Shown in pieces: positions 1-64,000 of a DNA stretch of 64,000 nucleotides. Within the stretch, counting starts at the first letter, position 1. Each line of letters opens with the position of its first letter. The stretch comes from an uncultured Flavobacteriaceae bacterium (GTDB taxonomy: Bacteria > Bacteroidota > Bacteroidia > AKYH767-A > OLB10): assembly GCA_964432885.1 (NCBI GenBank), contig CAYSPG010000012.1, positions 25,220-89,219 of the forward strand. The letters run 5' to 3'. The notes under the pieces were generated by a model, which worked only from the letters and a program-made list of their open reading frames with translations, had not been told where the DNA came from and searched no databases. Made by a program: the position numbers and the translations under genes.

Positions 1-84
1 TAATTCCATGCAGCGTTTGCAAGTCGCTTCGTTTGGTTTCAGGCTGACCGGCAATGTATGCCTTAAGCTGTTTTTGTATGTTCA
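1..84 (-). CDS. N-terminal fragment of a gene that continues past the window edge (MNIQKQLKAYIAGQPETKRSDLQTLHGI...); function not assignable
   Basis: ATG read as CAT at 82-84 on the + strand with an open frame to position 1; only 28 codons are visible. Confidence 0.3.
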
Positions 85-170
85 TATAAAACCAATTAAT
101 TAATCCTTAGCATACTTATATCCGTAGTGTGGGCTGCCCAATAAACTTAGCCCCTGCAGTTTACCAAAGG

Positions 171-3100
171 CTATTTTACTAAATTAACTCTTCCGTTATT
201 ACTATGCCTGCCGCCAAACTTATCAACGGTGGAAATAACATATACATAAACGCCCTGCGGCAACACGCTGCCTGTATTGTTTAAAGCGCCATTCCAAAAA
301 AATGGATATCCCTTTGACGAAAAAACCTGTTGCCCCCAGCGGTTATAAATGGCAATGTTTGCATCCACAATGTTGGTACCGTAAACTGTAAAGGTTTCGT
401 TTTTGCCATCGCCATCGGGGCTAAAGGCATTGGGGGCATAAAAGCTGTAATTATCCGTAACATTTATTTCGGCTATGGCCGAATCGTAGCAAAAGTTGTT
501 TGATGCCGTAAGCATTACCCTGCTTATTCCAATAGTGGCATAGGCATGCCATGGATTTTGCAGTTGCGAGGTGGAGCCATCGCCAAAGCTCCATCTGTAA
601 AGCCATGCATAGGTGCTTTGATTTTGAAATTCAACAAGGGCACTTAATATATTAGGGTCGGTTGGTGTAAATGTAAATTGTGCCTGTGGCTTTTCAAGCG
701 CCACCAGGGCACCAGACAACTGGTAAGTAGCGGCACATAACTGCGGGGCAGGTGTAGTTACCGTAAGGCTTACGTTGTATTGCCCGGCATGGGCGTACAC
801 ATTGCTAACAGCCGAATCGGTTGAAAAACTTCCGTTACCAAAACTCCATTGCCAAACAGAATTTGGCACGGTCAGTGTTTGGTTTGTAAAATCAACATCA
901 AATGGAACACACCCGCTATCCTGTGCAACTGTAAACATAACCTGTGGATTGGGGATTACGGCTACATTAAAACTATCGGAAGCCGATTGCGCACAGCCAT
1001 CCAAGGCAGTTAATACCAATACAGATGATGTATTAAACACAGCACTATAAACATGGTTTGAGCCAAACCCATTGCCCCAATTATATTGGTAAATGCCATT
1101 GCCACCTAATGCACTGGCAGTAAAGGCAACTCGGTTTCCTTGGCAAATGGTGGTATCGGCAATGGCAGCAACCGCCAAAGGTGGATAAACATAAACAGAA
1201 ACCGGTGCCGTATTTTTTGTACACCCATTAGCATCAGTAACTGTTAATGTATAGGATTGTGATGACAGAGGGTTAATAACAAGCGTCAGAGAATTGGCCC
1301 CTGTACTCCATAGATACGTGTATGGCATGGCACCTCCGTTAACTGTTGGCACCAGGGTTACGCTTTGATTTTTACACACTGTTTGTGTTGCAGGTGTTAC
1401 AATTTGAATGGCTGCAGGTTGACTAATTACAAATGAGGATGATACAGTGCAACCGGCACTATCTGTAACTGTTACAGAGTAGTTTCCGGGCGTTAGCGCA
1501 GTAGCCGTTGGCTGCGTTTGGCCATTACTCCACATATAAGAATAGGGAATAATGCCACCGGAAATATATACGCTGGCATCGCCATCATGGCCTCCATGGC
1601 ACAGCACATTATTAAATGATGAAGCCGAAACCACCACAGCAGTTGATGGCAGCACCACTGCATTTTGACTGGCCACACATCCATTGGCATCGGTAACAGT
1701 AACTGTATAATTTCCTGTTTGAATATTTTGTAACGATGCAGTAGTTGCTCCTCCTGTCCATGTATGCAAATAAGGAAATGTACCCCCGGTGGCAATTGCC
1801 GTTAAATTGCCATTTGCCAGTCCGCATGTTGTATGTACTATGTTTATGGATGCCACCAAAGGCACAGCAGGTTGCGAAATATAATAGGATTGGCTAACAC
1901 TGCAATTGTTTTGGTCAGAAACTACTACCGAATATGTTTTAGAAGTAAGGCCTGTAACATTGGCCGATGTTCCAACAGCAGGCGACCACTGGTAGTTTAA
2001 GCTGCCCATACCACCGGTAGTATTAAGGCTAAGACTGCCATTGCTGCCCCCAAAACAATTTACATTTTGTTGGGATATAAGATTAATTACCATTGCTGGA
2101 GGCGATGCAACAACATAATTAGCCTGTGTGGTGCATCCGGCATTGTCTGTTATGGTAATGCTATAACTACCTGCAGCAAGGTTACTTATAACATTGTTTG
2201 TGCTTCCTCCTGCCGACCAGTTGTATAAATAAGGCAAAACACCACCCGAAGCCAAAACCGAAATGCTTCCCGTTGACACTCCGGCACAAGTTAAATCCTG
2301 AACTGATGCATTTACAATATTCACAGCAGACGATGATGCAATATTGATGGAATGTACGGTGCTGCACAAATTGGCATCGGTAACAGTACATGTATAGGTT
2401 CCGGCTGCAAGTGAGTTAATGCTTGAACTCACATTTCCATTGCTCCACAAATAGCTGTAAGGCAATGTTCCACCGGATGTGCTTAATGATACGGATCCGT
2501 TTACATTGCCACATGTAGTGGCGCTGCTGCTGATTATTCCCTGCAAGGGCAAAGCGGGTTGAGATATTGTTACAGGCACCGTAGCCGAACATCCATTGGC
2601 ATCGGTAACAAGCACAGTATAGTTGTTTGCTGAAAGATTGTTTGCAATAGCGGCATTTCCGCCAACAGGGCTCCAGGTATATTGTAACAAACCGGTTCCG
2701 CCTGATGCGGCAATGACTGCGCTGCCGGTGGCCTGCCCAAAACATTTTACATGTTGAAAACTGCCAACAACGGCAGTAAGTTGAAGCGGTGTATTAATAG
2801 TTACCGGAACCGTTGCACTGCAGCCGGCATTGTCCAAAACCGTTACGGTATAATTACCGGCAGGCAAATTGTTTTTACTGCTTCCGGTTCCCATACCGCC
2901 TGTCCATGAATAGGCAATTGGCGCCACTCCCCCATTGGCATTTACAGTTGCACTACCATTTGCACTGCCATAGCAGGTAACCGTTTGTTGCAGATAATTT
3001 ACGGTAGGCTGCGGGCCTGTGGATGGGGCAATGTTAAAGTTTTGAATGTGTGTACAACTGTTTGCATCGGTAATGGTAACGGTATAAGTACCTGCCGAAA

Positions 3101-4802
3101 GCCCGGTGGCAGCTGCCCCGCTTGCACCCGTGCTCCACTGATAGGTATATACAGGTGTTCCACCACTGGCATTAATTATGCATGTGCCGTTTGCATTTCC
3201 GCACGATGTATTACCAAGGATAGGATTGGATGAAAGAGGCGCCACAGGTTCAATAACAACAATGTTGCTTAGGGTGATTACACAAGGTCCGTCAGTAACG
3301 GTTACAGTATAACTGCCACCAGGTAAGTTAGATGCAATGTTTGATACACTAACTCCTCCTGACCATTGGTATGTATAGCTACCCGAACCACCCGAAGGAT
3401 TGATGGCAAGCGAGCCGTTATTGCTACCAAAGCACGAAACATTTTGGATGGTACCCACTACAGCATTGAGCGTGTTTTGCGCTGTAACATTAAATGTTTG
3501 GCTCATTGTGCAACTGTTTGCATCGGTAACGGTAAGTGTGTAAACCCCCGCGTAAACATTGGTTATTGACTGTGTAAGAGCGCCATTTGACCATTGATAT
3601 GCATAAGGCGCAGTTCCACCACCTGCGGTAACATTAATAGCCCCTGTGGCTCCGCCACATACAGCCTGTATTACATTTTGATTTTGCAAGGCAACTGCAG
3701 CGGGTTGTGCCACTACAACAGTGGATGTTGCCGGACAACCCGAAGTGCCGGTTACAGTAACGGTGTAAGTGCCTGCAGCAAGGTTGGCAGCACTGTTGGT
3801 AGAACTTACATTAGGCATCCATTGGTACGAAAACGGGCTTGTGCCCCCTGTTACCTGTATGTTTACAGTACCTGTTAAGTCTCCATTGCATTGCACATCG
3901 GTGTGTGCCGGTGTAAGCGTTGGTGCCGATACAACCATTGGATAACTCACATTGGTGGCACTTGCATTGCCACATAAATCATTTACAGCATTTACAATGG
4001 TAAGTGTATAATTACCACCCACCAATATGGCAGGCGAAAAAGTGAGCGTAAATGTTTTATCATAAACACCTCCCAAAGCACATGCCGCTGCCGAAACACC
4101 TGTAATGGTATAGGGTCCGCCAGGACCGGTTAATGTAAAATCAGAAGGTTGCACCGATGAGCACGTTACGTTTTCATAAAATGTAACATCCACTGTACTG
4201 GTGCCGCAGGTAAGCGCGGGCAAAACACTTACCGAGGGTGGATAAATATCAAATATACTTCCTGTTGAAGATGTAAAATCAATGGAGTAACCAAATTGAG
4301 TTGAAGAAAAATTGCTTACGTTAATTACAAAAGTTTGCCCGGGAAGCACAGGAATTACAGGGCCGTTTTGCGCTCCGCAGGGGCCGGTGGTGTTTCCATT
4401 AGGGCCTGTGGTACCTCCACACCCTATGTTAGGCGAGTAATTGCACCCCACCTCAAGCGAAGGATTATTGTATATCTGCGAGCAGTTGGCATTGGTTAAA
4501 TTATACACTGCCCAGTCGTAATCATCATTGGGGTCGTTAGGGGTAATGGTAAAGCTAAGGTTACCTGCAAACTGCGTGGTAAATGTGTACCACACATCAT
4601 TTATCTCGCCCTGCAGCAGGCACGATGTACCCGGGTTAATTTCATTAGGAATATTTCCAATTCCTGAATACGAAACCACTGTTGAGTAAACCTGCTGGCA
4701 GATAGGAATTGCATTAGGACAGTCCTGGCTGGTAGGTGCCTGGCCTCTGCACAAAAAAATAAGTAAGGTAAATACCGATAGTAAAAATATCCGCACCCGC
4801 AA
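171..4802 (-). CDS. Very large secreted adhesin with PKD/Ig-like and SprB-type repeats and a T9SS type B (gliding motility-associated) C-terminal sorting domain
   Basis: 1543-aa ORF with an N-terminal signal peptide (MRVRIFLLSVFTLLIFLCRGQA). It carries more than 12 repeated ~75-90 aa modules with conserved C..G/Y.WS.G motifs typical of SprB repeats. The C-terminus (NAFSPDGDGKNETF...YNRWGQQVF...GVYVYV) matches the type B T9SS C-terminal domain. Confidence 0.8.
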   Translation of the reverse strand: MRVRIFLLSVFTLLIFLCRGQAPTSQDCPNAIPICQQVYSTVVSYSGIGNIPNEINPGTSCLLQGEINDVWYTFTTQFAGNLSFTITPNDPNDDYDWAVYNLTNANCSQIYNNPSLEVGCNYSPNIGCGGTTGPNGNTTGPCGAQNGPVIPVLPGQTFVINVSNFSSTQFGYSIDFTSSTGSIFDIYPPSVSVLPALTCGTSTVDVTFYENVTCSSVQPSDFTLTGPGGPYTITGVSAAACALGGVYDKTFTLTFSPAILVGGNYTLTIVNAVNDLCGNASATNVSYPMVVSAPTLTPAHTDVQCNGDLTGTVNIQVTGGTSPFSYQWMPNVSSTNSAANLAAGTYTVTVTGTSGCPATSTVVVAQPAAVALQNQNVIQAVCGGATGAINVTAGGGTAPYAYQWSNGALTQSITNVYAGVYTLTVTDANSCTMSQTFNVTAQNTLNAVVGTIQNVSCFGSNNGSLAINPSGGSGSYTYQWSGGVSVSNIASNLPGGSYTVTVTDGPCVITLSNIVVIEPVAPLSSNPILGNTSCGNANGTCIINASGGTPVYTYQWSTGASGAAATGLSAGTYTVTITDANSCTHIQNFNIAPSTGPQPTVNYLQQTVTCYGSANGSATVNANGGVAPIAYSWTGGMGTGSSKNNLPAGNYTVTVLDNAGCSATVPVTINTPLQLTAVVGSFQHVKCFGQATGSAVIAASGGTGLLQYTWSPVGGNAAIANNLSANNYTVLVTDANGCSATVPVTISQPALPLQGIISSSATTCGNVNGSVSLSTSGGTLPYSYLWSNGNVSSSINSLAAGTYTCTVTDANLCSTVHSINIASSSAVNIVNASVQDLTCAGVSTGSISVLASGGVLPYLYNWSAGGSTNNVISNLAAGSYSITITDNAGCTTQANYVVASPPAMVINLISQQNVNCFGGSNGSLSLNTTGGMGSLNYQWSPAVGTSANVTGLTSKTYSVVVSDQNNCSVSQSYYISQPAVPLVASINIVHTTCGLANGNLTAIATGGTFPYLHTWTGGATTASLQNIQTGNYTVTVTDANGCVASQNAVVLPSTAVVVSASSFNNVLCHGGHDGDASVYISGGIIPYSYMWSNGQTQPTATALTPGNYSVTVTDSAGCTVSSSFVISQPAAIQIVTPATQTVCKNQSVTLVPTVNGGAMPYTYLWSTGANSLTLVINPLSSQSYTLTVTDANGCTKNTAPVSVYVYPPLAVAAIADTTICQGNRVAFTASALGGNGIYQYNWGNGFGSNHVYSAVFNTSSVLVLTALDGCAQSASDSFNVAVIPNPQVMFTVAQDSGCVPFDVDFTNQTLTVPNSVWQWSFGNGSFSTDSAVSNVYAHAGQYNVSLTVTTPAPQLCAATYQLSGALVALEKPQAQFTFTPTDPNILSALVEFQNQSTYAWLYRWSFGDGSTSQLQNPWHAYATIGISRVMLTASNNFCYDSAIAEINVTDNYSFYAPNAFSPDGDGKNETFTVYGTNIVDANIAIYNRWGQQVFSSKGYPFFWNGALNNTGSVLPQGVYVYVISTVDKFGGRHSNNGRVNLVK

Positions 4803-4964
4803 TAAGTTTTAGATTCGTTGAGCAAATGTAAGGGTATGACATTTATCAGTCAATATGGTTTTATACCTATTGTTAGGCAAATACCATTTATTTTTTAACA
4901 ACGATTGTTAAAAACATCTCTTTTAATATTTTCGCCACCGCAAAATAAAAAACACACATATACA

Positions 4965-5906
4965 ATGAAAGTTACAGTAGTAGGCGCAGGCAATGTAGGA
5001 GCCACCTGTGCCAATGTTATCGCTGAGCGCGAACTGGCCAACGAAGTTATTTTACTGGATATTAAAGAAGGTATTGCTGAAGGCAAATCTCTTGACATGT
5101 GGCAAACCTCGCCCATTAATCTGTATGATACACGCATCAAAGGTTCTACCAATGATTATACAGCCACAGCAGGTTCGGATGTAGTGGTAATTACATCGGG
5201 GCTTCCGCGCAAACCGGGCATGAGCCGCGATGATTTGATAGCTACCAATGCCGGCATTGTTCGCTCGGTAACCGAAAACATTATCAAACATTCGCCCAAT
5301 ACAATAATAATTGTGGTAAGCAATCCGCTTGATGTAATGACATACTGCGCTTACCTTACCTCAGGTTTTGATTCTAAAAAAGTGTTTGGAATGGCTGGAA
5401 TTCTGGACACGGCCCGTTACCGTTCATTTTTAGCCGATGCATTAAACTGTTCGCCCAAAGATATTCAGGCAGTACTTATGGGCGGGCATGGCGACACCAT
5501 GGTGCCGCTGCCGCGATACACAACCGTATCAGGCATTCCTGTTACCGAACTTATTGCTAAAGATAAACTTGACGCCATTATACAACGCACAAAGGTTGGC
5601 GGTGGCGAGCTGGTTAACTTAATGGGCACATCAGCATGGTATGCACCCGGTGCCGCTGCTGCACAAATGGTTGAAGCCATTGTACGTGACCAAAAAAGAA
5701 TTTACCCTTGCTGCGCATGGCTGCAGGGCGAATATGGCTTAAAAGATATTTACCTTGGTGTGCCCGTTAAACTTGGCAAAGCCGGTATCGAAGAGATTAT
5801 TGAACTTAAACTTACTACCGATGAAAAAGATTTGCTTAGCAAGTCGGCCTTATCGGTAAAAGAAGTGATGGATGTACTTGATAAAATGCAACAACCGGTA
5901 AAATAA
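4965..5906 (+). CDS. mdh: Malate dehydrogenase
   Basis: MKVTVVGAGNVGATCA Rossmann motif and LDH/MDH family signature (GMSRDDL, catalytic region). Internal ATG chosen; the ORF-track start at 4905 adds a non-conserved 20-aa extension. Confidence 0.93.
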   Translation: MKVTVVGAGNVGATCANVIAERELANEVILLDIKEGIAEGKSLDMWQTSPINLYDTRIKGSTNDYTATAGSDVVVITSGLPRKPGMSRDDLIATNAGIVRSVTENIIKHSPNTIIIVVSNPLDVMTYCAYLTSGFDSKKVFGMAGILDTARYRSFLADALNCSPKDIQAVLMGGHGDTMVPLPRYTTVSGIPVTELIAKDKLDAIIQRTKVGGGELVNLMGTSAWYAPGAAAAQMVEAIVRDQKRIYPCCAWLQGEYGLKDIYLGVPVKLGKAGIEEIIELKLTTDEKDLLSKSALSVKEVMDVLDKMQQPVK

Positions 5907-5915
5907 TCTTCTGTT

Positions 5916-6743
5916 TTGTTCCTTTTTAATCTGATAAAAACAAAATGCTCTTTCATTACCGAAGGAGCATTTTGTTTTTTTATGCTGCCTTTATTGATTC
6001 AGGGCCAACCATGTAACTGCAATCTTAACAACAAAAATGGCGCTTTGTATTTTGCATACGGATACAACTTTGATTGGTTTAGCAAAAGCGACATTCATTT
6101 TAAAGGAAAAAACAACCAGTATGATTTCAGCATATACAATGCACGCGCAATTGACAGAGATGGAACCGACAACTTTTTTCATAACGACTTAACCATTCCC
6201 CAATATTCATTCAGGATAGGATATTTTTTTAACAACAAAAAAAACACAGGCATCGAACTTAATTACGACCATGTAAAATACGTGGTTGTGCAAAACCAGA
6301 GAGTACACATTAAAGGAAATGTAAATGGCACTTATGTGGATACCGATACCGTGCTAACCCGAAAGTTTATTGAATTTGAACACACCAATGGTGCAAATTT
6401 TTGCATTATAAACATGATGAAACGGCATACCCTTTTAAAATCAGAGAACAAACGATACTGGTTAAGTTACATAGTAAAAGGAGGAATTGGCTTTTTGTAC
6501 CCGCGCAGCGATGTTACTTTATTTGGCAAACGCAGAAACGATAAATACCATGTGGCAGGTTACGTAGCCGGTATTGACAGCGGATTAAGGTTTGACTTCT
6601 TAAAAAACTTTTTTGTTGAAACAAGTTTGAAAGGCTCCTTTGCAAACTACCTAAATGTACGGTTGCCGTATGGCGGAAAAGGGCATCATCATTTTTTTGC
6701 GCTTGAGTATATTGCCACACTGGGTTTACAGGTTGGCATGTAG
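5916..6743 (+). CDS. Hypothetical protein, possibly secreted or outer-membrane; start ambiguous (5916 or 5982)
   Basis: 275-aa ORF. The 5916 start gives a signal-peptide-like N-terminus (MFLFNLIKTKCSFITEGAFCFFMLPLL) but overlaps the mdh terminator hairpin. I do not recognise a family. Confidence 0.4.
   Translation: MFLFNLIKTKCSFITEGAFCFFMLPLLIQGQPCNCNLNNKNGALYFAYGYNFDWFSKSDIHFKGKNNQYDFSIYNARAIDRDGTDNFFHNDLTIPQYSFRIGYFFNNKKNTGIELNYDHVKYVVVQNQRVHIKGNVNGTYVDTDTVLTRKFIEFEHTNGANFCIINMMKRHTLLKSENKRYWLSYIVKGGIGFLYPRSDVTLFGKRRNDKYHVAGYVAGIDSGLRFDFLKNFFVETSLKGSFANYLNVRLPYGGKGHHHFFALEYIATLGLQVGM
5941..5981 (+). terminator. Rho-independent terminator of mdh
   Basis: Perfect 10-bp stem CAAAATGCTC / GAGCATTTTG with a 14-nt loop followed by T7. 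Confidence 0.7.
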
Positions 6744-6810
6744 CTTTAATACCCGTATTTTGCTGTACACCTTTTGCTTACTTTAGCGTCCCTTAATTTT
6801 TTTTAATTAC

Positions 6811-9072
6811 ATGAGCGATAAACAGGAAGCATTGGATTACCACTCACAAGGTCGTCCCGGAAAAATTGAAGTTATTCCATCCAAACCATATAACTCACAG
6901 CGCGATTTATCACTGGCATACTCACCCGGTGTTGCCGAGCCTTGCCTTGCTATAGATAAAAACAAAGAAGATGTTTACAAATACACAGCCAAAGGAAATT
7001 TGGTTGCCGTAATATCAAACGGAACCGCAGTGCTAGGGCTTGGAAACATTGGCCCCGAGGCTTCAAAACCCGTGATGGAAGGCAAAGGATTGCTGTTTAA
7101 AATATTTGCCGACATTGATGTGTTTGACATAGAAATTGACCAAACCAATGTAGATGACTTTGTAAAAACAGTAAAAGCTATTTCACCAACCTTTGGCGGA
7201 ATAAATTTAGAAGATATTAAAGCGCCTGAGTGTTTTGAAATTGAAAGACGCCTGAAAGAGGAATTAAGTATTCCTGTAATGCATGACGACCAGCATGGCA
7301 CTGCCATTATAACAGGTGCCGCATTAATAAATGCGCTTGAATTGGTTGATAAAAAAATTGACAAAATAAAAATTGTTGTAAACGGTGCGGGTGCATCAGC
7401 CATTTCGTGCACAAAAATTTTTGTTTCGCTTGGCGCTAAAACAGAAAACATTGTGATGCTCGACAGCACAGGTGTTATCCGCACCGACCGCGACAGCCTT
7501 GATGACAACAAAAAACTTTTTGCCACCACTCGCAAAATTGATACGCTTGAAGAAGCCATAAAAGATGCCGACTTGTTTATAGGCTTGTCAAAAGGAAATA
7601 TACTTACAAAAGAAATGTTGCAAACCATGGCAGCAAAGCCAATCGTATTTGCAATGGCCAATCCTGTTCCAGAAATTTCGTACGAAGATGCTGTTAGCGC
7701 CCGCAAAGATGTAATAATGGCAACAGGCCGCAGTGATTTTCCAAACCAGGTAAATAATGTTATCGGCTTCCCGTTTATTTTTAGGGGCGCACTGGATGTG
7801 CGAGCCACAAAAATTAACGAAGAAATGAAACTTGCAGCCGTACACTCTATTGCACAACTTGCCCGACAGCCCGTTCCTGAATTGGTAAACCTTGCTTACA
7901 ATCAAAAAAACATTCAGTTTGGTCCCGACTATATTATACCCAAGCCCCTTGACCCGCGTTTAATTTACACGGTGGCTCCGGCAGTTGCCCGTGCCGCTAT
8001 TGATTCAGGTGTTGCACAGCAAAAAATAATTAACTGGAGTGCGTATGTTGAAGATTTAAAAAAGAGATTAAATCTTGACAACAAGTTAATTCGAGTAATA
8101 GTAAACAAAGCAAAACAAAATCCTCAACGTGTAGTATTTGCCGAAGCCGATACGTACAAAATACTTAAAGCTGCATTGCAGGTAAAAGAAGAAGGTATTG
8201 CAAAACCTATATTGCTTGGGAACAAAAAACGCATTGCAAAAATTATTGAAGAAAATAATTTAAACATTGGTGATATACCTATACTTGACCCTCGCGAAGA
8301 AACCGAGACACTGAATAATTTTGGTGAATTGTTTTTTGAAAAAAGCAAACGCAAAGGATTTACGCTTTACGAGGCAAAAAAAATAATGCGCGAGCGCAAT
8401 TATTATGGAGCCATGATGGTGGAAACCGGGCAGGCCGATGCACTTATTTCAGGTTTAACCAGAAATTATGCCGATGCTATAAGGCCGGCATTAAGAATAA
8501 TTGGTGTACAGGAACATGCCACACGTGTTGCAGGCATGTATATAATGATAACCAAACAGGGTCCGCTTTTTTTTGCCGACACCACCATTAATGTAAATCC
8601 TACTACAGATGATTTGGTAGAAATAACATTACTTACAGCAAAAGCAGTTCAGCAGTTTAATATTAAACCGCGTATTTCTCTTTTGTCATTTTCAAATTTT
8701 GGAACTTCAAATGATGCCTCGGCAGTAAAGGTGCGCCAAGCTGTAGAAAAGCTTCACGAAAAATTTCCGGGCATGATAGTGGATGGTGAAATGCAGGCAA
8801 ACTTTGCCATGAACACGCAAATACTTCAAGACAATTATCCGTTTTGCGAATTGATAAACGGAGGAGTTAACACACTTATTTTTCCTAACCTTGATGCCGG
8901 AAACATTGCTTACAAACTTTTGCAGGAAATGGGAGCAGCCGAAGCCATTGGGCCTGTGCTGCTGGGAATGAATAAACCTGTACACGTATTGCAACTTGGA
9001 AGCAACGTGCGCGAAATTGTAAACATGGTTACCATTGCAGTGGTGGATGCGCAATCACGGAAGCAGAGTTGA
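6811..9072 (+). CDS. maeB: NADP-dependent malic enzyme (malic enzyme domain plus C-terminal phosphate acetyltransferase-like domain)
   Basis: 753 aa; N-terminal malic enzyme motifs (YSPGVAEPC, GLGNIGP) and a PTA-like C-terminal half. Confidence 0.93.
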   Translation: MSDKQEALDYHSQGRPGKIEVIPSKPYNSQRDLSLAYSPGVAEPCLAIDKNKEDVYKYTAKGNLVAVISNGTAVLGLGNIGPEASKPVMEGKGLLFKIFADIDVFDIEIDQTNVDDFVKTVKAISPTFGGINLEDIKAPECFEIERRLKEELSIPVMHDDQHGTAIITGAALINALELVDKKIDKIKIVVNGAGASAISCTKIFVSLGAKTENIVMLDSTGVIRTDRDSLDDNKKLFATTRKIDTLEEAIKDADLFIGLSKGNILTKEMLQTMAAKPIVFAMANPVPEISYEDAVSARKDVIMATGRSDFPNQVNNVIGFPFIFRGALDVRATKINEEMKLAAVHSIAQLARQPVPELVNLAYNQKNIQFGPDYIIPKPLDPRLIYTVAPAVARAAIDSGVAQQKIINWSAYVEDLKKRLNLDNKLIRVIVNKAKQNPQRVVFAEADTYKILKAALQVKEEGIAKPILLGNKKRIAKIIEENNLNIGDIPILDPREETETLNNFGELFFEKSKRKGFTLYEAKKIMRERNYYGAMMVETGQADALISGLTRNYADAIRPALRIIGVQEHATRVAGMYIMITKQGPLFFADTTINVNPTTDDLVEITLLTAKAVQQFNIKPRISLLSFSNFGTSNDASAVKVRQAVEKLHEKFPGMIVDGEMQANFAMNTQILQDNYPFCELINGGVNTLIFPNLDAGNIAYKLLQEMGAAEAIGPVLLGMNKPVHVLQLGSNVREIVNMVTIAVVDAQSRKQS

Positions 9073-9075
9073 TAT

Positions 9076-10596
9076 TTATTTTATCAAGACTTCTCCCGCC
9101 ATTTCATCCGGCACCTTTACTCCCAACAACGCAAGTATTGTAGGAGCCAAATCGGCAAGTTTTCCGTTTTTTATTTTGCGTTCTCCTTTGGGTTCGATTA
9201 AGAATAATGGAACAGGATTGGTTGTGTGCGCTGTGTTGGGTGTGCCGTCAGGATTTATCATCATGTCGGCATTGCCATGGTCGGAAGTTATTAAAAAGGT
9301 GTAGCCATTTTGCAAACCACACTCAACAATTTCTTTTACGCATGTGTCAACTGTTTCGGCTGCAATCATGGCTGCTTTAAAGTCACCGGTGTGGCCAACC
9401 ATATCTGTATTGGCAAAATTGAGGCATACAAAATCAACTTCCTGTTTTTTTAATTCAGGTATAAGAGCATCTTTTAATTCAAACGCACTCATAGTAGGTT
9501 GCAAATCATAGGTAGCCACTTTGGGTGAAGGAATTAAAATTCTTTTTTCGCCATCAAATTCTTTTTCGCGCCCGCCCGAAAAAAAGAAAGTAACGTGTGG
9601 ATATTTTTCAGTCTCTGCAATGCGAATTTGTTTTTTACCAACGTTTTGCAAAACTTCTCCTAACGTCATTGTTAAATTATCTTTTTGAAAAATGGTGTTT
9701 ACGTTTTTAAATTTTTCATCATACACAGTCATGGTTGTATAATGTAAATTTAATTTACGCATTTGCTGCTCAGGAAAATCAGTTTGCGTAAGCACTTGCG
9801 TAATTTCTCTGCATCGGTCAGTTCTGAAGTTGAAGCAAACTACGGCATCTCCATCTTCTATTGTCGCAACCGGTTTATTGTTTTCTGTAATGCAAATTGG
9901 TTTTATAAACTCATCGGTGACATTGTTTTTATACGAAGCTGCAATGGCATCAGCAGCATTTTCAAATTTTTCTCCTATGCCATTCACCAACAAATCATAG
10001 GCAAGCTTTACGCGCTCCCAACGTTTGTCTCGGTCCATTGCGTAGTATCTTCCAACAACTGATGCAAGTTTTCCATTGGTGGTTTTCAGATGTTCATCCA
10101 ATTCAGCAATAAAATTTTTTCCGCTGTGTGGGTCACAATCTCTGCCATCAGTAAATGCATGAACAAAAAAATTGCTCACATTATTTTTATTCGCAATGGT
10201 GCACAACGCTTTTAAGTGATTGATATGTGAGTGAACACCACCATCACTTACCAAACCAATGAAATGCAGCTTTTTATTATTCTTTTTCACATACTCAAAT
10301 GCATCAAGCAAAACGTTGTTGGTATCAATAGTGTGTTCGCGCACAGCCTTATGAATAAGTGCAAGTTCCTGATATACTACACGCCCTGCACCAATATTTA
10401 AATGCCCCACTTCAGAATTTCCCATTTGGCCATCTGGCAACCCAACATTTTCGCCCGAGGTGAGTAGTTGTGAGTGAGGATATTTTTTATAACACGAATC
10501 AATAAAAGGTGTGTTGGCTTGCGCAATAGCATTTGCAGAGGTGTTGGGAGCTTCGCCCCAACCGTCCATTATTATTAAAACTACTTTTCGATTCAT
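9076..10596 (-). CDS. gpmI: 2,3-bisphosphoglycerate-independent phosphoglycerate mutase
   Basis: 506 aa; MDGWGEAP...NSEVGHLNIGAGR metal-binding signature of iPGM. Confidence 0.93.
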   Translation of the reverse strand: MNRKVVLIIMDGWGEAPNTSANAIAQANTPFIDSCYKKYPHSQLLTSGENVGLPDGQMGNSEVGHLNIGAGRVVYQELALIHKAVREHTIDTNNVLLDAFEYVKKNNKKLHFIGLVSDGGVHSHINHLKALCTIANKNNVSNFFVHAFTDGRDCDPHSGKNFIAELDEHLKTTNGKLASVVGRYYAMDRDKRWERVKLAYDLLVNGIGEKFENAADAIAASYKNNVTDEFIKPICITENNKPVATIEDGDAVVCFNFRTDRCREITQVLTQTDFPEQQMRKLNLHYTTMTVYDEKFKNVNTIFQKDNLTMTLGEVLQNVGKKQIRIAETEKYPHVTFFFSGGREKEFDGEKRILIPSPKVATYDLQPTMSAFELKDALIPELKKQEVDFVCLNFANTDMVGHTGDFKAAMIAAETVDTCVKEIVECGLQNGYTFLITSDHGNADMMINPDGTPNTAHTTNPVPLFLIEPKGERKIKNGKLADLAPTILALLGVKVPDEMAGEVLIK

Positions 10597-10600
10597 AGAT

Positions 10601-10665
10601 TATTTTTTCTCCTGCCTCTTTTCTCTTTGTAAAATTTTCAACAAAGAGGCAAGAGAAAAGAGGAT
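10601..10665 (-). terminator. Imperfect stem-loop downstream of the histidine kinase gene (possible terminator)
   Basis: CCTGCCTCTTTTCTCTTTG ... CAAAGAGGCAAGAGAAAAGAGG arms in the 73-bp gap between the HK stop and the gpmI start. Confidence 0.35.
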
Positions 10666-10669
10666 TTAA

Positions 10670-11647
10670 CTAAACATTATTATTTTCCTTAGAAACCGGA
10701 AATACAACTTCAAAGATACTTCCTTTTGGCTGATTTTCTTTTACCGAAATTACCGCGCGGTGCTTTAATGCAATAAAACGGGAGATGTACAATCCCAATC
10801 CTGTACCTTTTGTGGTACGTGTTTCTTCGTTGCCTACACGATAAAACTTTTCAAATATTTTTCTTTTGTCAGCATCAGCAATACCAATGCCATTATCACT
10901 TACCTTTAAAATTGCCTGCTCATTTTTTTCAGCCAGACTTATTTTAATAGTTGATTTTTCTGGCGTATATTTTTCGGCATTCTCAAGCAAATTCATTACA
11001 AGCGATCCTATTGCCAGCGCATCGCCTTTAATGTAAATGCCATCTTCAATATGTATTTCAAGTTTTCGGTTTCCTGTTATTGTATCTTTTTTCATCCATG
11101 CATACGAGCTAATGCAATCCGACAAATTAAATTCAACCATATTAAAATCGAGATTGGCAGCTTCAATGCGTGTTGCCATTAAAATATTTTCAACAAGTAT
11201 GTTTATTCGGTCGGTTTCAAAAAGAGCGCGGCTTAAAATATTTTTTTGCTGTTGCTTTTCCACATCGCGTTTTAAAATTGTTTCAAGGCTTAACCGGATA
11301 GCAGCAATAGGCGATTTAAATTCATGCGTTATGCTCATCATAAAATTGCGTTGCTGCCGTGCCACCTGATATTCCTTGGCAAACGAATTTCTAACATACG
11401 TTACCCCTATTACAAGCAGCGTTAAAAAAACAATTCCTTCACCGGCCACCATCCACCAGCGTTCATATAATTTTTCTTCCAGCAATTTTCCTTCGGCAAT
11501 ATATTGTTCGTTTTGCGGCAATGCTTTCAGGTAATCAATTTTGGTTTGGTACATGTCGGTATTCAGGTTTACCAGCAGGTATGCCCACCAACCTAACTGA
11601 AGCATGATGTAAATAACAAGGATGTAAAATACAATGAGTGGTTTCAT
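10670..11647 (-). CDS. Sensor histidine kinase (HisKA plus HATPase_c), two N-terminal TM helices, no adjacent response regulator
   Basis: H-box ITHEFKSPIAAI, and N/G boxes (NLLENAEKYT, GTGLGLYISR); start taken at MKPLIV. Confidence 0.85.
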   Translation of the reverse strand: MKPLIVFYILVIYIMLQLGWWAYLLVNLNTDMYQTKIDYLKALPQNEQYIAEGKLLEEKLYERWWMVAGEGIVFLTLLVIGVTYVRNSFAKEYQVARQQRNFMMSITHEFKSPIAAIRLSLETILKRDVEKQQQKNILSRALFETDRINILVENILMATRIEAANLDFNMVEFNLSDCISSYAWMKKDTITGNRKLEIHIEDGIYIKGDALAIGSLVMNLLENAEKYTPEKSTIKISLAEKNEQAILKVSDNGIGIADADKRKIFEKFYRVGNEETRTTKGTGLGLYISRFIALKHRAVISVKENQPKGSIFEVVFPVSKENNNV

Positions 11648-11718
11648 GGGCACGGATAACAAATTTCTACGAATTTACGAATCCTGGTTCTATAATCTTT
11701 GCCGTCAAACAAATTTTA

Positions 11719-13521
11719 TTACGTATTAAAATGCTCATACACCATTTTCGCTTTTGCTTTTCCAATGGTTTCAGCAATTTCATCCAGCGAAAGCTCTTTA
11801 ATGCGTTTAACACTTTTGTGTTCAATAATCAATTTTTCCATCGTGCTTTGCCCCACTCCTTTTATATTTAATAATTCGGACTGCACAAAATTTTTGCTGC
11901 GCTTATTTCTATGATGTGTAATGCCAAAGCGGTGCACTTCATCGCGCAACTGCTGAATTATTTTTAATGTCTCGCTTTTTTTATCAAGATAAAGCGGAAC
12001 AGAATCGTTGGGATAATAAATCTCTTCTAATTTTTTTGCAATCCCAATGGTTTGAATTTTATTATGCAGTCCCAATTTTTTTAAACTTGTTAATGCCGCA
12101 CTTAATTGCCCCTTGCCTCCATCAATAATTATAAGCTGAGGCAAACTTTGTTTTTCATCCAACATGCGTTTGTATCTGCGAAAAACAACTTCTTCCATAC
12201 TGGCAAAGTCATTTGGCCCCTCAACCGTTTTAATATTAAAATGGCGGTAATCTTTTTTGGCTGGTTTGCCGTTTTTAAAAACACTCATTGCAGCTACGGC
12301 ATTTGTGCCCTGAAAATTTGAATTGTCAAAACACTCTATGTGCCTTGGTTCCTCTTTCATGCGCAAATCTTTTTTCATCAACTCCATCAGCCTATCAACT
12401 TTATGTTCGGGATTTAGCTTATCATACTGCTCAAGCTTTTCTTTCATAAAATAAAAAGCGTTTTTTAAAGAAAGGTCGAGTAGCTTTTTTTTGTCGCCAA
12501 TTTTTGGAACGATAAACTCTACGTCATGTATTTCAACATCAGGCATCACGTTTACCAAAACTTCTTTGGCATCACTGTTAAAACGTGACCGCATTTCGGT
12601 AACTGCCAATCCCAACAATGTTTCATGCGACTCATCTAACTTTTTTTTCAATTCAATGGTTTGTGCTTGCAGGATACTGCCGTTTATTACCTTCATAAAA
12701 TTTACGAACGCTGAATTGGTTTGGCTTACCACTGTAACAATATCCACATTGTGTATGGCAGTATTTACAATTACCGATTTGCTTTTATACTGTTCAAGTA
12801 TTTCAATTTTCTCCTTTATCTCATGCGCCTTTTCAAATTCATAAGTATCTGCAAATTTTTGCATCAAATCAGCAAGGTGATTGATTACTGAATTAATGTT
12901 GCCTTTTAAAATCTGCTTTATGTCGTTAATTGATTCGTTATAATTTTCCATAGATTGCAATCCCTCGCACGGGCCTTTGCAATTGCCTACATGATATTCT
13001 AAACAGACACGGAATTTTTTCTTTTCAATGTTCTCGTTAGATAAATGCAAATTGCAGTTGCGCAGTTTAAAAAGTTGAAAAATCATTTCAAGCAAGGTAC
13101 TAATCATTTTTACCGAAGCATATGGCCCAAAATATGTTGAGCCATCCTTTATGTAACGCCTTGTGTAAAATACACGTGGATAAAATTCTTTCTTTATGCA
13201 AATCCATGGATAGGTTTTATCATCCTTTAATTGCACATTGTAGCGTGGCTGGTGTTTTTTTATCAGATTATTTTCAAGCAGCAATGCATCCAGTTCGGTT
13301 TCGGTAATTATGTATTTGATATCCACAATTTGCCTAACCATGATGGCGGTTTTTGTGTTTTCAAAAATGTCTTTTGAGAAATAACTATAAACACGCTTCT
13401 TTAAATTTTTGGCTTTACCAACATAAATTAATTTTTCATCGGCATTAAAAAACTGGTAAATACCCGAATCGTCAGGCAAGCCGCTTAATATGGAATCAAT
13501 ATGCTCGCTACGCTTTGCCAT
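11719..13521 (-). CDS. uvrC: Excinuclease ABC subunit C
   Basis: 600 aa; N-terminal GIY-YIG motif (GIYQFFNADEKLIYVGKAKNLKKRVYSYF) and a C-terminal HhH region. Confidence 0.93.
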   Translation of the reverse strand: MAKRSEHIDSILSGLPDDSGIYQFFNADEKLIYVGKAKNLKKRVYSYFSKDIFENTKTAIMVRQIVDIKYIITETELDALLLENNLIKKHQPRYNVQLKDDKTYPWICIKKEFYPRVFYTRRYIKDGSTYFGPYASVKMISTLLEMIFQLFKLRNCNLHLSNENIEKKKFRVCLEYHVGNCKGPCEGLQSMENYNESINDIKQILKGNINSVINHLADLMQKFADTYEFEKAHEIKEKIEILEQYKSKSVIVNTAIHNVDIVTVVSQTNSAFVNFMKVINGSILQAQTIELKKKLDESHETLLGLAVTEMRSRFNSDAKEVLVNVMPDVEIHDVEFIVPKIGDKKKLLDLSLKNAFYFMKEKLEQYDKLNPEHKVDRLMELMKKDLRMKEEPRHIECFDNSNFQGTNAVAAMSVFKNGKPAKKDYRHFNIKTVEGPNDFASMEEVVFRRYKRMLDEKQSLPQLIIIDGGKGQLSAALTSLKKLGLHNKIQTIGIAKKLEEIYYPNDSVPLYLDKKSETLKIIQQLRDEVHRFGITHHRNKRSKNFVQSELLNIKGVGQSTMEKLIIEHKSVKRIKELSLDEIAETIGKAKAKMVYEHFNT

Positions 13522-14678
13522 TAGTTTTTTATAGGAGCTATTTTAGTTTTGGCAAATGCTGATTTAACCAATTCAACCAAAATCCAAACCCATGCAATAA
13601 TGGATGGCAAAACTTTTAAGCGATACGGCTTAATAAATTCTTCGCGTACAAATCGCGGAAACAAATCGGTTGACGAAAGTGAAGTAAGAATAAAAGCAGC
13701 AATTAAAAACCACATTACATTTTTATTTTTATAGGACAAGGAAAAATAAATTGCCATACCGGAAATTGCAATAATAAAAGTTGGCGACTCGGCTTTGTGA
13801 TTAAATATTACACACCATATTAAAAACAAAGCAAGATATGCAAGTTTTGTTTCGTAAACGGAATAAATATTTTTGTTTAACAGCGGCAGAAACAGCGAAA
13901 GCAATCCTAAAAAAAGAAAAACAGTATTGCTTAATTGAACTCCTGACATGGTTTGCATAAAAGTTTGAAATGAATAATTCAACTCATGCGATGCATCCGT
14001 CTTTAACAAATCATACCAACTTACATACTGAAAAAACAAACTGTCAATAGAAGTGAATAAAAGTGGCAGCAATAACAAAATCAAACACGAAACAAAAAAA
14101 TATAATAATGGTTTCCAGAATTTTTTTGTGTAAAACAAAAATGAAATGCAAAACAACACCGGAAATACTTTTATAAACGTTGCAATTGCTAATATAGATG
14201 CTGCTTTAAAATAATTTTGATTTTCAAGCAAAACAAATGTCCAGATTATTAAACCGGCAACCATAGGATTGCTTTGCGAATTTTGAATAGATGTGATTAA
14301 CTCAATTAAAATAAAAAGAAAAACAAAAACTCTTCTTTCGTCAGTAATATTTAAATTTTTTATTCCTGAAAATAAAAGCAATGCATTAAGCAAATTCCAC
14401 AATGGGTAGCCGATGCCATTGGGTAAAAAAGAAAATGGCGCCATTAAAACAGCAAATGTGGGGCTGTACTTAAACAAATCGAAATGTTGTGCCGGATGAA
14501 GGTCGTATAAAATTATTCCATCTACTAAGTTTTTGAAAGAGGTTGTAAAAATTAAATAGTTATTAAAATGTTCGGGGCCTAACAAATAACGATGTACCGA
14601 AGCAATTAATGTTATAGCAACATAAACCCAAAATAAAAAATTAAGGTTTGAGAGTTTAGCAAAAATCTTTTGCATCAT
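13521..14678 (-). CDS. Polytopic membrane protein, glycosyltransferase family 87 / DUF2029-like
   Basis: 385 aa with roughly 10 predicted TM helices. Its stop overlaps the uvrC start by 1 nt and its start overlaps the GT2 gene by 4 nt. The family call rests on architecture only. Confidence 0.4.
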   Translation of the reverse strand: MMQKIFAKLSNLNFLFWVYVAITLIASVHRYLLGPEHFNNYLIFTTSFKNLVDGIILYDLHPAQHFDLFKYSPTFAVLMAPFSFLPNGIGYPLWNLLNALLLFSGIKNLNITDERRVFVFLFILIELITSIQNSQSNPMVAGLIIWTFVLLENQNYFKAASILAIATFIKVFPVLFCISFLFYTKKFWKPLLYFFVSCLILLLLPLLFTSIDSLFFQYVSWYDLLKTDASHELNYSFQTFMQTMSGVQLSNTVFLFLGLLSLFLPLLNKNIYSVYETKLAYLALFLIWCVIFNHKAESPTFIIAISGMAIYFSLSYKNKNVMWFLIAAFILTSLSSTDLFPRFVREEFIKPYRLKVLPSIIAWVWILVELVKSAFAKTKIAPIKN

Positions 14679-15436
14679 TTTTTATGCTGACGGTGTAGCT
14701 TTTGCAGTTTTAAATATTTTAAATACGTTTCGTATGCGGCAATGCGGCAAATGGTAAAGCCCGATATACCGTCTAAAAATCCGAGCAGGATAAAATAATT
14801 GCGGATAAACTTTGCCACCGTCTTTACAAAAATATGCAGTGCACTGGTGTTTCTATTTTTTTTAAAAAGTTCGTTGGCTGCAATGGTCGAAAATTTATCG
14901 GCTTGCCGGTAATGCTCCTCAACAGTGTAATAGGTGTAATGCAAAATATCGCCCAATAAAAATTTTACGGTTGAGTTTTCATACATCATTATTTTATCGT
15001 GCGGATTTTGGCCGCCAAATTTTCCTTTGCTTTTGTTTATCAATCGTATTTTTTTATCGGGATACCAGCCACTATAATAAATCCACTTACCGCAGTAATT
15101 GCTAAGGCGGTTCATTTCATAGGCATCAAAATCAAAATGTTGTTTTACTGCAAGAATAGATTTTTTTAGTTCATCCGAAAGAGCTTCATCTGCATCTAAG
15201 GATAATATGTATGTGTTTTGACAAAGACTAATAGCTAAATTTTTTTGTTCGATATGGCCAAGAAATTTTTGTTTGTTAAATTTTACACCATACTCATTGC
15301 ATATCTTTTCGGTTGCATCGGTTGAAAGCGAATCAACCACAACAATTTCATCGGCAATATCTTTTACACTTTCAAGACATCGCCTGATGTTTTTTTCTTC
15401 GTTAAAAGTAATTATGCAAACGGATAGTTTTTCCAT
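14675..15436 (-). CDS. Family 2 glycosyltransferase
   Basis: N-terminal GT-A motif CIITFNEEKNI...VVVDSLSTD..LSLDADE (DxD). Confidence 0.8.
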   Translation of the reverse strand: MEKLSVCIITFNEEKNIRRCLESVKDIADEIVVVDSLSTDATEKICNEYGVKFNKQKFLGHIEQKNLAISLCQNTYILSLDADEALSDELKKSILAVKQHFDFDAYEMNRLSNYCGKWIYYSGWYPDKKIRLINKSKGKFGGQNPHDKIMMYENSTVKFLLGDILHYTYYTVEEHYRQADKFSTIAANELFKKNRNTSALHIFVKTVAKFIRNYFILLGFLDGISGFTICRIAAYETYLKYLKLQKLHRQHKK

Positions 15437-15506
15437 AAGTTATGGTGAGCAAAGTTATTGGTTGGCCCCCTAACCCCCAAAGATGGAATTAGTAATTTAG
15501 CACACG

Positions 15507-16385
15507 ATGAAAAACTTTGATTTGTCTGATACGCGAAATCTTGCCAAAGCCATTACCCTTGTTGAAAATGAGGAAAAGGGGTATGATACTTTTTTACAAT
15601 CGCTAAAAATAAATTATTCGGTTCCGGTAATTGGATTTACCGGCCCGCCTGGTGCCGGCAAAAGCACCTTGATAAATGCATTGCTTCAGCAACTTTCGGT
15701 TACAAAAAAAATTGCAGTGTTGGCGGTTGACCCCACTTCGCCCTTTTCGCACGGCAGTTTGCTTGGTGACAGGGTGCGCATGAACGAGCATTTTAAAAAT
15801 GCCAACGTATACATTCGCTCGCTTGCCACACGCGGTTCGCTGGGTGGCCTTTCGGCAAAAACAATTGAAATTACTGATGTATTGCGCTCGGCAAATTTTG
15901 ATTACATCTTTGTTGAAACTGTTGGTGTGGGGCAAAGCGAAGTTGAAGTTGCTTATTTAGCCGATACCACAGTACTGATTTTAAATCCAAATGCTGGTGA
16001 TGAGATTCAAACATTAAAATCGGGTATTTTGGAAATTGCCGATGTGTTTGTAATTAACAAAGCAGATAATACCAATGCCGATGTTTTAAAAAAGCAATTA
16101 ACCGGCATGTTGCATTTGCGAGCCAATAAAGAGTGGAATCCACCGGTGGTAAAAACCATTGCAGTAAGTGGCAAGGGTGTGCCTGAGCTTATATTGCAAA
16201 TTGAAAAACACATCAAACATCATAGCCAAGAAAAACGAATTGATTTGTTTGTTGAAAAAGCGTATCGAATTGTTGAGCAAAACAGGATGAGGAATTTTAA
16301 TAAAAAAGTATTTAAAATATCATTATCAAAAAAAATAAATCAACCTGATTTTAATTTGCACAGATTTATTGCCGAAAACTATTAG
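15507..16385 (+). CDS. meaB: Methylmalonyl-CoA mutase-associated GTPase MeaB/ArgK family
   Basis: P-loop GFTGPPGAGKST and the MeaB signature AVLAVDPTSPFSHGSLLGDRVRM. Confidence 0.85.
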   Translation: MKNFDLSDTRNLAKAITLVENEEKGYDTFLQSLKINYSVPVIGFTGPPGAGKSTLINALLQQLSVTKKIAVLAVDPTSPFSHGSLLGDRVRMNEHFKNANVYIRSLATRGSLGGLSAKTIEITDVLRSANFDYIFVETVGVGQSEVEVAYLADTTVLILNPNAGDEIQTLKSGILEIADVFVINKADNTNADVLKKQLTGMLHLRANKEWNPPVVKTIAVSGKGVPELILQIEKHIKHHSQEKRIDLFVEKAYRIVEQNRMRNFNKKVFKISLSKKINQPDFNLHRFIAENY

Positions 16386-16394
16386 TACAAACAC

Positions 16395-16895
16395 CTAACT
16401 ATATTTCTTTTTTAAATTGCACCGATTCATGGCTTTTTCCGCCTGCAAAATAATGTCGTCAGAAAGGGTTATCGAAATTGACTTTTTGTAAAACGCAATG
16501 GCATCTTCAAACTTGCCCTGCAGTTCGTACATCATTCCAAACAAAAAATTGGCTTTATCTTTTTTTACACCCGCAATTTCAAGCGATTTATTAAGAACAG
16601 CCAGTGCCTCGGTAAACCGCTCCTGCTGCAAAAGCATTTCGGCATAGGCCACGTACGAAGGCGCAAAATCAGGAGCAAGGCTTATGGCTTTTTTATAGTG
16701 CTTTTCGCCCGAAAGCAAATCATTAAAGTTTAGTGTAAAAATATTGCCCATAACAAAATACGCTTTGCCAAACTCAGGATAAATGCCTGTAAGCTCCAAT
16801 AAAATATCAAGCGCCTCGGAAACAAGACCCTGTGCCAGCTTTTCGTTGGCATTAAAAAGAATTTTTTCAGCTTCTGCTGTTGCAGATGAACTCAT
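16395..16895 (-). CDS. TPR-repeat protein
   Basis: 166 aa with 3-4 TPR-like helical repeats. Confidence 0.65.
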   Translation of the reverse strand: MSSSATAEAEKILFNANEKLAQGLVSEALDILLELTGIYPEFGKAYFVMGNIFTLNFNDLLSGEKHYKKAISLAPDFAPSYVAYAEMLLQQERFTEALAVLNKSLEIAGVKKDKANFLFGMMYELQGKFEDAIAFYKKSISITLSDDIILQAEKAMNRCNLKKKYS

Positions 16896-17070
16896 AAATG
16901 CGGGGCATTAATTGTGGTTATACGAAAGCAATGCCTATTGGTTACACTTTTTAGCTAAGCTACATATTAACCACTTAAAAATGGTAAGAAACCAATAAAG
17001 TACCATAATTTCAATCTTAATCTGTGTACTTTATTTTTAATTTTAATCTGCCAATCTGTGGCAAAAAAGG

Positions 17071-18369
17071 CTACAATACCTCAAAAACCTTTTCCATTTT
17101 GCTACCACGCGAACCCTTTATAAGAATAGTTGAATTTTGGATATTTAGGGTTTTTATATAATCAGCCGCTATTGAACTATCGGCAAAATGCATTGCCATG
17201 TTATTGGTATCGACCATAGCAAACCGTTTGCCTACAAGAAAAACGTTTTTAAAATTCAAATTTAAAATTTGGCTGAGGACATTTTTGTGTTCGTCAATTT
17301 CATGCTGGCCCAGTTCAAGCATTTCGCCAAGTATCAAAATTTTATTACCGCTATAGTTTTCATCCAGGTTTTTTATGGCAACACTCATGCTTGTTGGGTT
17401 TGCATTATATGCATCAATAATTATGGTATTTGATTTTTTTACAACCACCTGTGAGCGCTGGTTAGTGGGCACATAGTTTTTTATTGAAATGTTTATTAAA
17501 TCATCAGCAATGCCAAAGTATTTACCAATTGCAATGGCACCTAATACGTTTTCAAAATTATAGCCTCCGGTTAATTGGGTGGCTGCATGGTTTTTTGATT
17601 CCCTATTTTGGTTAAAAAACCAGTTGATTGAGAGAAAAGGGTTTACCTCTAAAACTTCTCCAGTAACTAAATTATTACCACTATCACCATAAAAAACAAC
17701 GTTAGAATAATCCTTGCAAAAAGGAGCAAGAAATTTATTGGCACTATTACAAAAAATTGTTCCTTTTTTATTTTTAAGAAAATGATACAACTCTGTTTTG
17801 CCTTTTATCACACCTTCAAAACCACCAAAGCCTTCGAGGTGTGCTTTGCCAACATTGGTAATTAATCCATGTGTGGGGTTTGCAATTTTGCATAACATAT
17901 CTATTTCGCCCTGGTGATTGGCTCCCATTTCTATCACTGCTATATTGTGATGCCTGCTTAATTTAAGTAATGTAAGCGGCACCCCAATGTGGTTATTTAA
18001 ATTACCTTCGGTAAAAAGCACATTGTATTTTGTTTTTAATACGGCTGCTGTAAGTTCTTTGGTGGTGGTTTTACCATTGCTGCCTGTTAATGCAATTACA
18101 GGTATATGCATGGTGTTGCGGTGGTGTGTAGCCAACTTCTGAAGTGTGGTTAACACATCATTTACTTTTATCAATCGCGCATCGTTACCACCTAAATCTT
18201 CATCCACCACTGCAAAAGCGGCTCCCATCTGAAGCGCTTGCAGTGCAAATGTGTTTGCATTAAAACTGGGCCCTTTTAATGCAAAAAAAATTGAACCTTT
18301 ATTTATTTTTCGAGAATCGGTGCAAACACCTGATGAGTTTAAAAATGCCTGGTAAATTCTTTCAATCAT
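17071..18369 (-). CDS. murF: UDP-N-acetylmuramoyl-tripeptide--D-alanyl-D-alanine ligase
   Basis: 432 aa; Mur ligase ATP-binding motif GSNGKTTTKE and N-terminal MurF domain. Confidence 0.9.
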   Translation of the reverse strand: MIERIYQAFLNSSGVCTDSRKINKGSIFFALKGPSFNANTFALQALQMGAAFAVVDEDLGGNDARLIKVNDVLTTLQKLATHHRNTMHIPVIALTGSNGKTTTKELTAAVLKTKYNVLFTEGNLNNHIGVPLTLLKLSRHHNIAVIEMGANHQGEIDMLCKIANPTHGLITNVGKAHLEGFGGFEGVIKGKTELYHFLKNKKGTIFCNSANKFLAPFCKDYSNVVFYGDSGNNLVTGEVLEVNPFLSINWFFNQNRESKNHAATQLTGGYNFENVLGAIAIGKYFGIADDLINISIKNYVPTNQRSQVVVKKSNTIIIDAYNANPTSMSVAIKNLDENYSGNKILILGEMLELGQHEIDEHKNVLSQILNLNFKNVFLVGKRFAMVDTNNMAMHFADSSIAADYIKTLNIQNSTILIKGSRGSKMEKVFEVL

Positions 18370-18431
18370 TGGTCAAAAATAAAAAACCCTTCCGCTTTTG
18401 ACAGAAGGGTTTGTATTAATACTAAATTTTA

Positions 18432-19880
18432 TTACCCTCTTCTTTTTTTCTTTCCAGAGAACCCGATGGGAGCTCCAACACGAATCATTGAGCAGCGAAA
18501 TCCAATCCAGTCGGTTGACTGTGATTGGTCTAAAAATCTGCGCGCACCGGGCGACATCCAATACGCTCTGTCTTTCCACGAACCGCCTTTTACCACGTGT
18601 GCATTGTCATCAATCAAGGTAGTTCCGCTAAACTTATATTCTATATTATCAGGCTCATCACCGTCTTCGTTATTAATATAATCGGCTTTGGTGTAATTAC
18701 GTCTGCCCTCGTTTTCTTTTTCATCCACTTCGCGCCATACCAACCGGCCTAAACTGTCTTTTTCATTGTATTGACCTTCTTCGTCAAGCAATTGAGTTAC
18801 AAAAACGTTTCCGCGATAAGGATTAAAATCATCCATATCCTCCATAGAAAGCGGACGGTAAACATCTTTTACCCACTCAGACACATTACCAGCCATGTTA
18901 AACAAACCATAATCATTAGGTACATAAGAAATTACTTCGTTAGGAATATCGGCCTGGTCATTTAACGCACCGGCTGTACCCATGTTATCACCGCGTCCGC
19001 GTTTAAAGTTTGCAAGCATTTCTCCTTTGTATTTTTCTTCAGAGTTACGCACAACGTGTCCATTCCATGGATAAATTTTTCTGTCAGTTACTCGCTCATA
19101 TACGGTGTTTCCAACCTGGGCAAGTGCAGCATACTCCCACTGTGCCTCGGTAGGCAATTCATACCGGGGAAGTAAAATGCCATCTTCCATTTTAACATTA
19201 CGCACATCGCGGTTTGGATTTAAATCGCGCAGCTTGCTTTTAACCAAACCTTCGTACTGGCCTGCAAGGTATGCATCGGTATTAAAGTTATCCTCGTTTA
19301 CCTGTGCGGGATTAACACGTAAAATACCTTCGCGTATTAATATCTGCTCGTTTACGCGGTCGGTACGCCATGCTGCAAAATCGTTTGCCTGAAGCCAGTT
19401 AACACCCACAACAGGATAGTACTGGTAAGCAGGATGACGCAGATACAACTCAACCATTGGCTCATTGTAACCAAGTTTACTTCTCCAAACAAGCGTATCA
19501 GGAAGTGCTTTTTTATAAACCTCAGGATAGTCTGTTCCAAAAACACGGTCAAGCCAATATAAATATTCAAGATAATGAACGTTGGCTATTTCAGTTTCGT
19601 CCATATAAAATGACGATACAGTAACCCTGCGGGGAATGTTATCCCAGTTATAGTTTATTTCCTGCTCATTGCGGCCCATGGAAAAGGTTCCCCCCTCAAC
19701 AAGAATTAAACCGGGACCGGTTTCTTGCTCGGTGTAAGGAGTTACTTCAAAGCCTCCGTTTTTTTCTTCGTTGTATTTCCATCCTGTAACCGATGAAGAT
19801 TCTTTTTTGTTACATGATGCCAGCACAAGCATTCCGGTGGTAAAGAGTGCTGTGTACTTAGTGATTGTTCTGATGTTCAT
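18432..19880 (-). CDS. gldJ: Gliding motility lipoprotein GldJ (FGE-sulfatase/SUMF1-like fold)
   Basis: Lipoprotein signal ...LVLASC, and the characteristic GldJ N-terminus (LILVEGGTFSMGR...). Synteny gldJ-murF matches the Flavobacterium johnsoniae arrangement. Confidence 0.85.
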   Translation of the reverse strand: MNIRTITKYTALFTTGMLVLASCNKKESSSVTGWKYNEEKNGGFEVTPYTEQETGPGLILVEGGTFSMGRNEQEINYNWDNIPRRVTVSSFYMDETEIANVHYLEYLYWLDRVFGTDYPEVYKKALPDTLVWRSKLGYNEPMVELYLRHPAYQYYPVVGVNWLQANDFAAWRTDRVNEQILIREGILRVNPAQVNEDNFNTDAYLAGQYEGLVKSKLRDLNPNRDVRNVKMEDGILLPRYELPTEAQWEYAALAQVGNTVYERVTDRKIYPWNGHVVRNSEEKYKGEMLANFKRGRGDNMGTAGALNDQADIPNEVISYVPNDYGLFNMAGNVSEWVKDVYRPLSMEDMDDFNPYRGNVFVTQLLDEEGQYNEKDSLGRLVWREVDEKENEGRRNYTKADYINNEDGDEPDNIEYKFSGTTLIDDNAHVVKGGSWKDRAYWMSPGARRFLDQSQSTDWIGFRCSMIRVGAPIGFSGKKKRRG

Positions 19881-19935
19881 GTTCAGAGTTTTATACAGAT
19901 TTTATAGTTGTATCAATTTTTAATTTAACCTATAA

Positions 19936-20937
19936 CTAAAATGTTGGGCAACTTATTGCTTTAAACCTCTTTTTTTTCGGACGGCATTCAAACTGCATTC
20001 CAAATGATATTTCGTGCGAACCTGCCGTTACGTTATTGCTCAATCGTGAAATGGTAACATCGTAAGAGTAGCCAAATTTAAATAATTCTTTTTGAATACC
20101 GATAAGAGCAATAAACGAGTCACCTGTGATAATTGACTTGCCGTTGAAATAACCGCGATACCACAAACCACCAACCAACGGTGTTTTTATTACATAAATT
20201 CCAAAGTTAAGCTGGTTAAACGCTTGCTGCTGCTGGTACAAGATGTTAGGCGAAATAAAAGTTCCTTCTAATCTTCCTTTATATGTTGATGAGCCTTTTG
20301 TTGGAATAAGTGCACCAACATGGGCTGTATATTTTCTTGGAAGCGGGCTTGATCCTTGCACAATAAAAGCCTGGTCGGGCTCTGTTAAGTGATGCACCGC
20401 AAAACCACCATAAATTTTTGAACTGTATGCAAGTATGCCTGCTGAAAAATCGGCAAACGAATGTTTTTCGTTGGGTCTTATTTCCTGGGTTGGATAAATG
20501 TATCCAAAGCGAGGGTCAATTTCATCTCCAAAGGTTAGTTTCTCCCAGTCAACTTTTTCTTGTACATAATTTGCCTGCAAGCCAGCACGAATGGTAAAGT
20601 TACGGCTAAGGTTTAGTGCATAAGCATACATGGCGCCAATGTCGGTTTTGGTAAGTGTTCCTTCACCGGCTTTATCGTTCATTAAAATTAATCCTAATCC
20701 GCCTGATATAGATTCAACATGCTGGTCGTAAGATGCGCTGTAGGTTATAAATGTTTTGTTAAGTGCAGGCCATTGGTTACGATAATTCATGGCAATGCGT
20801 GGGCAACGAACTGAGCCCGCAAAAGCAGGATTCAGATAAAGCGGGTTGGCATAGAACTGCGAAAATGCAGGGTCTTGTGCAAATGCAAAAACCGATTCTA
20901 TACAAATAGCTGCTGTTAAAAGTAATCTTTTTACCAT
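19936..20937 (-). CDS. Type IX secretion system membrane protein PorP/SprF family
   Basis: N-terminal signature AQDPAFSQFYANPLYLNPAFAG; about 333 aa, beta-barrel-like. Internal start chosen; the ORF-track extension to 21078 is non-conserved. Confidence 0.8.
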   Translation of the reverse strand: MVKRLLLTAAICIESVFAFAQDPAFSQFYANPLYLNPAFAGSVRCPRIAMNYRNQWPALNKTFITYSASYDQHVESISGGLGLILMNDKAGEGTLTKTDIGAMYAYALNLSRNFTIRAGLQANYVQEKVDWEKLTFGDEIDPRFGYIYPTQEIRPNEKHSFADFSAGILAYSSKIYGGFAVHHLTEPDQAFIVQGSSPLPRKYTAHVGALIPTKGSSTYKGRLEGTFISPNILYQQQQAFNQLNFGIYVIKTPLVGGLWYRGYFNGKSIITGDSFIALIGIQKELFKFGYSYDVTISRLSNNVTAGSHEISFGMQFECRPKKKRFKAISCPTF

Positions 20938-21141
20938 AGTTTCCTGACCGTAAGTCTTTATCCTTATACGTAAGCTGATTAATAAGTTACGTGCAAAACA
21001 AACAAAAATTGTGGTTGTTAAATATCTCTGACAAAGATATTGGAATAAATATTTAATATCAAACAAAATAAAATTCAATATTACAAGTTATATACACTGT
21101 TATTTGCACTAAAAACTAAATTTGACCTTTTATTTTTAATC

Positions 21142-24100
21142 ATGAAAAAAATAATTTCCTACTTAGCAATCCTGTTTTTTACCTCTGTAACATGCTTGGC
21201 TCAACAAAACCGTAATGCAATTACATCCATTAACTGGACGGAACCAATAACTGTTTTTAACAATCAAAAACTACATTTCACAGGTTCTTTTTACAAAAGT
21301 AACGATGGATTGCCCTGGTTTTCGTCAAGCATAGATATTCCTGATGACGGATTTAATTACTCTGTAAAAATCACAAACCCTGGTTTTTCACCATTATCTG
21401 AGTCTAATCTTATAAGCGATAATTCTTACCTTGAACCCTACATTAAAGTAACCTCTCAAATTTCATATCATAAAAAACAGGCTTCCCTATATTATGAATT
21501 TGTGCCGCTTATAAAAAACACAACAACAGGCCTTATTGAAAAGCTTGTTTCATATAAAATAGAATTGGTAAAGGAAAATGATAGGCGCAAAGCTAATGCA
21601 GCAAGGGTTTATGCTACTTCCTCTGTTTTATCAGCAGGCGATTGGTATAAGATTGGTGTTACCACTGAGGGCTTATATAAAATGACCTATGCCTTTTTAA
21701 AGTTTTATTTAAAAATGGATATTGATAACAGTTCGCCTGCCGATTTTAGATTATTTGGTAACGGTGGAGGAATGGTTCCGCAACTTAATTCGATTAGCAG
21801 AATTGATGATTTGGCAGAAAATGCAATTTATGTGTATGATGGAGGAGTTCTAGGAAAATTTGATTCGCCTGACTATGTTTTATTTTATGGCCAATCGCCA
21901 ACCAAGTGGGCCTTTAATGCTAACAGCTTAAAATATAAACATACAAACCACTTGTATTGCGACACTACGTTTTACTTTGCTACCGTTAGCCCCGTTGGAA
22001 GCGGTTTACCAAAACGAATAGCACAAAAAGCTTCTCTCTCCCAATCACCCACTTTTAATGTTAATACATTTGATGATTACCGGTTTCATGAACTTGATTT
22101 AAGAAACTTTGTAAAATCAGGTCGCGAGTTTTATGGCGAGTCGTTTGATATAACTCCAACTCAAACTTTTTCTTTTTCGTTTCCTAATATTACAACCGAC
22201 TCTGTTTATATTGTTTCTGCATTTGCTTCGCACTCGCCTGGTGTTACCAGCAACCTTAACGTTACTGCAAACGGACAAGCCTTGTATTCCGAATCCTTTT
22301 ACACAGGCCCTGCCTACAATGATGATTTTGCTGTTGAAAAAATTAAATCGCTGGCTATTTATCCGTCATCAAGCAACATAGATATTTCTTACTCATTTAA
22401 TGCTGCTTCAACCGTTTCGTCAGGCTTTTTAAACTATATTGAAATTAATGCAAGAAGAAATTTAATCTGGAATCAAAGTCAGGGAAGTGACCAATTCTTT
22501 TTTCGCGATTCAAAGTCTATTGGTTCAGGCAACATTGTTCAGTTTAATTTGTCTTCTCCCCCATCCAATCTTAAAATATGGAATATTACTGACCCAACAA
22601 ATGTTTATGAACAACTTAACAATGGACAAAGCGGAGTTTTTGTTGCCAATGCCGATAGCTTAAATCAATACGTTGCATTTAGCGGAAGCAATTATTTTAC
22701 ACCTTCCATATCAGGAAAAATCAGCAATCAAAATTTACATGCGCTATCACAGGTTGATATGCTCATTATTACGCATCCATTATTTGAAACGCAAGCAAAC
22801 AGGCTTGCTGATTTTCATCGCTCACACGACAATCTTTCTGTTCATGTTGTAAATGCACCTTTAATCTATAATGAGTATTCGTCAGGTGCTGTTGATGTAA
22901 GCGGGATAAGAGATTTTGTAAAAATGTTTTATGATCGGGCGCAATCACCTCAGCAATTGCCCAAATATCTTTTGATGTTTGGCGATGGATCGTACGATAA
23001 TAAATTTCGCAGGTCAAACAATACCAATTTTTTACCTGTATATGAATCGGCCAATTCGGTTTCATGGATTCAATCGTATGTTACTGATGACTTTTATGCA
23101 TTGATGGATGATAACGAAGGCAACTGCGAAAACAGTGAAAAAATTGACATTGGAGTTGGCAGGTTGGTAGTGCAAAATAACCAGGAAGCCAAAACTGTTG
23201 TTGACAAAATCATCTCTTATTCATTGCCCACCTCATCAACCGGCACGCTTTGTTCGGCTGATAATTCGAGCCTGGGCGACTGGCGAAATGTGCTTTGCTT
23301 TATTGCCGATGACGAAGACAATAATTTACATCTTAATCAATCAGACAGATTAGCTGACTATATGTTTAATGCAAACCGCAGTTATAATATTGATAAAATT
23401 TACATTGATGCTTTTAAACAGGTGGTTACCCCTGCAGGTCAAACCTATCCTGATGTAAACGATGCAATAAGCAAACGAATTGCCAAAGGAGCGTTACTTG
23501 TAAACTATGTGGGCCATGGCGGAGAGGTTGGCTGGGCGCAAGAAGGAATTCTTTATAATGATATGATTAACTCATGGACAAACATTAACCGATTGCCTGT
23601 ATTTATTACAGCAACATGTGAATTCAGCCGTTGGGACGACCCGGTACGAACTTCATCGGGTGAAAAAATATTGCTTAACCCTAATGGTGGCGGAATTGCA
23701 CTTTACTCTACCACGCGGCTTGTTTATGCTTCGCAAAACGAACTTGTAGATTGCGTACTTGTACGCAACATGTTTAATCCTGACAATGCTGCCCTTCGGC
23801 TTGGCGATTTGTACGTAATTACCAAAACAAGTCCGTGGAATCTTAATCAAAACACACGCAACTTTAGCCTGCTTGGCGACCCTGCTGTAAAAATAAATTA
23901 TCCCAATCACAAAATTGAAACAACCACTATTAACTCTCACCCTGTTATTCCTCTGGCTGATACCTTAAGCGCATTAAGCAAGGTTACCATTTCAGGAATT
24001 GTAAAAGACAATAACGGGCAAAAACTTACTTCGTTTAACGGATATCTTTATCCAACCGTATATGATAAAGCTGTAAATACTTCAACACTTGGCAACGATG

Positions 24101-24987
24101 GCTCCAACCTTATCAAGTCCTTTATGCTTCAAAAAAATGTTTTATACAAAGGCAAAGCATCTGTTACCAATGGCGACTGGTCGTTTACATTTATAGTTCC
24201 TAAAGATATTTCGTACCAGTTTGGACAAGGCAAGCTTAGCTTTTATGGCGAAAACGGAGAAACCGATGCAGCCGGTTTTTATGACAGCCTTATTATTGGC
24301 GGCTCATCAAACATTGTTATTAACGATGTGGACGGCCCTCAGATTAACCTTTATATGAACGATGATAAATTTGTTTTTGGCGGAACAACAAATGATGAAC
24401 CAAGCATTTATGCAGTAGTTGTTGACTCAACTGGAATAAACACTGTTGGCAATGGTGTTGGGCACGATATTACAGCAATACTCGACAGCAAAACGCAACC
24501 AGTATATGTACTTAACGATTATTATCAGGCAGACCTTGACAGTTACACCAGTGGCAAAATTGTTTACCCCCTTTCAAAATTACCTGATGGCCGTCATTCG
24601 CTCAAAGTAAAAGTGTGGGATATATTAAATAACTCAAACGAATCGTACACCGAATTTGTGGTTGCTTCTTCTTCTTCGATGGCACTCGACCATGTACTTA
24701 ATTATCCCAATCCGTTTACCACGCACACTACATTTTCTTTTGAGCACAACAAATGTTGTCAGTATTTAGATGCACAAATTCAAATTTATACAGTATCCGG
24801 AAGGTTAATAAAAACGCTTTATAAAAACATTTATAACACCGGAACCCGCAGTGATGATTTTGAATGGGACGGTCGTGATGACTTTGGCAACAGCATTGGT
24901 AAAGGTGTTTACATTTACCGTGTAAAAATTAGTTCGCCCGATGGATTATCGGCTTCAAAAACCGAAAAACTTGTAATCCTTAAATAG
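21142..24987 (+). CDS. porU: T9SS C-terminal signal peptidase / sortase PorU (C25 gingipain-like)
   Basis: 1281 aa; signal peptide; gingipain-type peptidase region (VDMLIITHPLF...ADFHRSH...YLLMFGDGSYD); adjacent to porV as in other Bacteroidota. Confidence 0.85.
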   Translation: MKKIISYLAILFFTSVTCLAQQNRNAITSINWTEPITVFNNQKLHFTGSFYKSNDGLPWFSSSIDIPDDGFNYSVKITNPGFSPLSESNLISDNSYLEPYIKVTSQISYHKKQASLYYEFVPLIKNTTTGLIEKLVSYKIELVKENDRRKANAARVYATSSVLSAGDWYKIGVTTEGLYKMTYAFLKFYLKMDIDNSSPADFRLFGNGGGMVPQLNSISRIDDLAENAIYVYDGGVLGKFDSPDYVLFYGQSPTKWAFNANSLKYKHTNHLYCDTTFYFATVSPVGSGLPKRIAQKASLSQSPTFNVNTFDDYRFHELDLRNFVKSGREFYGESFDITPTQTFSFSFPNITTDSVYIVSAFASHSPGVTSNLNVTANGQALYSESFYTGPAYNDDFAVEKIKSLAIYPSSSNIDISYSFNAASTVSSGFLNYIEINARRNLIWNQSQGSDQFFFRDSKSIGSGNIVQFNLSSPPSNLKIWNITDPTNVYEQLNNGQSGVFVANADSLNQYVAFSGSNYFTPSISGKISNQNLHALSQVDMLIITHPLFETQANRLADFHRSHDNLSVHVVNAPLIYNEYSSGAVDVSGIRDFVKMFYDRAQSPQQLPKYLLMFGDGSYDNKFRRSNNTNFLPVYESANSVSWIQSYVTDDFYALMDDNEGNCENSEKIDIGVGRLVVQNNQEAKTVVDKIISYSLPTSSTGTLCSADNSSLGDWRNVLCFIADDEDNNLHLNQSDRLADYMFNANRSYNIDKIYIDAFKQVVTPAGQTYPDVNDAISKRIAKGALLVNYVGHGGEVGWAQEGILYNDMINSWTNINRLPVFITATCEFSRWDDPVRTSSGEKILLNPNGGGIALYSTTRLVYASQNELVDCVLVRNMFNPDNAALRLGDLYVITKTSPWNLNQNTRNFSLLGDPAVKINYPNHKIETTTINSHPVIPLADTLSALSKVTISGIVKDNNGQKLTSFNGYLYPTVYDKAVNTSTLGNDGSNLIKSFMLQKNVLYKGKASVTNGDWSFTFIVPKDISYQFGQGKLSFYGENGETDAAGFYDSLIIGGSSNIVINDVDGPQINLYMNDDKFVFGGTTNDEPSIYAVVVDSTGINTVGNGVGHDITAILDSKTQPVYVLNDYYQADLDSYTSGKIVYPLSKLPDGRHSLKVKVWDILNNSNESYTEFVVASSSSMALDHVLNYPNPFTTHTTFSFEHNKCCQYLDAQIQIYTVSGRLIKTLYKNIYNTGTRSDDFEWDGRDDFGNSIGKGVYIYRVKISSPDGLSASKTEKLVILK

Positions 24988-25089
24988 CAACCTTTTTTTA
25001 TTTATATCGTTATATTTGTCGGCTCTTATTCCGCATTAACAATAAAAAGAACCAACTTACGTTTTAGCACTTTCTAAACTTACATTTTA

Positions 25090-26310
25090 ATGAAAAATAA
25101 AATTTCAAAAGCAATTGTTTTTTCGCTTGCGTTAATCATTGCTGTTTCGCCTAAGGCATTTTCGCAGCAAAGCACGGATAAAAGCAACTTGCTTGGCCAG
25201 ATAAATACAATTACTACGGCTGTTCCATTTTTAATGATTTCGCCTGACGCACGTGCCGGTGGCATGGGCGATGCAGGAGTTGCTTCATCTGCCGATGCTA
25301 ACAGCATTCATTGGAATCCATCAAAACTTGCTTTTGTTGACAAAAGTTTTGGTGTAGGAATATCTTACACCCCCTGGCTCAGAAAATTAGTTCCTGATAT
25401 TAATCTTGCTTATGTAGGCGGATATTATAAATTAAAAGGAGGTCAGCAAACACTTGGCGCTTCGTTGCGTTATTTTTCATTGGGTAATATTCAGTTTACC
25501 AATGAATCGGGCGATAACATTGGCGAGTACAACCCAAACGAATATTCATTTGATGTTGCCTATGCGCGTAAGTTGGGCGAAGATTTTGCGGGTGGTATTG
25601 CTCTGCGATACATCCACTCAAACCTAACTGGTGGAATTGGTGTTGGCGGCAACACAACCAAGGCAGGCAACTCAGTGGCTGCCGATATTTCAGTTATGTA
25701 TAAAAAAGAAATTGAACTTGGTGGCAAAGATGCCGACTTTGGTTTAGGCTTAGCAATTACAAACATTGGTTCTAAAATTACTTACTCTGAATCGGGTACC
25801 AAAGATTTTATCCCAATTAATTTACGACTTGGTCCATCGTTAAAAATTAAACTTAACGACTATAACGAACTTACTATTATAGCCGACATCAACAAACTTC
25901 TTGTACCTACTCCTCCTTATTATTCTGATTCGATTGAAGATGGTGAACAATTAATATTAGCCGGAAAAGATCCGGATGTGGGTGTAGCACAAGGAATATT
26001 TCAATCGTTTGGCGATGCACCGGGTGGTGGTAAAGAAGAGTTGCGCGAAATAAATTATTGTGGTGGATTGGAATATTGGTACGACAAACAATTTGCTTTT
26101 CGTGCCGGTTATTTTTACGAACACAAAACAAAAGGGAACCGTAAGTATTTTACACTGGGCATAGGCGCACGTTTTAATGTATTTGGATTAGATGTTGCAT
26201 ACCTTATCCCTACAGAACAGCGCAACCCGTTAGAAAATACTTTGCGCATTTCATTGTCCTTTAACTTCGACTCGCTTAAAGGCGGTGGAGACAGCAACAA
26301 CGATGAATAA
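25090..26310 (+). CDS. porV: T9SS outer-membrane shuttle/porin PorV (LptO)
   Basis: 406 aa; signal peptide; conserved N-terminus TAVPFLMISPDARAGGMGDAGVA; FadL-like beta-barrel. Confidence 0.85.
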   Translation: MKNKISKAIVFSLALIIAVSPKAFSQQSTDKSNLLGQINTITTAVPFLMISPDARAGGMGDAGVASSADANSIHWNPSKLAFVDKSFGVGISYTPWLRKLVPDINLAYVGGYYKLKGGQQTLGASLRYFSLGNIQFTNESGDNIGEYNPNEYSFDVAYARKLGEDFAGGIALRYIHSNLTGGIGVGGNTTKAGNSVAADISVMYKKEIELGGKDADFGLGLAITNIGSKITYSESGTKDFIPINLRLGPSLKIKLNDYNELTIIADINKLLVPTPPYYSDSIEDGEQLILAGKDPDVGVAQGIFQSFGDAPGGGKEELREINYCGGLEYWYDKQFAFRAGYFYEHKTKGNRKYFTLGIGARFNVFGLDVAYLIPTEQRNPLENTLRISLSFNFDSLKGGGDSNNDE

Positions 26311-26322
26311 TTTTTTCAGCGT

Positions 26323-26802
26323 TTGAAATTTCGTATCGGTTTTGGTTTTGATGTGCACCAGCTACATGCTGGTATTCCGTTTTTTTTGGGGGGGATAAAA
26401 ATTGATCATTCTAAAGGAGCCAAGGGCCACTCGGATGCCGATGTAATTATACATGCCATGTGTGATGCTCTTTTAGGAGCCGCAAATCTGGGTGATATCG
26501 GAAAACATTTTCCTGATACATCAGAAAAATTTAAAGGCATTGATTCTAAAATATTACTGTCCGAAGTAAACAAATTGCTCAGGTCAAATAATTTTTCAAT
26601 TGGCAATATTGATATAACGCTGGTTTTAGAAAAACCCAAAATCAAAGACTACATTGCCCAAATGCAAACTACACTTGCCAGCGTGCTGCAAGTTTCAGCA
26701 GACGATATTTCGATAAAAGCAACCACCAATGAAAAAATGGGATTTATTGGCCGCGAAGAAGGTGTGGCCGCTTATGCGGTAGCGTTGGTTTTCAAAAATT
26801 AA
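26323..26802 (+). CDS. ispF: 2-C-methyl-D-erythritol 2,4-cyclodiphosphate synthase
   Basis: FRIGFGFDVHQL...GHSDADV...H metal-binding motifs. Confidence 0.9.
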   Translation: MKFRIGFGFDVHQLHAGIPFFLGGIKIDHSKGAKGHSDADVIIHAMCDALLGAANLGDIGKHFPDTSEKFKGIDSKILLSEVNKLLRSNNFSIGNIDITLVLEKPKIKDYIAQMQTTLASVLQVSADDISIKATTNEKMGFIGREEGVAAYAVALVFKN

Positions 26803-26824
26803 ATGCGTTTTTTCTGAATATTAA

Positions 26825-27217
26825 TTAAAACATTTCGTCAAAATCTTTTGCCTGGTAGGTAAAGTTACGCTCGGTATAATAGGTGCTACCACTTGATTTT
26901 TTTAATTGCAGGGAATCTGTTTTTTTAAACACCTTGCTAATCAGCGAAAGCGGAAAAAGAAACAAATAAAAAATTGCCCCTAGCAACACTTTTGACATAA
27001 TGCCCCCCATAATGTGCGCAATTTTCATCCACAACCAGTGTATTTTTTCTGACAGGTAATTTGAGAATAATCCTATTGCACAAATAAGTATTGATACAGG
27101 CACAAGCCATTCTGTTCCGTTTAAAGGGGAAAAATTTTTACGCTGTGTAAAATAAAATATTACCAACAGGCCAAGTGTTATGGCCACTATTGTTTCAAGA
27201 ACTTTGTTTCGTTGCAT
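26825..27217 (-). CDS. SxtJ-like small membrane protein
   Basis: 130 aa with 3-4 TM helices, last gene of a carbamoyltransferase operon. The family call is from architecture and context. Confidence 0.55.
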   Translation of the reverse strand: MQRNKVLETIVAITLGLLVIFYFTQRKNFSPLNGTEWLVPVSILICAIGLFSNYLSEKIHWLWMKIAHIMGGIMSKVLLGAIFYLFLFPLSLISKVFKKTDSLQLKKSSGSTYYTERNFTYQAKDFDEMF

Positions 27218-27299
27218 AAAAAATGGTTTACAGTTAATGATTTATATAAGCAAAGTATAAGCCTGCATTTTGCACTTGCAAGTTTATACAATGGATATA

Positions 27300-27449
27300 T
27301 TAAAACAATGTATAAATAAATGGCGCTAAAGCAGAGCCTCCGCCAACAACAAGCAGTATGCCAAGCAATAACAAAACAATAATTAGTGGAGCAAGCCAGA
27401 ATTTTTTTCGCTGGCCCATAAATTTTAGCAGGTCTTTTAAAAAATCCAT
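27300..27449 (-). CDS. Small (49 aa) single-TM protein, DUF5989 / SxtK-like; below the size cutoff of the ORF track
   Basis: MDFLKDLLKFMGQRKKFWLAPLIIVLLLLGILLVVGGGSALAPFIYTLF, read from ATG at 27449; lies between the carbamoyltransferase and the SxtJ-like gene. Confidence 0.5.
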   Translation of the reverse strand: MDFLKDLLKFMGQRKKFWLAPLIIVLLLLGILLVVGGGSALAPFIYTLF

Positions 27450-27502
27450 TTTTGATTTATTGAGTTTATGAAACCCCGGTTTTTATCGGGAATATTTATT
27501 GT

Positions 27503-29365
27503 TTAATCAAGTACAAATTCCTTTTTCCAATCGCCCACATCTTTAAACTCGGGCTGGTCGGTTTTAGCAAACAAGTAATTATTTACAACCAAATAATCCA
27601 TTTCAGTTCGCATAAAGCACCGGTACGAATCTTCGGGAGTGCACACTATTGGCTCGCCACGAACATTAAAGCTTGTATTTACCACAACACCATAGCCTGT
27701 AAGTTTTTTAAACTCATTAATCAATGTCCAGTATTTGGGATTGGTTTCTTTATGTACGGTTTGTATGCGTGCGCTAAAATCCAAATGCGTAATGCTTTGC
27801 ATATCGCTTCGCGGTGTGTAAAGTCTTTCCATCAATGGCAAATCAAAATAATTTGCTGGCAATGGCTTTTGTCTTTCCTTCTTCACATCGGCAACTATAA
27901 GCATGTAAGGCGATGTGGCATCATGGTCAAATAAATTTGAACATTCTTCGGCCATAACCGAAGGGGCAAATGGTCTGAAACTTTCGCGGTACTTAATTTT
28001 AAGATTTAATTTTTTTTGCATTTCGGTGTTGCGTGCATCACCCAATATGCTTCGCCCGCCAAGTGCTCGTGGACCAAATTCCATACGGCCCTGATGCCAG
28101 CCAATTACATTTCCATCGGCAATTAGTTTAGCAACCTTTGCTGCAAGTTCATCAAAATTTTGGTAATAATTGTAAACAGCTTTCTTTTTTCGTGCCATCA
28201 GTTCCACTTCCATATCGCTGTTTTCTGGCCCCAAATAAGAGCCACTCATTTCGTCCATTGCCCCACTCAATTTTCTTTCGTTACCAAAATAAATATAGTG
28301 TGCAGCTTGTGCAGCTCCCAAGGCGCCACCGGCATCACCTGCAGCAGGTTGAATAAAAATGTTTTTGAATATTTTTTTCCGATATAACTTTCCGTTTGCA
28401 ACACAATTTAGTGCAACACCACCTGCCATGCACAAATTATCACTACCCGTTAACCGCTTAGCCTCTTCGGCCATTTTATAAACCACATCTTCGGTAACCA
28501 TTTGTATGGCCAATCCTAAATCGCAATGCTGCTGTTCAAGATTTGATTCGCCTTCGCGAACAGCAAAGCCAAATAACTCCTTCCACTTGCTATCATTGGC
28601 CATGCGCAAGCCGGCAGCGTAATTAAAATATTCCTGATTAAGCCAAATTGAGCCATCGGCTTTTATATCAATAAGCTTATTGCAAATTATATCGTAATAC
28701 TTTTTTACATTCTCTGAGTTGGGATTTCCATAAGGTGCAAGTCCCATAAGTTTGTATTCGCCTGAGTTAACTTTAAAACCAAGATAATAGGTAAATGCTG
28801 AATAAAGCAATCCAAGAGAATGTGGAAAATGCAACTCTTTTATATTGGTAATTTTATTGCCTTTGCCATGACAAATACTTGCTGTTGCCCACTCCCCTAC
28901 TCCATCAATTGTAAGTATAGCAGCTTCCTGGTAAGGCGATGGGTAAAAAGCACTGGCGGCATGAGAAAGGTGGTGTTCAGGAAATAAAAGTTTTAATTTT
29001 TTTCCATCGTATTTTGAAATCTTTTCCAGTTCCTCCCTAATCAATCGTTTCAAAAACATTTTTTCCTTTAACCAAACAGGTATGGCCATTGAAAAGGATT
29101 GTATTCCCTTAGGGGCAAAGCCATAATAAGTTTCAAGCAACCGCTCAAATTTTAAAAGTGGCTTGTCATAAAAAACCACCGCATCTAACTCATCAATGGT
29201 AAGGCCAGCAAAATCAAGGCAATACTTGGTTGCACTGGCAGGAAAACCCGGGTCATGTTTTTTACGTGTAAACCGCTCTTCCTGTGCTGCCGCAATAATT
29301 TTTCCGTCTTGTAAAACTGCCGCTGCCGAATCGTGATAAAATGCTGATATGCCAAGTATATTCAA
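27503..29365 (-). CDS. Carbamoyltransferase (NodU/CmcH/SxtI family)
   Basis: 620 aa; N-terminal MNILGISAFYHDSAAAVL (Kae1/YgjD-like fold) plus a C-terminal carbamoyltransferase domain. Confidence 0.9.
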   Translation of the reverse strand: MNILGISAFYHDSAAAVLQDGKIIAAAQEERFTRKKHDPGFPASATKYCLDFAGLTIDELDAVVFYDKPLLKFERLLETYYGFAPKGIQSFSMAIPVWLKEKMFLKRLIREELEKISKYDGKKLKLLFPEHHLSHAASAFYPSPYQEAAILTIDGVGEWATASICHGKGNKITNIKELHFPHSLGLLYSAFTYYLGFKVNSGEYKLMGLAPYGNPNSENVKKYYDIICNKLIDIKADGSIWLNQEYFNYAAGLRMANDSKWKELFGFAVREGESNLEQQHCDLGLAIQMVTEDVVYKMAEEAKRLTGSDNLCMAGGVALNCVANGKLYRKKIFKNIFIQPAAGDAGGALGAAQAAHYIYFGNERKLSGAMDEMSGSYLGPENSDMEVELMARKKKAVYNYYQNFDELAAKVAKLIADGNVIGWHQGRMEFGPRALGGRSILGDARNTEMQKKLNLKIKYRESFRPFAPSVMAEECSNLFDHDATSPYMLIVADVKKERQKPLPANYFDLPLMERLYTPRSDMQSITHLDFSARIQTVHKETNPKYWTLINEFKKLTGYGVVVNTSFNVRGEPIVCTPEDSYRCFMRTEMDYLVVNNYLFAKTDQPEFKDVGDWKKEFVLD

Positions 29366-29524
29366 AGCTTATTTTATTTAAAAGTCGGCCAAAAGTAAGG
29401 AAATTGAAGATGTAAAAAGTCTGTTTGCTGTTTTCGGTTTTCGGTTTTAAATGCAAATCCAAACATTCTTCTTTGACCATATTATACTGGAGCTAATCTG
29501 TAATTTATTTAATGCCTCCATTAA

Positions 29525-30415
29525 CTATTTGGCCTTGGGTTTATAATTGATAAGATAAATGCCCGCAATAATTACCATCAGTGCAAAAAGATAAAACAGA
29601 TTAAACGTTTCGCCATCATGCAAACCCCACAGCACTGCAACAAACGGAATAAGATATGTAACCGAAGAAGCATACAATGCCGAAGACACTTTTATAAGCT
29701 GGTTAAAAATTACGGTTGACAATGCCGTGCCAAACACAGCCAGTATAATCACACAAACAAACGATGGAATAGCACCATCAACTGTTGACAGGCGTTGCAC
29801 AAAGTCGGTGGTAAATAAATAAATGCCCGAAGGAATACCCACGGCCACTAGCACTGCTCCCGAAAGCAAAATAGAATCAATTGTATTTAATTTGTTGCGC
29901 AAAATATTTACACTGCATGCGTAACAAATGGTGGCTATCAAAACATAAATGCCTTTCCACGGCTCGGCACTTTTTTCATCATCGGCACTCAGGTAAATTA
30001 AAAACGCGGCACCTGCCAATCCAAGAAACACACCGGCCACCTGTCTTGTTTTAAACTGTGTTTTAAAAAAAATAAAGCCTACCACAAGTGTAAATACTGA
30101 TGTAAGAGAGTTTAACATGCCCGCCATGCTGCTGCTAATTCCTGTTTCGGCATGGGTAAAAAGATAAGCCGGAATTCCATTGCCTAGCATACCTGCCCAA
30201 AAAACATATTTGTATTTTTCTTTTGGTATGGATTTTAATTTTGAAAACACAAACGGAAACAACACAATAAATGAGACAAGCATACGCAAAGCAGCTACCT
30301 GGTTGGGAGAAAAAACTTCAATACCGCGCTTCATCAGTATAAATGAACTGCCCCATATAACTGCAAGCAATGCAAGATAAATCCATTTTAAAATTCTATT
30401 TTTTGCGATGGCCAT
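29525..30415 (-). CDS. DMT-superfamily (EamA) transporter
   Basis: 10 TM helices in two EamA repeats; start taken at MAIAKNR to avoid a 120-nt overlap with the helicase gene. Confidence 0.8.
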   Translation of the reverse strand: MAIAKNRILKWIYLALLAVIWGSSFILMKRGIEVFSPNQVAALRMLVSFIVLFPFVFSKLKSIPKEKYKYVFWAGMLGNGIPAYLFTHAETGISSSMAGMLNSLTSVFTLVVGFIFFKTQFKTRQVAGVFLGLAGAAFLIYLSADDEKSAEPWKGIYVLIATICYACSVNILRNKLNTIDSILLSGAVLVAVGIPSGIYLFTTDFVQRLSTVDGAIPSFVCVIILAVFGTALSTVIFNQLIKVSSALYASSVTYLIPFVAVLWGLHDGETFNLFYLFALMVIIAGIYLINYKPKAK

Positions 30416-31670
30416 CTTTATTGCGGTTAAATTTTTTTTCGTGAAAAGCTCCTTTAAAATCGGGATTGTCTTTGCGCTTTTGCCTGTCAATTTCCATGGC
30501 TTGTTCCTGCTGCTCGGCAAATGTTGTTTTTTCTATTGCAATTTCAGCAGGCAATTCTTTTACAGGAATTTTTAATCCAATAAGTTTTTGAATTTTTTTT
30601 ATGTGCCATTCATCGGCCGGTGTGCAAAACGTTATGCAGGTACCGGTATTAAATGCGCGGGCTGTGCGGCCTGTGCGGTGCACATAATCTTCGTACACAA
30701 TCGGAACATCAAAATTTATTACATGCGAAACTGCCGATACATCAATGCCGCGTGCAGTAACATCGGTAGTTATCAAAATGGTAATGGCGCTTTCGCGAAA
30801 AGTGTTTAACGTGTTGGTGCGTGTTTGCTGTGCTTTATCGCCATGTAAAATATTTACTCCGCTTTCTTCAAACTCAAATTTTAAATTTTCGAAAACAGCA
30901 TTGGCAATTTTTTTTGATTTACAAAACACAATTACTTTTTTAAAAACCTCTTTTTGATTTAGCAGGTGCCTGAGAAAATTTATTTTGGTACCAAAGTTTG
31001 GTGTTTTATAAAGTTCTTGTTCAACTGTTGCCACTGTTTTTATTTCAGGAACAATGTTTATCACAATTGGGAACTCCATAAAGTCATCAGCAATTTTTTT
31101 TACCCTATCCGAAAATGTTGCCGAAAACAAAATGTTTTGCCGCTTGCGCGGAAGCACTTCAAGCAGTTTATGCAATTGTGGTGTAAATCCAAAATCCATC
31201 AGCCGCTCGGCTTCGTCAAGTACAAAGTGTTTTACTTTTTTTAAGATTAAAAAATTAGACAGGTACAGTTCCATTAATTGTGCCGGAGTACCTACTACGA
31301 CATCACAGCCGTCTGATAATTTTTTTTTCTGGTCGGTAAATCCTTTGCCGCCATAAACAGCAACTATTCTTACATCCGTATTTTTTCCCAACTGGTTAAA
31401 TACCGATGTTATTTGCAAAACAAGTTCACGGGTAGGAGCCACCACAACAAGGCGAGGCTCGTTTTCCTGAGCGTAATTTAAAATGCGCAACAGCGGCAAT
31501 ACATAGGCGGCAGTTTTACCAGTGCCTGTCTGTGCAATTCCAATTATATGCTGTCCACCAAGTATAATGGGAATGGCTTTGCTTTGAATCTCAGTAGGTG
31601 TAACAAATCCTGCATCGGCAACAGCAGTAAGCAACTGCTTGTTTAAGCGCAATTCTGAAAACGATGTCAT
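30396..31670 (-). CDS. DEAD-box ATP-dependent RNA helicase
   Basis: Q-motif (FVTPTEIQ), Walker A AQTGTGKT, DEAD box (VLDEAE), SAT, and HRTGRTAR motif VI. Confidence 0.92.
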   Translation of the reverse strand: MTSFSELRLNKQLLTAVADAGFVTPTEIQSKAIPIILGGQHIIGIAQTGTGKTAAYVLPLLRILNYAQENEPRLVVVAPTRELVLQITSVFNQLGKNTDVRIVAVYGGKGFTDQKKKLSDGCDVVVGTPAQLMELYLSNFLILKKVKHFVLDEAERLMDFGFTPQLHKLLEVLPRKRQNILFSATFSDRVKKIADDFMEFPIVINIVPEIKTVATVEQELYKTPNFGTKINFLRHLLNQKEVFKKVIVFCKSKKIANAVFENLKFEFEESGVNILHGDKAQQTRTNTLNTFRESAITILITTDVTARGIDVSAVSHVINFDVPIVYEDYVHRTGRTARAFNTGTCITFCTPADEWHIKKIQKLIGLKIPVKELPAEIAIEKTTFAEQQEQAMEIDRQKRKDNPDFKGAFHEKKFNRNKDGHRKK

Positions 31671-31712
31671 GCTGTTTGTGGTTTGAGGTTTGTAGTTTGA
31701 AGTTTGAGGTTG
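31671..31712 (-). promoter_or_regulatory. 5' leader made of five tandem heptads NNCAAAC ending 3 nt before the helicase AUG
   Basis: mRNA sense reads CCTCAAACTTCAAACTACAAACCTCAAACCACAAACAGC-AUG, with CAAAC recurring at an exact 7-nt period. Confidence 0.5.
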
Positions 31713-31770
31713 GGTTTCTCTTTATGTTATTTATACTTCAAACCTAAAACTTCAAACCATGAACCTTAAC

Positions 31771-32508
31771 CTACTTAACCCCTTTTTTAAGATGCACATT
31801 GCGAAGTCTGATGTTAAGTAACTCAACAAGCAACGAAAATGCAAGAGCGGTGTAGATATAACTTTTGTCTAAATGCAAATGCAATGATTCAACAAGTAGT
31901 ACCACACCTATTACAACTAAAAATGCAAGGGCCAGCATTTTAAGTGTTGGGTATTTTTCAATAAACGTGCTAACATACGGTGCAAAGGCCAGCATCACAA
32001 GCATTGAAATTACAACAGCAATAACCATAATAATTATTTGGTTACTCAAACCTACTGCTGTTATTATACTATCAAAAGAAAACACAATATCAATAAGCGT
32101 AATTTGCAATATGGCCTGTGTCATTGTCATTTGTCTTGACTTTGAGGTTTCTTCGTGGTCAGCAATTTTAAATTTGTGGTAAATTTCTTTTATGGTTTTT
32201 ATAATCAGGAAAACTCCACCCGAAAATAAAATCAAATCGCGGCCGCTAACGCCAAAATCAACAATGTAAAAAAGCGGGTTTACCAATCGGGCAATCCATG
32301 AAATGGTAAACAGCAAACAAATGCGAATTACCAAAGCCATCATTAAGCCAAGTGTACGCGCTGTTTTTTGGTCTTTTTTATTGGATACGTATCCGCAGAT
32401 AATGGCAATAAAAATTATGTTGTCAATACCCAATACAATTTCCATCAGTATTAGTGTTACTAGGCTGATGATTCCTTCGGGTGTCATTAAGGGGGCGAGA
32501 ATGTCCAT
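31771..32508 (-). CDS. TerC/Alx family integral membrane protein
   Basis: 245 aa, 7 TM helices, N-terminus LILMEIVLGIDNIIFIAI typical of TerC. Confidence 0.85.
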   Translation of the reverse strand: MDILAPLMTPEGIISLVTLILMEIVLGIDNIIFIAIICGYVSNKKDQKTARTLGLMMALVIRICLLFTISWIARLVNPLFYIVDFGVSGRDLILFSGGVFLIIKTIKEIYHKFKIADHEETSKSRQMTMTQAILQITLIDIVFSFDSIITAVGLSNQIIIMVIAVVISMLVMLAFAPYVSTFIEKYPTLKMLALAFLVVIGVVLLVESLHLHLDKSYIYTALAFSLLVELLNIRLRNVHLKKGVK

Positions 32509-32552
32509 ATACGGTTTAAAGTTTGAAGTTTACGGTTTGAAGTTTGAAGGGT
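32509..32552 (-). promoter_or_regulatory. 5' leader made of tandem heptads (Y)NN(C/T/A)AAAC ending 5 nt before the TerC AUG
   Basis: mRNA sense reads CCTTCAAACTTCAAACCGTAAACTTCAAACTTTAAACCGTAT-AUG. Confidence 0.5.
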
Positions 32553-32740
32553 GTTAGTAGGGCAAACAAGTAATTTGTTATCTTTAATCTGACATTCGAT
32601 GGTTTCAGATAACTGAAAACGGCAAACTGCAAACCGTTTTCGGCCGCAAATGTAACACAACAGCCTAAACCAAAATATTATTTTTACCTTAGGCAACGTT
32701 TGGCCTCATTTTGTAGTCTATGTATTTATAACTAACCTAA

Positions 32741-35401
32741 ATGAAAGAAAAGAAGTGTTTATTGGCATCCATTTTTTTTATGGTTTACCTGCCATCTGCT
32801 ATGGCACAAAATGGTCTAACGGTTTATGGTATGCCTTCGGGCTACACTTTAAATCAGGTGCGATACAAGAACTGTATAACAACAGATGTTAACAATAATG
32901 TTTACGTTGGATTCAGAGATATAGGTTTAGGAAAATTTACTCCTTCAACATCCACATGGGTAATGTATGATACGGTTAATTCAGTAATTCCATCAAACAA
33001 AATACTATCGCTTGACATTGATAATGCAGGAAACGTGTGGGCAGGTACAACAAAAGGTCTTGCAAAATACGATGGCAGTAACTGGACTGTTTACAACACG
33101 CAAAACTCAAATCTTATAAACGATAGTGTACAAAGTTTATTTATAGTTGGAACCAATATTTGGTTGGGCACTCCACAAGGTGTTTCGGTTTTTAATGGAA
33201 GCTTTACAAATTACACCACATCAAACTCATCATTAGTAAACAACAACATTACCTGCTTTGATGTTGATAGTGCCGGAAAAATTTTGATTGGTACTACAGG
33301 AGGGATTTCAATTTTTGATGGAAGCACCTGGACAAATTACACAACTGCCAACAGCGGTTTAATTTCAAACCAGATAAGACAGGTAAAATATGTTTCATCA
33401 AAAGCTACTTGGATTTCGACTGTTGCGGGAATTTGCAAATTGCAAAACGGCACCATTATAAATTACAACTGTGACTACACCTATTTATTTAATTTTTTTA
33501 TGGCTTCATACACAATTGCTAAAAAAAGTGATGAACTTTATGTTTTCCAGTATAATTTAACAAGGTTTAATGAGGATGATAATATTGACAGTATTGGGGT
33601 AAACGTAAGAGCAATGGGTAGCGTTGCGTTAATACAGTTTACCCACTTTGCATTCGACCATAACGGATTGCTTTGGACAGCTTATGGTGCCAACTCTACC
33701 ACAGCCGGGCTTTCAGCGTTTGACGAAACTCAATCATCAGGATTTGTCAATGTTACCCATGTTTCAAGCGAAAAGCATATTGACATTAACAATGTTGGGG
33801 CGCTGATAAGAAACAGAGGCGAAATGTTTTGGGATGGAGTTGGTGCTCCGCAGTATGAAGTACCTAAGTGCAGCGGTAAACACGCAAATTTTGCAGCTGC
33901 ACTTTGGATTGGTGGTTATGACCAAAATGGTTTATTGCACACCGCAGCACAAACATACAGGCAAGGTGGCAGAAATGATTTTTTACCAGGCCCACTGGAT
34001 ACCACCAATGCAACCATGGATTCGCTTATAACTATGGCTCCTTACGATAATATTTGGAGAACTAACCGCAATACCATTGATGCATTTAAAATAAATTTTT
34101 TAAACGGAAATGTGACCAATGGAACTTACCCTGTGCCAAACGAAATTTTAAGTTATCCCGCCAACGGTAGCGGTAACATAACACGCAACCTTGCTCCTTA
34201 TGTTGATTACAACGGAGATGGAAACTACAACCCTTATGATGGCGATTATCCAAAAATAAAAGGCGACCAGCAACTGTACTGGATTTTTAACGACCAAACT
34301 TTACACACCGAAACTGGTGGGCCTGCGTTTGGTTTTGAAATACATGCTTATGCATATGCATATAGTTGTAACCAAATTAACTTAGGCGATAGCAATGCAG
34401 TAATTGACTACACAACTTTTTATAAATATGAAATAATTAACCGAAGTATAAATACTTACGATAGTGTGTTTATAGGTTTGATGACTGACAGTGATCTAGG
34501 AGATGGATGGGATGATTATTTAGGCTGTGATTCTGTTTTAAATGCAGCCTTTACCTATAATGGAGATAATGATGATGGCACTGGATTTCCAAATGGATAT
34601 GGATTAAATCCACCTATGATTAATTGTCAGGTATTAAAGGGTCCTGAACCAGTACCTAATGATGGCATAGACAACGACCATGATGGAATCATAGATGAAT
34701 CAGGGGAGTTGAATATGATGACTGTATTCCATCCTTATACTGGAGGAGGCTCGATAACTGGCTACCCAGTTGCCACTGATGATTACTATCAATTTTTAAT
34801 TTCCAGATGGAGAGATGGCTCATTCGTAACGAATGATGGATTAAATGGTACAAACCAAAATTCTCCACCGACAAATTACCTCTATTCAGGAGTCCCATAT
34901 TCTGGAAATGGCTGGACTGAAGGTAGTGCTGGTAACGTTCCTTCTGACAGACGATTCGTTCTTTCTTCAGGCCCTTTTACAATTGCACCCAATGAAACAC
35001 GCACCATTGACTTTGCGTATGTATTTACATGGGATAGCACAGCGGTTAACGGATTAAATACTTCCATTGCGCGCAACACTGCCGATTTGCAACGGGTTAA
35101 GTATTGGTTTGACAACAATAATTTTCCATCATGCCTTAATACAGGAATAGAACATGCATCAACAAAAATTCCTGAAATAAAAATTTTCCCAAACCCGTCA
35201 ACCGATTTTATTACAGTAAGATGCTCTGATGTTTCAAGCCCCGTAAAAGTTGATATGTATGATGTAACAGGAAGAAAAATACTAAGCCGCAAAATAATTT
35301 CAGAAGGACAAGTAAATGTTTCCAGGCTCAGTCCTTCGGTATATTTTTTGCGCGCTGTGGTTAATGGAAATGCAGTTACTAAAAAGTTTGTGAAAAATTA
35401 A
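32741..35401 (+). CDS. Secreted protein with N-terminal two-component-regulator-propeller (Y_Y_Y-type) repeats and a T9SS type A C-terminal sorting domain
   Basis: Signal peptide; repeated motifs NVWAGTTKGLAKYDGSNWTVY...; C-terminus KIFPNPSTDFITV...VYFLRAVVNG matches the Por_Secre_tail type A domain. Confidence 0.75.
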   Translation: MKEKKCLLASIFFMVYLPSAMAQNGLTVYGMPSGYTLNQVRYKNCITTDVNNNVYVGFRDIGLGKFTPSTSTWVMYDTVNSVIPSNKILSLDIDNAGNVWAGTTKGLAKYDGSNWTVYNTQNSNLINDSVQSLFIVGTNIWLGTPQGVSVFNGSFTNYTTSNSSLVNNNITCFDVDSAGKILIGTTGGISIFDGSTWTNYTTANSGLISNQIRQVKYVSSKATWISTVAGICKLQNGTIINYNCDYTYLFNFFMASYTIAKKSDELYVFQYNLTRFNEDDNIDSIGVNVRAMGSVALIQFTHFAFDHNGLLWTAYGANSTTAGLSAFDETQSSGFVNVTHVSSEKHIDINNVGALIRNRGEMFWDGVGAPQYEVPKCSGKHANFAAALWIGGYDQNGLLHTAAQTYRQGGRNDFLPGPLDTTNATMDSLITMAPYDNIWRTNRNTIDAFKINFLNGNVTNGTYPVPNEILSYPANGSGNITRNLAPYVDYNGDGNYNPYDGDYPKIKGDQQLYWIFNDQTLHTETGGPAFGFEIHAYAYAYSCNQINLGDSNAVIDYTTFYKYEIINRSINTYDSVFIGLMTDSDLGDGWDDYLGCDSVLNAAFTYNGDNDDGTGFPNGYGLNPPMINCQVLKGPEPVPNDGIDNDHDGIIDESGELNMMTVFHPYTGGGSITGYPVATDDYYQFLISRWRDGSFVTNDGLNGTNQNSPPTNYLYSGVPYSGNGWTEGSAGNVPSDRRFVLSSGPFTIAPNETRTIDFAYVFTWDSTAVNGLNTSIARNTADLQRVKYWFDNNNFPSCLNTGIEHASTKIPEIKIFPNPSTDFITVRCSDVSSPVKVDMYDVTGRKILSRKIISEGQVNVSRLSPSVYFLRAVVNGNAVTKKFVKN

Positions 35402-35494
35402 TTGTTCAATTTTATTGGCTTTAGAATTTTGATTTTGCCTTACTAACCTTTTATAGTCACAGATTCACAGATTAAAATTATTATAGAAAAAAAT

Positions 35495-35535
35495 AAAGCA
35501 TTCAGATTTACTTTAATCTGAGTGCTTTATTTTTC
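35495..35535 (+). terminator. Rho-independent terminator after the T9SS cargo gene
   Basis: 14-bp stem AAAGCATTCAGATT / AATCTGAGTGCTTT (1 mismatch) with a 6-nt loop, followed by ATTTTTC. Confidence 0.65.
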
Positions 35536-35626
35536 AATCCTAATCTGTGAAACAAAGTTTATGAACACCATAATTTATAAAATAGCAAGTGAATAATCCG
35601 TGCCTATAAACCATTTTAGTTAAATC

Positions 35627-36700
35627 TTATACACCAAAAAGCACCTTAACTTTTTTGTTCAGCGGCTCTTCAATGCATTTAAAAAGCAAAACCGAAATGA
35701 TGGTTGAAGTAAACAATTCAATAAAAAAATAATTTCCAATATACTTTACAAACACAGTGTGCAAAATACCAAGATGAATAAGATAAAAGCAATAACTGCT
35801 TTTGCCCAGCAACTGAAACAGTTTTGTTGAAAGCATTTTTTCAACTGCTGTGCTTTCGGTAATTAATCCATAAATAAGCATTACGATGAAAACAGGCAGC
35901 ACAAAATTGTTAAGTGCAATTCCCCATCCTGTATGCAGCCCGTATTTTTCATCCACTCTTAAAAGAGAAAGCACTATTGTAATAAGCAAAACAGATAGTG
36001 CGCCCAAATATGTAAAAGAGAAAATTGTTTTTTTTGTTTTTCCGTTTTCTTTTAGCCAAAGTGCAAGTTGAATGCCTGCAAAAAATTCAAAGCACCTTCC
36101 AAAAAAAGTGTAAAGCAAAGTGAAACGGTACGAACCAAAAAATCCATCTGCAGTTTTTATATCATTAAAATAAACGGTAAGTAAAATTCCAATAGTTAAA
36201 ATGGCAAGAGGCATCATCCATAAATTTATTTTTCGGTGCAGTAAAAAAATAACCGGAGCGCATACATAAAAAACTTCTTCAACCGTTAACGACCACCCTT
36301 GCGCAATACCCGTTTGAAAGTACTGCTCAAAAAAGCCACGCAAAAAAGTTATGTTGAGCAAATAAATTTTTAATCCTTCGTTATAAAATAAAAAGGCAAC
36401 GGTGGTTATAATAAAATATACCGGGTAAATTCGCGCAATGCGGTTTACCATATATTTTTTAAACCAGTTTTTTTCAGAAGCAAACAAATGGTAATAGCGA
36501 TGGCAGATTAAAAAACCACTGAGCACAAAAAAAATGGTAACACCCACATGCCACTCCTGCAACACATCATAAACAAAAACCGGCAAACTAAGCGGAGTAA
36601 AGTGGTGTACAAAAACCAACAAAGCTGCCACATAACGCAGGCCGGTAAGAGCAGGAAAAATGTTTGCTGTTTTCAGTTCAATGAATTTAACTTTTGCCAA
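35627..36700 (-). CDS. Acyltransferase family 3 (OafA/YrhL-like) membrane protein
   Basis: 357 aa, 10 TM helices, N-terminal LRYVAALLVFVHHF motif. Confidence 0.85.
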   Translation of the reverse strand: MAKVKFIELKTANIFPALTGLRYVAALLVFVHHFTPLSLPVFVYDVLQEWHVGVTIFFVLSGFLICHRYYHLFASEKNWFKKYMVNRIARIYPVYFIITTVAFLFYNEGLKIYLLNITFLRGFFEQYFQTGIAQGWSLTVEEVFYVCAPVIFLLHRKINLWMMPLAILTIGILLTVYFNDIKTADGFFGSYRFTLLYTFFGRCFEFFAGIQLALWLKENGKTKKTIFSFTYLGALSVLLITIVLSLLRVDEKYGLHTGWGIALNNFVLPVFIVMLIYGLITESTAVEKMLSTKLFQLLGKSSYCFYLIHLGILHTVFVKYIGNYFFIELFTSTIISVLLFKCIEEPLNKKVKVLFGV

Positions 36701-36742
36701 AAGTAAAAGAATATAAAAACTGAATATGGAAAAAATCTCCCC

Positions 36743-37624
36743 CTATTTTCTTGCTTCTATGTACATGGTAACTTTGGGTGTTGTAAAATCAAAAAAAATC
36801 AGGTCACGCATTACAGGGCAAAAACTTTGCCCATAAGCCGAACGGTAAATTGTTTTAAATCCGGCTTTGGTAAGCATGGTAAAAATTTTTTTCTGGTTAA
36901 ACCAATTGATATGATTACCCGGATTTTGACGCTGTATTTCTATGCTGCAAAGAGAGGTGCAATAGTTCATAGCATCTTCAAACGACCTGGTGGCAAATAA
37001 ATCTTTAAGCTCCATATCGCTAATTCTTTTTACAGCACCATGCAATGGAATTTCAGAAGCCTGTGATGCAAAGTTTTCTAAAAAAACCTGTGCTGTTGTT
37101 TCCTGATTTAATGGTTTTCGAAGATTAACTCGTTTAAAATCTTTTTCAGAGCTATAATAGTCAATCCAATAAAAATAATCGCGATCGTTTTCTACGTATG
37201 CACGGTATTCAATATCAATATCAGGAGTTGCAATGCGAAAAAATCCTCCCGACTTTAGCATCCTGCAGGCTTCGTTAAAAAGATTTTGAACAGCTTCATC
37301 ATTAACATGCTCAATGGTATGGCTTGTATAAACCACCTCGGCACTGCCCGTTTCCACAGGTATAGGCTGACACGAAAACAAATCATAATTAATTCCGCCA
37401 AGGGTATTTTTTGTATTATCATTATACCATTCGCTAACAAAATCCACATTTGTCCAGCATGAATGATTAAATGCACCCGCGCCAACATTATAAAATCGTT
37501 TGTTGCGTACGCTGTCTTCTGAATAAATACGGTTATACATTTCTAAATTCTCATTTTTAACAGCCTTGCGTGAAATTTGCAATCCTGCCAAATCGAAAAT
37601 TTTTTTTAATGCATGTGTTATCAT
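36743..37624 (-). CDS. Hypothetical protein, probably a SAM-dependent (FkbM/class I-like) methyltransferase
   Basis: YNVGAGAFNH and LKSGGFFRIATPD motifs resemble MTase motifs I and post-I; sits in an operon with the acyltransferase-3 gene. Confidence 0.4.
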   Translation of the reverse strand: MITHALKKIFDLAGLQISRKAVKNENLEMYNRIYSEDSVRNKRFYNVGAGAFNHSCWTNVDFVSEWYNDNTKNTLGGINYDLFSCQPIPVETGSAEVVYTSHTIEHVNDEAVQNLFNEACRMLKSGGFFRIATPDIDIEYRAYVENDRDYFYWIDYYSSEKDFKRVNLRKPLNQETTAQVFLENFASQASEIPLHGAVKRISDMELKDLFATRSFEDAMNYCTSLCSIEIQRQNPGNHINWFNQKKIFTMLTKAGFKTIYRSAYGQSFCPVMRDLIFFDFTTPKVTMYIEARK

Positions 37625-37645
37625 CTTAAAAATATTTTTACAAAT

Positions 37646-37682
37646 AAAACTAAAAAGCCCCTCCGCTGTGCAAAGGGGCTTT
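37646..37682 (-). terminator. Rho-independent terminator of the T9SS cargo gene 37699..40449
   Basis: Perfect 9-bp stem AAAGCCCCT / AGGGGCTTT with an 11-nt loop; on the minus strand it is followed by TTTTTAGTTTTATTT. Confidence 0.7.
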
Positions 37683-37698
37683 AGTTAGGATTAAATTA

Positions 37699-40449
37699 TT
37701 ATCTGACTTCTAACTTTAGTTTCTCATTTGATGAGGCACTGCTAAGCGACACTATGTAAACACCTTTTGATAAGGCATGAATATTAATTTCGTGTTGGTT
37801 GGCTCCGCGTTTTGAAATTCCACCTTCGGCAATTACTTGTTTCCCTAATATATCAAACACTTTAATCGAATAGGATTCATCGCTATCGGTATTAAACATT
37901 AATGCAACTTTTTCTTTTGCCGGATTTGGATACAAAATTGTTTTAACATGTTCGTCCTCTGCAATCTCATTGTTTCCGTTACGGCATGGCATAACCACAG
38001 CCAGAACACTTGAACCGCTACTGCCACAGGCATTGCTACCAGAACATGTAACATTTCCATTTTGCGCTCCCATATTAACTGTTATTGAAGTAGTACCCTG
38101 ACCTGATACAATAGACGAGCCTGAAGGAACTATCCAGTTATCAATGGTACCGGCAACAGGATTAGCCGGAATAGTAAACACAACACCCGCCTGATTTTTG
38201 CAAAACGAAGATGGGTTAGCAGTAATAGCTCCTGGTGTTTGAGGAAATCCTTTTAACGGTATGCAACGAGGAGCACTGGTGCGACAATAATTTACACCCG
38301 ATACACACAAGTTTGAATTACCGGGATTACCAAAAGAAATATCAACTGTATTGGTTCCTGCACCGGCACCAATGGTTGCGTTGGGAGGAAGTGTCCAGGA
38401 ATAACTAGTTGCACTGTTTGACGTGCCTGCTGCATAAGTAAGAGTGGTATTGCATGCACTATAAATTTGACCTGTAAGTGTAGTCGGAATGCCAGGCATA
38501 TCAATAGATGTTGCAAAAATTTTATTAGTAGATGTATAACAATGGGTTGATGCATTCACCAGAATATTTCCTCCATTATAGGTAGGACCAAAATCAATCA
38601 CTACTGAATTTGTTCCCTGCCCACTTGCAATAGTTGCTCCGGCAGGCGGTGTCCAGTTATATGTACTTGCACCGGCTACATTTTGTGTTGCATAGGTTAT
38701 GTTTGGCAGGTTATTACAAACCTTTGCAGGTCCCGTTACTATGGCTGGTGTCGAAACTGAATAGCGAGTCCAAACATGGCTTGAGTCATCACTAGTTCCA
38801 CATTCGTTAAGTGCGCGAACGTTTATGTAATATCCTGTATTGTTCATTGAGCTAAAGTCCACAAGCACAACCTCACTGCCTTGTCCGCTGGCAATTGATA
38901 CTCCATCACTACCAAACCAGTCGTAACCAAATGCATCAGGCTGTAATGGAATACTGTACTGGACTCCCGTTGTTCCGGGACAGGTTACCTGCGAACCACC
39001 TGTTATTGCACCCGGAGTTACAGGCTTGTATTTAATGGTAAGAGGTGCCACAGAAGAAACTTTATTAGGATTGCAAGAGTTTGTAACTTTTACATCATAA
39101 TTTCCTGCATAAGAAATATCTGCTTGATTAATGGTAAGTGTATTTGTGGTTGCTCCCGAAACATTAGGTCCATCAACCAAATTAACACCGTTTAATCTCC
39201 ATTGGTAATTTAAATTTAATCCTATTGCAGAAACGGTAAACATTGCAGATGTACTATCACATACTTCAGTAGCAGTTGGCTGCACCGGAATGTCAATTAC
39301 TTTGGTTAACTGCAAACAGCGAGGCAGGCCTGTGCCACAAGCATTGGTAGATGTTACACACACACGTCCTGTATTATAATTTTGAAGAAAGTTAATATCT
39401 ACCTGTGGTGTATTTTGACCTGCAATAATTGATGCTGGCGCAAGTGTTGTCCAATTGTATCCGGTAACACCCGGTAATACCGGAACTGAATATTGTGCCA
39501 CGCCATTGCAAAGTCCAGCAGCAATGCCTGTAATGGAAGCTGGCGCATTAGGAGCCGAGCGAATCTGCAAAACTTTTTCTTTGCTAACTCCACATCCGTT
39601 GTTTGCTTTAACGCCAACATTACCTACTGTAAAGCCGGCAGGCATGGTTATAGTTACCGTATTGGTTCCCTGCCCGGTAATAGTAGCTCCGATAGGTGCC
39701 GACCATGTATAAGATGTTACGTTAGCTACCTGCTGTACACTAAACACTCCGCTTTGTCCGGCACAAACTGTAGTCGGACCTGAAATAGTTCCAGGTGTAA
39801 GTGGTTTATCAACATAAATGGTTGCGAGCTGGCTCGGACTGGTTCCGCATCCGTTTGATACATTTACACTCAACGTTCCATTGTTTACAAATCCAGCGTT
39901 AAATTGAACCGTAATTTGATTGGTACCCTGCCCGCTTAAAATGCTTGCGCCTGTTGGAACAGACCATGTAAAAATTCGTTGAGCAATATTAGTTACACTA
40001 TATGTATTGGTGGTTCCGGGACAGGCAAAAAAGTTTCCGCTTATACTTGAGGCACCACCAGGCACACCGGCCGAAGTAATGGTTTTGGTTAGCGGCCCGG
40101 TTGTAAAACAGGCATTGCTGGCATAAACGCTTATATTTCCTGGTGGCACAAAGAAAGGGCCGAAATTAACCGTAACTGTTGTTGAAGATGAAGTATATGG
40201 ATTTTGGCCATTAATATTACATCCCGAAGGCAGATACCAAGTGTAATCGGTGGCATTAGTTACGGCAGTAACGGTATATGTGTTTGATAAACCCGGACAA
40301 CTTTGTAAAGGACCCGTAACGCCACCAATACTACCAAGTTGCGGGCATTGTGCATTAATAAAATTAACTGACAATGCAAGAGCAACAGCTAGTGAAACCC
40401 GGTCAAAAGTTGTTTTTACAAAACGCAATAATTGTACATTCTTTTTCAT
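37699..40449 (-). CDS. Large secreted protein of repeated PKD/Ig-like modules with a T9SS type A C-terminal sorting domain
   Basis: 916 aa; signal peptide; about 8 repeats containing P.GA.I.SGQGTN.V; C-terminus ILYPNPAKEKV...GVYIVSL matches the Por_Secre_tail. Confidence 0.8.
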   Translation of the reverse strand: MKKNVQLLRFVKTTFDRVSLAVALALSVNFINAQCPQLGSIGGVTGPLQSCPGLSNTYTVTAVTNATDYTWYLPSGCNINGQNPYTSSSTTVTVNFGPFFVPPGNISVYASNACFTTGPLTKTITSAGVPGGASSISGNFFACPGTTNTYSVTNIAQRIFTWSVPTGASILSGQGTNQITVQFNAGFVNNGTLSVNVSNGCGTSPSQLATIYVDKPLTPGTISGPTTVCAGQSGVFSVQQVANVTSYTWSAPIGATITGQGTNTVTITMPAGFTVGNVGVKANNGCGVSKEKVLQIRSAPNAPASITGIAAGLCNGVAQYSVPVLPGVTGYNWTTLAPASIIAGQNTPQVDINFLQNYNTGRVCVTSTNACGTGLPRCLQLTKVIDIPVQPTATEVCDSTSAMFTVSAIGLNLNYQWRLNGVNLVDGPNVSGATTNTLTINQADISYAGNYDVKVTNSCNPNKVSSVAPLTIKYKPVTPGAITGGSQVTCPGTTGVQYSIPLQPDAFGYDWFGSDGVSIASGQGSEVVLVDFSSMNNTGYYINVRALNECGTSDDSSHVWTRYSVSTPAIVTGPAKVCNNLPNITYATQNVAGASTYNWTPPAGATIASGQGTNSVVIDFGPTYNGGNILVNASTHCYTSTNKIFATSIDMPGIPTTLTGQIYSACNTTLTYAAGTSNSATSYSWTLPPNATIGAGAGTNTVDISFGNPGNSNLCVSGVNYCRTSAPRCIPLKGFPQTPGAITANPSSFCKNQAGVVFTIPANPVAGTIDNWIVPSGSSIVSGQGTTSITVNMGAQNGNVTCSGSNACGSSGSSVLAVVMPCRNGNNEIAEDEHVKTILYPNPAKEKVALMFNTDSDESYSIKVFDILGKQVIAEGGISKRGANQHEINIHALSKGVYIVSLSSASSNEKLKLEVR

Positions 40450-40604
40450 GATACTCTGGAATTAAATTTATTGAATATTATACTCTACATAAGACCTGAG
40501 GGTTTCCTTATTATAGATATATATCAAAACAAAGCTTTACAAAAAGGGTGTAATTCTTACACTTTTGCAAAGTAAAAAACAATAAAAAAGTAAGGGTTTT
40601 AAAA

Positions 40605-41573
40605 TCAGAGAAGTGCAGCAATAATCTTCTCAACCGAAATACCATCGGCTTCGGCTTTGTAATTGCGAACAATGCGATGGCGTAAAATAGGTGTGGCAAC
40701 TGCTTTTACATCCTCTATATCAGGAGAAAATTTTCCGTTGATGGCTGCATGGCACTTTGCTCCCACCACCAAAAACTGGGATGCACGAGGGCCTGCTCCC
40801 CAGGCAACATACTCATTTACCATTTGAATGGAACTAACTGTATTAGGCCTTGTTTTAGCAGTAAGCGAAACAGCGTAATTCAAAACATTGTCGGGAACAG
40901 GAATTTTTCGAATTAAACCCTGGTAAAACAGTATTTCGTCAGCCGAAATAACTTTTGATGCCGATGACATGTTTTCGGCAGTGGTGTTTTTTACAATGGT
41001 AAGCTCTTCGGCTTGTGATGGGTAATCTAAAAACACATTAAACATAAACCTGTCGAGCTGCGCTTCGGGCAGCGGGTAGGTTCCCTCCTGCTCAATGGGG
41101 TTTTGTGTAGCCAGTACAAAAAACGGGTTACCTAGTTCAAAGCGCTTGCCGGCTACAGTAACCGAGCGCTCCTGCATTGCTTCTAATAAGGCGGCTTGTG
41201 TTTTGGGTGGGGTACGGTTTATTTCATCGGCCAGCACAATGTTGGCAAACACGGGGCCTTTTATAAAACGAAAGTGCCTGTTCTCGTCTAATATTTCTAT
41301 TCCGGTTATGTCACTCGGCATTAAATCGGGGGTAAACTGTATGCGGTTAAACGTTACACCCAGCGCCTGGGAAATGGTATTTACCAAAAGTGTTTTGGCC
41401 AAACCCGGTACACCCACCAGCAGGCAATGCCCTTTGCTGAATATTGAAATTAATACATCGCGCACCACCTCATCCTGCCCTACTATTACTTTTCCTATTT
41501 CGGCACGAAGTTTTTTATAGTTGTCAACTAAACTTTTTATTGCTTCAACGTCTGATGAAAATTGTTTGTCCAT
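40605..41573 (-). CDS. MoxR-family AAA+ ATPase
   Basis: Walker A GVPGLAKT, Walker B ILLADEINR, and MoxR-specific C-terminal region. Confidence 0.9.
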   Translation of the reverse strand: MDKQFSSDVEAIKSLVDNYKKLRAEIGKVIVGQDEVVRDVLISIFSKGHCLLVGVPGLAKTLLVNTISQALGVTFNRIQFTPDLMPSDITGIEILDENRHFRFIKGPVFANIVLADEINRTPPKTQAALLEAMQERSVTVAGKRFELGNPFFVLATQNPIEQEGTYPLPEAQLDRFMFNVFLDYPSQAEELTIVKNTTAENMSSASKVISADEILFYQGLIRKIPVPDNVLNYAVSLTAKTRPNTVSSIQMVNEYVAWGAGPRASQFLVVGAKCHAAINGKFSPDIEDVKAVATPILRHRIVRNYKAEADGISVEKIIAALL

Positions 41574-41630
41574 ACCAAAGGAGGTTTGCAGTTTACTTTT
41601 TGTGGTTTGCAGATTATGGTTTGCGGCTAA
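41574..41630 (-). promoter_or_regulatory. 5' leader with GCAAACC heptad-lattice repeats abutting the MoxR AUG
   Basis: mRNA sense reads GCCGCAAACCATAATCTGCAAACCACAAAAAGTAAACTGCAAACCTCCTTTGGT-AUG; GCAAACC at offsets 0, 14 and 35 (multiples of 7). Confidence 0.4.
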
Positions 41631-41667
41631 TTAAATTTAAACTACAAACGTTACATCTTAAACCATT

Positions 41668-43047
41668 TTAATTAATCCACTTTTTTAAATCATCGCAAAG
41701 TACAAAGTCTTTGCTTAGTTGTATATAAGTTGTTTTCTTTTTTCGGGTTACCCATTCGTCAAGCAAACGGTTTTGTTTTGTTTGCATGGCTGCTGTTTGT
41801 ATTCGCTGATAATCATCTACCAGGTTCGCAACGTGAGGTGTGGTTCGTTTTTTAAGATAAAATATTTTATACGACTGTGTTCCGTCTTTTTCGGTAATAA
41901 GTGCCGGGGTTGAAATTTCGCCTTCTTTAAGTTTATCAAGTTGAAAAAACACCATGGCATCTACCTGGCTTGTTTCAAACCGGGTGTTGCCCGATTGTGG
42001 ATTAACCACATTGCCGCCATTAAGTTTTGTTTGCTCATCAGCCGAATATTTTATGGCAGCATCATCAAATGTAATTTCGCCAGCACGTATTTTATAGGCA
42101 ATACTATCTGCTTGAGTTTTGGATTTTAATAAATCTTCGCTGCCAACAACAGGTTTTAATAAGATGTGACGTACATTAATCTGTTCGCCTCTTCTATCAA
42201 TCATTTGTATGATGTGGTAACCAAACTTTGTTTCAACAATTTCTGAGAGTTCGCCTTTTTTTAGTTTAAAAGCTGCAGCTTCAAACTCGGGTACGTATTG
42301 CCCGCGGGGTACAAATCCTAATTCGCCACCATCCTTGGCTGTACCCTTATCATCCGAATACAATACCGCAAGGGTTGCAAACTCCTCGCCTTTCAAAATT
42401 CTTTGACGCAATTCGGTTAAGCGATTGCGCACCGCTTGCTTCTCTTCATTGCTTATGTTTATTTTACTTGCAATTTCAGCATACTCAATTTCTGAGTTTA
42501 TAAACGGTAAACTGTCTTTGGGTATGCTGTTATAAAACTCCTTAACCTCGGCAGGTGAGGCTGTGGCTTTGCCAGTAATCTTTTGCTGCATGGCCTGTGC
42601 CTGCATTTGTTCTTTTATCAGGGGTTTAAATTCGTCTTTAATTTCGGGAATTGATTTTTGGTAGTACTCTTCCAACTTTTCAGTTTGGCCGCCAAATTGC
42701 TCAACAAAATAATTAATGCGCTTGTCAAGTTCACTTTCAACCTGTGCATCGCTTACCTCTACACTGTCAAGTATTGCGTAATGAACCAATAGTTTTGAAA
42801 GCAATAATTGGTCAAGCACATCGCAGCGCACTGCATTGCTGCCGTAATTGCCCTGGCCAAGGTACTGTTGGTACTGCTGCTCTAAGTCCGACAGCATTAC
42901 AATGTTATTACCCACAACTCCCACCACTTGATCAATTACATTTTGCGGTTGTGCTAAAGCAGGTATGCTTATCGTTAAAAATAAACTGGCTGTAAAAATT
43001 TTATTTTGAATACACTTCAAAGTCATTGTTTTTTTGTGCTTGTTCAA
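41668..43047 (-). CDS. Periplasmic parvulin-type peptidyl-prolyl isomerase / chaperone (SurA-like)
   Basis: Signal peptide; SurA_N-like region; two rotamase motifs (GYHIIQ.., HILLKP). Confidence 0.8.
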   Translation of the reverse strand: MNKHKKTMTLKCIQNKIFTASLFLTISIPALAQPQNVIDQVVGVVGNNIVMLSDLEQQYQQYLGQGNYGSNAVRCDVLDQLLLSKLLVHYAILDSVEVSDAQVESELDKRINYFVEQFGGQTEKLEEYYQKSIPEIKDEFKPLIKEQMQAQAMQQKITGKATASPAEVKEFYNSIPKDSLPFINSEIEYAEIASKINISNEEKQAVRNRLTELRQRILKGEEFATLAVLYSDDKGTAKDGGELGFVPRGQYVPEFEAAAFKLKKGELSEIVETKFGYHIIQMIDRRGEQINVRHILLKPVVGSEDLLKSKTQADSIAYKIRAGEITFDDAAIKYSADEQTKLNGGNVVNPQSGNTRFETSQVDAMVFFQLDKLKEGEISTPALITEKDGTQSYKIFYLKKRTTPHVANLVDDYQRIQTAAMQTKQNRLLDEWVTRKKKTTYIQLSKDFVLCDDLKKWIN

Positions 43048-43825
43048 AAGCTGCCTGCTGCATTTGCTGTATCAGTTCAAGCTTTCGTTTATTAATAATA
43101 AGGGCTTTAATGTTTTCTCTTTCAAAATCAAGTGGCGACATGGTTTCTTTAATCTGAAAGTCGGCAATGTTAACAAAATAAACATTTGCCGAATCGGTAA
43201 TTTCTATAAAGCGGTTGTTCTGTAAAAAGGCTTCTTTATCATACGTTTTTATAGGAACTTTTTTAAGTAAATCGTCAAACAGCATCCAGTTGCTGTGATC
43301 AAGCAGGTAATCAATGCAGTACTGGTGGCAATATTCCTCAAGCTGCCGCTTGTCTTTATCAGCATTTGACCGCATCCATTTTTTTGCCTTTTCAATTTTA
43401 GGCGCTTTATTATTTACTTTTAAAAATGTTGCTTTAATGATGTTGTCTTTCAGTAAAAAATTTTTTTGATGTTCGGTATAGTATTTTCCTATTTCGTTTT
43501 CGGTAACTGTGGTATCAAGCCGCTGCCGCACCAACTCTTTTTCATAAATAAATGTGATTAACGAATTGCGGTACTCCTTTAATTGCTGCTCAACATTTTT
43601 CTGCTCTTCAACCAGGTTTACTTCAGCTTTATGCAAAACCACATTTTGCTTTATCCAGTCTTCAATAAAGTTTTTTACTATCATCATGCTATCCTGTTTA
43701 GACGCATTTTTTGGAACCAAACTTGCAAGTTCGTGTTTGTATAAGTACTTATCGTAAGCGCGGGCTACGGCATTTTGCTTTTCGGTGTCAGATGAAGGAA
43801 AATATTTGCACGATGCCATTACCAT
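43001..43825 (-). CDS. Hypothetical periplasmic or lipoprotein of the SurA-N-like chaperone neighbourhood; start ambiguous (43825, 43819 or 43930)
   Basis: Lys/Glu-rich helical protein without a rotamase domain. The 43930 start would read through a perfect 22-bp palindrome, so an internal start is preferred. Confidence 0.45.
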   Translation of the reverse strand: MVMASCKYFPSSDTEKQNAVARAYDKYLYKHELASLVPKNASKQDSMMIVKNFIEDWIKQNVVLHKAEVNLVEEQKNVEQQLKEYRNSLITFIYEKELVRQRLDTTVTENEIGKYYTEHQKNFLLKDNIIKATFLKVNNKAPKIEKAKKWMRSNADKDKRQLEEYCHQYCIDYLLDHSNWMLFDDLLKKVPIKTYDKEAFLQNNRFIEITDSANVYFVNIADFQIKETMSPLDFERENIKALIINKRKLELIQQMQQAAFEQAQKNNDFEVYSK

Positions 43826-43853
43826 AAATAACACATGGATATAAAAAAGTTTT

Positions 43854-43909
43854 GCGTTTAGTGTTTTAAGTTTAGGTTGGGCTAACACTAAACTTAAAAC
43901 ACTAAACGC
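43854..43909 (-). terminator. Very stable hairpin (22-bp perfect stem plus 3 further pairs) between two chaperone genes; terminator or attenuator
   Basis: GCGTTTAGTGTTTTAAGTTTAG-gttgggctaaca-CTAAACTTAAAACACTAAACGC; on the minus strand it is followed by AAAACTTTTTTAT. Confidence 0.55.
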
Positions 43910-43933
43910 AGAACTCAATAACTGCAACACGAA

Positions 43934-45883
43934 TTATTTATAAACTGTTTTTAAAACGGCTTCGTCAACACTTACCGGATACTTTTTGCGCAACTCATCA
44001 ATCCATGATTTTTCAAGATATGTTTGATAGTCGGCTGTAATTAATCCCTTGGCTTCGTCAAGCGATTTGGGTGCCGGAGCCAGTTTGGTGCGAACGTTTA
44101 TAAAAATGGTTTGATTGTTTTTGTTCATATCGGCAGTTATGCCGGGTGTCCATTCAATGCCATCAATGATATCGTTATCGCCTTTGCTAAACAGCGCTGT
44201 TTTTATGTTTACATTTAATGATGAATCTTTATTTATCTCAGCGGCTATGTCAGCATCTTTATTTCCTTTTTTAACCATTTTGCGCACCTTGGTTGCTATG
44301 CCTGTATTGGCACACGAATAGATGGTGGCATCCAAACGATCGCCCCACATATAGTTGCCTTTATTCTTATCATAAAACGCTGCCAATCCTGCCGAGTCTT
44401 TTACGGCTTTGCTCCACACCATTTTATCGGTAAGATCAAACAGCAAAATACCATCACGGTACTCCTGCATTAATGATTTAAACTCGGGGTACTTTTTATC
44501 CAGCATTGATTCTTCAAGGGCAATACACGATTCTTCTACAAACTGATTGTACTGTGTATATGCAACCGCTTGCGAGTTTGAGTTATTGTGTTTTACCTGG
44601 TGTTTCATCAAAAAGGTAGCAAAATCTTTTTGCGTATATGTTTTTGAGCCAAGTGTAAACAGCGGTTTGGTCATGCCCATAGCGCTGCTGTCATTATAGG
44701 TTCCGTTTACAAGCGAACTGTCAAGCGATTTGATAAAAGCGTCTTTGTTCAGGGGTGTTTCTTTAAACCCGTTTTCTTTTTTTATTCGGTTTACCAATGA
44801 TGTTTTTCCTATTTCGGAACGGCTGTCGCGGGTAATAGCTGCTTTAAGTTCGGCTTTCTTTTCTTCAAAAGAGGGCAATGCACGTTTTTCCAATCGCTTA
44901 ATGATGTGCCATCCATAAGCCGACTTAATGGGTTCAGAAATATCGCCATCATTTTTTAATGCAAATGCGGCCTTTTCAAATTCGGGAACCATGCGGCCTG
45001 TTCCAAACCAGGGCAATGCTCCGCCTGTTTTTGCCGAGCCTTTATCTTCTGTATATTGTGCTACCAGGTCGTCCCACTTTTCGCCTGCTTTAACTTTAGC
45101 ATATATATCGTCAATTCTTCGTTTTGCTTCCAACTCAACTGAGTCGGCATCGTTGGCTGTTGATTTTATCATGATATGTGCGGCATGAATTTCGCCAACT
45201 GCAGGGCGCACATCTTCAACGCGTATTATATGATAACCAAAGCGTGTGCGCACAGGCATCGAAATTTGTCCGGGCTTGGTATTAAAGGCAACCGTTTCAA
45301 ACGGATAAACCATTTGCATGCCGGTAAAGTAGCCCAAATCGCCACTGTTTTCTTTTGCCGAGGGGTCATCGCTACTGTCTTTTGCCATCTTGTAAAAATC
45401 GGCACCTTTTACAAGTTTCTCGCGAATGCGAATGGCTTTGTTATAAGCAGCAAGCGTATCTTTGGGCAATGCGTCCTGCGCTACTTTTATAAGTACATGG
45501 GTGGCTCTAACATCTTTCTGTAAGCGGTCATACGCTTCTTTAACTAAGTTTTCGTTTACATCCTTATCGGTAAGGTATGGCTGTGCCAACTGTTTGCGGT
45601 AGCCGGTAAGTTCGGTAACAAATGCTTCGGAAGTATCCATCTTTAAGGCTTCGGCCTCTTTTACCTTTAGCTTATAGTTTATGTAAAGTTCAAGATACTC
45701 GCGTACCGACTTTTGGTCGTTGCTGTTTTCTTTGTTATTGTTTTTGTAAAATACCCGTTCAAATTCAGTTTTCGAAATTTTATCACCGGCAACCGTAAGC
45801 AGGGTTTGCTCCTGGGCGTTTACGGTAACGGCAAAAGCTGTGGCTAACAGGCAGGCGTTTAGTTTTTTGTAAAACATGTTCAT
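43934..45883 (-). CDS. Parvulin-type peptidyl-prolyl isomerase (PpiD/SurA-like)
   Basis: Signal peptide MNMFYKKLNACLLATAFAVTVNAQ; two rotamase domains (ATHVLIK.., GYHIIRVE.., AAHIMIK.., GWHIIKRLE); ORF-track N-terminal extension rejected. Confidence 0.8.
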   Translation of the reverse strand: MNMFYKKLNACLLATAFAVTVNAQEQTLLTVAGDKISKTEFERVFYKNNNKENSNDQKSVREYLELYINYKLKVKEAEALKMDTSEAFVTELTGYRKQLAQPYLTDKDVNENLVKEAYDRLQKDVRATHVLIKVAQDALPKDTLAAYNKAIRIREKLVKGADFYKMAKDSSDDPSAKENSGDLGYFTGMQMVYPFETVAFNTKPGQISMPVRTRFGYHIIRVEDVRPAVGEIHAAHIMIKSTANDADSVELEAKRRIDDIYAKVKAGEKWDDLVAQYTEDKGSAKTGGALPWFGTGRMVPEFEKAAFALKNDGDISEPIKSAYGWHIIKRLEKRALPSFEEKKAELKAAITRDSRSEIGKTSLVNRIKKENGFKETPLNKDAFIKSLDSSLVNGTYNDSSAMGMTKPLFTLGSKTYTQKDFATFLMKHQVKHNNSNSQAVAYTQYNQFVEESCIALEESMLDKKYPEFKSLMQEYRDGILLFDLTDKMVWSKAVKDSAGLAAFYDKNKGNYMWGDRLDATIYSCANTGIATKVRKMVKKGNKDADIAAEINKDSSLNVNIKTALFSKGDNDIIDGIEWTPGITADMNKNNQTIFINVRTKLAPAPKSLDEAKGLITADYQTYLEKSWIDELRKKYPVSVDEAVLKTVYK

Positions 45884-46089
45884 AATTAGTGTATGATTTT
45901 TTTTAGGGATGGCAAATGTATGGAAAAGTTTGTGGTTTAAGCTTGGCATTTTTTTGTGGATTATACCATTGAAATGGCCCGGATGCCTAAGCATCTTTTG
46001 CAATTGGCCGGGCGAATGTAAAAAGCCCTGTGTGAATGAGAAATGAAAAGGAAACAAACCCTGCAAGCCTTAAAAAAAATGTTTTTTTG

Positions 46090-46370
46090 CTTGAATAATG
46101 AGTATAAGGACTGACAGAATTTTTTTTAAAGGACAAAATGCGTTGTTTTTGTGACAGAATCATTTGTTTTTGTGATAGAGCGAGATGTTTTATTATAGAA
46201 TAATGTTATACCACCATTCCATGATTTCGCTTTATGGCAGAATTATTTGCTGCCACCATAAAAACACATGCTTTTGCCACAGCAAGATGTGCTGCCGATA
46301 TTTCATGATTTTACATTAAGACAGAGTCATGTGCTGCTGTTGTCAAAATAAATCCATCTAATATTAAAAA
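46090..46370. repeat. Field of degenerate ~21-bp tandem repeats (core TTTTTGTGACAGAAT..TG)
   Basis: About 7 units, e.g. TTTTTGTGACAGAATCATTTG / TTTTTGTGATAGAGCGAGATG / ..TATGGCAGAATTATTTG.. / ..GCCACAGCAAGATGTG.. / ..AAGACAGAGTCATGTG.. Confidence 0.5.
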
Positions 46371-46433
46371 ATAGCTACTCAAGCTAATGTCGCCACTGCC
46401 AACCTGATATATTGACTTTACTACCTTAGCCGC

Positions 46434-47087
46434 GTGAGCATTATACTTAAAGGCATTTATAAAAACTACGGCACCCTGCAGGTGTTAAAAGGAATAGATT
46501 TGGAAATAAGTCCATCAGAGGTGGTTGCGATAGTGGGGCCATCGGGGGCGGGTAAGTCAACGCTGCTGCATATTTTAGGAACTATTGACGAACCCGACCA
46601 AGGCCACATTACCATTAACAACACCGATGTGCAAAAGCTATCAGCAAAAAAACTTGCGGCATTTCGTAATCAAAATATTGGTTTTGTTTTTCAGTTTCAT
46701 CATTTGCTTGCTGAATTTACGGCATTAGAAAACACCATGATTCCGGCATTTATAGCCGGCAAGCCAAAAAAAGAAACCATAGAAAAGGCAAAAGAGTTGC
46801 TTACTTACTTAAAACTTGAACATCGCCTGCATCATAAACCGGCCGAGCTATCGGGTGGCGAGCAGCAGCGGGTGGCTGTGGCGCGTGCGCTGATAAACAA
46901 TCCGCCTTTTATCTTGGCCGATGAACCATCGGGCAACCTTGACAGCGGCAATGCAACCGATTTACACCATCTATTTTTTGAACTACGCAACAGGTTTAAA
47001 CATACCTTTGTAATAGTAACACATAACCCTGAACTGGCTCAAATGGCCGACAGAAAAATTACCATGCGCGATGGCAGGCTGGTGTAG
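46434..47087 (+). CDS. ABC transporter ATP-binding protein, LolD/FtsE-like
   Basis: Walker [10 protein letters not shown], signature [15 protein letters not shown], Walker [12 protein letters not shown]. Confidence 0.85.
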
Positions 47088-47106
47088 GTTTTAAAGGCTG
47101 GCGCTT

Positions 47107-48234
47107 TTATTTTTTAAAGTATGTGGCATTTACTTCATCCCATGTGGGAAAATCATTATGATGCCACATGTTTATTACCGTACCTTTTTTAAGAAGCAGC
47201 AAACCCGGGTTTGAGCGCACAATGGTTTTTAAGGCAGTGCCATCGCAAAAATAATAGTCAAACATGTTTTGATTCTCATGACGGAACAAATCGGTTTCAT
47301 TTGGTGCTGTAGAGGTAATACCAAAAAACTGAATTTTGTTTTTATCACATTGCGCTACAAGCTCGTTAATTTTTTTCTGCACACCACTGTTTGTTTTCTT
47401 TAAATCATAGGCCACCAGCATAAAGGAGTAGTTGGGGTTGGTTAAAAAATCTTCGGTATAGTCCGAGCCCGCTGCATCTACAATGGCAAAGTCATGTATT
47501 TTGGGTTTATCGCCTTCACGTACAATTTTATCAATACGGTCAACGTATTCGTAATCGTCTAAATTTTCGGGCAGGCCATCTACAGTAAACTCTTTTATGG
47601 TGCCATCTTTTTTGTCTTTGTATTTAAACATAATCACGACACTATCGGTAACAGCACCGGGGGGCAACGTCATACCCTGCTGTATGTTGTTGCCAATGGC
47701 ATAGGGTCTAAAGTCAATGTACGGTAAGTGAGCATACGTTTTATAGGTAAACAGCACCGATGCCACCACCGATGCGTAAACAGTTATGCGCGCAAATTTT
47801 AGCGAGATTAGTGGTTGAATTTTATTGCGCCACATAAATATGGGTAATATCAAAACAAGCAATGCAATATCTTTGCCAAACGACTCCCATGGTTTCAGGT
47901 GCAATGCATCGCCAAAGCATCCGCAGTCTTTTACCACATCAAAGTAAGCCGAGTAAAAAGTAAGAAATGTAAAAAACACAATCATAAGCAGCAGAAGCCA
48001 GGTAACCATGTTCATCCTCCACCCCACCAATGTGGCAAAGCCCAGCACAATTTCCAGCACACAAATAAATTGTGCCAACGCCACCGATACGGCACTCATA
48101 AACGGAATGCCAAACACCATAAAGTATTCATCCAGTTTATAACTAAACCCAAGTGTATCGTTGGCTTTTATAAAGCCCGATATGATAAATAAAACACCTA
48201 CTAAGATGCGGCAAAGAATTACAATGTATTTCAT
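47107..48234 (-). CDS. Fusion membrane protein: N-terminal DoxX/MauE-like domain (DCGCFG motif) plus C-terminal thioredoxin-like domain
   Basis: 4 TM helices with a VKDCGCFGD motif, then a ~200-aa soluble domain with an alpha/beta pattern; the family name is from memory. Confidence 0.45.
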   Translation of the reverse strand: MKYIVILCRILVGVLFIISGFIKANDTLGFSYKLDEYFMVFGIPFMSAVSVALAQFICVLEIVLGFATLVGWRMNMVTWLLLLMIVFFTFLTFYSAYFDVVKDCGCFGDALHLKPWESFGKDIALLVLILPIFMWRNKIQPLISLKFARITVYASVVASVLFTYKTYAHLPYIDFRPYAIGNNIQQGMTLPPGAVTDSVVIMFKYKDKKDGTIKEFTVDGLPENLDDYEYVDRIDKIVREGDKPKIHDFAIVDAAGSDYTEDFLTNPNYSFMLVAYDLKKTNSGVQKKINELVAQCDKNKIQFFGITSTAPNETDLFRHENQNMFDYYFCDGTALKTIVRSNPGLLLLKKGTVINMWHHNDFPTWDEVNATYFKK

Positions 48235-48246
48235 TATGATAATTAT

Positions 48247-48789
48247 TTACGATTTCTCATCTATTCGTATTAAAGCAAACATGGCATAGTTAATCATGTC
48301 GTAATAGTTTGCTTCGAGCCCTTCAGAAATGATGGTTTGTCCTTTGTTATCTTCAATTTGTTTGATGCGTAAAATTTTCATCATAATTAAATCGGTAATG
48401 GAACTTACACGCATCTGCCTCCACGCCTCGTCATAATCATGATTTTTATTTTCCATCAGTTTTTTTGCAATAACAATGTGTTTGTCAAAATGTTTTTTGC
48501 CTTCGTCAAGCGATAAATGCAAATTGCCCTGCAAGCTAAGCTCAAGTTGCGTAAGCGCAATTACTGCATAATTTATAATGCCGATAAACTCATCGCGTAC
48601 ACCGTCTTCTACCATCTGTGTGCCTTTTTCTTCAATGCTGCGTATGCGTTGTGTTTTTATAAAAATTTGGTCGGTAATTGAACTGGGCCTTAACACCCGC
48701 CACGCACTGCCATAATCTTTCATCTTATTGATAAAAATATCTTTGCAGGCAGTAACTGCCGTATCGTATTGCTTTGCTGTTTGGGTCAT
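48247..48789 (-). CDS. DUF1599 domain protein (two tandem DUF1599 repeats)
   Basis: Internal duplication (YGSAWRVLRPSSITDQIFIKTQRIRSIEE / YDEAWRQMRVSSITDLIMMKILRIKQIED); divergent from folP as commonly seen in Bacteroidota. Confidence 0.75.
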   Translation of the reverse strand: MTQTAKQYDTAVTACKDIFINKMKDYGSAWRVLRPSSITDQIFIKTQRIRSIEEKGTQMVEDGVRDEFIGIINYAVIALTQLELSLQGNLHLSLDEGKKHFDKHIVIAKKLMENKNHDYDEAWRQMRVSSITDLIMMKILRIKQIEDNKGQTIISEGLEANYYDMINYAMFALIRIDEKS

Positions 48790-48826
48790 TGAAGAAGGTT
48801 CAAGGTTTGAGGTTTAAAGTTTGTGT
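48790..48826 (-). promoter_or_regulatory. 5' leader with four tandem heptads abutting the DUF1599 AUG
   Basis: mRNA sense reads CACAAACTTTAAACCTCAAACCTTGAACCTTCTTCA-AUG. Confidence 0.45.
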
Positions 48827-48837
48827 AACTCAATAGC

Positions 48838-48876
48838 ATCACATTATCAAATTATCATATCATCACATTATCAAAT
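48838..48876. repeat. Direct repeat ATCACATTATCAAAT x2 (24-bp spacing) in the DUF1599/folP divergent promoter region
   Basis: Copies at 48838-48852 and 48862-48876, flanked by ATCAT/ATCAC iterations. Confidence 0.6.
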
Positions 48877-48894
48877 CACCACATCATCACTCCA

Positions 48895-49707
48895 ATGCAA
48901 TTAAACTGCCGAGGCACATTACTTGATTTATCATTACCCAAAGTAATGGGCATTTTAAATATTACACCCGATAGTTTTTTTGACGGTGGCAAATATATTG
49001 ATGAGGAATCAATTTTACGGCAGGTGCAATTAATGTTAAATGAAGGAGCCGGTATTATTGATATTGGCGCAGCATCTTCAAGGCCGGGCGCTGCAGAAGT
49101 TACTGCTGAGCAAGAGTTAGAAAGATTGATGCCGGCTTTGCAGGCTATTGTAAAAAATTTTCCTCATGCAATTATTTCGGTTGATACATATAGGGCAAGT
49201 GTGGCCGAAAAAGTTTTACAAGCAGGGGCTCACATTATTAATGACATTACATCAGGCAGCGATAAAAAAATGCTTGATGTGGTATCAGCATACAAAGCGC
49301 CTTATGTATTAATGCACATGCAGGGCACACCACAAACCATGCAGCAAAATCCTGCCTATGTAAATGTTGTTAAAGAAGTTCTTGCCTTTTTTGTTTCTAA
49401 AATTGAAACTACAAAACAAGCAGGAATTACCGATGTGATTTTAGATGTTGGTTTTGGATTTGGAAAAACTGTTGAGCATAACTTTGAATTGCTAAAACAT
49501 CTTGATGTATTTAAAATTACCGGCATGCCTATGCTTGCAGGCTTATCGCGCAAAAGCATGATTTGCAAAACGCTTAACATAAAACCTGCCGATGCGCTTA
49601 ACGGAACCACAGCGCTTAACATGGTTGCATTAATGCATGGCGCTAAAATTTTGCGTGTACACGATGTAAAGGCGGCCGTGGAATGTTGCAGGCTGCATAA
49701 TTTCTAA
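48895..49707 (+). CDS. folP: Dihydropteroate synthase
   Basis: N-terminus MQLNCRGTLLDLSLPKVMGILNITPDSFFDGG is collinear with E. coli FolP (MKLFAQGTSLDLSHPHVMGILNVTPDSFSDGG); pterin-binding motifs present. Confidence 0.92.
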   Translation: MQLNCRGTLLDLSLPKVMGILNITPDSFFDGGKYIDEESILRQVQLMLNEGAGIIDIGAASSRPGAAEVTAEQELERLMPALQAIVKNFPHAIISVDTYRASVAEKVLQAGAHIINDITSGSDKKMLDVVSAYKAPYVLMHMQGTPQTMQQNPAYVNVVKEVLAFFVSKIETTKQAGITDVILDVGFGFGKTVEHNFELLKHLDVFKITGMPMLAGLSRKSMICKTLNIKPADALNGTTALNMVALMHGAKILRVHDVKAAVECCRLHNF

Positions 49708-49739
49708 TCCTAAAAACATTTTTATTCATTTTTATTAAG

Positions 49740-49765
49740 CCGGCAGCAGTACTGCCTTTTTTTTA
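49740..49765 (+). terminator. Rho-independent terminator of folP
   Basis: GGCAG-cagta-CTGCC followed by T8. Confidence 0.6.
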
Positions 49766-49926
49766 TTTCAACTACTTCGATAACATGTGTTAACCAAATC
49801 AATATTCCCCGCCCAAAAAAACATAAGTAAAAATATTACAGACTAATAGTTTAAAATTTTTATCCCCTCAGCAAAATCGTTTGCTAAACACATCTCACTA
49901 TCTTTGCCATCTCATTTCTAAATTAA

Positions 49927-50277
49927 ATGGCCGAATTTCCTCCCTGTCCCAATTGCAAAGAAGATTATACCTACCTCAATAATGGAATGCTCGTTTGCCC
50001 AATGTGTTTTCACGAATGGAATTCTGATACAACATCCGAACCTGAAAAGGAAGAAATAACTGAGGCACCTGTTAAAGATGCTAACGGAAACATTCTCACC
50101 AATGGCGACACCGTAATAATTATAAAAGATCTTCCTGTAAAAGGAGCTTCAAAAGCTGTAAAGGCGGGCACAAAGGTTAAAAATATTCGCCTTACCGATG
50201 GCGATCATAATATTGACTGCAAAATTGATGGCTTTGGAGCCATGGCTTTAAAATCAGAATTTGTGCGGAAGGCATAG
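49927..50277 (+). CDS. phnA: PhnA/YjdC-family zinc-ribbon protein
   Basis: N-terminal CPNC...CPMC zinc ribbon and a conserved C-terminal PhnA beta domain ([14 protein letters not shown]...NIRL). Confidence 0.8.
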
Positions 50278-50658
50278 TAATTTGTTCAGCCCTTAAGTAT
50301 GCCGACCTCCATAAACAGGTAGCAAATTCGCTATACGTTAGCGTATTACACTTGTAAAATAATTAATACCTGAATATTATGAGGTTGAGTTTGAATTGCC
50401 CGGGTTTGAAAAAGTTGCGAAACAAAATAAAGACATGAGCCCTGGTGACAAAGAAAAATTGATTAATGAAATTGTTCCGGTGAGTTAATTGAAAATTGTT
50501 TTGAAAAGAGAAATGTCTGTAAAAAAATTACAGGAATTTTTATTTCTCAGAAACCCAGAATAAATGTGGCCTGATGGGAATGCAGAAGATAAGTATGCCT
50601 CGGTTTTTGTTTGAGTAATTGGAAAGGAACCTATTTTATATAACCGTACAACTAAGAG

Positions 50659-52500
50659 TCACCTCTTAATCACCTTCTCTGTCAACACCTGCCCCGACTT
50701 ACTTCCCGTAACTTTTAAAAAATAAATTCCTGCATTAAGTTTATTCAGCGCAAACGAAAACTCGTTTTCTCCTTTTACCAAACTACCGTTATACAATTTA
50801 TGAACAAGCTGATTTTGGGCATTGTACAATTCAAAACACAAAACCTGGTTTTGAGGATTGGTAAATGCTACCGTAATATTTTCGTCAGCAGGATTTGGAA
50901 AAACATTAGCTGACTCACTTTTAGCAGGCAATATATTAATATCTGTAATTCCATTACCCGATAGTTCAGCAATCCATGTGCGTGTGGTGTGGTTGCCAAA
51001 TGAGTATGTACCGCTTACCCAAACTATACCGGGTTGATTATATTTTACCTGGCAACCGGAATAATCACCCCACCGTTCGGTACCGGATATCATACTAATG
51101 TAGGAAACTCCGCTACGTACATTTAGTATAGGCGAGTATTGAGTGTATCCATCAAACAGCACAGCTCCCATGCCCGGATTAACAGTGGCCGATGATTTTA
51201 AAAAACCAATAATGGAACTGTCGTTGGTTAGGTGGTTGCTTACCGGTGCAAGGTTGGCATAAGCTAAATCCATTGCCGTGTCGGCAAGGGTGGATGCTGT
51301 AACAGTATAAGTTGGCCCCACAGGATGAATCATCCCATGATATATTCCTACATTTCCTGTTGCTGTATCGGTAGTGTTACCCACAAATTGAATATCTAAT
51401 CCGTTGCTAAATGCGCCAAGTATGCGCGCATCGTTGGTAGCAAGTTTGTCGGTAAAAGGCTGGTCGGCATCTACCGGCATGCGGTATTGATGGTTTGATT
51501 GCAAAGCCTGCACGGCAACCACCTGGCCGGGGGCAAAGGCCGTGTCGGATACAGTAACTAAAAAAATAGTGTCGTTGCCGGTGCTAAAATTTCGGTTCGA
51601 AAGAAATGTCATGCCCGGTGAGTTTAATTGCCACCCTGCCCGCACGGGGCATAGGTTACGAAGTGGTGCTCCGTTATGTAATATGTTATTGTGCAATTGC
51701 GCATTTAGCGTGTTGCCATTGTAGCCGTCATACTTATTCATTTGCCAAATAAGGCTTTCGTTAAAACCGGTTTGCCAACTGCTGTCGTTATACAAAAGGT
51801 TTACGGTAATAAACAAATCATTTCCTGATAAAGAAAGCATTGGAAAATCTGTCCACAAACTATTGTTAAGCGGATTGCCGGGCAGCGCGTAAAAATTCCA
51901 AGCACCATTGGTAGTATCGCTTTGAGAAAAACCAATAATTACATTGCTGGTTGAATCGGTAAATCCATTAAGGCAAACAAAAACAAAACGATTGCTAACG
52001 TGGTCGTAAATTATTTTAGGATCAAATTCCTCCTGCTGCAAACCAAGTACCGATGTGATGGTGTGCAGATTGTAAGTACCAAAAATTTGATTGGTGATAA
52101 TGTTTTTTGTCCAAATGGTGGTGTTGGTTACCGAGCACACACGGTCGTTATTCCCAATGGCCATGTCATTATCATTTGGCACGTAGCCATTAAAAGCATT
52201 GCCAATAAAATTGCGAAGCATTGCAGGAGGATTAATTACATTTAACTTTCGCTCGTCATAAGCTGCGTATTTTTTTGGATAACGATTAGCAATTTCTTTT
52301 TTCGCTTTTTCTTTTTCAATATCATCAGCACCATGGTCGGGTTTTGGCAGATGGCGGTTTTTTACCTGCGGGTTAAAATCGTTTTGTTCATCGCTAAGCA
52401 CAAGCGTTGCTTTTTTGTGTATCACAAATTTTTGTGATGATTGGCAAAATGCCTGTGAAATACACAAGCAAATAATTAGCGGAAGCGAAATGTGTTTCAT
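50659..52500 (-). CDS. Hypothetical secreted protein with a T9SS type A C-terminal sorting domain
   Basis: Signal peptide MKHISLPLIICLCISQAFCQ; C-terminus NVFPNPADENITV...GIYFLKV matches the Por_Secre_tail. Confidence 0.75.
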   Translation of the reverse strand: MKHISLPLIICLCISQAFCQSSQKFVIHKKATLVLSDEQNDFNPQVKNRHLPKPDHGADDIEKEKAKKEIANRYPKKYAAYDERKLNVINPPAMLRNFIGNAFNGYVPNDNDMAIGNNDRVCSVTNTTIWTKNIITNQIFGTYNLHTITSVLGLQQEEFDPKIIYDHVSNRFVFVCLNGFTDSTSNVIIGFSQSDTTNGAWNFYALPGNPLNNSLWTDFPMLSLSGNDLFITVNLLYNDSSWQTGFNESLIWQMNKYDGYNGNTLNAQLHNNILHNGAPLRNLCPVRAGWQLNSPGMTFLSNRNFSTGNDTIFLVTVSDTAFAPGQVVAVQALQSNHQYRMPVDADQPFTDKLATNDARILGAFSNGLDIQFVGNTTDTATGNVGIYHGMIHPVGPTYTVTASTLADTAMDLAYANLAPVSNHLTNDSSIIGFLKSSATVNPGMGAVLFDGYTQYSPILNVRSGVSYISMISGTERWGDYSGCQVKYNQPGIVWVSGTYSFGNHTTRTWIAELSGNGITDINILPAKSESANVFPNPADENITVAFTNPQNQVLCFELYNAQNQLVHKLYNGSLVKGENEFSFALNKLNAGIYFLKVTGSKSGQVLTEKVIKR

Positions 52501-52543
52501 ACAAATGCAGTTTAGTGGTTAGAGTAATTATTAACTAAAAAAG

Positions 52544-52935
52544 TGGAGCCGGTGGGAGTTGAACCCACGTCCAGACACGGAATCAATGTGCTTTCTTCAT
52601 GCTTAGCATTTGCTTAATTGTAGGGATAATGTGTGGCGAAATGCTTACCGTCATTATCCTTAGCTCTTTTATCTTATTGCTGTGGCAGAGCAACACAGCA
52701 ACCAGCCTGTATTTTCGATGCCTCTGAACTTACCTCTACAAGCGTAAGGTAAGAGAGACAGCTTGTTCGGGTACTATCGTACCGGAATTAAGCTAACCCA
52801 CATAGTGGATTAGGCAGCAAGCGCGTAGTCGTTTTCGCCATTTAGACGAGTGAGAATCGGGATTAACGGGTGGTATTCACAGCACCCGGCATGCTTACAC
52901 ACCTATTGCACATGCTGTCGATTCCTTTCGGCCCC
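52544..52935 (-). ncRNA. ssrA: tmRNA (SsrA), encoding tag peptide GENDYALAA
   Basis: 5' end GGGGCCGAAAGGAATCGACAGCA; 3' tRNA-like end GGACGTGGGTTCAACTCCCACCGGCTCCA (T-arm plus acceptor); internal tag ORF GGC GAA AAC GAC TAC GCG CTT GCT GCC TAA on the minus strand at 52810-52839. Confidence 0.85.
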
Positions 52936-53127
52936 AAAGTCAAAGAACTTTATTGCAAAGGTAACTCTAATAGTATTTAAAAATGATAAATTTTATCTTG
53001 AAAAAATACAATAAGCATCCATCAATAATTTTTAAAAACTTCTGTTGTCGTTCAAAATCAATCACTCCATGCTGATGTGGTTGACCAACTCTTCTATTCC
53101 AAACTGTTTTTATCCTATTTTCGCAGC

Positions 53128-53173
53128 CGTTTCAAACAACAAACCTTAACCTTTGTTATTTAATGGTTTGAAA
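53128..53173 (+). promoter_or_regulatory. Nested stem-loop in the leader of the KAS III-like gene
   Basis: GTTTCAAAC-AACAAA-ccttaacc-TTTGTT-atttaatg-GTTTGAAAC; contains CAAAC at a 7-nt spacing. Confidence 0.4.
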
Positions 53174-53197
53174 CAAAAATTGTGAGTTAATATTTTA

Positions 53198-54340
53198 ATG
53201 AGTCAGGAAGTTTACATAACCAAAGCGGCCAAATTTTTACCCAATAAACCCATTGCCAATGATGAAATGGAATTGTTTTTGGGGCTGATAAATGGCAAAC
53301 CATCAAAATCAAGGGGAATAGTATTGCGGAACAATGGTATTAAGTGCCGCTATTATGCCATGGATAAAAATGGCAATGCAACGCATACCAACTCTCAAAT
53401 GGCTGCACTTGCAGTAAAGCAACTTTTTAATAATAACGCAAAAGAAATCAGTTCAATAGATTTATTATCCTGCGGCACTTCTTCTCCCGACCAGTTAATG
53501 CCATCACATGGTGTAATGGTGCATGGCTGGTTGCCCGAAACAAATGAAATTGAAGTAGTATCTCCAAGTGGAAATTGCTGCTCGGGTATGCATGCGTTAA
53601 AGTATGCATGGATGAGTGTAAAACTTGGTCAGGCAAAAAATGCTGTAGTAACAGGGTCGGAACGTTTATCGCGCATAATGCGTGCCGATAGTTTTGAAGA
53701 AGAGGCATCAAAACTGTCGTTGCTTGATGAAAACCCATACATATCATTTGATAAAGAATTTTTGCGCTGGATGCTTAGCGATGGCGCAGCAGCAGTTAAA
53801 CTAAACAATGCCAAAAGCGAAAGTGGTACAAGTTTGCGCATTGACGCTATCGAAGGCTTTTCGTTTGCTCATAAAACCGAACCTTGTATGTATCAGGCAA
53901 GTGATAAAGTAAATGGTGAGCTAAAAGGATATTCGGACTTTTCGCAAAAAGAGATTATGTCAAAATCGGTTTTCAGCATTAAGCAGGATGTAAAACTACT
54001 AAGCGAAAACATTGTAACTCTTGGAATACCTGCACTTAAAAAAGTGCTTGAAAACAACCATGTTAAACCAACAGAGATTGATTACTTTATTCCTCACCTG
54101 TCAAGCGAATTTTTTAGAAATAAAATTGCCGAACAGATGGAAGCTGCAAACATTATGATACCCAAAGAAAAATGGTTTACCAACTTATCTGAGATAGGCA
54201 ATGTAGGCTCAGCATCGGTGTATATGATGCTTGAAGAATTATTAAACACCGGCAACTTAAAAACCGGTGAAAAAATATTTCTTCTTGTTCCAGAAAGTGC
54301 ACGGTTTAGTTATGTTTTTGCACTACTTACGGTTGCGTAA
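53198..54340 (+). CDS. FabH-like beta-ketoacyl-ACP synthase III family enzyme (DarB-like condensing enzyme)
   Basis: 380 aa; thiolase fold with Cys (GNCCSGMHAL), His (IPHLSSEF) and Asn (IGNVGSASV) catalytic positions; longer than a canonical FabH. Confidence 0.75.
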   Translation: MSQEVYITKAAKFLPNKPIANDEMELFLGLINGKPSKSRGIVLRNNGIKCRYYAMDKNGNATHTNSQMAALAVKQLFNNNAKEISSIDLLSCGTSSPDQLMPSHGVMVHGWLPETNEIEVVSPSGNCCSGMHALKYAWMSVKLGQAKNAVVTGSERLSRIMRADSFEEEASKLSLLDENPYISFDKEFLRWMLSDGAAAVKLNNAKSESGTSLRIDAIEGFSFAHKTEPCMYQASDKVNGELKGYSDFSQKEIMSKSVFSIKQDVKLLSENIVTLGIPALKKVLENNHVKPTEIDYFIPHLSSEFFRNKIAEQMEAANIMIPKEKWFTNLSEIGNVGSASVYMMLEELLNTGNLKTGEKIFLLVPESARFSYVFALLTVA

Positions 54341-54365
54341 GTGAATAAAATAAGCATATAGCGTT

Positions 54366-54773
54366 TTGAAAAAAAAAGATTTACCCCAGGACCCAAGTGC
54401 GCTTGACAATGTTACACGCGATGTTGTGTATGTTACCGATGATAAAGGCAATTACACTGCCGAACTTAGCCGGGGGTGGGAAGTAAAAGCCACAGCACTT
54501 ACTATTGCCTGGCAGGATATTGAACAACGGATAAAAGAAGCAAAACTAAAAGTTGACAGTGGCCAGGCCAGCCCGGTTTTATTTTTTATGGAATTAAAAC
54601 TGATGGATATACCTACACTTGCCGGTTACACAGGCCTTTGGCAATGGCAGATAAAACGACACATTAAGCCTTCGGTTTTTAAAACCCTTTCGGCAAAAAA
54701 AATTGCAAAGTATGCCGAAGTATTTGAAGTAAGCGTTGATGACTTTAAAAACTGTATCGTACATGCAGGTTAA
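54366..54773 (+). CDS. Hypothetical 135-aa protein with a possible degenerate HTH-like C-terminus
   Basis: Overlaps the next gene by 11 nt (translational coupling); the C-terminal LAGYTGLWQWQIKRHIKP...LSAKKIAKYAEVFEVSVDDF resembles an XRE-type HTH only loosely. Confidence 0.4.
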   Translation: MKKKDLPQDPSALDNVTRDVVYVTDDKGNYTAELSRGWEVKATALTIAWQDIEQRIKEAKLKVDSGQASPVLFFMELKLMDIPTLAGYTGLWQWQIKRHIKPSVFKTLSAKKIAKYAEVFEVSVDDFKNCIVHAG

Positions 54774-55776
54774 CTTTAAACATACACAAGCAGCTCATTG
54801 CGAAAATGGTGTAACAGTAAATCTTTTGCGTCATATTGGAGTGGAAAAAATTACCGAGCCACTGGCATTTGGCATTGGGTCAGGATTATTTTTTATTTAT
54901 ATACCGCTTTTAAAAGTAAACAATGGCCCTGCGTTTTCGTACCGAACCATGCCCGGTCTTATTTTTAAACGCACGTGCAATTCACTTGGCATTCCGGTAA
55001 CGCGAAAAAAATTTTCATCACCTGAAAAAGCACAGCGCGCACTTGACGAATGCCTTAGTAACAACCAGCCTGCCGGTTGCCAGGTAGGTGTTTACTTCCT
55101 CCCCTATTTTCCAAAAGAATACCGTTTTCATTTTAACGCCCATAACCTTGTTGTATTTGGCAAAGAAGGCGACAATTACCTGGTAAGCGACCCCGTAATG
55201 GAAACCACAAATGTACTTTCAGCTTATGAGTTAGAGCGTGTGCGCTTTGCCAAAGGCCCGCTTGCACCCCGAGGCCAATTGTATTATCCCCAATCGAAAA
55301 CAGAAGTAACCGATGATATGATGCGCAAAGCCATAGTGCAGGGCATTAAGAGAAATGTGCGCGATATGCTTCGCATACCAGGCCCGGTGGCCGGTGTTAG
55401 CGGCATTAGATATACGGCAAAGAAAATTAGCCGCTGGCGCGATAAACTCGGCATAAAAACTGCCGGGCTTTATCTTGCACAACTGGTTCGCATGCAAGAG
55501 GAGATTGGAACAGGCGGTGGTGGATTCAGGTTTATTTATGCTGCATTTTTACAGCAGGCACATGCGTACTTTAAAAACGATGAGTTAATTCGCATTTCTG
55601 AACAGTTTACCAAATCAGGCGACCTATGGCGCTCATCAGCAGTTCAGGCTGCCGGAATTTTTAAAGGCCGAATTACTGCTCAGTCTGACTTTGACGACAT
55701 GGCCGGTTACCTTTATAAAATAGCCGATATTGAAAAAGAAGCTTTTGTTTCGTTATCAAAAATAAAATGGAACTAA
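54763..55776 (+). CDS. BtrH_N-domain (papain-like fold) protein, candidate DarA-type partner of the KAS III enzyme
   Basis: N-terminal HTQAAHCENGVTVNLL with a conserved Cys; about 337 aa; start taken at MQVNFKH. Confidence 0.55.
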   Translation: MQVNFKHTQAAHCENGVTVNLLRHIGVEKITEPLAFGIGSGLFFIYIPLLKVNNGPAFSYRTMPGLIFKRTCNSLGIPVTRKKFSSPEKAQRALDECLSNNQPAGCQVGVYFLPYFPKEYRFHFNAHNLVVFGKEGDNYLVSDPVMETTNVLSAYELERVRFAKGPLAPRGQLYYPQSKTEVTDDMMRKAIVQGIKRNVRDMLRIPGPVAGVSGIRYTAKKISRWRDKLGIKTAGLYLAQLVRMQEEIGTGGGGFRFIYAAFLQQAHAYFKNDELIRISEQFTKSGDLWRSSAVQAAGIFKGRITAQSDFDDMAGYLYKIADIEKEAFVSLSKIKWN

Positions 55777-56517
55777 ATGGATGCCGCCATTTCTGTTTCA
55801 AGCCTTCATTTTAAGTATCCCGGGCAAAAAAAAAATTGCCTTCAAAACATCAATCTTACCATTTTAAAAGGCGAGCGGTTTGGACTATTTGGGCCTAACG
55901 GGGCAGGTAAAACCACACTGATGAGCATTATGACAGGCCTGATAAAACCTGCAACCGGTGCTGCTCATATTTTTGGTTCCAAAATTTTTGGAAGCAATTC
56001 AATAAAAAAAACATTTGGTTATGTACCTCAGGATTTCGCATTCTATCCTGAGCTAACTCCTGTTGAAAATTTGCAGTTTTTTGGTGCCTGGGCCGGCTTG
56101 GATAACACAACCACTAAAAAGCGAACAGATGAATTGCTTGAGGTTTTGGGCCTTACCGATTTTAGAAACAAACAGGTAAAAACTTTTTCGGGAGGCATGA
56201 AAAGAAGAATAAATATTGCAATAAGTGCTATACATAATCCCCAAATTTTATTTCTTGACGAGCCTACTGTTGGTGTGGATGTTCAAACACGTGCAGCAAT
56301 AATTGATTATTTAAAACAGCTAAATGCCTGCGGAACTACTCTTGTTTACACATCACATCACTTGCAGGAAGCGCAACAACTTTGCAATCATATTGCATTA
56401 ATTGATGATGGAAAAATAATAGTTGACGGAAACCTTGAAAAAATATTGTCTGAGCATAACCAAAAACGATTGGAAGATTTGTTTTTGCAACTTACCGGAC
56501 ATGCTTACCGCGATTAA
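55777..56517 (+). CDS. ABC transporter ATP-binding protein (ABC-2 type exporter)
   Basis: Walker A GPNGAGKTT, signature FSGGMKRRINIA, Walker B LFLDEPTVGVD. Confidence 0.9.
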   Translation: MDAAISVSSLHFKYPGQKKNCLQNINLTILKGERFGLFGPNGAGKTTLMSIMTGLIKPATGAAHIFGSKIFGSNSIKKTFGYVPQDFAFYPELTPVENLQFFGAWAGLDNTTTKKRTDELLEVLGLTDFRNKQVKTFSGGMKRRINIAISAIHNPQILFLDEPTVGVDVQTRAAIIDYLKQLNACGTTLVYTSHHLQEAQQLCNHIALIDDGKIIVDGNLEKILSEHNQKRLEDLFLQLTGHAYRD

Positions 56518-56524
56518 ATAATTT

Positions 56525-57802
56525 ATGACAAAATTATTTTCAGCTTTGCTTAAAGAATTCAGGTTGCTTGTTCGCGACAGGGTTGGGCTTGCGCTTATGT
56601 TTATTATGCCGGTAATTTTGGTAATTGTTATTACCAGCGTTCAAAACAGCACGTTTGAGATGGTAAACGACAATAAGATAAAATTGCTTGTTTCCAATAA
56701 TGATTCAGGAAAAATTTCAAAACAATTTATTGGGGGCATAGCCAAACTTGGAATGTTTGAAGTAATTACAGGCAAAAGCAATAAAACTTCTGACGGCATT
56801 TCGGAGCTAATGAAAATGCATGACGCGCTTGTTGGATTGGTGCTTCCAGAAAATTTTTCAATTCAATTGCAGCAAAAAGCCAAACACAGTACTGCAAAAG
56901 CCCTCACCGAATTTGGAATGACAGGTGATACTGGCATTCCACACCCGGCAGTAATATCACCTGAACTGTATTTTCATCCGGTGCTTCAAAAATCGTACAG
57001 ATACTCTATCAATGGAGCTTTGCAAAGTGTAATGCAGGTAACCGAAAACAAACTGATGATAGAGCAATTGTACAAAACCATTAACGATAAAGAAATGCCT
57101 GATGGTTTTGAAAATGATTTGATGCAAAACAAAATTGTGTTTACCGAAAAATTTGCAACCGTAAGTGGAAACAAAACAATACCTAATGCAACACAGCATA
57201 ACATACCAGCATGGACCGTGTTTGCCATGTTTTTTATTGTAATAAGTTTGGGCGGCAATGTGGTTAAAGAAAAACTGAGTGGTAGTTTTATCAGGCTTCG
57301 CACAATGCCTACGAGTTATTTGCTCAATTTGGCTGCCAAACAAATTTTATATGTTAATGTAGTGCTGCTTCAGGTAGTGGTGATATTTGGTATTGGGGCT
57401 TTGGTATTTCCAAAATTAGGATTGCCCGTTCTTAATATACCTACCGATATTTTTTTACTGGTGCTTGTAACAATAATTTGTGGCTGGTGTGCCATAAGTT
57501 ATGCCATGTGCATTGGTGTGTTTGCTAATACACAAGAGCAGGCCAATGGATTTGGAGCCGTATCTGTTGTTTTGTTTGCTGCCATAGGCGGTGTGTTTGT
57601 GCCTGCCTTTGCCATGCCTCAATCCTTTAAAATTATCATGAACATATCTCCCCTTCACTGGTGCGTTGAATCCTATTATGATTTATTTTTAACGGGAGGC
57701 AGTTTTAAAAACATTGCTGGCAATGTTTTACCTTTGCTTGCTGCAACAGCAATTTTTCAGTTGCTTATATTTATTGGTTTAAAACGAAAGAATTTAATTT
57801 AA
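56525..57802 (+). CDS. ABC-2 family transporter permease
   Basis: 425 aa; N-terminal TM helix, large extracytoplasmic loop, C-terminal 5-TM ABC-2 domain. Confidence 0.8.
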   Translation: MTKLFSALLKEFRLLVRDRVGLALMFIMPVILVIVITSVQNSTFEMVNDNKIKLLVSNNDSGKISKQFIGGIAKLGMFEVITGKSNKTSDGISELMKMHDALVGLVLPENFSIQLQQKAKHSTAKALTEFGMTGDTGIPHPAVISPELYFHPVLQKSYRYSINGALQSVMQVTENKLMIEQLYKTINDKEMPDGFENDLMQNKIVFTEKFATVSGNKTIPNATQHNIPAWTVFAMFFIVISLGGNVVKEKLSGSFIRLRTMPTSYLLNLAAKQILYVNVVLLQVVVIFGIGALVFPKLGLPVLNIPTDIFLLVLVTIICGWCAISYAMCIGVFANTQEQANGFGAVSVVLFAAIGGVFVPAFAMPQSFKIIMNISPLHWCVESYYDLFLTGGSFKNIAGNVLPLLAATAIFQLLIFIGLKRKNLI

Positions 57803-58074
57803 TGGAAAGAGAACAACTTACGCTCGAATTAAAACAACACATTATTAAATACCTTAATCTGCTTGAAAAAACTCCTGCAGACATTGCAAACGACCAGCCC
57901 CTTTTTGGTGATGGACTTGGATTAGATTCCATTGACTCCATTGAGTTGGTTGTAATGATGGAACGCGAGTACGGTATTAAAATTAACGATCCAAAAGAAG
58001 GCCGAAAAATTTTTGTAACCATCAATACCATTGTTGATTTTATTTTGCAGCATCAAAACAAAATTACTTCGTAA
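57802..58074 (+). CDS. Acyl carrier protein
   Basis: 90 aa; phosphopantetheine attachment motif GLDSIDSIELV. Confidence 0.8.
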   Translation: MEREQLTLELKQHIIKYLNLLEKTPADIANDQPLFGDGLGLDSIDSIELVVMMEREYGIKINDPKEGRKIFVTINTIVDFILQHQNKITS

Positions 58075-58077
58075 AAA

Positions 58078-59265
58078 GTGAGCCGCATTGTAGTAACAGG
58101 ATTGGGTGTAATAAGCCCACTTGGAAACTCAGTAAGCGAAAATCACCGGGCACTTACCCAAAGCACCTGCGGCATTTCATCACTCGAGCTTTTTAAAACA
58201 AAATATGCAGCCACACTTCGCTTTGGTGAAATTAAAACCGAAAACGCTAAACTAAAAGAAGACCTTGCGGCTAATGAAGAAAGCGTAACGCGAACAAGTT
58301 TGCTTGCATTGCACGCTTTTAATCAGGCTGTTTCGTCAAGCAAACTAATGCCCTCACAGGTTTCATCACCTGATTGTGCACTTGTGGTTGCAAGTACCGT
58401 TGGCGGCATGTGTTTAACCGATGAGTTGTATAGCGACTCAAACAGCCATTCAAAAGGCTCTTCTTTTCTTTCATCATACGATTGCGCTTCTGCTGCCATG
58501 TATCTTCAGCACCGGTATCAAATCAAAGGTGTGGTTAATACCATTAACACCGCTTGTTCTTCGGGTGCCAATGCAATTATGTTTGGCGCACGCCTGATAA
58601 AAAACGGATTTGCAAAACGGGCAATTGTTGGTGGAACCGACAGCCTTGCAAAATTCACCATCAATGGTTTTAACTCCCTTAACATTCTTGCTCCACAAAA
58701 TTGCAGGCCTTTTGATAAGGAGAGAAACGGATTAAATCTGGGCGAAGGCGCGGGTTTTATAGTTCTTGAAAGAGAAGAAGATTGTGAAAACAAAAAAATA
58801 TATGCTTCGCTTACCGGCTATGCCAATACAAACGATGCATTTCACCCATCATCCATTTCAGAAAATGGCGAAGGGCCTTTTCTTGCTATGAGCAAAGCGC
58901 TTTTGCTTGCCGGCCTTGAGCCTGAAAAAATCAACTACATTAATACACATGGCACCGGCACAGAAAACAATGATGAAACAGAAAGTAAAGCGATGATTCG
59001 TATTTTTAAAATCGTTCCTCCTTTTGCTTCTTCAAAATCAAAAATAGGGCACACACTTGGTGCTGCTTCAGCTATAGAATCGGTGTTTAGCATTCTTGCG
59101 CTTTCAAATAGTGAATTGTACCCAAGTTTAAATTTTGTTAATCCTATCGAATCCACTTTGCTTTGTCCGGTTACTAACTATCAAAAAATGAACATACAAA
59201 ACGTTATGTGCAACTCGTTTGGTTTTGGTGGAAATTGCAGTTCGCTTATTTTTTCAAAAAGCTAA
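58078..59265 (+). CDS. Beta-ketoacyl-ACP synthase (FabF/FabB-like KAS I/II), GTG start
   Basis: VVTGLGVISPLGN N-terminus, active-site Cys (TACSSGANAI), His motifs (NTHGTGT, KSKIGHTLGAAS). Confidence 0.85.
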   Translation: MSRIVVTGLGVISPLGNSVSENHRALTQSTCGISSLELFKTKYAATLRFGEIKTENAKLKEDLAANEESVTRTSLLALHAFNQAVSSSKLMPSQVSSPDCALVVASTVGGMCLTDELYSDSNSHSKGSSFLSSYDCASAAMYLQHRYQIKGVVNTINTACSSGANAIMFGARLIKNGFAKRAIVGGTDSLAKFTINGFNSLNILAPQNCRPFDKERNGLNLGEGAGFIVLEREEDCENKKIYASLTGYANTNDAFHPSSISENGEGPFLAMSKALLLAGLEPEKINYINTHGTGTENNDETESKAMIRIFKIVPPFASSKSKIGHTLGAASAIESVFSILALSNSELYPSLNFVNPIESTLLCPVTNYQKMNIQNVMCNSFGFGGNCSSLIFSKS

Positions 59266-59293
59266 GAAATCAACATCAAGGATACTGTTACTT

Positions 59294-59572
59294 TTAATCC
59301 TCAATGCTTGCCGTAAGGCCACGCTCAATAAGTGCCTGGCACATTGGGCGCAAATATTTTACAGTTCCGTTTTTTACATCACACCTGCCTTTGTTATGTA
59401 CAATTACCGAACACTGCTCGGCTTGTTCCCGCTCATGGCTGCATATGTCAATAAGCGAATCAATAACATAATCAAAAGAGTTTACGTCATCGTTGTACAA
59501 AATCAGGTTGCTTTCTTTGGCTGCCTTTTTGTGTGAAGCAGGACTTTGAGATACAGATGGCTTGCGGCTCAT
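59294..59572 (-). CDS. clpS: ATP-dependent Clp protease adaptor ClpS
   Basis: Conserved core YKVILYNDDVNSFDYVIDSL...AEQCSVIVHNKG; start taken at MSRKPS. Confidence 0.85.
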   Translation of the reverse strand: MSRKPSVSQSPASHKKAAKESNLILYNDDVNSFDYVIDSLIDICSHEREQAEQCSVIVHNKGRCDVKNGTVKYLRPMCQALIERGLTASIED

Positions 59573-59653
59573 GTGTTTTGAATTTGATGCACAAGTATAA
59601 AAAGCATTTTTCAAATTCAAAAATACCCAACAAAATGTTTTAAACAGTAAATA

Positions 59654-62600
59654 TTAAGGTTTTAAACCGTTAGATGAACTTTTGCCCTCAAGCAAAACAT
59701 TTACCTGAGCATCGGGCTTGTTCTCAAAAATTTTAAGATTACGTCTTATACTAACCGCATATCGCTCTTTATAGTCAGATGTTTTTGCACGTTTTAATTT
59801 AGCAATTACCGCATCGTCTTCAGAAGGTTGGCTTGCTGTTTTTAACTCAGTTTCAGTTTCTGCAATTGTTGTGGGTTGGCTAATTGCAACAGGCTGTTTG
59901 GGAAGTTCCTGTGTCTTTGGCACTGAAGTAATTTTTTCTTCTACAATATTTTTAGTAAGCGTTGCAACTGAAATATTCTTTTGTTGTGACGATTTAACGA
60001 CAGTTTGTTTTGCAGGCTTGCTGTCAACCTTGGTTGATTCGATAGTTGTTGCAAGTTTTATTTCTTCAGTTGGCTTGCGCTCGGTAACTGCTGGTGCTGG
60101 TTCAACTACTCCTTTGGTAATTTCTTTTACAGTAATATTTTTTTGCTGATCGGCTTTAACTGCATTTTGCTTTACGGGTTTGCTGTTAACCTTAACTGGT
60201 TCAATGGCTGATGCAAGTTTTATTTCTTCAATAGGTTTACGTTCAACAACTGTAGATGCTGGTTCGATTACTCTCTTTGTAATTTCGTTTACAGCAATAT
60301 TTTTTTGTTGCTCAGCCTTAACCGCATTTTGTTTTGCAGGCTTGCTGTCAACCTGGATTGGCTCAATGGCTGTTGCAAGTTTCATTTCATTTAAACTCTT
60401 TGCCTCGGTTAGTCCCTTCTGTTCTGATACTTCCTTCTTTCTTTGTGCTTCAACATAACCACTAAACTCTGCTTCTTTTAATTCGTTAGATTGTGGTTCC
60501 ATTTTTTTTGTTTCTGGTGTGGTTTCAGCAGTCGCTTCACTTATGTTGTTTGTAATTTGTTTTACTGAAATATTTTTTTGCTGATCGGCTTTAACTGCAG
60601 TTTGTTTTACAGCCTTGCTTTCAACTTTTGTAGGCTCAATGGTTGTTGCAAATTTTATTTCTTCAACTGGTTTGCGTTCTTCTGCAACGGGCACAGTTGG
60701 TTTTGCAACTTCGGCAACTGGCTCAACCACACCTTTTGTAATTTCTTTTACAGTAATATTTTTTTGTTGATCAGCTTTAACTGCAGTTTGTTTTACAGCC
60801 TTGCTTTCAACTTTTGTAGGCTCAATGGTTGTTGCAAATTTTATTTCTTCAACTGGTTTGCGTTCTTCTGCAACGGGCACAGTTGGTTTTGCAACTTCGG
60901 CAACTGGCTCAACCACACCTTTTGTAATTTCTTTTACAGTAATATTTTTTTGTTGATCAGCTTTAACTGCAGTTTGTTTTACAGCCTTGCTTTCAACTTT
61001 TGTAGGCTCAATGGTTGTTGCAAATTTTATTTCTTCAACTGGTTTGTGTTCTTCTGCAACGGGCTCAGTTGGTTTTGCAACTTCGGCAACAGGTTCAACC
61101 ACACCTTTGGTAATTTCTTTTGCAACTGGCGTTTCAGCAATTTTATTTTCGTCACCCTTTGTTTGACTAGTTTTTTCAACTTTTGATTTTTCAGGTTTAG
61201 CAATGTTGGTTTTGCTTTGCTCTTTTTGCAAATCTTCAAAATTCAATTCGTCCAAACTAAACGATTGGGCAAGTTGCTGATTTTGTTTAGTAATCGAATC
61301 CTGCTTTTGCTTTAAAGCAATCTCATCCTTTTTATCCTTCTGGTTAAGTTTATCTTTAGCAATTTGTTCCATTTCAGCATCCTGCTTTGGTTTTAGCTGC
61401 TGCGCGTATTTTGTGCGCTCTGCCTTCCAATTGCACAATTGCTTTATTTTAGTTTCAGCAACTGTGTAAGCAATTACCGGAGTTAACTTAATACCCATAT
61501 CCTCAACATATCCTGCTCTTTTAATTTCGGCTTGCTTTTGTTCAACAGGTTTTTGTTCAGCAGGGTTTTTTGTGCTTACATGAGTATTGGCTGCAATTGG
61601 TTTTGTTGCTTGTTGCAAAGATGATGGTGCAGAAGGTGAACTGTTAGATGCTGCAGTTTTATTATTGGTGGCTTGTGCTGCATTTTGTTTTGCAGCTTTT
61701 GATGCTGCCAGCATTTGTTCAATCGTTTGCGGTTGATTGCTTGGTTTATCGGGCGCATTAGGATACTTTATGTTGATAGCAACAGTTTCTTTACCCGAAT
61801 TATTTTTCGAAAGAATTACTTCCTGTTCAACTGCAGTATATCCGTCTTCTATAAAAAATTCGCCCATTAGAAATGTAAAGCCCGGCTTATCAATCTTGCA
61901 AGCGTATTTTTTTGCCTTAGGCAATTTTATTTCGTAACCACCAGTTTTTGTATCTACCTGTATTTGCGACAGCAGCTTATACGATTCGCCATCATAAAAC
62001 ATAAGTGTTGCCTGTAAATCTTCGGGACGGTATGTGTTTGAAAAATTTCCTTTGATATAAATTTTACCCTCATCCTTAGTTATCAAACTAATTTTAAATT
62101 TCTGTACTTTTCCTAAATCACAATCACGATTGCTTAAAAATTTGGCTGATTTATTTCCACTATCTGGCAAAAACAAATAATCATCATACGGGCTGTTTAC
62201 GGGCATTCCTAAGTTTTCGGGCACACCCCAGTTACTTGTTGTTTCATTCCATGTACATTTAAACACATCATAACCGCCCATGCTCTGCTCATTGTTTGCA
62301 CTAAAATAAAGTACGGTACCATTTTGAGCTGTGGTAGGATAAATTTCATCGGCAATTGTATTTACAGGCGATTGCAACCTTACAGGTTTATCATATTTTT
62401 CGGCACCTTTTTTATTTGCATAAAAAATATCGGCATGGTACGAACCATCCGTTCCTTTGCTTGAATAATAAACACGGTTTCCATTTGCTTCTAAAAATAA
62501 AAACTGTGGTTCGTTTAATTTTTTATCATAATTGGATTGAAAAGCCTCTGTTATTTTTAGCAATTTTCCATTTTCAGAAAAATAATTTCCGGCCACGTTT

Positions 62601-63094
62601 ACCAGCTCTTCATTTGCCTTTTCATTAATTGGGTATTTATCTCCAAGTTGCTTTATTCTTAATCCTGATTTGCACTGTTGGATGCGTGTGTCCACTTTCC
62701 ATTCGGTAAGCAATTCCTGCCCTGTATATTTTTTAAAAATCTGATACGACCGCATGCTTTGATCGAAATCATACGTAAGCTGATAAGCCAATCCTAAATA
62801 ATAATATACATCCTTGGGTGTGTTTGCACTCATGGAGGCTTTTTCAAGATGCTTAATGGCATCAACAACATTTACTCCTGAAAGCACGCGGCTTACACCA
62901 TACAAGTATTGATACCGAACATCGGCCGGATGATTGCTTACCAATTGTGCATACTGCCATGATGCCTGCCGATATTGTTTTGTTTTAAAATAATTATCGG
63001 CACTAATGGCAAGTTCCTTGTCCTGTGCATGCAAACATGCAATGCTCATTACAAAAAGTGCCAACAGTATATAAAATTTATTTGCTTTAGTCAT
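59654..63094 (-). CDS. Large exported protein: N-terminal TPR plus PD40/TolB-like region (as in Bacteroidota OmpA-family proteins), with the C-terminal half a Lys/Glu/Pro-rich tandem 62-aa repeat array and no recognisable OmpA domain
   Basis: Signal peptide MTKANKFYILLALFVMSIACLHAQ; TPR-like helices at residues ~30-130; WD/PD40-like region at ~200-330; repeats ITKGVVEPVAEVAKPTVPVAEERKPVEEIKFATTIEPTKVESKAVKQTAVKADQQKNITVKE x3 near-identical plus about 4 diverged copies. Confidence 0.7.
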   Translation of the reverse strand: MTKANKFYILLALFVMSIACLHAQDKELAISADNYFKTKQYRQASWQYAQLVSNHPADVRYQYLYGVSRVLSGVNVVDAIKHLEKASMSANTPKDVYYYLGLAYQLTYDFDQSMRSYQIFKKYTGQELLTEWKVDTRIQQCKSGLRIKQLGDKYPINEKANEELVNVAGNYFSENGKLLKITEAFQSNYDKKLNEPQFLFLEANGNRVYYSSKGTDGSYHADIFYANKKGAEKYDKPVRLQSPVNTIADEIYPTTAQNGTVLYFSANNEQSMGGYDVFKCTWNETTSNWGVPENLGMPVNSPYDDYLFLPDSGNKSAKFLSNRDCDLGKVQKFKISLITKDEGKIYIKGNFSNTYRPEDLQATLMFYDGESYKLLSQIQVDTKTGGYEIKLPKAKKYACKIDKPGFTFLMGEFFIEDGYTAVEQEVILSKNNSGKETVAINIKYPNAPDKPSNQPQTIEQMLAASKAAKQNAAQATNNKTAASNSSPSAPSSLQQATKPIAANTHVSTKNPAEQKPVEQKQAEIKRAGYVEDMGIKLTPVIAYTVAETKIKQLCNWKAERTKYAQQLKPKQDAEMEQIAKDKLNQKDKKDEIALKQKQDSITKQNQQLAQSFSLDELNFEDLQKEQSKTNIAKPEKSKVEKTSQTKGDENKIAETPVAKEITKGVVEPVAEVAKPTEPVAEEHKPVEEIKFATTIEPTKVESKAVKQTAVKADQQKNITVKEITKGVVEPVAEVAKPTVPVAEERKPVEEIKFATTIEPTKVESKAVKQTAVKADQQKNITVKEITKGVVEPVAEVAKPTVPVAEERKPVEEIKFATTIEPTKVESKAVKQTAVKADQQKNISVKQITNNISEATAETTPETKKMEPQSNELKEAEFSGYVEAQRKKEVSEQKGLTEAKSLNEMKLATAIEPIQVDSKPAKQNAVKAEQQKNIAVNEITKRVIEPASTVVERKPIEEIKLASAIEPVKVNSKPVKQNAVKADQQKNITVKEITKGVVEPAPAVTERKPTEEIKLATTIESTKVDSKPAKQTVVKSSQQKNISVATLTKNIVEEKITSVPKTQELPKQPVAISQPTTIAETETELKTASQPSEDDAVIAKLKRAKTSDYKERYAVSIRRNLKIFENKPDAQVNVLLEGKSSSNGLKP
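59900..61150. repeat. Intragenic tandem repeat array; 186-bp unit with 3 near-identical copies at ~60583-61140 and diverged ~160-186-bp copies at ~59900-60580
   Basis: The DNA-level identity of three consecutive 186-bp units is also visible as a three-fold repeated antisense ORF (60578..61186 in the track). Confidence 0.85.
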
Positions 63095-63203
63095 GCGGAT
63101 ATTTTATTCCGTCAATAACTGTTATACTGCGATTTGCCTAATTGGTTACGATTAATAAAGGTTTTGGACTTTAAGATAACGATGCAAAAACAAAACTCCG
63201 GTT

Positions 63204-63848
63204 TTATTCCTCTTTTTTGCGATTGCCAAAAAGGTTGGCTTTGCTTTCGGAACCACGCAGTAAGCGTTCAATGTTACGCTGGTGGGTAACCAATACAAGA
63301 ATGCAAACTGCCATAGAAAAAACGTTCATGCTTCTAACGGTTTCGTTAAAAATAAGCATGACAATAAAAGGAAATGAAATGGCGGCTGTCATTGAAGCAA
63401 GCGAAACATAATTTGTTGTAATTAAAATTACGGTAAAAACGCCAAGGCAGATTAAGGCAGCCGGAGGGTTTACTCCCCACAAAATACCCAACAAAGTGGC
63501 CACCCCTTTACCACCCCTGAAGCCTGCAAAAACCGGAAAAATATGACCAAGCAATGCAGCTACACCAAGCACAAGTTTAAAATTAATAAACTGTTGTGTG
63601 GCGGGCATATAGTCGCCAAAAAAAGTTGCCAATTGCACGGCAAGCCAGCCTTTGGCTATATCTAAAATCAACACAGGAATTCCTGCCTTAGGGCCAAGAA
63701 CCCTAAACGTGTTGGTGGCACCGGCATTACCGCTGCCGTACTCGCGCACATCAATGCCCCAAAATATTTTTCCAACCCACACAGCCGATGGCAACGAGCC
63801 TAATAGATAGGCAACAAAAAAAAGTAAAATGTTTTCTGCGTTAATCAT
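63204..63848 (-). CDS. plsY: Glycerol-3-phosphate acyltransferase PlsY
   Basis: 214 aa, 5 TM helices, conserved GSGNAGATN and FKGGKGVAT motifs. Confidence 0.9.
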   Translation of the reverse strand: MINAENILLFFVAYLLGSLPSAVWVGKIFWGIDVREYGSGNAGATNTFRVLGPKAGIPVLILDIAKGWLAVQLATFFGDYMPATQQFINFKLVLGVAALLGHIFPVFAGFRGGKGVATLLGILWGVNPPAALICLGVFTVILITTNYVSLASMTAAISFPFIVMLIFNETVRSMNVFSMAVCILVLVTHQRNIERLLRGSESKANLFGNRKKEE

Positions 63849-64000
63849 GCGCAGCAGTAAGCCTTGTGGTTTAAGTGTTGCGCAAATTTATTTTTTTAAA
63901 CATAACTTAAAACTAATTGGGTTTTTAATAATAAACACCAAGCGTGTCAAAAGAATCTACTCAATGCCTTTGGCTGAAGTATATTTTTTCCACCTGTCAA

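What the first reader, a model, noticed from the sequence alone, without database searches (positions are those of the whole stretch)
26825..29365. SxtI/SxtJ/SxtK-like operon (carbamoyltransferase, 49-aa DUF5989 protein, SxtJ-like membrane protein) with unknown substrate
The three minus-strand genes are tightly packed: the 620-aa NodU/CmcH-type carbamoyltransferase, a 49-aa single-TM protein missed by the ORF track (27300-27449), and a 130-aa 3-4 TM protein. The same three-gene arrangement accompanies the O-carbamoyltransferase of saxitoxin biosynthesis in cyanobacteria (sxtI-J-K). In a Bacteroidota chromosome there is no toxin pathway, so the carbamoylated molecule is unknown; a polysaccharide, lipid or nucleoside is possible. 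A perfect 10-bp palindrome ACTTGCAAGT sits between the two small genes (27268-27277).
Basis: partly seen in the sequence, partly recalled or inferred. Interest (0 to 1): 0.5.

Follow-up and report, generated by a model that had tools for sequence, protein, structure and literature searches.

The report
Carbamoyltransferase operon with DltX-like shuttle microprotein
The three genes are real and form a very widespread but uncharacterised module, and its 49-residue membrane protein ends in the same tyrosine "acyl-shuttle" motif that bacteria use to pass acyl groups across the membrane, which suggests (untested) that it carbamoylates a cell-envelope polymer.

Summary
On the minus strand lie a 620-aa TobZ/NodU-type carbamoyltransferase (CT, 27503-29365), a 49-aa DUF5989 protein (K, 27300-27449) and a 130-aa SxtJ-family membrane protein (J, 26825-27217). 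The palindrome is at 27274-27283, not 27268-27277, and is unremarkable.

The trio is a self-contained module. K and J sit beside CT in about 70 of 76 loci from at least 8 phyla. CT and K are about 66% identical across phyla; J is about 34%.

- Every K copy ends in F-[IV]-Y-x-x-F at its extreme C-terminus. This is the FXYXXF "acyl shuttle" motif of DltX and of bacterial MBOAT C-termini. K and DltX also share size, layout and a weak end-to-end profile match.
- At least 47 of 76 loci carry a membrane-anchored SGNH/GDSL enzyme in or beside the module. Some loci lie inside polysaccharide gene clusters.

Best reading (about 40%, inferred): a Dlt/PatAB-like relay in which CT activates carbamoyl, K carries it on tyrosine, and an SGNH enzyme places it on an envelope glycan. 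Weak points: there is no MBOAT-like conduit, no SGNH gene in this window, and no experiment. The trio itself has been known since the saxitoxin papers; I found no paper describing the motif link.

The parts
27503..29365 (-). Carbamoyltransferase (CT), 620 aa, TTG start. It has a Kae1-like N-terminal domain and a YrdC-like C-terminal domain. Motifs HHLSH (aa 131-135, nt 28961-28975) and GPRALGGRS (aa 431-439, nt 28049-28075) are retained. A 28-aa stretch (aa 497-524) is mostly unaligned to the NovN and TobZ chains.
   Evidence: Pfam N and C domains. PDB chains NovN, TobZ and GdmN match at E about 1e-83 with the motifs aligned. More than 8000 homologues, 73-80% identical within Bacteroidota, and 63-74% identical in the 80 genome loci from several phyla. 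Motif coordinates.
27300..27449 (-). K: a 49-aa DUF5989 membrane microprotein. It has a conserved basic N-terminal segment (MDFLKDL..RKKFWLxP), one hydrophobic helix, a GGGS hinge and a C-terminal FIYTLF (nt 27303-27320), which fits the FXYXXF 'acyl shuttle' motif.
   Evidence: PF19451 at 88.3 bits. F47, Y49 and F52 of the alignment are invariant in 71/71 copies. 127 of the 150 best-scoring representatives at 50% identity end in F.Y..F; the rest look like read-through artefacts. None of the 9736 other ORFs in the loci ends this way. The motif is defined in PMC12148441. hhalign against a DltX profile gives P=9e-5, and 0 of 150 segment-wise shuffles reach that score.
26825..27217 (-). J: a 130-aa SxtJ-family integral membrane protein with three predicted helices and a lysine-rich, disordered C-terminal tail. 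No conserved catalytic-type residue; only W63 and P89 are invariant.
   Evidence: PF19588 at 24.9 bits here, and 37/37 homologues match. Invariant columns. AlphaFold model with mean pLDDT 73.5. No structural relative in the PDB, best E=2.1.
29390..29397 (-). Possible Bacteroidota-type -7 promoter element TACTTTTG (fits TAnnTTTG), ending 24 nt upstream of the CT start codon.
   Evidence: Read directly from the sequence. The consensus is recalled from my own knowledge of Bacteroides promoters. This is inference only; the sigma-70 scan was not enriched.
27274..27283 (.). I judge it not to be a functional part of the module.
   Evidence: Located, with a second copy at 43721. The window holds 92 perfect 10-bp palindromes. 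The K-J spacer is only 0-15 bp in most related loci, so the palindrome cannot be conserved there.

Best explanation
The three genes form a self-contained, very widespread module for carbamoylating a component of the cell envelope, most likely a glycan, and I propose it works like the Dlt and PatA/PatB acyl relays. SHOWN: CT has the complete two-domain make-up of TobZ-type enzymes. From published work on TobZ, those enzymes make carbamoyl-AMP from carbamoyl phosphate and ATP and pass the carbamoyl group to a hydroxyl. SHOWN: K is a DltX-sized single-pass microprotein whose extreme C-terminus is an invariant F-[IV]-Y-x-x-F. SHOWN: CT and K are both about 66% identical across phyla, J is far less conserved, and a membrane-anchored SGNH/GDSL enzyme with its catalytic Ser and His intact is encoded in or next to the module in most related loci. 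INFERRED: the conserved basic N-terminus of K docks CT at the inner face of the membrane. The tyrosine in K's tail carries the carbamoyl group as an aryl carbamate. J is the membrane scaffold or conduit that replaces the MBOAT protein. An extracytoplasmic SGNH enzyme (encoded elsewhere in this genome, if at all) takes the carbamoyl group from that tyrosine and puts it on the final acceptor. On this view CT's direct substrate is the invariant K tail, which would explain why CT and K are so conserved while the SGNH partners and genomic contexts vary with the acceptor. How the carbamoyl group crosses the membrane is not explained.
For: Module integrity: K and J lie beside CT in about 70 of 76 loci from Bacteroidota, Balneolaceae, Sumerlaeota, Elusimicrobiota, Nitrospirota, Desulfobaccales, Omnitrophica and Pseudomonadota. 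It also occurs on Sinorhizobium, Ensifer and Leisingera plasmids. The flanking genes differ even between relatives 78-79% identical to this CT, so the trio moves as a unit. Motif: FxYxxF at the C-terminus in 71/71 copies and in 127 of the 150 best representatives, and in none of 9736 other ORFs. The same motif carries D-alanyl or acetyl groups on its Tyr in DltX and PatA (PMC12148441). B. thuringiensis DltX is 48 aa with the same layout and ends in FIYNEF (PMC5541007). A profile-profile alignment runs over almost the whole length, 27% identity, P=9e-5, score 23.6, against 9.7 +/- 2.4 (max 19.1) for segment-wise shuffles. SGNH partner: 47 of 76 loci by HMM, plus two more by eye (L067, L009), mostly adjacent to or inside the module. 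In the alignment of 50 partners, the block-I Gly and Ser are 96% and 94% conserved and the block-V His is 100% conserved. All carry N-terminal hydrophobic anchors and one subfamily is fused to TPR repeats. Conservation: median pairwise identity is 65.8% for CT, 67.3% for K and 33.6% for J. Glycan context: 27 of 76 loci have GT, epimerase, DegT, Wzz or UbiA-type neighbours. Ensifer has GDSL-J-K-CT-GT4...Wzx; Leisingera has the module next to Wzx; L088 has it between GT2/STELLO and GT87/GT2/PMT_2. Precedent from my own knowledge: HypF, a YrdC/Kae1-type carbamoyltransferase, carbamoylates the C-terminal Cys of HypE, and aryl carbamates readily carbamoylate serine hydrolases.
Against: There is no MBOAT- or AT3-like protein in the module. 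J has three helices and only two invariant residues (W63, P89), with no conserved His, Ser or Asp, so nothing obvious moves a carbamoyl group about 30 A from a cytoplasmic active site to a tyrosine that charge distribution places in the periplasm. No SGNH homologue is found in this 64-kb window or next to the trio in its closest relatives, and roughly a third of loci lack one nearby. Five loci have CT and J but no K in the fetched DNA. The Pfam DltX model does not hit K even at E<=10. The hhalign probability is only 59%, from a shallow DltX profile. No K-like chain is in the PDB. To my knowledge carbamoyl-tyrosine has never been observed. Everything here is computational.
Confidence: 0.4

Rival explanations
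1. Membrane-recruitment model. K and J only tether CT to the inner face of the membrane, so that CT directly O-carbamoylates a membrane-bound substrate there (a polyprenyl-phosphate-linked sugar or oligosaccharide, lipid A-core or another lipid) before it is flipped. The FxYxxF tail is a docking or assembly element, not a covalent carrier. The SGNH enzyme is an accessory esterase or decarbamoylase, as proposed for SxtL.
For: CT is a complete, apparently self-sufficient O-carbamoyltransferase. J has no catalytic-type conserved residue. The trio often occurs without an SGNH gene, as in this window. GT2, GT87 and PMT_2 neighbours in L088 point to polyprenyl-linked sugars. The saxitoxin literature assigns SxtL a decarbamoylating role, as a hypothesis. 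This model removes the membrane-crossing problem.
Against: A mere anchor does not need an invariant extreme C-terminal FxYxxF on the side of the membrane away from CT. It does not explain why this is exactly the covalent shuttle motif that is paired with SGNH enzymes. It does not explain the frequent SGNH partners predicted to face outward. From my own knowledge, carbamoyltransferases that act on cytoplasmic substrates (NodU, TobZ, the P. aeruginosa core enzyme) have no such partners.
Confidence: 0.3
2. Secondary-metabolite tailoring. As in saxitoxin biosynthesis, the trio carbamoylates a small soluble metabolite (toxin, antibiotic or nucleoside) and K and J couple this to export.
For: The family names come from the sxt cluster, where sxtI, sxtJ and sxtK are core genes. 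An EamA-type exporter gene lies immediately upstream.
Against: No biosynthetic genes flank the trio here. Neighbourhoods differ in close relatives, and the EamA gene is not conserved next to the trio. The family has 2758 representatives at 50% identity and spans many phyla at about 66% identity, which suits a housekeeping-type envelope function better than a rare natural product. The recurrent neighbours are glycan genes.
Confidence: 0.08
3. The similarity to DltX is convergent or coincidental. K and J have a role unrelated to group transfer (for example regulating or stabilising CT, or sensing), and the SGNH genes are neighbours for other reasons.
For: The Pfam DltX model does not detect K. 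The hhalign probability is only 59%. Short hydrophobic proteins align easily. Five loci lack K.
Against: The motif is invariant and strictly C-terminal across phyla. The alignment score exceeds all 150 architecture-preserving shuffles. Four independent similarities coincide: size, layout, motif and SGNH partner.
Confidence: 0.12

Closest known systems
SxtI / SxtJ / SxtK (and SxtL) of the cyanobacterial saxitoxin cluster
   Same: The same protein families: an O-carbamoyltransferase, an SxtJ-family membrane protein (PF19588) and a microprotein of about 50 aa (sxtK is 165 bp). A GDSL-type enzyme (SxtL) is listed next to SxtK in the gene tables, which mirrors the SGNH partner found in at least 47 of 76 loci here. 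In the sxt system too, the roles of J and K are only hypothesised.
   Different: There are no other sxt genes here. The host is a Bacteroidota bacterium, judged from its type IX secretion genes and nearest relatives. The order is CT-K-J rather than I-J-K as named. The likely target is an envelope polymer, not an alkaloid. I could not obtain SxtK or SxtL sequences, so their membership of DUF5989 and of these SGNH subfamilies is untested.
DltX-DltB-DltD (teichoic acid D-alanylation) and PatA/PatB-type MBOAT-SGNH acyl relays
   Same: A microprotein of about 48-49 aa with a basic N-terminus, one TM helix and a short tail ending in FXYXXF (FIYNEF in DltX, FIYTLF in K). There is an ATP-dependent cytoplasmic activating enzyme and a membrane-anchored SGNH partner. 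The profile alignment runs over almost the whole length.
   Different: There is no MBOAT protein and no carrier protein. The group would be carbamoyl, not acyl. The activating enzyme is a TobZ-type carbamoyltransferase, not an adenylating ligase. J (about 125 aa) replaces a protein predicted to have 12 membrane helices. The hosts are diderm bacteria. The Pfam DltX model does not recognise K.
TobZ, NovN and GdmN (structurally solved O-carbamoyltransferases)
   Same: The same two-domain architecture and catalytic motifs, E about 1e-83 over nearly the full length.
   Different: Only moderate similarity, about 280 bits against more than 1000 bits within its own clade. From my own knowledge those enzymes act alone on soluble antibiotics and have no K, J or SGNH partners. 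This clade has a stretch at aa 497-524 that is mostly unaligned to NovN and TobZ.
HypF-HypE (hydrogenase maturation)
   Same: From my own knowledge, not tested here: a YrdC/Kae1-type carbamoyltransferase transfers carbamoyl to a residue at the extreme C-terminal tail of a partner protein. This is a precedent for CT modifying K's tail.
   Different: The acceptor is a cysteine thiol on a soluble protein, and there is no membrane step. The family and the biological purpose are different.

Membership tests
NodU/CmcH/TobZ-type O-carbamoyltransferase | Both Pfam domains (Carbam_trans_N and Carbam_trans_C) present above their cut-offs | tested here: met
   318 and 243 bits against cut-offs of 24 and 27.
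NodU/CmcH/TobZ-type O-carbamoyltransferase | Catalytic motifs retained (HxxxH of the Kae1-like domain; GPRALGxRS of the YrdC-like domain) | tested here: met
   HHLSH at aa 131-135 and GPRALGGRS at aa 431-439 align to the same motifs in NovN and TobZ. The GPRALGRS site is cited for SxtI.
NodU/CmcH/TobZ-type O-carbamoyltransferase | Is the NodU orthologue itself (NCBIfam equivalog cut-off) | tested here: not met
   135.9 bits against a cut-off of 1000. It belongs to the superfamily but is not NodU.
DUF5989 (PF19451) | HMM score above the gathering cut-off over the full length of about 49 aa | tested here: met
   88.3 bits against 27, covering positions 1-49 of 49.
SxtJ family (PF19588) | HMM score above the gathering cut-off | tested here: met
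   24.9 bits against 24.4 for the window protein, which is marginal. All 37 homologues match at E<=0.01, best 4e-13. PGAP names a Leisingera homologue 'SxtJ family membrane protein'.
Saxitoxin (sxt) biosynthetic cluster | Other core sxt genes (sxtA, sxtG, sxtB, sxtD, sxtS, sxtU and others) present nearby | tested here: not met
   The neighbours are PorU, PorV, IspF, EamA, a DEAD-box helicase and TerC. The window gene map shows nothing sxt-like.
DltX-type acyl-shuttle microprotein | About 50 aa, with a basic N-terminus, a single TM helix and a short C-terminal tail | tested here: met
   Read from the sequence and the family alignment, compared with the published DltX layout. Topology is inferred from charge distribution only.
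DltX-type acyl-shuttle microprotein | Invariant FXYXXF hexapeptide at the extreme C-terminus | tested here: met
   71/71 copies and 127 of the 150 best representatives. The motif is defined.
DltX-type acyl-shuttle microprotein | Membership of Pfam DltX (PF12459) | tested here: not met
   No hit even at E<=10. Only a profile-profile similarity, P=9e-5 with 59% probability.
DltX-type acyl-shuttle microprotein | Covalent acyl-Tyr (here carbamoyl-Tyr) intermediate | not testable with these tools
   Needs mass spectrometry or radiolabelling.
MBOAT-SGNH / Dlt envelope acylation system | An MBOAT (or AT3) membrane acyltransferase in the system | tested here: not met
   No such gene recurs in the 76 loci. 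The only conserved membrane partner is the 3-helix J. The Acyl_transf_3 gene at 35627-36700 is 6 kb away and is not a conserved neighbour.
MBOAT-SGNH / Dlt envelope acylation system | A membrane-anchored SGNH partner encoded with the system | tested here: inconclusive
   Absent from this 64-kb window and from the closest relatives' loci. Present in at least 47 of 76 related loci, with the catalytic Ser and His conserved, and in S. meliloti and Ensifer.

The most novel reading that the evidence does not exclude
DUF5989 proteins are DltX-like carriers that hold a carbamoyl group on their C-terminal tyrosine. Together with a TobZ-type carbamoyltransferase, an SxtJ-family membrane protein and an outward-facing SGNH transferase, they would form a previously unrecognised, MBOAT-independent relay that carbamoylates envelope glycans in many diderm phyla. 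The same logic would then explain the long-unexplained SxtJ, SxtK and SxtL genes of saxitoxin biosynthesis.
Probability: 0.35. Interest if true: 0.85.

Novelty: new variant of a known kind. Interest (0 to 1): 0.62.

Why it matters
SxtJ and SxtK have been core saxitoxin genes of unknown function since the first sxt cluster papers, and a 2026 preprint still calls their role hypothetical. DUF5989 has no literature at all in the library I searched. The family is nevertheless large (2758 representatives at 50% identity) and is conserved at about 66% identity across phyla.

Linking its invariant C-terminus to the tyrosine shuttle motif, and to a recurrent SGNH partner, turns "unknown function" into specific experiments: a Tyr-to-Phe mutant, a +43 Da adduct, and SGNH-dependent transfer.

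If correct, three things follow:
- The acyl-tyrosine relay principle would extend from acyl groups to carbamoyl groups.
- The relay would be shown to work without an MBOAT or AT3 protein.
- A widespread, so far unseen O-carbamoylation of bacterial surface polymers would be predicted.

The module on S. meliloti 1021 pSymB offers a genetically tractable test system.

Tried and rejected
- **PDB sequence search with K:** no hit at E<=10, so no solved DltX-like chain could be compared.
- **Pfam scan of K at E<=10:** only DUF5989, not DltX.
- **Homologue search with B. thuringiensis DltX:** only 12 close relatives. I harvested Listeria, Niallia and S. aureus DltX from plasmid records instead.
- **Natural J-K or CT-K fusions among 150 K representatives:** none convincing. 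The longer proteins are upstream ORF extensions or read-through, with one probable lost-stop J-K join, P0276.
- **SGNH homologue in the window:** none. The single hit is to the TPR part only.
- **AlphaFold model of J plus Foldseek against the PDB:** three helices, mean pLDDT 73.5, no structural relative, best E=2.1. The topology of J could not be settled from charges.
- **Other conserved neighbours in loci without SGNH:** none.
- **The palindrome:** rejected as a feature.
- **Sigma-70 promoter and terminator scans:** not enriched over shuffles.
- **Literature:** nothing on DUF5989, and nothing linking carbamoyltransferases with SGNH, MBOAT or DltX. Nothing useful on the S. meliloti locus tags. 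Schultz et al. 2023 is not held, so I cannot exclude that its supplement mentions this family.
- **Cyanobacterial sxt loci:** I could not fetch them.
Full report
**1. The observation**

The three minus-strand ORFs are present exactly as described.

- **CT** (27503-29365, 620 aa, TTG start) carries both carbamoyltransferase domains, Carbam_trans_N at 1e-94 and Carbam_trans_C at 1.5e-72. It aligns over nearly its full length with the solved enzymes NovN, TobZ and GdmN at E about 1e-83. The HHLSH and GPRALGGRS motifs are retained.
- **K** (27300-27449, 49 aa) is a full-length DUF5989 protein, 88.3 bits against a cut-off of 27. A public gene caller left it out.
- **J** (26825-27217, 130 aa) passes the SxtJ family cut-off only marginally (24.9 against 24.4 bits). 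All 37 homologues I tested match that family, so the assignment is sound.

The palindrome is really at 27274-27283. It is one of 92 perfect 10-bp palindromes in the window, and I discard it. The gaps between the genes are 53 and 82 bp. A TACTTTTG element lies 24 nt upstream of the CT start and fits the Bacteroidota -7 consensus. That consensus is from my own knowledge, and the promoter is an inference.

**2. How conserved the arrangement is**

The enzyme has more than 8000 homologues and is 73-80% identical across Bacteroidota orders. A scan of one genome per species returned 80 loci, 63-74% identical. They come from Bacteroidota, Balneolaceae, Sumerlaeota, Elusimicrobiota, Nitrospirota, Desulfobaccales, Omnitrophica and Pseudomonadota.

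In about 70 of the 76 loci in which the enzyme's ORF is recovered complete, both K and J lie beside it on the same strand. The order is CT-K-J in most Bacteroidota and J-K-CT in most other phyla. Median pairwise identities are 65.8% for CT, 67.3% for K and 33.6% for J.

The flanking genes are not conserved, even in relatives 78-79% identical to this CT:
- PorP/SprF and PBP1C in one relative;
- GT2/STELLO and GT87/GT2/PMT_2 in another;
- PorV, IspF and EamA here.

So the trio behaves as a self-contained unit. It also answers the second: the enzyme forms its own clade, far from the enzymes with defined substrates.

**3. The C-terminus of K**

All 71 copies end in F-[IV]-Y-[TAS]-[LIV]-F, with both Phe and the Tyr invariant. 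Also invariant or nearly so are an RKK-x-WL-x-P segment before the hydrophobic helix, a mid-helix Gly, and a Gly-rich hinge followed by S-A-x-A-P.

A search of 1.84 billion representative proteins found 2758 family members at E<=0.001. Of the best 150, 127 end in F.Y..F. The others continue into unrelated sequence and look like read-through or assembly artefacts. None of the other 9736 ORFs of at least 30 aa in the loci ends this way.

FXYXXF at the extreme C-terminus is the published "acyl shuttle" motif. [quoted passage not shown] The group is then handed to the serine of an SGNH-family transferase, DltD or PatB (PMC12148441).

B. thuringiensis DltX is 48 aa. It has a short basic N-terminus, one hydrophobic helix and a 15-residue tail ending in FIYNEF (PMC5541007). 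K has the same size and layout.

I compared the K family with a small DltX profile (Bacillus, Listeria, Niallia, Staphylococcus). The profile-profile alignment runs over almost the whole length, with 27% identity, P=9e-5 and 59% probability. Its score of 23.6 exceeds all 150 controls in which DltX columns were shuffled within the N-terminal, membrane and C-terminal segments (mean 9.7, sd 2.4, max 19.1). The Pfam DltX model itself does not detect K. I therefore call this a strong resemblance and possible distant homology, not membership.

**4. A recurrent fourth gene**

Clustering all neighbours showed only one other recurrent family: GDSL/SGNH-type proteins of about 350-750 aa with an N-terminal hydrophobic anchor. 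They fall into three subfamilies, one of them fused to TPR repeats.

HMMs built from them find such a gene in 47 of 76 loci, usually within 200 bp of the module or between CT and K. Two more (L067, L009) were missed by my crude gene caller. The block-I Gly-x-Ser and the block-V His are conserved. Charge distribution puts the catalytic domain outside the cytoplasm in most cases, which is an inference.

The same four genes occur on well-annotated replicons:
- S. meliloti pSymB has SGNH, divergently transcribed, then J-K-CT, with K ending in FIYTLF. It lies about 7.5 kb from a polysaccharide operon.
- Ensifer canadensis has GDSL-J-K-CT-GT4...Wzx on one strand.
- Leisingera has "SxtJ family membrane protein" and "DUF5989 family protein" next to a Wzx flippase.

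Overall, 27 of 76 loci have glycan-biosynthesis neighbours.

In the saxitoxin gene tables a GDSL lipase gene (sxtL) is listed next to sxtK. The toxin cluster may therefore have borrowed the whole four-gene module. I could not test this because I could not fetch sxt sequences.

This window has no SGNH homologue, and neither do the loci of its closest relatives.

**5. Mechanism**

*Shown:*
- a complete ATP- and carbamoyl-phosphate-type carbamoyltransferase;
- a DltX-like microprotein with the shuttle motif;
- a poorly conserved three-helix membrane protein with no conserved catalytic-type residue (only W63 and P89 invariant);
- in most related loci, an outward-facing SGNH enzyme.

*Inferred:* the module is a relay that carbamoylates an envelope polymer after export. 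CT docks on K's conserved cytoplasmic N-terminus. The carbamoyl group is carried on K's tyrosine. J takes the place of the MBOAT protein. The SGNH enzyme delivers the group to the acceptor.

Three points favour this reading:
- It makes sense of a cytoplasmic activating enzyme, two small membrane proteins and an extracytoplasmic SGNH enzyme being inherited together.
- It explains why CT and K are so strongly and equally conserved while the SGNH partners and contexts vary. CT's direct substrate would be the invariant K tail.
- There are chemical and enzymatic precedents, from my own knowledge. HypF carbamoylates the C-terminal Cys of HypE, and aryl carbamates carbamoylate serine hydrolases.

**6. 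Weaknesses**

- The tyrosine is predicted to lie on the far side of the membrane from CT, and nothing in the module resembles the MBOAT tunnel.
- The SGNH gene is absent here and in about a third of loci.
- Five loci lack K.
- The homology statistics rest on short sequences.
- Nothing has been tested at the bench.

I put the relay model at about 0.4. A simpler model, in which K and J merely recruit CT to a membrane-bound substrate at the inner face, gets about 0.3. Coincidental resemblance gets about 0.12, and small-molecule tailoring about 0.08.

**7. Comparison with what is known, and novelty**

The trio of genes is not new. The sxt papers describe sxtJ and sxtK as short ORFs beside sxtI that are thought to act with it. 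Pfam and PGAP already name both families.

In the searchable literature I found no paper on DUF5989. I also found none that connects carbamoyltransferases with the tyrosine shuttle motif, SGNH partners, MBOATs or DltX. A 2026 preprint still treats SxtJ and SxtK as hypothetical helpers. I could not read Schultz et al. 2023.

I therefore rate the window's operon as a member of a known but uncharacterised module. My best reading of that module makes it a new variant of the acyl-tyrosine relay systems, with carbamoyl instead of acyl and no MBOAT.

**8. Verdict**

The palindrome is irrelevant. The finding becomes more interesting than first reported because the microprotein carries a recognisable mechanistic signature that is directly testable, most easily in S. 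meliloti 1021. Interest 0.62.

Noticed in passing
window 21142-26310 (+): Type IX secretion genes sit directly beside the operon: a 1281-aa Peptidase_C25 protein (PorU-like) and PorV (NCBIfam T9SS_OM_PorV, 504 bits), followed by ispF at 26323-26802. This identifies the host as Bacteroidota. It is not a conserved neighbour of the trio.
   Followed up: partly
window 13521-15436 (-): A GT87 (GT-C type) and GT2 glycosyltransferase pair lies about 12 kb from the trio. The same enzyme types (GT2, GT87, PMT_2) directly flank the trio in L088, which hints at a link to periplasmic glycosylation from polyprenyl-phosphate sugars.
   Followed up: partly
window 53198-59265 (+): A lipid- or polyketide-like cluster: a KAS III-like protein, an unknown 135-aa protein, a BtrH_N/DUF4872 protein, ABC transporter genes, an acyl carrier protein (57802-58074) and a KAS II-like synthase. 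It resembles clusters for specialised lipids or pigments.
   Followed up: no
window 35627-37624 (-): An Acyl_transf_3 (AT3) membrane acyltransferase sits next to a methyltransferase. It is a possible glycan O-acylation gene, about 6 kb from the trio and not conserved with it.
   Followed up: no
window 29525-30520 and 30396-31670 (-): The mechanical EamA ORF (331 aa, TTG start) overlaps the DEAD-box helicase ORF by 125 nt. A public gene call gives EamA 296 aa, so the true start is probably further downstream.
   Followed up: partly
L016, L040, L044, L048, L066: Five related loci have CT followed by J, but no DUF5989 ORF anywhere in the fetched DNA (tblastn negative). L040 still has the SGNH gene. 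These are either K-less variants or have K encoded elsewhere.
   Followed up: partly
L002 9935-12895: A 564-aa gene and a 375-aa gene are inserted between CT and K in a Saprospiraceae MAG, splitting the module by 3.1 kb. I did not run either through a family search.
   Followed up: no
L082/L083 (S. meliloti pSymB, about 483-487 kb): The model rhizobium S. meliloti 1021 carries the full four-gene module (SGNH, J, K, CT). It lies about 7.5 kb from an SDR/galE/glycosyltransferase/DUF995/GH26 polysaccharide operon. K is unannotated in most S. meliloti records.
   Followed up: partly
L019, L029, L068 (SGNH partner genes): The SGNH partners give weak NCBIfam hits to the Leptospira 'LA_2486' and 'LA_2490' SGNH/GDSL esterase families. 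Leptospira may carry a related module.
   Followed up: no
window 43721-43730: A second exact copy of ACTTGCAAGT. Two copies were found where 0.12 were expected for this exact 10-mer. It lies within the ORF at 43001-43930 and has no evident link to the operon.
   Followed up: no

Follow-up and report, generated by a model that had tools for sequence, protein, structure and literature searches.

The NNCAAAC runs in the analysed stretch of 64,000 nucleotides (the window) are simple-sequence repeats, namely tandem arrays of a heptanucleotide unit, and they are placed at gene boundaries with a clear strand polarity: the A/C-rich, G-free strand is mRNA-sense right 5' of starts and the G/U-rich complement is mRNA-sense right 3' of stops. 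Close relatives do not carry the arrays at the orthologous genes. The arrays thus characterise a genome or lineage and do not serve as dedicated control sites of the genes that they precede. Their origin by slipped-strand duplication of 7-, 14- or 21-nt blocks, which would also change their length, is largely supported. The explanation that we consider best, to which we give about an even chance, is that such slippage-made heptamer repeats may be retained in leaders because they offer ribosomes that initiate without Shine-Dalgarno pairing an unstructured, G-poor landing pad.

The array of the helicase leader (31674-31713, minus strand) reads (C)CAACCTCAAACTTCAAACTACAAACCTCAAACCACAAAC, is G-free and ends 3 nt 5' of the ATG at 31670. 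The earlier note had counted five exact heptads in this leader, and the array indeed includes six phased units of which five are exact CAAAC. The TerC leader array (32514-32552, minus strand; CTTCAAACTTCAAACCGTAAACTTCAAACTTTAAAC) has five units (32514-32546), three CAAAC and two TAAAC, and ends 5 nt 5' of the ATG at 32508; Tandem Repeats Finder resolved it as a duplicated 21-nt block of three heptads with 94% identity. The MoxR leader array (41584-41623, minus strand) is imperfect, with three exact CAAAC among six phased positions and a 21-nt super-period, and ends 10 nt 5' of the ATG at 41573. In the DUF1599 leader (48798-48823, minus strand; CAAACTTTAAACCTCAAACCTTGAAC) two exact CAAAC and a TAAAC, followed by TGAAC, lie at 48805-48823, and the final exact CAAAC is located 15 nt 5' of the ATG at 48789. 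The site of the KAS III gene (53129-53174, plus strand) includes only two exact units, the CAAAC heptads at 53133-53144, together with a GGTTTGAAAC partner downstream, and lies ~25-50 nt 5' of the ATG. The distance from array to AUG varies accordingly (3, 5, 10, 15 and ~50 nt). A strict period abutting the AUG had been claimed for at least four genes: it holds for two arrays (3 and 5 nt), but two others are imperfect and 10-15 nt off, and that of KAS III, with only two exact units ~50 nt upstream, is weak.

The runs were found at the positions reported for them and in numbers far beyond chance. When up to two mismatches were allowed, the window scan gave 16 matches to the pattern CAAACNNCAAACNNCAAAC against 0.65 expected, and none of the 100 shuffles reached 16. 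The generalised heptad scan of the window detected 10 arrays against 0.14 expected, and Tandem Repeats Finder found a period of 7 (and 14/21) at 31674-31711, 32514-32549 and 41583-41623. All CAAAC-core arrays were within the non-coding 8% of the window, and a looser scan gave one coding match (58234-58252). The base composition of the arrays was ~35-45% C with almost no G. The 12-mer AAACTGCAAACC, noted earlier as shared by the MoxR leader and the region upstream of the gene at 32741, occurs in exactly two copies, 32624-32635 on the plus strand and 41583-41594 on the minus strand, with 0.04 expected. Also the statement that the runs precede unrelated genes was upheld: the Pfam names of the downstream genes were confirmed, their functions are unrelated to one another, and the runs are strand-specific relative to the downstream gene.

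Other repeat units, AACAAAC, CCCAAAC and CATCACAT, were found in the same niche. In the window, a G-free tandem repeat with a different unit (48833-48890, plus strand; period 8/24, CATCACAT...) fills the final 58 nt before the ATG (48895) of the folP-like (Pterin_bind) gene, with 0 G in -40..-1, and is the same kind of leader as the heptad leaders with another repeat unit. A variant heptad array, AAAACCG AAAACCG AAAACAG CAAAC (29423-29448, minus strand), follows the stop of EamA and precedes the carbamoyltransferase start. It is upstream of a perfect -7 box (TACTTTTG) and therefore probably outside the carbamoyltransferase leader.

The polarity was analysed from 61 Bacteroidota arrays among the matches listed and from 83 viral intergenic arrays. 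In the Bacteroidota loci among the matches listed, the arrays located 2-31 nt before a sense start were CAAAC-sense in ten cases and GTTTG-sense in one. Between -8 and +15 nt of a stop, the same listed Bacteroidota matches had 21 of 27 GTTTG-sense arrays compared to 2 of 25 CAAAC-sense arrays (Fisher's exact p = 5e-6). The association with start codons is thus real but forms half of the pattern, as (GTTTGNN)n runs directly after stops were at least as frequent as CAAAC runs before starts among these matches. The translations of the stop-adjacent ORFs resemble genuine proteins (e.g. acetyl-CoA synthetase, UvrD-like and TrpD-like, recognised by eye). The polarity was replicated in arrays other than the search matches, and in the viral contigs 31 of 55 sense arrays were within 15 nt of a start while none of the 38 antisense arrays were. 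Most phage arrays were within 5 nt of a start, and the 42 start-adjacent viral arrays represented 23 distinct genes. The strand rule, replicated in bacterial and viral data, is a quantitative regularity that annotation tools could use, e.g. in placing starts. It also shows that gene-expression constraints filter these repeats and that they are not simply random junk.

The CAAAC strand reads toward the gene at both of its ends. This symmetric polarity would suit Rho loading (rut-like) pads, which would terminate both antisense transcripts entering the 3' end of a gene and untranslated sense leaders, and so would RNA that is ~35-45% C, almost without G and unstructured. We consider such pads very unlikely, as it would be counter-productive for a conserved phage gene to have a rut site in its leader and arrays of ~35-45 nt look short beside a typical rut site.

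In relatives with helicases 83% and 80% identical, the orthologous leaders had no arrays. The window has 0.94 arrays per 10 kb. The value was 0 for the loci of the relatives and 0.73 for the other array-bearing Bacteroidota loci among the matches listed, the search match itself being excluded from the latter. A conserved gene-specific regulatory element was rejected because of the array-free orthologous leaders; the suggestion in the earlier note of a family of repeats captured as leaders comes close to the evidence. The same arrays were found in many Bacteroidota, in cyanobacteria and in phages, and the 119 loci listed in the genome scan included at least 52 from Bacteroidota and at least 15 from cyanobacteria. 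Array-rich genomes include the closed Saprospiraceae genome OZ245751.1 and, among the scan matches, cultivable Niastella, Cnuella and Paraflavisolibacter strains. Near-identical phage contigs differed in having five, six or seven units in front of the same gene. A single further contig of the organism of the window was found; it was identical, and no strain-level length variants of the helicase leader were found in the metagenome scan. In one relative's locus (L123), a weak Y1_Tnp match was observed.

It is possible, if somewhat doubtful, that the arrays are neutral slippage-prone junk, expanding in genomes with a tendency to heptamer slippage and surviving only at places and in orientations that are harmless. 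A G/U-rich array before a start would make false TTG/GTG starts and structure, and a stop-free CAAAC array abutting a stop would risk long read-through tails. The array-free orthologous loci of close relatives, the variable spacing to the AUG and the copy number shifting in 7-nt steps in phage contigs all agree with neutrality. So do other units that behave alike (the folP-like leader, and units in many loci) and the stop codons that come in some cases from GTTTGA/GTTTGTAG units themselves, and also the TAACTGA heptamer repeats of MacGregor 2015 have relatives with shorter repeat-free spacers (PMC4679880). Neutrality does not, however, predict the tight placement of the arrays in spacers of 60-800 nt, where 21 of the 27 stop-facing arrays among the matches listed lie within 15 nt and most phage arrays within 5 nt.

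Neutrality is also opposed by a phage gene family. One gene family of putative Bacteroidota phages has retained an (AACAAAC)5-7 array that ends 3-7 nt 5' of the ATG, even though the array-keeping homologues are only 30-34% identical and the flanking sequence diverges. Such retention across divergent homologues argues for a function. The structural protein of these phages matched only Flavobacterium, Cellulophaga and Maribacter phages and one uncultured-phage record with no host given. For the protein behind the conserved leader, neither a PHROG family nor an isolate-phage match was found, and the nearest sequenced phage is without arrays.

The genome-specific richness of arrays would be expected with a lineage-specific factor, and the arrays could then be sites of a specific trans-acting RNA-binding protein (cold-shock, RRM-1 or specialised S1) defining a post-transcriptional regulon, a kind of site that the earlier note had suggested. 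Several phased short motifs would suit multi-OB-fold or RRM proteins; Bacteroidota RRM-1 proteins are abundant and bind single-stranded RNA (bioRxiv 10.1101/2021.04.27.441718; PMC11697453), and MacGregor 2015 argues likewise for TAACTGA (PMC4679880). We nevertheless regard specific sites as distinctly unlikely. The first two unit positions are degenerate, unit count and AUG distance vary, other units share the niche, and the common property resembles base composition more than a motif. The downstream genes are also functionally unrelated, no candidate protein was linked to the arrays, and none of the observations requires one.

No Bacteroidota sigma-A box (TAnnTTTG) was found inside the CAAAC-sense arrays, the boxes being located upstream, at 31739-31746 and 32647-32654. 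As the arrays also end 3-10 nt from the ATG, the transcription start must be upstream of them, and they are presumably transcribed. The first box is a perfect -7 match, TAGGTTTG (31739-31746, minus strand), that lies 68 nt 5' of the helicase ATG and inside the 5' arm of the hairpin described below. It could serve as an internal promoter, from which the transcript would carry the CAAAC arm only. The second, TACATTTG (32647-32654, minus strand), is a perfect -7 box with a -33 TTTG and a spacer of 16; it lies 138 nt 5' of the TerC ATG, and the 5' UTR predicted from it would contain both arms. The boxes were identified by consensus match, with the tmRNA and carbamoyltransferase boxes as positive controls. 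The GTTTG arm as a general promoter was rejected, since a perfect TAnnTTTG is present in the helicase arm only and the 5' arms of loci L086 and L095 are without it. Also the Shine-Dalgarno core was absent from the helicase, TerC, DUF1599 and folP-like leaders, which have 0-2 G in -40..-1. The view that the runs are neither promoters nor Shine-Dalgarno sites is consequently retained.

These results make a DNA-level element, either direct-repeat transcription-factor sites or a phase-variable spacer (cf. the ctxAB TTTTGAT heptads and the Haemophilus 7-bp promoter repeats), highly improbable: the arrays reach 3-5 nt from the ATG, downstream of plausible promoters, imperfect repeats are poor slippage switches, and strand polarity at both starts and stops points to an RNA- or translation-level constraint. 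The 21-bp super-period of the TerC and MoxR arrays would nevertheless correspond to two helical turns, and heptad repeats in promoters have precedents (bioRxiv 10.1101/2021.05.14.444153).

The -40..-1 regions in the window had 12.8% G compared to 20.5% in coding sequence, and 36.5% A. The helicase initiation region was the least structured among 29 genes (MFE 0.0, unpaired probability 0.88), and the folP-like repeat leader had the second-highest unpaired probability among them (0.78); the predicted structure of the MoxR array leader was only average. A fixed register with Kozak-like A positions (-3, -6, -12 and -13) was rejected, as the helicase leader alone fits it. Pairing of UCAAAC with the 5' end of the 16S rRNA (GUUUGA) was also rejected, since helix 1 and the central pseudoknot occlude that segment. 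In F. johnsoniae, initiation is favoured by low structure and by upstream adenines, and bS1 is suspected to bind the A-rich region (PMC6847099).

According to the landing-pad explanation, slipped-strand duplication would create and resize the arrays, which are a trait of certain genomes and not of certain genes and survive only in orientations that gene boundaries allow. A leader array would be part of the 5' UTR and offer an A/C-rich unstructured pad to the 30S subunit in Bacteroidota, in which initiation does without Shine-Dalgarno pairing and depends on an unpaired, A-rich, G-poor region, possibly via bS1. Pads of this kind would therefore act as generic translational enhancers or insulators and not as gene-specific switches. 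We infer the enhancer role from sequence features.

Many of the arrays have inverted partners with which they form hairpins; in the window, the partner arrays of the helicase and TerC leaders are at 31739-31757 and 32616-32634. A GTTTG-type heptad run (GGTTAAG GTTCATG GTTTGAA GTTTTAG GTTTGAA; 31735-31770, minus strand) lies directly after the TerC stop TAG (31773-31771) and forms the 5' arm of a long, imperfect TerC-helicase hairpin (31675-31774, minus strand), the 3' arm of which is the helicase leader array. This hairpin fills the whole spacer with arms of 34 nt that are 79% complementary and a loop of 29 nt, and it had an energy of -29.1 kcal/mol (z -4.7), none of the 200 shuffles being equally stable. 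At the base of the stem the TerC stop codon is beside position -8 of the helicase AUG, and the 3' arm is without a U-tract. The sequence GCAAACTGCAAACC is present on the plus strand at 32622-32635, ~105 nt upstream of the gene at 32741; this had been taken for a separate occurrence, but it is the inverted partner of the TerC leader and pairs with it. The partner arm (32611-32641, minus strand) reads GGTTTGCAGTTTGCC in minus sense and sits in a local palindrome, GAAAACGG-N11-CCGTTTTC (32615-32641). The two arms are 27 nt long, 78% complementary and 73 nt apart, and gave a fold with z -2.0 and a duplex of -19.6 kcal/mol with z -4.3.

Directly after the PPIase stop (41670-41668), GTTT[G/A]-type heptads (GGTTTAAG ATGTAAC GTTTGTA GTTTAAA; 41633-41664, minus strand) form a weak partner of the MoxR leader, and the fold was not significant (z -1.1). 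The KAS III hairpin, with the CAAAC arm first, was also weak (z -1.2). The strongest hairpin in the window (43848-43915, minus strand) has arms of the same kind of heptads, GTTTAGT GTTTTAA GTTTAG / CTAAAC TTAAAAC ACTAAAC of 28 nt that are 96% complementary (-49.1 kcal/mol, z -8.4), and is located 18 nt 3' of the stop of the gene 43934-46066 and 28 nt 5' of the likely true start of the next gene (ATG 43819). It looks like a terminator because the stem is followed by TTTTTT; the simple terminator scanner left it unscored, its loop being longer than 8 nt. This was the only U-tract after a 3' arm among the array hairpins of the window, and the terminator scan scored no Rho-independent terminator at the arrays of 31671-32552.

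Altogether, two of the six candidate hairpins in the window had significant folds. The stop-to-start hairpins of the window and of locus L095 had z-scores from -4.2 to -8.3, and that of L086, where the upstream stop was read by eye, apparently likewise; the energies in the other loci were -65 (L095), -54 (L075) and -33.5 kcal/mol (L086). The arms are interchangeable: the one that follows the TerC stop forms equally good duplexes with each of three leaders. Partners were found for 10 of the 57 arrays in the Bacteroidota loci among the matches listed, with the GTTTG arm first in all ten and the reverse order in none. In the viral collection the two arrangements occurred in one and zero contigs, respectively, which is too rare for their comparison to be informative. 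In a 65% relative, TerC and helicase overlap by 4 nt (ATGA), and the two genes are therefore ancestrally coupled.

The Rfam search of the whole window gave tmRNA as the sole match above the gathering score, and the permissive scan of 31400-32900 gave only sub-threshold matches to miRNA precursors, that is, to a generic hairpin. The yybP-ykoY Mn riboswitch is common upstream of TerC genes; a known RNA family or riboswitch upstream of TerC was rejected, with no match in Rfam. A MITE with a conserved core or target duplication was likewise rejected, as the inter-arm loops share no similarity and no duplication was seen, and so was an RbpB site, the only motif shown to bind RbpB, GUAGGAUA, being unrelated to the arrays.

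The hairpin itself could be the functional, REP-like unit, acting as a terminator or attenuator, mRNA stabiliser, RNase III site or coupling device, with the single arrays as half-sites or decayed remains. We hold this to be rather unlikely, despite the strong stems exactly between stop and start (TerC-helicase with z -4.7, L095, L075 and L086), the hairpin at 43848-43915 with its heptad arms, z -8.4 and T6 tail, the uniform arm order of the ten partnered arrays among the listed Bacteroidota matches, the ATGA overlap of TerC and helicase in the relative, and the interchangeable arms, of which the one at the TerC stop fits three leaders. Most arrays are without a partner (47 of the 57 in the listed Bacteroidota matches), viral pairs are nearly absent, and only a third of the six window candidates folded significantly. 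The hairpin at 43848-43915 is the only one with a U-tract after the 3' arm, the terminator scan gave no canonical terminator at the arrays, and no REP core is conserved between the arms of the array hairpins.

In the landing-pad explanation, a spacer that has a GTTTG array behind the stop and a CAAAC array ahead of the following start gives a long hairpin (TerC-helicase, L095 and L086), the structure of which is established and the role of which may be to hide the downstream leader until ribosomes of the upstream gene melt the stem (translational coupling). Alternatively, the hidden leader could be released by transcription starting inside the 5' arm. Some findings speak against this explanation. 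Close relatives do without the arrays, so these genes do not need them, and in this genome they could be neutral. Distance and register to the AUG vary, and the MoxR array leader has only average predicted structure. The helicase and TerC leaders would be sequestered by the upstream GTTTG arms, contrary to a simple unstructured-leader role; only a transcription start between the two arms, or melting of the stem by translation of the upstream gene, would avoid this. Also the tight adjacency of GTTTG arrays to stops is unexplained by a function in initiation.

A broader, speculative and unlikely reading is that the CAAAC/GTTTG arrays are gene-boundary punctuation of Bacteroidota and their phages. 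The CAAAC arrays would be dedicated modules for Shine-Dalgarno-independent ribosome entry, read by bS1 or a lineage-specific single-strand RNA binder, with stop-side complements pairing across the spacer or the whole cistron and upstream translation licensing the next initiation. If true, this would be a modular, repeat-encoded form of translational coupling. The arrays matter also for how Bacteroidota choose starts without Shine-Dalgarno sites, for which the current evidence consists of low structure and a few upstream adenines only: the G-free heptad leaders take the place of everything from -5 to -45 in unrelated genes and are natural test objects.

Heptamer direct repeats just upstream of starts are not a new phenomenon. 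The closest known case is the TAACTGA repeats, found a few nt upstream of starts in Beggiatoaceae, cyanobacteria and five Bacteroidetes (MacGregor 2015, Front Microbiol, PMC4679880), and the arrays here belong to this little-studied, already described heptamer class. Like them, the TAACTGA repeats are tandem 7-nt units, almost all intergenic and forward, near starts of unrelated genes, where they replace the Shine-Dalgarno site; they occur in some Bacteroidetes and cyanobacteria and are missing from the shorter orthologous spacers of close relatives (PMC4679880). They show 7-nt-step indels between strains and one reverse-orientation case directly after a stop, and binding by S1, Csp or CsrA-type proteins has been proposed (PMC4679880). 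No TAACTGATAACTGA was found in the window with up to two mismatches; the unit here is YYCAAAC, and the two are separate families of the same kind of element. The arrays here differ in having two degenerate positions, imperfect copies and no G, and many have an inverted partner and form stop-to-start hairpins. The stop-adjacent reverse orientation, a single case among the TAACTGA repeats, is a major class here.

The STRR sequences of cyanobacteria are heptanucleotide simple-sequence repeats, intergenic, found in particular lineages and attributed to polymerase slippage. The present arrays differ from STRR sequences and long simple sequence repeats in their small number of units (3-6) and their degeneracy. 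To our knowledge, neither start/stop polarity nor a leader role has been described for these repeats, including in the summary of that literature in PMC4679880. The 'long simple sequence repeats' of Mrazek et al. 2007 are, as summarised in PMC4679880, 7-nt intergenic arrays that are lineage-specific and attributed to polymerase slippage.

With REP/BIME elements the arrays share multiple imperfect palindromes between co-oriented genes, one of them (43848-43915) with a U-tract, and with intercistronic coupling hairpins the meeting of stop and start at the base of the stem. They differ from REP/BIME elements in having no conserved REP core or tetranucleotide, in arms that are interchangeable heptads and in most arrays being unpaired.

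Among A/C-rich translational enhancers, the TMV omega (CAA)n leader is reportedly active in E. coli and bound by S1, and CA-repeat enhancers are a further case. Like these, the arrays are G-poor, A/C-rich, structure-free sequence directly 5' of the AUG that would stand in for Shine-Dalgarno pairing, and the (AACAAAC)n leaders of the phages are nearly poly-CAA, as in TMV omega. Such enhancers, however, have no heptad periodicity, and the register of the arrays to the AUG is not fixed. The array leaders also resemble the A-rich, low-structure initiation regions of Bacteroidota (PMC6847099). [quoted passage not shown] The TTCAAAA unit is nearly identical to TTCAAAC, and its contiguous repeats are likewise close to or overlapping starts. 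Nostoc differs in being a cyanobacterium with Shine-Dalgarno usage, in which effects on promoter and regulator access have also been reported (bioRxiv 10.1101/2022.06.06.494920).

Two heptad arrays of the window lie next to start codons, both on the minus strand: the helicase leader array (31674-31713) reads CCAACCTCAAACTTCAAACTACAAACCTCAAACCACAAAC followed by AGC-ATG of the DEAD/Helicase_C protein, and the TerC leader array (32514-32552) reads CTTCAAACTTCAAACCGTAAACTTCAAACTTTAAAC followed by CGTAT-ATG of the TerC-family protein. Phased but imperfect runs are present in the MoxR (41584-41623) and DUF1599 (48805-48823) leaders, and two heptad units lie approximately 50 nt 5' of the KAS III-like gene. 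The strict period abutting at least four start codons, as described in the earlier note, was overstated, as two of the arrays directly adjoin their AUG, two others are near but degenerate, and one is distant. The heptad runs exceed chance: a three-unit pattern with at most two mismatches gave 16 matches in the window against 0.65 expected, a number reached by no shuffle, and a looser scan gave 10 arrays against 0.14 expected. Also the 12-mer common to the MoxR leader and the region upstream of the gene at 32741 was confirmed. The runs at 31739-57 and 32616-34 (+), the second of which had been regarded as a separate occurrence, are inverted relative to the helicase and the TerC leader, respectively, and are their pairing partners. 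All arrays with an exact CAAAC core were within the non-coding 8% of the window. Tandem Repeats Finder detected duplicated 14- and 21-nt blocks in the arrays, with 94% identity in the TerC leader. Rfam had no family for the arrays or hairpins of the window. Neither a canonical terminator nor a sigma-70 promoter accounts for the arrays.

The window has other short tandem repeats as well. The spacer from the EamA stop to the carbamoyltransferase gene contains an array of AAAACCG/AAAACAG heptads (29423-29448, minus strand). The array is followed by a perfect TAnnTTTG box (TACTTTTG), which is 24 nt 5' of the TTG start, and is therefore probably outside the leader of the carbamoyltransferase gene. 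The whole folP-like (Pterin_bind) leader is a 58-nt G-free tandem repeat of periods 8 and 24 (CATCACATTATCAAAT..., 48833-48890, plus strand), which stops 4 nt short of the ATG at 48895; the CAAAC array of the DUF1599 gene lies in the same divergent spacer. A regulon of a specific RNA-binding protein is improbable, since the units are degenerate and units of other sequence fill the same niche, which suggests that composition matters rather than a motif.

The window also includes a 21-nt direct repeat (TGTTTTTGTGACAGAACCAGA, 2.3 copies, 46144-46191) in the divergent spacer of genes 43934-46066 (-) and 46434-47087 (+), which could be a regulator binding site. An overlapping palindrome around GGAGCCATGGCT (50219-50266) is located within a 950-nt stretch between convergent genes (49708-50658) that is devoid of ORFs of at least 120 aa. 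The 1146-aa ORF 59654-63094 (-) has large in-frame tandem repeats at 59993-61121 (period 162, 2.4 copies, 79% matches; period 186, 3.1 copies, 97% matches), which suggests recently duplicated protein repeat modules.

GTTTG-type heptads begin directly 3' of the TerC stop and pair with the helicase leader in 34-nt arms. This hairpin (-29.1 kcal/mol, z -4.7) occupies the entire 100-nt spacer, and at its stem base the TerC stop adjoins position -8 of the helicase AUG. Pairing of the TerC leader with 32611-32637 was weaker (z -2.0), and folding of the MoxR, DUF1599 and KAS III regions was not significant. GTTTG and CAAAC arms are interchangeable: the GTTTG arm that follows the TerC stop has about the same capacity to pair with each of the TerC, helicase and DUF1599 leaders. 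A local palindrome, GAAAACGG-CAAACTGCAAA-CCGTTTTC (32615-32641), in the divergent spacer of TerC and the T9SS-cargo gene is a possible competitor of the long-range fold that involves the TerC leader.

The strongest hairpin in a window-wide search was a near-perfect one of 28 bp (43848-43915, minus strand, flanks 43819-43936; z -8.4), with arms composed of heptads (GTTTAGT GTTTTAA GTTTAG and CTAAAC TTAAAAC ACTAAAC) of the type GTTT[A/T]NN / NN[T/A]AAAC. It lies between two co-oriented genes, 18 nt 3' of the stop of gene 43934-46066, and looks like a terminator because TTTTTT follows it. The listed ORF 43001-43930 (GTG start) traverses this hairpin, and its true start is therefore probably the ATG at 43819.

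The gene order TerC-helicase-EamA is kept in relatives. The spacers of relatives with 83 and 80% identical helicases are without CAAAC arrays, and TerC overlaps the helicase gene as ATGA in another relative, whose helicase is 65% identical (L123/L124 10001-10004). The arrays are thus recent and lineage-specific. The overlap implies that the two genes were ancestrally coupled in translation, a pair that the hairpin splits in the window. Arrays numbered 0.94 per 10 kb of the window and 0.73 per 10 kb of the other array-bearing Bacteroidota loci listed, where arrays beyond the search match itself were counted; the relatives' loci had none. The L123 locus also carries a weak Y1_Tnp gene (17884-18414).

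When 185,579 species genomes were searched for four exact units, at least 119 loci were obtained, at least 52 of them in Bacteroidota (among others Chitinophagaceae, Saprospiraceae and Flavobacteriia) and at least 15 in cyanobacteria. Among the Bacteroidota loci listed, arrays ending 2-31 nt 5' of a sense start were CAAAC-sense in ten cases and of the opposite orientation in one, and 21 of the 27 arrays facing an opposite-strand gene were located between -8 and +15 nt relative to its stop, reading [stop](GTTTGNN)n in gene sense, while only 2 of 25 CAAAC-sense arrays were equally near a stop (Fisher's exact test, p = 5e-6). The ORFs ending at stop-adjacent arrays resemble genuine proteins when their translations are read by eye, and arrays in the listed loci other than the search matches repeated the trend. 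On viral contigs, 31 of 55 sense arrays but none of 38 antisense arrays were within 15 nt of a start. A stop was equally near in 10 of 23 GTTTG-sense arrays, compared with 4 of 39 in the CAAAC sense. A set of 42 viral arrays adjacent to starts represents 23 distinct genes.

Paired arrays in the Bacteroidota loci listed had the GTTTG arm first in ten cases and the reverse order in none, as follows from this polarity (U-rich after stops, A-rich before starts), which in tandem, divergent and convergent spacers gives T-rich and then A-rich sequence on either strand. In the small sample of other phyla the CAAAC arm came first in eight cases against three (e.g. L044, L116; Anaerolineae, Chthoniobacteraceae). 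A clean stop-hairpin-ATG arrangement was present in the Saprospiraceae locus L095 (-65 kcal/mol, z -8.3) and apparently also in the Chitinophagaceae locus L086 (z -4.4; upstream stop read by eye). The hairpin itself might be the real unit, serving for termination, stabilisation, cleavage by RNase III or coupling, and three strong cases from the window region and relatives speak for this, but as the majority of arrays are unpaired we consider it rather unlikely.

In a family of small genes of uncultivated phages (18 contigs; e.g. L217 11806-12204, L165, L169, L206, L222), (AACAAAC)5-7 ends 3-7 nt 5' of the ATG. The proteins (110-158 aa, N-terminus MAKFIKF..., motif ITANPGGV) had no PHROG or isolate-phage match. 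The array is kept between homologues with 30-34% protein identity and divergent flanking DNA, always together with a conserved ACAGA-N5-6-ACTG motif approximately 15 nt 5' of it. On the evidence of the structural protein, the portal and the terminase, the array phages belong with those of Bacteroidota. Matches to the structural protein came from Flavobacterium, Cellulophaga and Maribacter phages and from one uncultured-phage record that names no host. Another phage gene has 5, 6 or 7 units among near-identical contigs. The arrays therefore slip in length, yet are maintained in at least one setting. That the repeats are entirely neutral and have been sorted by compatibility would agree with the absence of arrays in relatives, but the phage conservation and the tight placement leave this reading doubtful, if the most credible of the alternatives.

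Bacteroidota ribosomes do not use Shine-Dalgarno pairing. Initiation in F. johnsoniae is tuned by low structure and adenines at -3, -6, -12 and -13, and bS1 is the suspected reader of the A-rich region (PMC6847099; PMC7797042). Leaders of the window have 12.8% G (20.5% in coding sequence) and 36.5% A, and sequences 3' of stops 38.5% T; the array leaders are the extreme of the G-poor trend, with 0-2 G per 40 nt. Among 29 genes, the helicase initiation region was the least structured and the folP-like repeat leader had the second-highest unpaired probability, the MoxR leader being only average.

The arrays must be transcribed, since they include no TAnnTTTG box (the Bacteroidota -7 element) and reach within 3-10 nt of the ATG. 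With the tmRNA and carbamoyltransferase promoters as positive controls, perfect -7 boxes were found 68 nt 5' of the helicase start, within the 5' arm, and 138 nt 5' of the TerC start. The tmRNA gene (52541-52935, minus strand; Rfam 150 bits, ARAGORN tag peptide GENDYALAA) has its perfect box, TACCTTTG, 20 nt upstream. As elements of the transcript the arrays might serve as Rho loading pads, which seems very unlikely, and sites acting at the DNA level, for transcription factors or phase variation, are less credible still. The repeat character of the arrays, their restriction to lineages and their polarity are established by these data. We give about an even chance to the reading that the arrays, born by slippage as heptamer repeats, are kept in leaders as structure-free landing pads. 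They would then act as enhancers of initiation, to which stop-to-start hairpins may add coupling, or its bypass via an internal promoter.

A full-text literature search, as far as the texts were accessible, gave no description of the YYCAAAC unit or of its wide occurrence in Bacteroidota, of a quantitative two-sided polarity, of stop-to-start hairpins of heptad arrays, or of deep phage conservation of such a leader. The Nostoc TTCAAAA heptamers near start codons (bioRxiv 10.1101/2022.06.06.494920) have a unit nearly identical to that of the window. The closest described phenomenon is that of the TAACTGA heptamer direct repeats (PMC4679880), one array of which is reported to lie in reverse orientation directly 3' of a stop codon in Flexibacter litoralis. 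These repeats agree with the window arrays in position and orientation, in the unrelated genes that follow them, and in being missing from close relatives.

Follow-up and report, generated by a model that had tools for sequence, protein, structure and literature searches.

Between the TerC gene and the gene for an RhlE-like DEAD-box helicase, on the minus strand of the 64,000-nucleotide stretch of DNA analysed here (the window), lies a 100-nt spacer (31671–31770) composed almost wholly of a 7-nt repeat in two arrays of opposite orientation, which give the longest local inverted repeat across the whole 64-kb window. What is such a structure doing directly upstream of a helicase start codon? Some DEAD-box helicases are cold-induced, and the first-pass annotation read the hairpin as a helicase leader that might switch structure with temperature, or else as an intergenic terminator or attenuator. 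We find that the element is best read as a member of a repeat class and not as a helicase-specific device, and that the hairpin is not a temperature switch or a conserved dedicated riboregulator.

Read from 31770 to 31671, the spacer is GTTAAGGTTCATGGTTTGAAGTTTTAGGTTTGAAG-TATAAATAACATAAAGAGAAACCCAA-CCTCAAACTTCAAACTACAAACCTCAAACCACAAACAGC, followed by the ATG at 31670–31668. TRF reports two period-7 arrays in it, at 31674–31711 (5.4 copies) and 31735–31757 (3.3 copies), and the inverted repeat has arms of 34 nt (31678–31711 and 31741–31774) that are 79% complementary and separated by 29 nt. The junction comprises the following features.

31771–31773, minus strand: TerC stop codon TAG (ORF 31771–32508; Pfam TerC), within the outermost pairs of the hairpin in the minimum free energy (MFE) structure.
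31741–31774, minus strand: upstream (5′) arm of the stem, made of GTTTG-type heptads (GGTTCAT GGTTTGA AGTTTTA GGTTTGA AG), from the inverted repeat, TRF and the MFE structure.
31739–31746, minus strand: TAGGTTTG, within the 5′ arm, agreeing at every position with the Bacteroidota −7 promoter box TAnnTTTG (motif scan).
31712–31740, minus strand: A-rich loop of 29 nt between the arms, from the inverted repeat and the MFE structure.
31674–31711, minus strand: 3′ arm of the hairpin and leader of the helicase, 5.4 tandem CAAACYN heptads, G-free, from TRF, motif matches and the MFE structure.
31668–31670, minus strand: start codon of the helicase, unpaired in the MFE structure (ORF 30396–31670; Pfam DEAD and Helicase_C).

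The leader contains four overlapping matches to CAAACNNCAAAC, and the helicase N terminus agrees with those of its orthologues.

For this segment (31660–31775, minus strand) RNAfold gives an MFE of −29.1 kcal/mol, compared with −15.7 ± 3.3 kcal/mol for shuffled sequences (z = −4.07; 0 of 200 shuffles as good), and a second independent shuffle run agrees (z = −4.04; 1 of 300 as good). The claim that the leader pairs with an antisense copy upstream of it, in the spacer between the two genes and with an energy better than that of shuffled controls, is thus borne out, with adjustments. The upstream arm, GGTTTGAAGTTTTAGGTTTGAAG, had been placed at 31728–31750 and is actually at 31736–31758, 8 nt away. 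A stem-loop had been proposed with ~23 nt of pairing and a ~30-nt loop; it is real, with a loop of 29 nt, but its lowest-energy register is one heptad over and comprises about 29–30 bp (2 + 4 + 5 + 13 + 5), the outermost on the TerC stop codon. Of the AUG-proximal region proposed to be sequestered, −8 to −41 are paired in the MFE structure (31678–31711), and the AUG and positions −1 to −7 are unpaired. Searched against Rfam at gathering and permissive thresholds, the hairpin region matched no bacterial cis-regulatory family; only eukaryotic miRNA-precursor models appeared, below threshold, which indicates nothing more particular than a generic long hairpin. The yybP–ykoY (Mn2+) riboswitch often precedes TerC genes; in the TerC leader it gave no Rfam match at the gathering threshold or at E ≤ 10 (31500–32800).

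In the folding model the 5′ arm transforms the helicase initiation region: opening −35 to −5 is predicted to cost 16.8 kcal/mol with that arm and 0.3 kcal/mol without it, the leader alone being essentially unstructured. These predictions support masking of the leader in any transcript that carries both arms. Bacteroidia ribosomes disregard the Shine–Dalgarno (SD) sequence and have their initiation tuned by an A-rich initiation region that lacks structure (PMC6847099); since Bacteroidota have no SD sequence, what the hairpin may possibly mask is a standby region. Translational coupling, in which a ribosome terminating on TerC would melt the hairpin, was rejected: such a ribosome is predicted to lower the cost of opening −20 to +20 only from 11.1 to 8.0 kcal/mol, so that coupling by melting would be weak at best. 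Also rejected, as not general, was a phasing of the heptad adenines with the A−3/A−6/A−12/A−13 determinants of F. johnsoniae, which fits the leaders of the helicase and of one relative (L124) and not those of TerC, MoxR (41573) or DUF1599 (48789).

The heptads had been taken for a feature of the helicase leader. The same heptads, however, precede the TerC, MoxR ATPase, hypothetical and DUF1599 genes, the first three with an inverted partner, and a related array lies upstream of the carbamoyltransferase promoter. These siblings are listed below.

29423–29448, minus strand: AAAACCG/CAAACAG heptads upstream of the carbamoyltransferase promoter (TRF, pattern scan).
32514–32553, minus strand: TerC leader, CAAAC/TAAAC heptads (TRF, pattern scan).
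32611–32637, minus strand: GTTTG-type partner, 27 nt long and inverted relative to the TerC leader, which is 73 nt away and 78% complementary to it (inverted-repeat search).
32647–32654, minus strand: TerC −7 box TACATTTG, upstream of that partner (motif scan).
41584–41650, minus strand: leader of the MoxR AAA ATPase gene, degenerate CAAAC heptads with a weak upstream GTTTG-type partner (fold z = −1.0).
43848–43915, minus strand: near-perfect heptad hairpin at the junction of the PPIase and hypothetical genes, with arms of 28 nt, 96% complementary, and a loop of 12 nt.
48798–48823, minus strand: leader of the DUF1599 gene, CAAAC heptads without an inverted partner (TRF, pattern scan).

The hairpin at the PPIase junction has an MFE of −41.3 kcal/mol (z = −8.7) and is followed by a T-run; the TerC leader and its partner fold with z = −2.1. 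From the last unit to the ATG there are 3 nt for the helicase, 5 for TerC, 8 for DUF1599 and 10 for MoxR. Across the window, CAAACNNCAAAC occurs 7 times against 0.44 expected, a three-unit pattern with up to 3 mismatches has 24 matches against 1.9 expected, and 8 of the 9 arrays of at least three units are intergenic, in a window with 7.6% intergenic DNA (p = 9 × 10−9). By Pfam the array-bearing genes are functionally unrelated. From array to array the unit changes freely at its variable positions (CAAACTT, CAAACCA, AAAACCG). An array of the 8-mer CATCACAT serves as the leader of a folP-like gene. Together, the free variation of the units and this 8-mer array favour composition over a specific motif.

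Comparison with relatives gives the repeats a short history at this junction. In the deeper relatives L173 and L174, whose helicase is 65% identical, the order TerC–helicase–EamA is kept and the TerC stop overlaps the helicase ATG (ATGA), leaving no spacer; elsewhere among the relatives the spacers are 49–75 nt long and carry no promoter box, and such overlaps or short promoterless spacers imply an operon. Of the closer relatives, two lineages show a weaker form and one lineage shows none: in L124 the architecture is unchanged but there are fewer units and A·C mismatches (−13.6 kcal/mol, z = −1.5), in L004 there is a short, related hairpin (−13.5 kcal/mol), and the spacers of L001–L003 fold into no hairpin (z = +0.4). 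The helicase leader accordingly has 5 units in the window, against 3 in L124, about 1 in L004 and 0 in L001. The TerC leader likewise has 5 units in the window and about 3 and 1 in relatives, and the carbamoyltransferase array is missing from the orthologous spacer of L004, so that both of these arrays are, like that of the helicase, smaller or lost in relatives. From these alignments, heptad arrays expand, decay and vanish between close relatives. Conservation of the pairing, to which the first-pass annotation had looked for confirmation, is found in part: three of four close relatives allow alignment of a 13-bp core helix, though without covariation support, RNAalifold finds no consensus structure across four orthologues (0 pairs) and the deeper relatives have no spacer. 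For the three heptad-bearing spacers the covariation term is +1.22, with one compensatory pair. That complementarity is weak in L124 and the hairpin missing from L001 suggests that selection may not act on the hairpin itself.

Beyond this lineage, CAAACNN arrays were found at more than 119 genome loci among the matches listed, about 52 of them in Bacteroidota and 15 in cyanobacteria. An array was counted as near a start if an ORF of at least 100 aa had its ATG within 60 nt, a crude form of gene calling. By this rule, and among the matches listed, arrays near starts are in the CAAAC sense 33 times and in the GTTTG sense 9 times over all genomes (p = 3 × 10−4), with 14 and 2 in Bacteroidota only; an independent, de-duplicated collection of viral contigs gives 25 versus 8 toward starts (p = 0.005), again among the matches listed. 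Phage homologues that are mutually ~30% identical all have a (CAAACAA)n leader, and no PHROG annotation was found for the phage proteins with heptad leaders. Where Bacteroidota arrays listed among the matches have an inverted partner, the order is GTTTG-then-CAAAC in 10 cases and the reverse in 0; inverted partners show a marginal excess over direct ones (10 versus 3, p = 0.09) among the matches listed, and of the cyanobacterial arrays sampled from those matches, 0 of 17 have an inverted partner.

The reading that we favour, at a probability of roughly 0.55, is that the spacer arose by a lineage-specific insertion, of simple-sequence repeats with a heptanucleotide unit, and consists of a G-free leader and an inverted arm that masks it constitutively. 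An ancestral, tightly packed TerC–helicase–EamA operon would have gained heptad repeats at its junction, with about five sense-strand CAAACYN copies now adjoining the helicase AUG and three to four GTTTG-type copies after the TerC stop. The start-proximal arm would be one of the widespread G-free, A/C-rich sense arrays that precede starts in Bacteroidota, cyanobacteria and phages, and its simplest role may be that of an unstructured landing site for non-SD ribosomes. The inverted arm and the start-proximal arm would form a constitutive stem-loop of about −29 kcal/mol that hides helicase positions −8 to −41, so that helicase translation should fall, or uncouple, relative to TerC; we infer this effect on helicase expression from folding. 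The stem-loop may also shield the upstream RNA segment.

The hairpin could have no selected role at all, the slippage arrays and their inverted duplication being neutral by-products kept where they are tolerated. We consider this unlikely. In its favour are the quick gain, loss and decay among relatives, the absence of covariation and the lack of a functional theme among array-bearing genes. The polarity could be explained simply by avoidance of G in initiation regions, the G content of −50 to −1 being low before most genes. Against it, a helix of −29 kcal/mol abutting the initiation region would be unlikely, on folding grounds, to leave expression unaffected; the array is kept in all of the divergent phage homologues; and, among the matches listed, inverted partners exceed direct ones and are strictly polar.

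A somewhat less probable role is that of a terminator, attenuator or 3′-end stabiliser of the TerC mRNA, with the helicase transcribed separately. The 5′ arm starts on the TerC stop codon, the sibling hairpin at the PPIase junction is followed by a T-run, and long intercistronic hairpins (REP elements) stabilise upstream mRNA in other bacteria. Termination, part of the original annotation, nevertheless looks unlikely here, since no U-tract follows the stem, which reads on as ...CAAACAGCATG, the loop is 29 nt long and the stem is rich in A, U and G·U; a terminator scan of 29000–48999 did not flag the hairpin, and where the scan does find canonical terminators in this genome, a T-run follows a short GC stem. 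Separate transcription could draw on TAGGTTTG as a possible internal promoter. If that promoter were real, the helicase's own mRNA would lack the 5′ arm and the hairpin would form only in read-through RNA. TAnnTTTG is not enriched in the window, however (72 matches against 105 expected), so a single match is weak evidence; no −33 TTG lies 17–20 nt upstream, the spacing of other promoters in the window; the box is absent from the orthologous spacers of L001, L004 and L124; and the operon arrangement implied by the relatives speaks against a separate transcript. As a general explanation, a GTTTG arm acting as promoter with a CAAAC arm as leader was rejected: of the arms compared, that of the helicase alone contains TAnnTTTG, which is missing from those of TerC, 41573 and 43836 and from the Bacteroidota examples.

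More speculatively, and with similarly low confidence, the favoured reading might extend to a general system in which G-free arrays are modular, slippage-tunable initiation elements for SD-blind ribosomes, in Bacteroidota and their phages, and inverted arrays are graded anti-leaders that decouple operon genes. Unit number would set the length of a landing pad, possibly read by bS1, a cold-shock-domain or an RRM protein with a footprint of ~7 nt, and the distal GTTTG array, so placed in all ten of the ordered Bacteroidota pairs among the matches listed, would be a built-in anti-leader. The helicase hairpin would then be no one-off structure but one position on a general, evolvable dial for expression.

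It is improbable that the arrays are specific sites for a single-strand RNA-binding protein (bS1, cold-shock-domain or RRM) that defines a post-transcriptional regulon, with the inverted arm as competitor. The strict 7-nt period and the sense orientation beside starts are in its favour, as are the precedent of single-strand RNA-binding-protein sites already suggested for TAACTGA repeats (PMC4679880) and the proposed contact of bS1 with −12 to −15 in F. johnsoniae (PMC6847099); the freely varying units and the 8-mer leader of the folP-like gene count against it. Least probable of all is an RNA thermometer or cold switch, a temperature-changing hairpin driving cold induction of the helicase, for although the hairpin adjoins the AUG of a gene family with known cold-induced members, its MFE structure does not differ between 15 °C (−43.9 kcal/mol) and 37 °C (−29.1 kcal/mol) and persists to 70 °C (−9.7 kcal/mol), the predicted cost of opening the initiation region climbs monotonically on cooling to 24.7 kcal/mol at 10 °C, contrary to cold induction, the AUG is unpaired and there is no SD to sequester, unrelated genes are preceded by the same element, the closest orthologues have none or a degenerate one and deeper relatives no spacer, and Rfam matches no thermoregulator.

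For this locus the result is mainly corrective, in that an apparent cold-sensing leader is a copy of a dispersed simple repeat, and it warns annotators that long hairpins in such genomes can derive from repeats. It also bears on how Bacteroidota ribosomes choose start sites without an SD: the arrays, by their sense orientation at starts in Bacteroidota and phages, their retention before divergent phage homologues and their one-way pairing in Bacteroidota, offer a natural and easily engineered series for testing whether initiation rates are set by the composition, length and masking of the leader.

The closest known likeness is to the TAACTGA heptamer direct repeats described by MacGregor in 2015 in Beggiatoaceae, cyanobacteria and a few Bacteroidetes (PMC4679880). 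Those occur in 2–6 or more tandem copies, nearly all intergenic and forward, ending a few nucleotides before starts, with a patchy, strain-specific spread, no SD and no theme among the downstream genes; in BOGUAY one case among 170 sets is inverted (PMC4679880). The arrays here are likewise tandem 7-nt units, intergenic, forward, near the starts of functionally mixed genes and patchy, but their unit is CAAACYN with a G-free sense strand, and inverted copies are frequent and form long hairpins. As summarised in PMC4679880, the survey of long simple sequence repeats (LSSR) by Mrazek et al. (2007) found heptanucleotide units to be the commonest and polymerase slippage their likely origin. The arrays resemble those LSSR, so summarised, in that unit number differs between relatives (here 5 versus 3 versus 0–1), and differ in their strong start-ward polarity, the summary giving no concentration beside starts.

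Among cyanobacterial repeats, STRR were reportedly described by Mazel et al. in 1990. The Nostoc heptamers of Pradhan et al. (2022) are contiguous, dispersed and near starts or promoters, with a regulatory role speculated (bioRxiv 10.1101/2022.06.06.494920). Placement and dispersal are alike in our arrays and the unit sequences differ; CAAACNN arrays, too, are found in cyanobacterial genomes, the home of these families.

Other comparisons concern structure. An RNA thermometer is weakly structured, melts at physiological temperatures and occludes the SD or AUG; like thermometers, and like cspA-type cold-responsive leaders, the hairpin is a 5′-leader structure beside a start codon, but its stability is far too great, there is no rearrangement between 15 and 37 °C and the AUG is left unpaired. 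REP/BIME elements are dispersed imperfect intergenic palindromes of enterobacterial operons, stable stem-loops able to stabilise the mRNA upstream of them or to modulate expression downstream, and REPs have a conserved consensus of ~35 nt and a cognate transposase (RAYT). The present hairpins are similarly dispersed, imperfect palindromes at operon junctions with stable RNA stem-loops, but their copies have only the heptad unit in common and their arms are tandem repeats. A mobile MITE/REP palindrome was rejected as an origin, loops and flanks differing among the window and Bacteroidota copies and only the heptads being shared. Finally, the TMV omega leader and CA multimers in E. coli are G-free, A/C-rich, unstructured repeats, placed before or around the start codon, that favour SD-independent initiation, and we know of no description or test of a genome-wide heptad version of such an enhancer in SD-blind Bacteroidota. 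Our arrays are similar G-free, A/C-rich leaders at start codons, but those CA-rich or CAA-repeat examples are viral or synthetic; the helicase array itself, being tandem, intergenic, forward and copy-variable, is of the heptamer-repeat type that lies upstream of starts.

The spacer between the TerC and helicase genes is exactly 100 nt long and consists almost entirely of one 7-nt repeat, present in two opposed arrays:

32508..31771, minus strand: TerC gene, stop codon TAG at 31773-31771
31735-31757: second period-7 array, 3.3 copies, opposite orientation (Tandem Repeats Finder)
31674-31711: period-7 array, 5.4 copies (Tandem Repeats Finder)
31670..30396, minus strand: RhlE-like DEAD-box helicase gene

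Read in the mRNA sense, the array at 31674-31711 runs CCTCAAA CTTCAAA CTACAAA CCTCAAA CCACAAAC, leaving 3 nt to the helicase ATG. An inverted-repeat search pairs 31678-31711 with 31741-31774 (34-nt arms, 79% complementarity, 29-nt gap), and this repeat outranks every other local inverted repeat of the 64-kb window in length. RNA spanning 31775-31660 folds at -29.1 kcal/mol, compared with -15.7 ± 3.3 kcal/mol for dinucleotide shuffles (z = -4.07, 0/200), and a repeat of the shuffle test gave z = -4.04 (1/300). The hairpin that the first-pass annotation had placed between the two genes is therefore real, exceptionally stable and far above chance. Its arms pair as claimed there, but best in a register shifted by one heptad (~29 bp), and the upstream 23-mer lies at 31736-31758 rather than 31728-31750. 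The outermost pairs fall on the TerC stop codon; the leader is paired down to -8, and the AUG itself and the final 7 leader nucleotides remain free.

The heptad element is dispersed and is not helicase-specific. Within the window, CAAACNNCAAAC has 7 matches against 0.44 expected, and a three-unit pattern with at most 3 mismatches has 24 against 1.9. Of nine arrays with three or more units, eight are intergenic in a window with just 7.6% intergenic DNA (p = 9e-9), and the genes bearing them share no common function. The other sites include:

29423-29448: carbamoyltransferase array, 5′ of that gene's promoter
32514-32553: TerC heptad leader, 5 nt to the ATG
32611-32637: inverted partner of the TerC leader, 27 nt, 78%, fold z = -2.1
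41584-41623: heptad leader of a MoxR-type AAA ATPase, weak partner at ~41638-41650
43848-43915, minus strand: heptad hairpin, 28-nt arms (96%), 12-nt loop, -41.3 kcal/mol, z = -8.7
48798-48823: CAAAC heptad leader of a DUF1599 gene

The hairpin at 43848-43915, the window's most extreme structure, has near-perfectly matching heptad arms (GCGTTTAGTGTTTTAAGTTTAG / CTAAACTTAAAACACTAAACGC) followed by a T-run, AAAACTTTTTT; situated between PPIase and hypothetical genes, ~24 nt from the downstream ATG, it could be a repeat-derived terminator. In the divergent spacer 48789-48895, both genes (DUF1599 and folP-like) have G-free tandem-repeat leaders; that of the folP-like gene, an 8-nt/24-nt repeat (CATCACAT, 48833-48890, 6.8 copies) unlike the CAAAC heptads, contributes to a stretch with zero G across -50..-1. 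A separate inverted repeat that is not built of heptads (10596-10668, minus strand; 26-nt arms, 81% complementary) adjoins the ATG of cofactor-independent phosphoglycerate mutase, whose leader has the window's second highest predicted opening cost (20 kcal/mol for -35..-5). Two large tandem repeats, one with 162-nt units (2.4 copies, 79%) and one with 186-nt units (3.1 copies, 97%), also occupy 59993-61121, inside an ORF (59654..63094, minus strand, 1146 aa) whose predicted product is a recently amplified repeat-domain protein.

Beyond the window, arrays of this class occur widely and tend to point at start codons. When one genome per species was scanned for CAAACNN units, four in a row, at least 119 loci were found; those listed include ~52 from Bacteroidota (Chitinophagaceae, Saprospiraceae, Ferruginibacter, Sediminibacterium, Flavobacteriia and others) and 15 from cyanobacteria. 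ATG-started ORFs of at least 100 aa beginning within 60 nt downstream followed 33 of the listed arrays in the CAAAC reading and 9 in the GTTTG reading (p = 3e-4), with 10 against 0 for starts within 8 nt and 14 against 2 among the listed Bacteroidota arrays. An independent scan of viral contigs gave 58 against 9 among the matches listed, or 25 against 8 once related contigs were clustered (p = 0.005). An inverted partner lies within ~130 nt of 10 of the 61 Bacteroidota arrays listed, and in all 10 the GTTTG arm is distal and the CAAAC arm proximal (opposite order 0, p = 0.002); direct partners among the listed matches are 3 upstream and 5 downstream. Several of these hairpins adjoin a start codon, with the ATG at one locus (L099) only 6 nt beyond the array. 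The strict GTTTG-then-CAAAC order seems specific to Bacteroidota. Outside Bacteroidota and cyanobacteria (for example, L120, L112, L096, L098 and L048), the CAAAC arm comes first in 8 listed matches versus 3.

In phages, small proteins of 110–158 aa with ~30% mutual identity carry a (CAAACAA)4-6 leader throughout, 3–14 nt from the ATG (L185, L199, L207, L279, L216, L223, L257 and others). They share an N terminus of the type MAKFIKF.../MARFISI... and an ANPGGV motif, and have no PHROG match. Because the leader is kept at such low protein identity, the comparison argues that selection retains these arrays, in the phage setting. A second phage family (MNFEIQALGG...) has the same (CAAACAA) leader 4 nt from its ATG.

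The best helicase homologues are from uncultured Bacteroidota ('Bacteroidia bacterium', 65% identity), and TerC–helicase order is kept in four close lineages. L124 (TerC 93%, helicase 78% identical) shares the window's spacer architecture, with GTTTAAA-type heptads, a 16-nt loop, three CAAAC heptads, 3 nt and the ATG; an A·C mismatch in each heptad leaves -13.6 kcal/mol (z = -1.5). A related but short hairpin, GATTTGAAGTTTGTCGT...ACGGACAGAACTTCAAG (-13.5 kcal/mol, z = -1.8), occurs in L004 (helicase 80%), and the 75-nt spacers of L001–L003 (helicase 83%) have neither heptads nor hairpin (z = +0.4). The pairing is conserved only in part: RNAalifold predicted zero pairs over the four spacers and, over the three that bear heptads, a 13-bp core helix alone, in which a single pair is compensatory and the covariation term is positive, a penalty. 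Other arrays also vary, the TerC leader having 5 units in the window, ~3 in L124 and 1 in L001 behind a conserved promoter box; the carbamoyltransferase array is absent from L004, where the promoter box is conserved. The abundant P0010 lineage (65% identical) has no TerC–helicase spacer: the stop of the one gene and the ATG of the other overlap (ATGA). The helicase also overlaps EamA, which comes next, and the window retains this helicase–EamA overlap. This gene order indicates a tight, spacer-free TerC–helicase–EamA operon in deeper relatives, so that the window's spacer and repeats are a derived state; on comparative grounds, the hairpin is shown to be a derived, evolutionarily labile insertion at the operon junction. 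The ATGA overlap of TerC stop and helicase ATG lies at 2501-2504 in the deeper relatives L173 and L174 (helicase 65% identical).

Among the functions considered for the spacer, an internal promoter is possible. The 5′ arm contains TAGGTTTG, a match to the -7 promoter consensus, and Bacteroidota-type TAnnTTTG boxes precede many window genes. The motif is without enrichment in the window (72 versus 105 expected), no -33 TTG lies 17–20 nt away, the spacing of other window promoters, and the box is absent from all relatives compared. Were this putative promoter real, the helicase's own transcript would be open-leadered and the hairpin confined to read-through RNA. Elsewhere, L175 has a helicase -7 box of its own (TACATTTG, ~2480-2500, ~12 nt before the ATG), and in L132, L133, L160 and L167 an TACCTTTG box sits just upstream of 3001, ~5 nt before the helicase ATG, a hint that other Bacteroidota may have helicase mRNAs with almost no leader. 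The same box (52956-52963) serves as promoter box of the window's tmRNA gene (52541-52935, minus strand; Rfam RF00023, 150 bits).

A ribosome that terminates on TerC is predicted to open the structure little, lowering the cost over -20..+20 from 11.1 to 8.0 kcal/mol and leaving the core helix unchanged, and translational coupling by this route was rejected. Thermoregulation, suggested by the first-pass annotation, is not borne out in silico: the minimum free energy structure is the same at 15 and 37 °C (-43.9, -29.1 and -9.7 kcal/mol at 15, 37 and 70 °C), with no temperature-dependent rearrangement. Within an operon-length RNA, the cost of opening -35..-5 rises from 16.8 kcal/mol at 37 °C to 24.7 kcal/mol at 10 °C. 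Any effect would therefore be constitutive and would grow in the cold, the reverse of cold induction. The suggested intergenic terminator or attenuator is improbable, given the lack of a U-tract, the 29-nt loop, the AU/GU-rich stem and absence from a terminator scan of 29000-48999 that found ordinary GC-stem and T-run examples (for example, 37682-37654). A search of known RNA families gave no match, and no yybP-ykoY riboswitch was found before TerC.

We instead favour constitutive masking. The G-free start-proximal array may act, or be tolerated, as an initiation region that is unstructured and independent of SD pairing. On operon mRNA, the inverted arm would hide this region at all times and so reduce helicase translation or uncouple it; the hairpin might perhaps also protect upstream RNA.

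Heptanucleotide units are described as the commonest prokaryotic long simple-sequence repeats and ascribed to slippage (Mrazek 2007, as cited in PMC4679880). TAACTGA direct repeats, found in Beggiatoaceae, cyanobacteria and five Bacteroidetes, are mostly forward and sit a few nucleotides from start codons without SD sequences, before unrelated genes; they have no known function, and binding of S1, Csp or CsrA has been proposed (MacGregor 2015, PMC4679880). A Nostoc preprint speculated on a regulatory role for heptamer repeats near start codons (bioRxiv 10.1101/2022.06.06.494920). Flavobacterium johnsoniae ribosomes ignore SD sequences, and initiation in Bacteroidia is tuned by an A-rich region that lacks structure (PMC6847099). 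CAAAC arrays fit this SD-blind picture of initiation, and the helicase CAAAC leader alone is predicted to be essentially unstructured (0.3 kcal/mol to open -35..-5). The heptad arrays described here are kin to these known heptamer elements.
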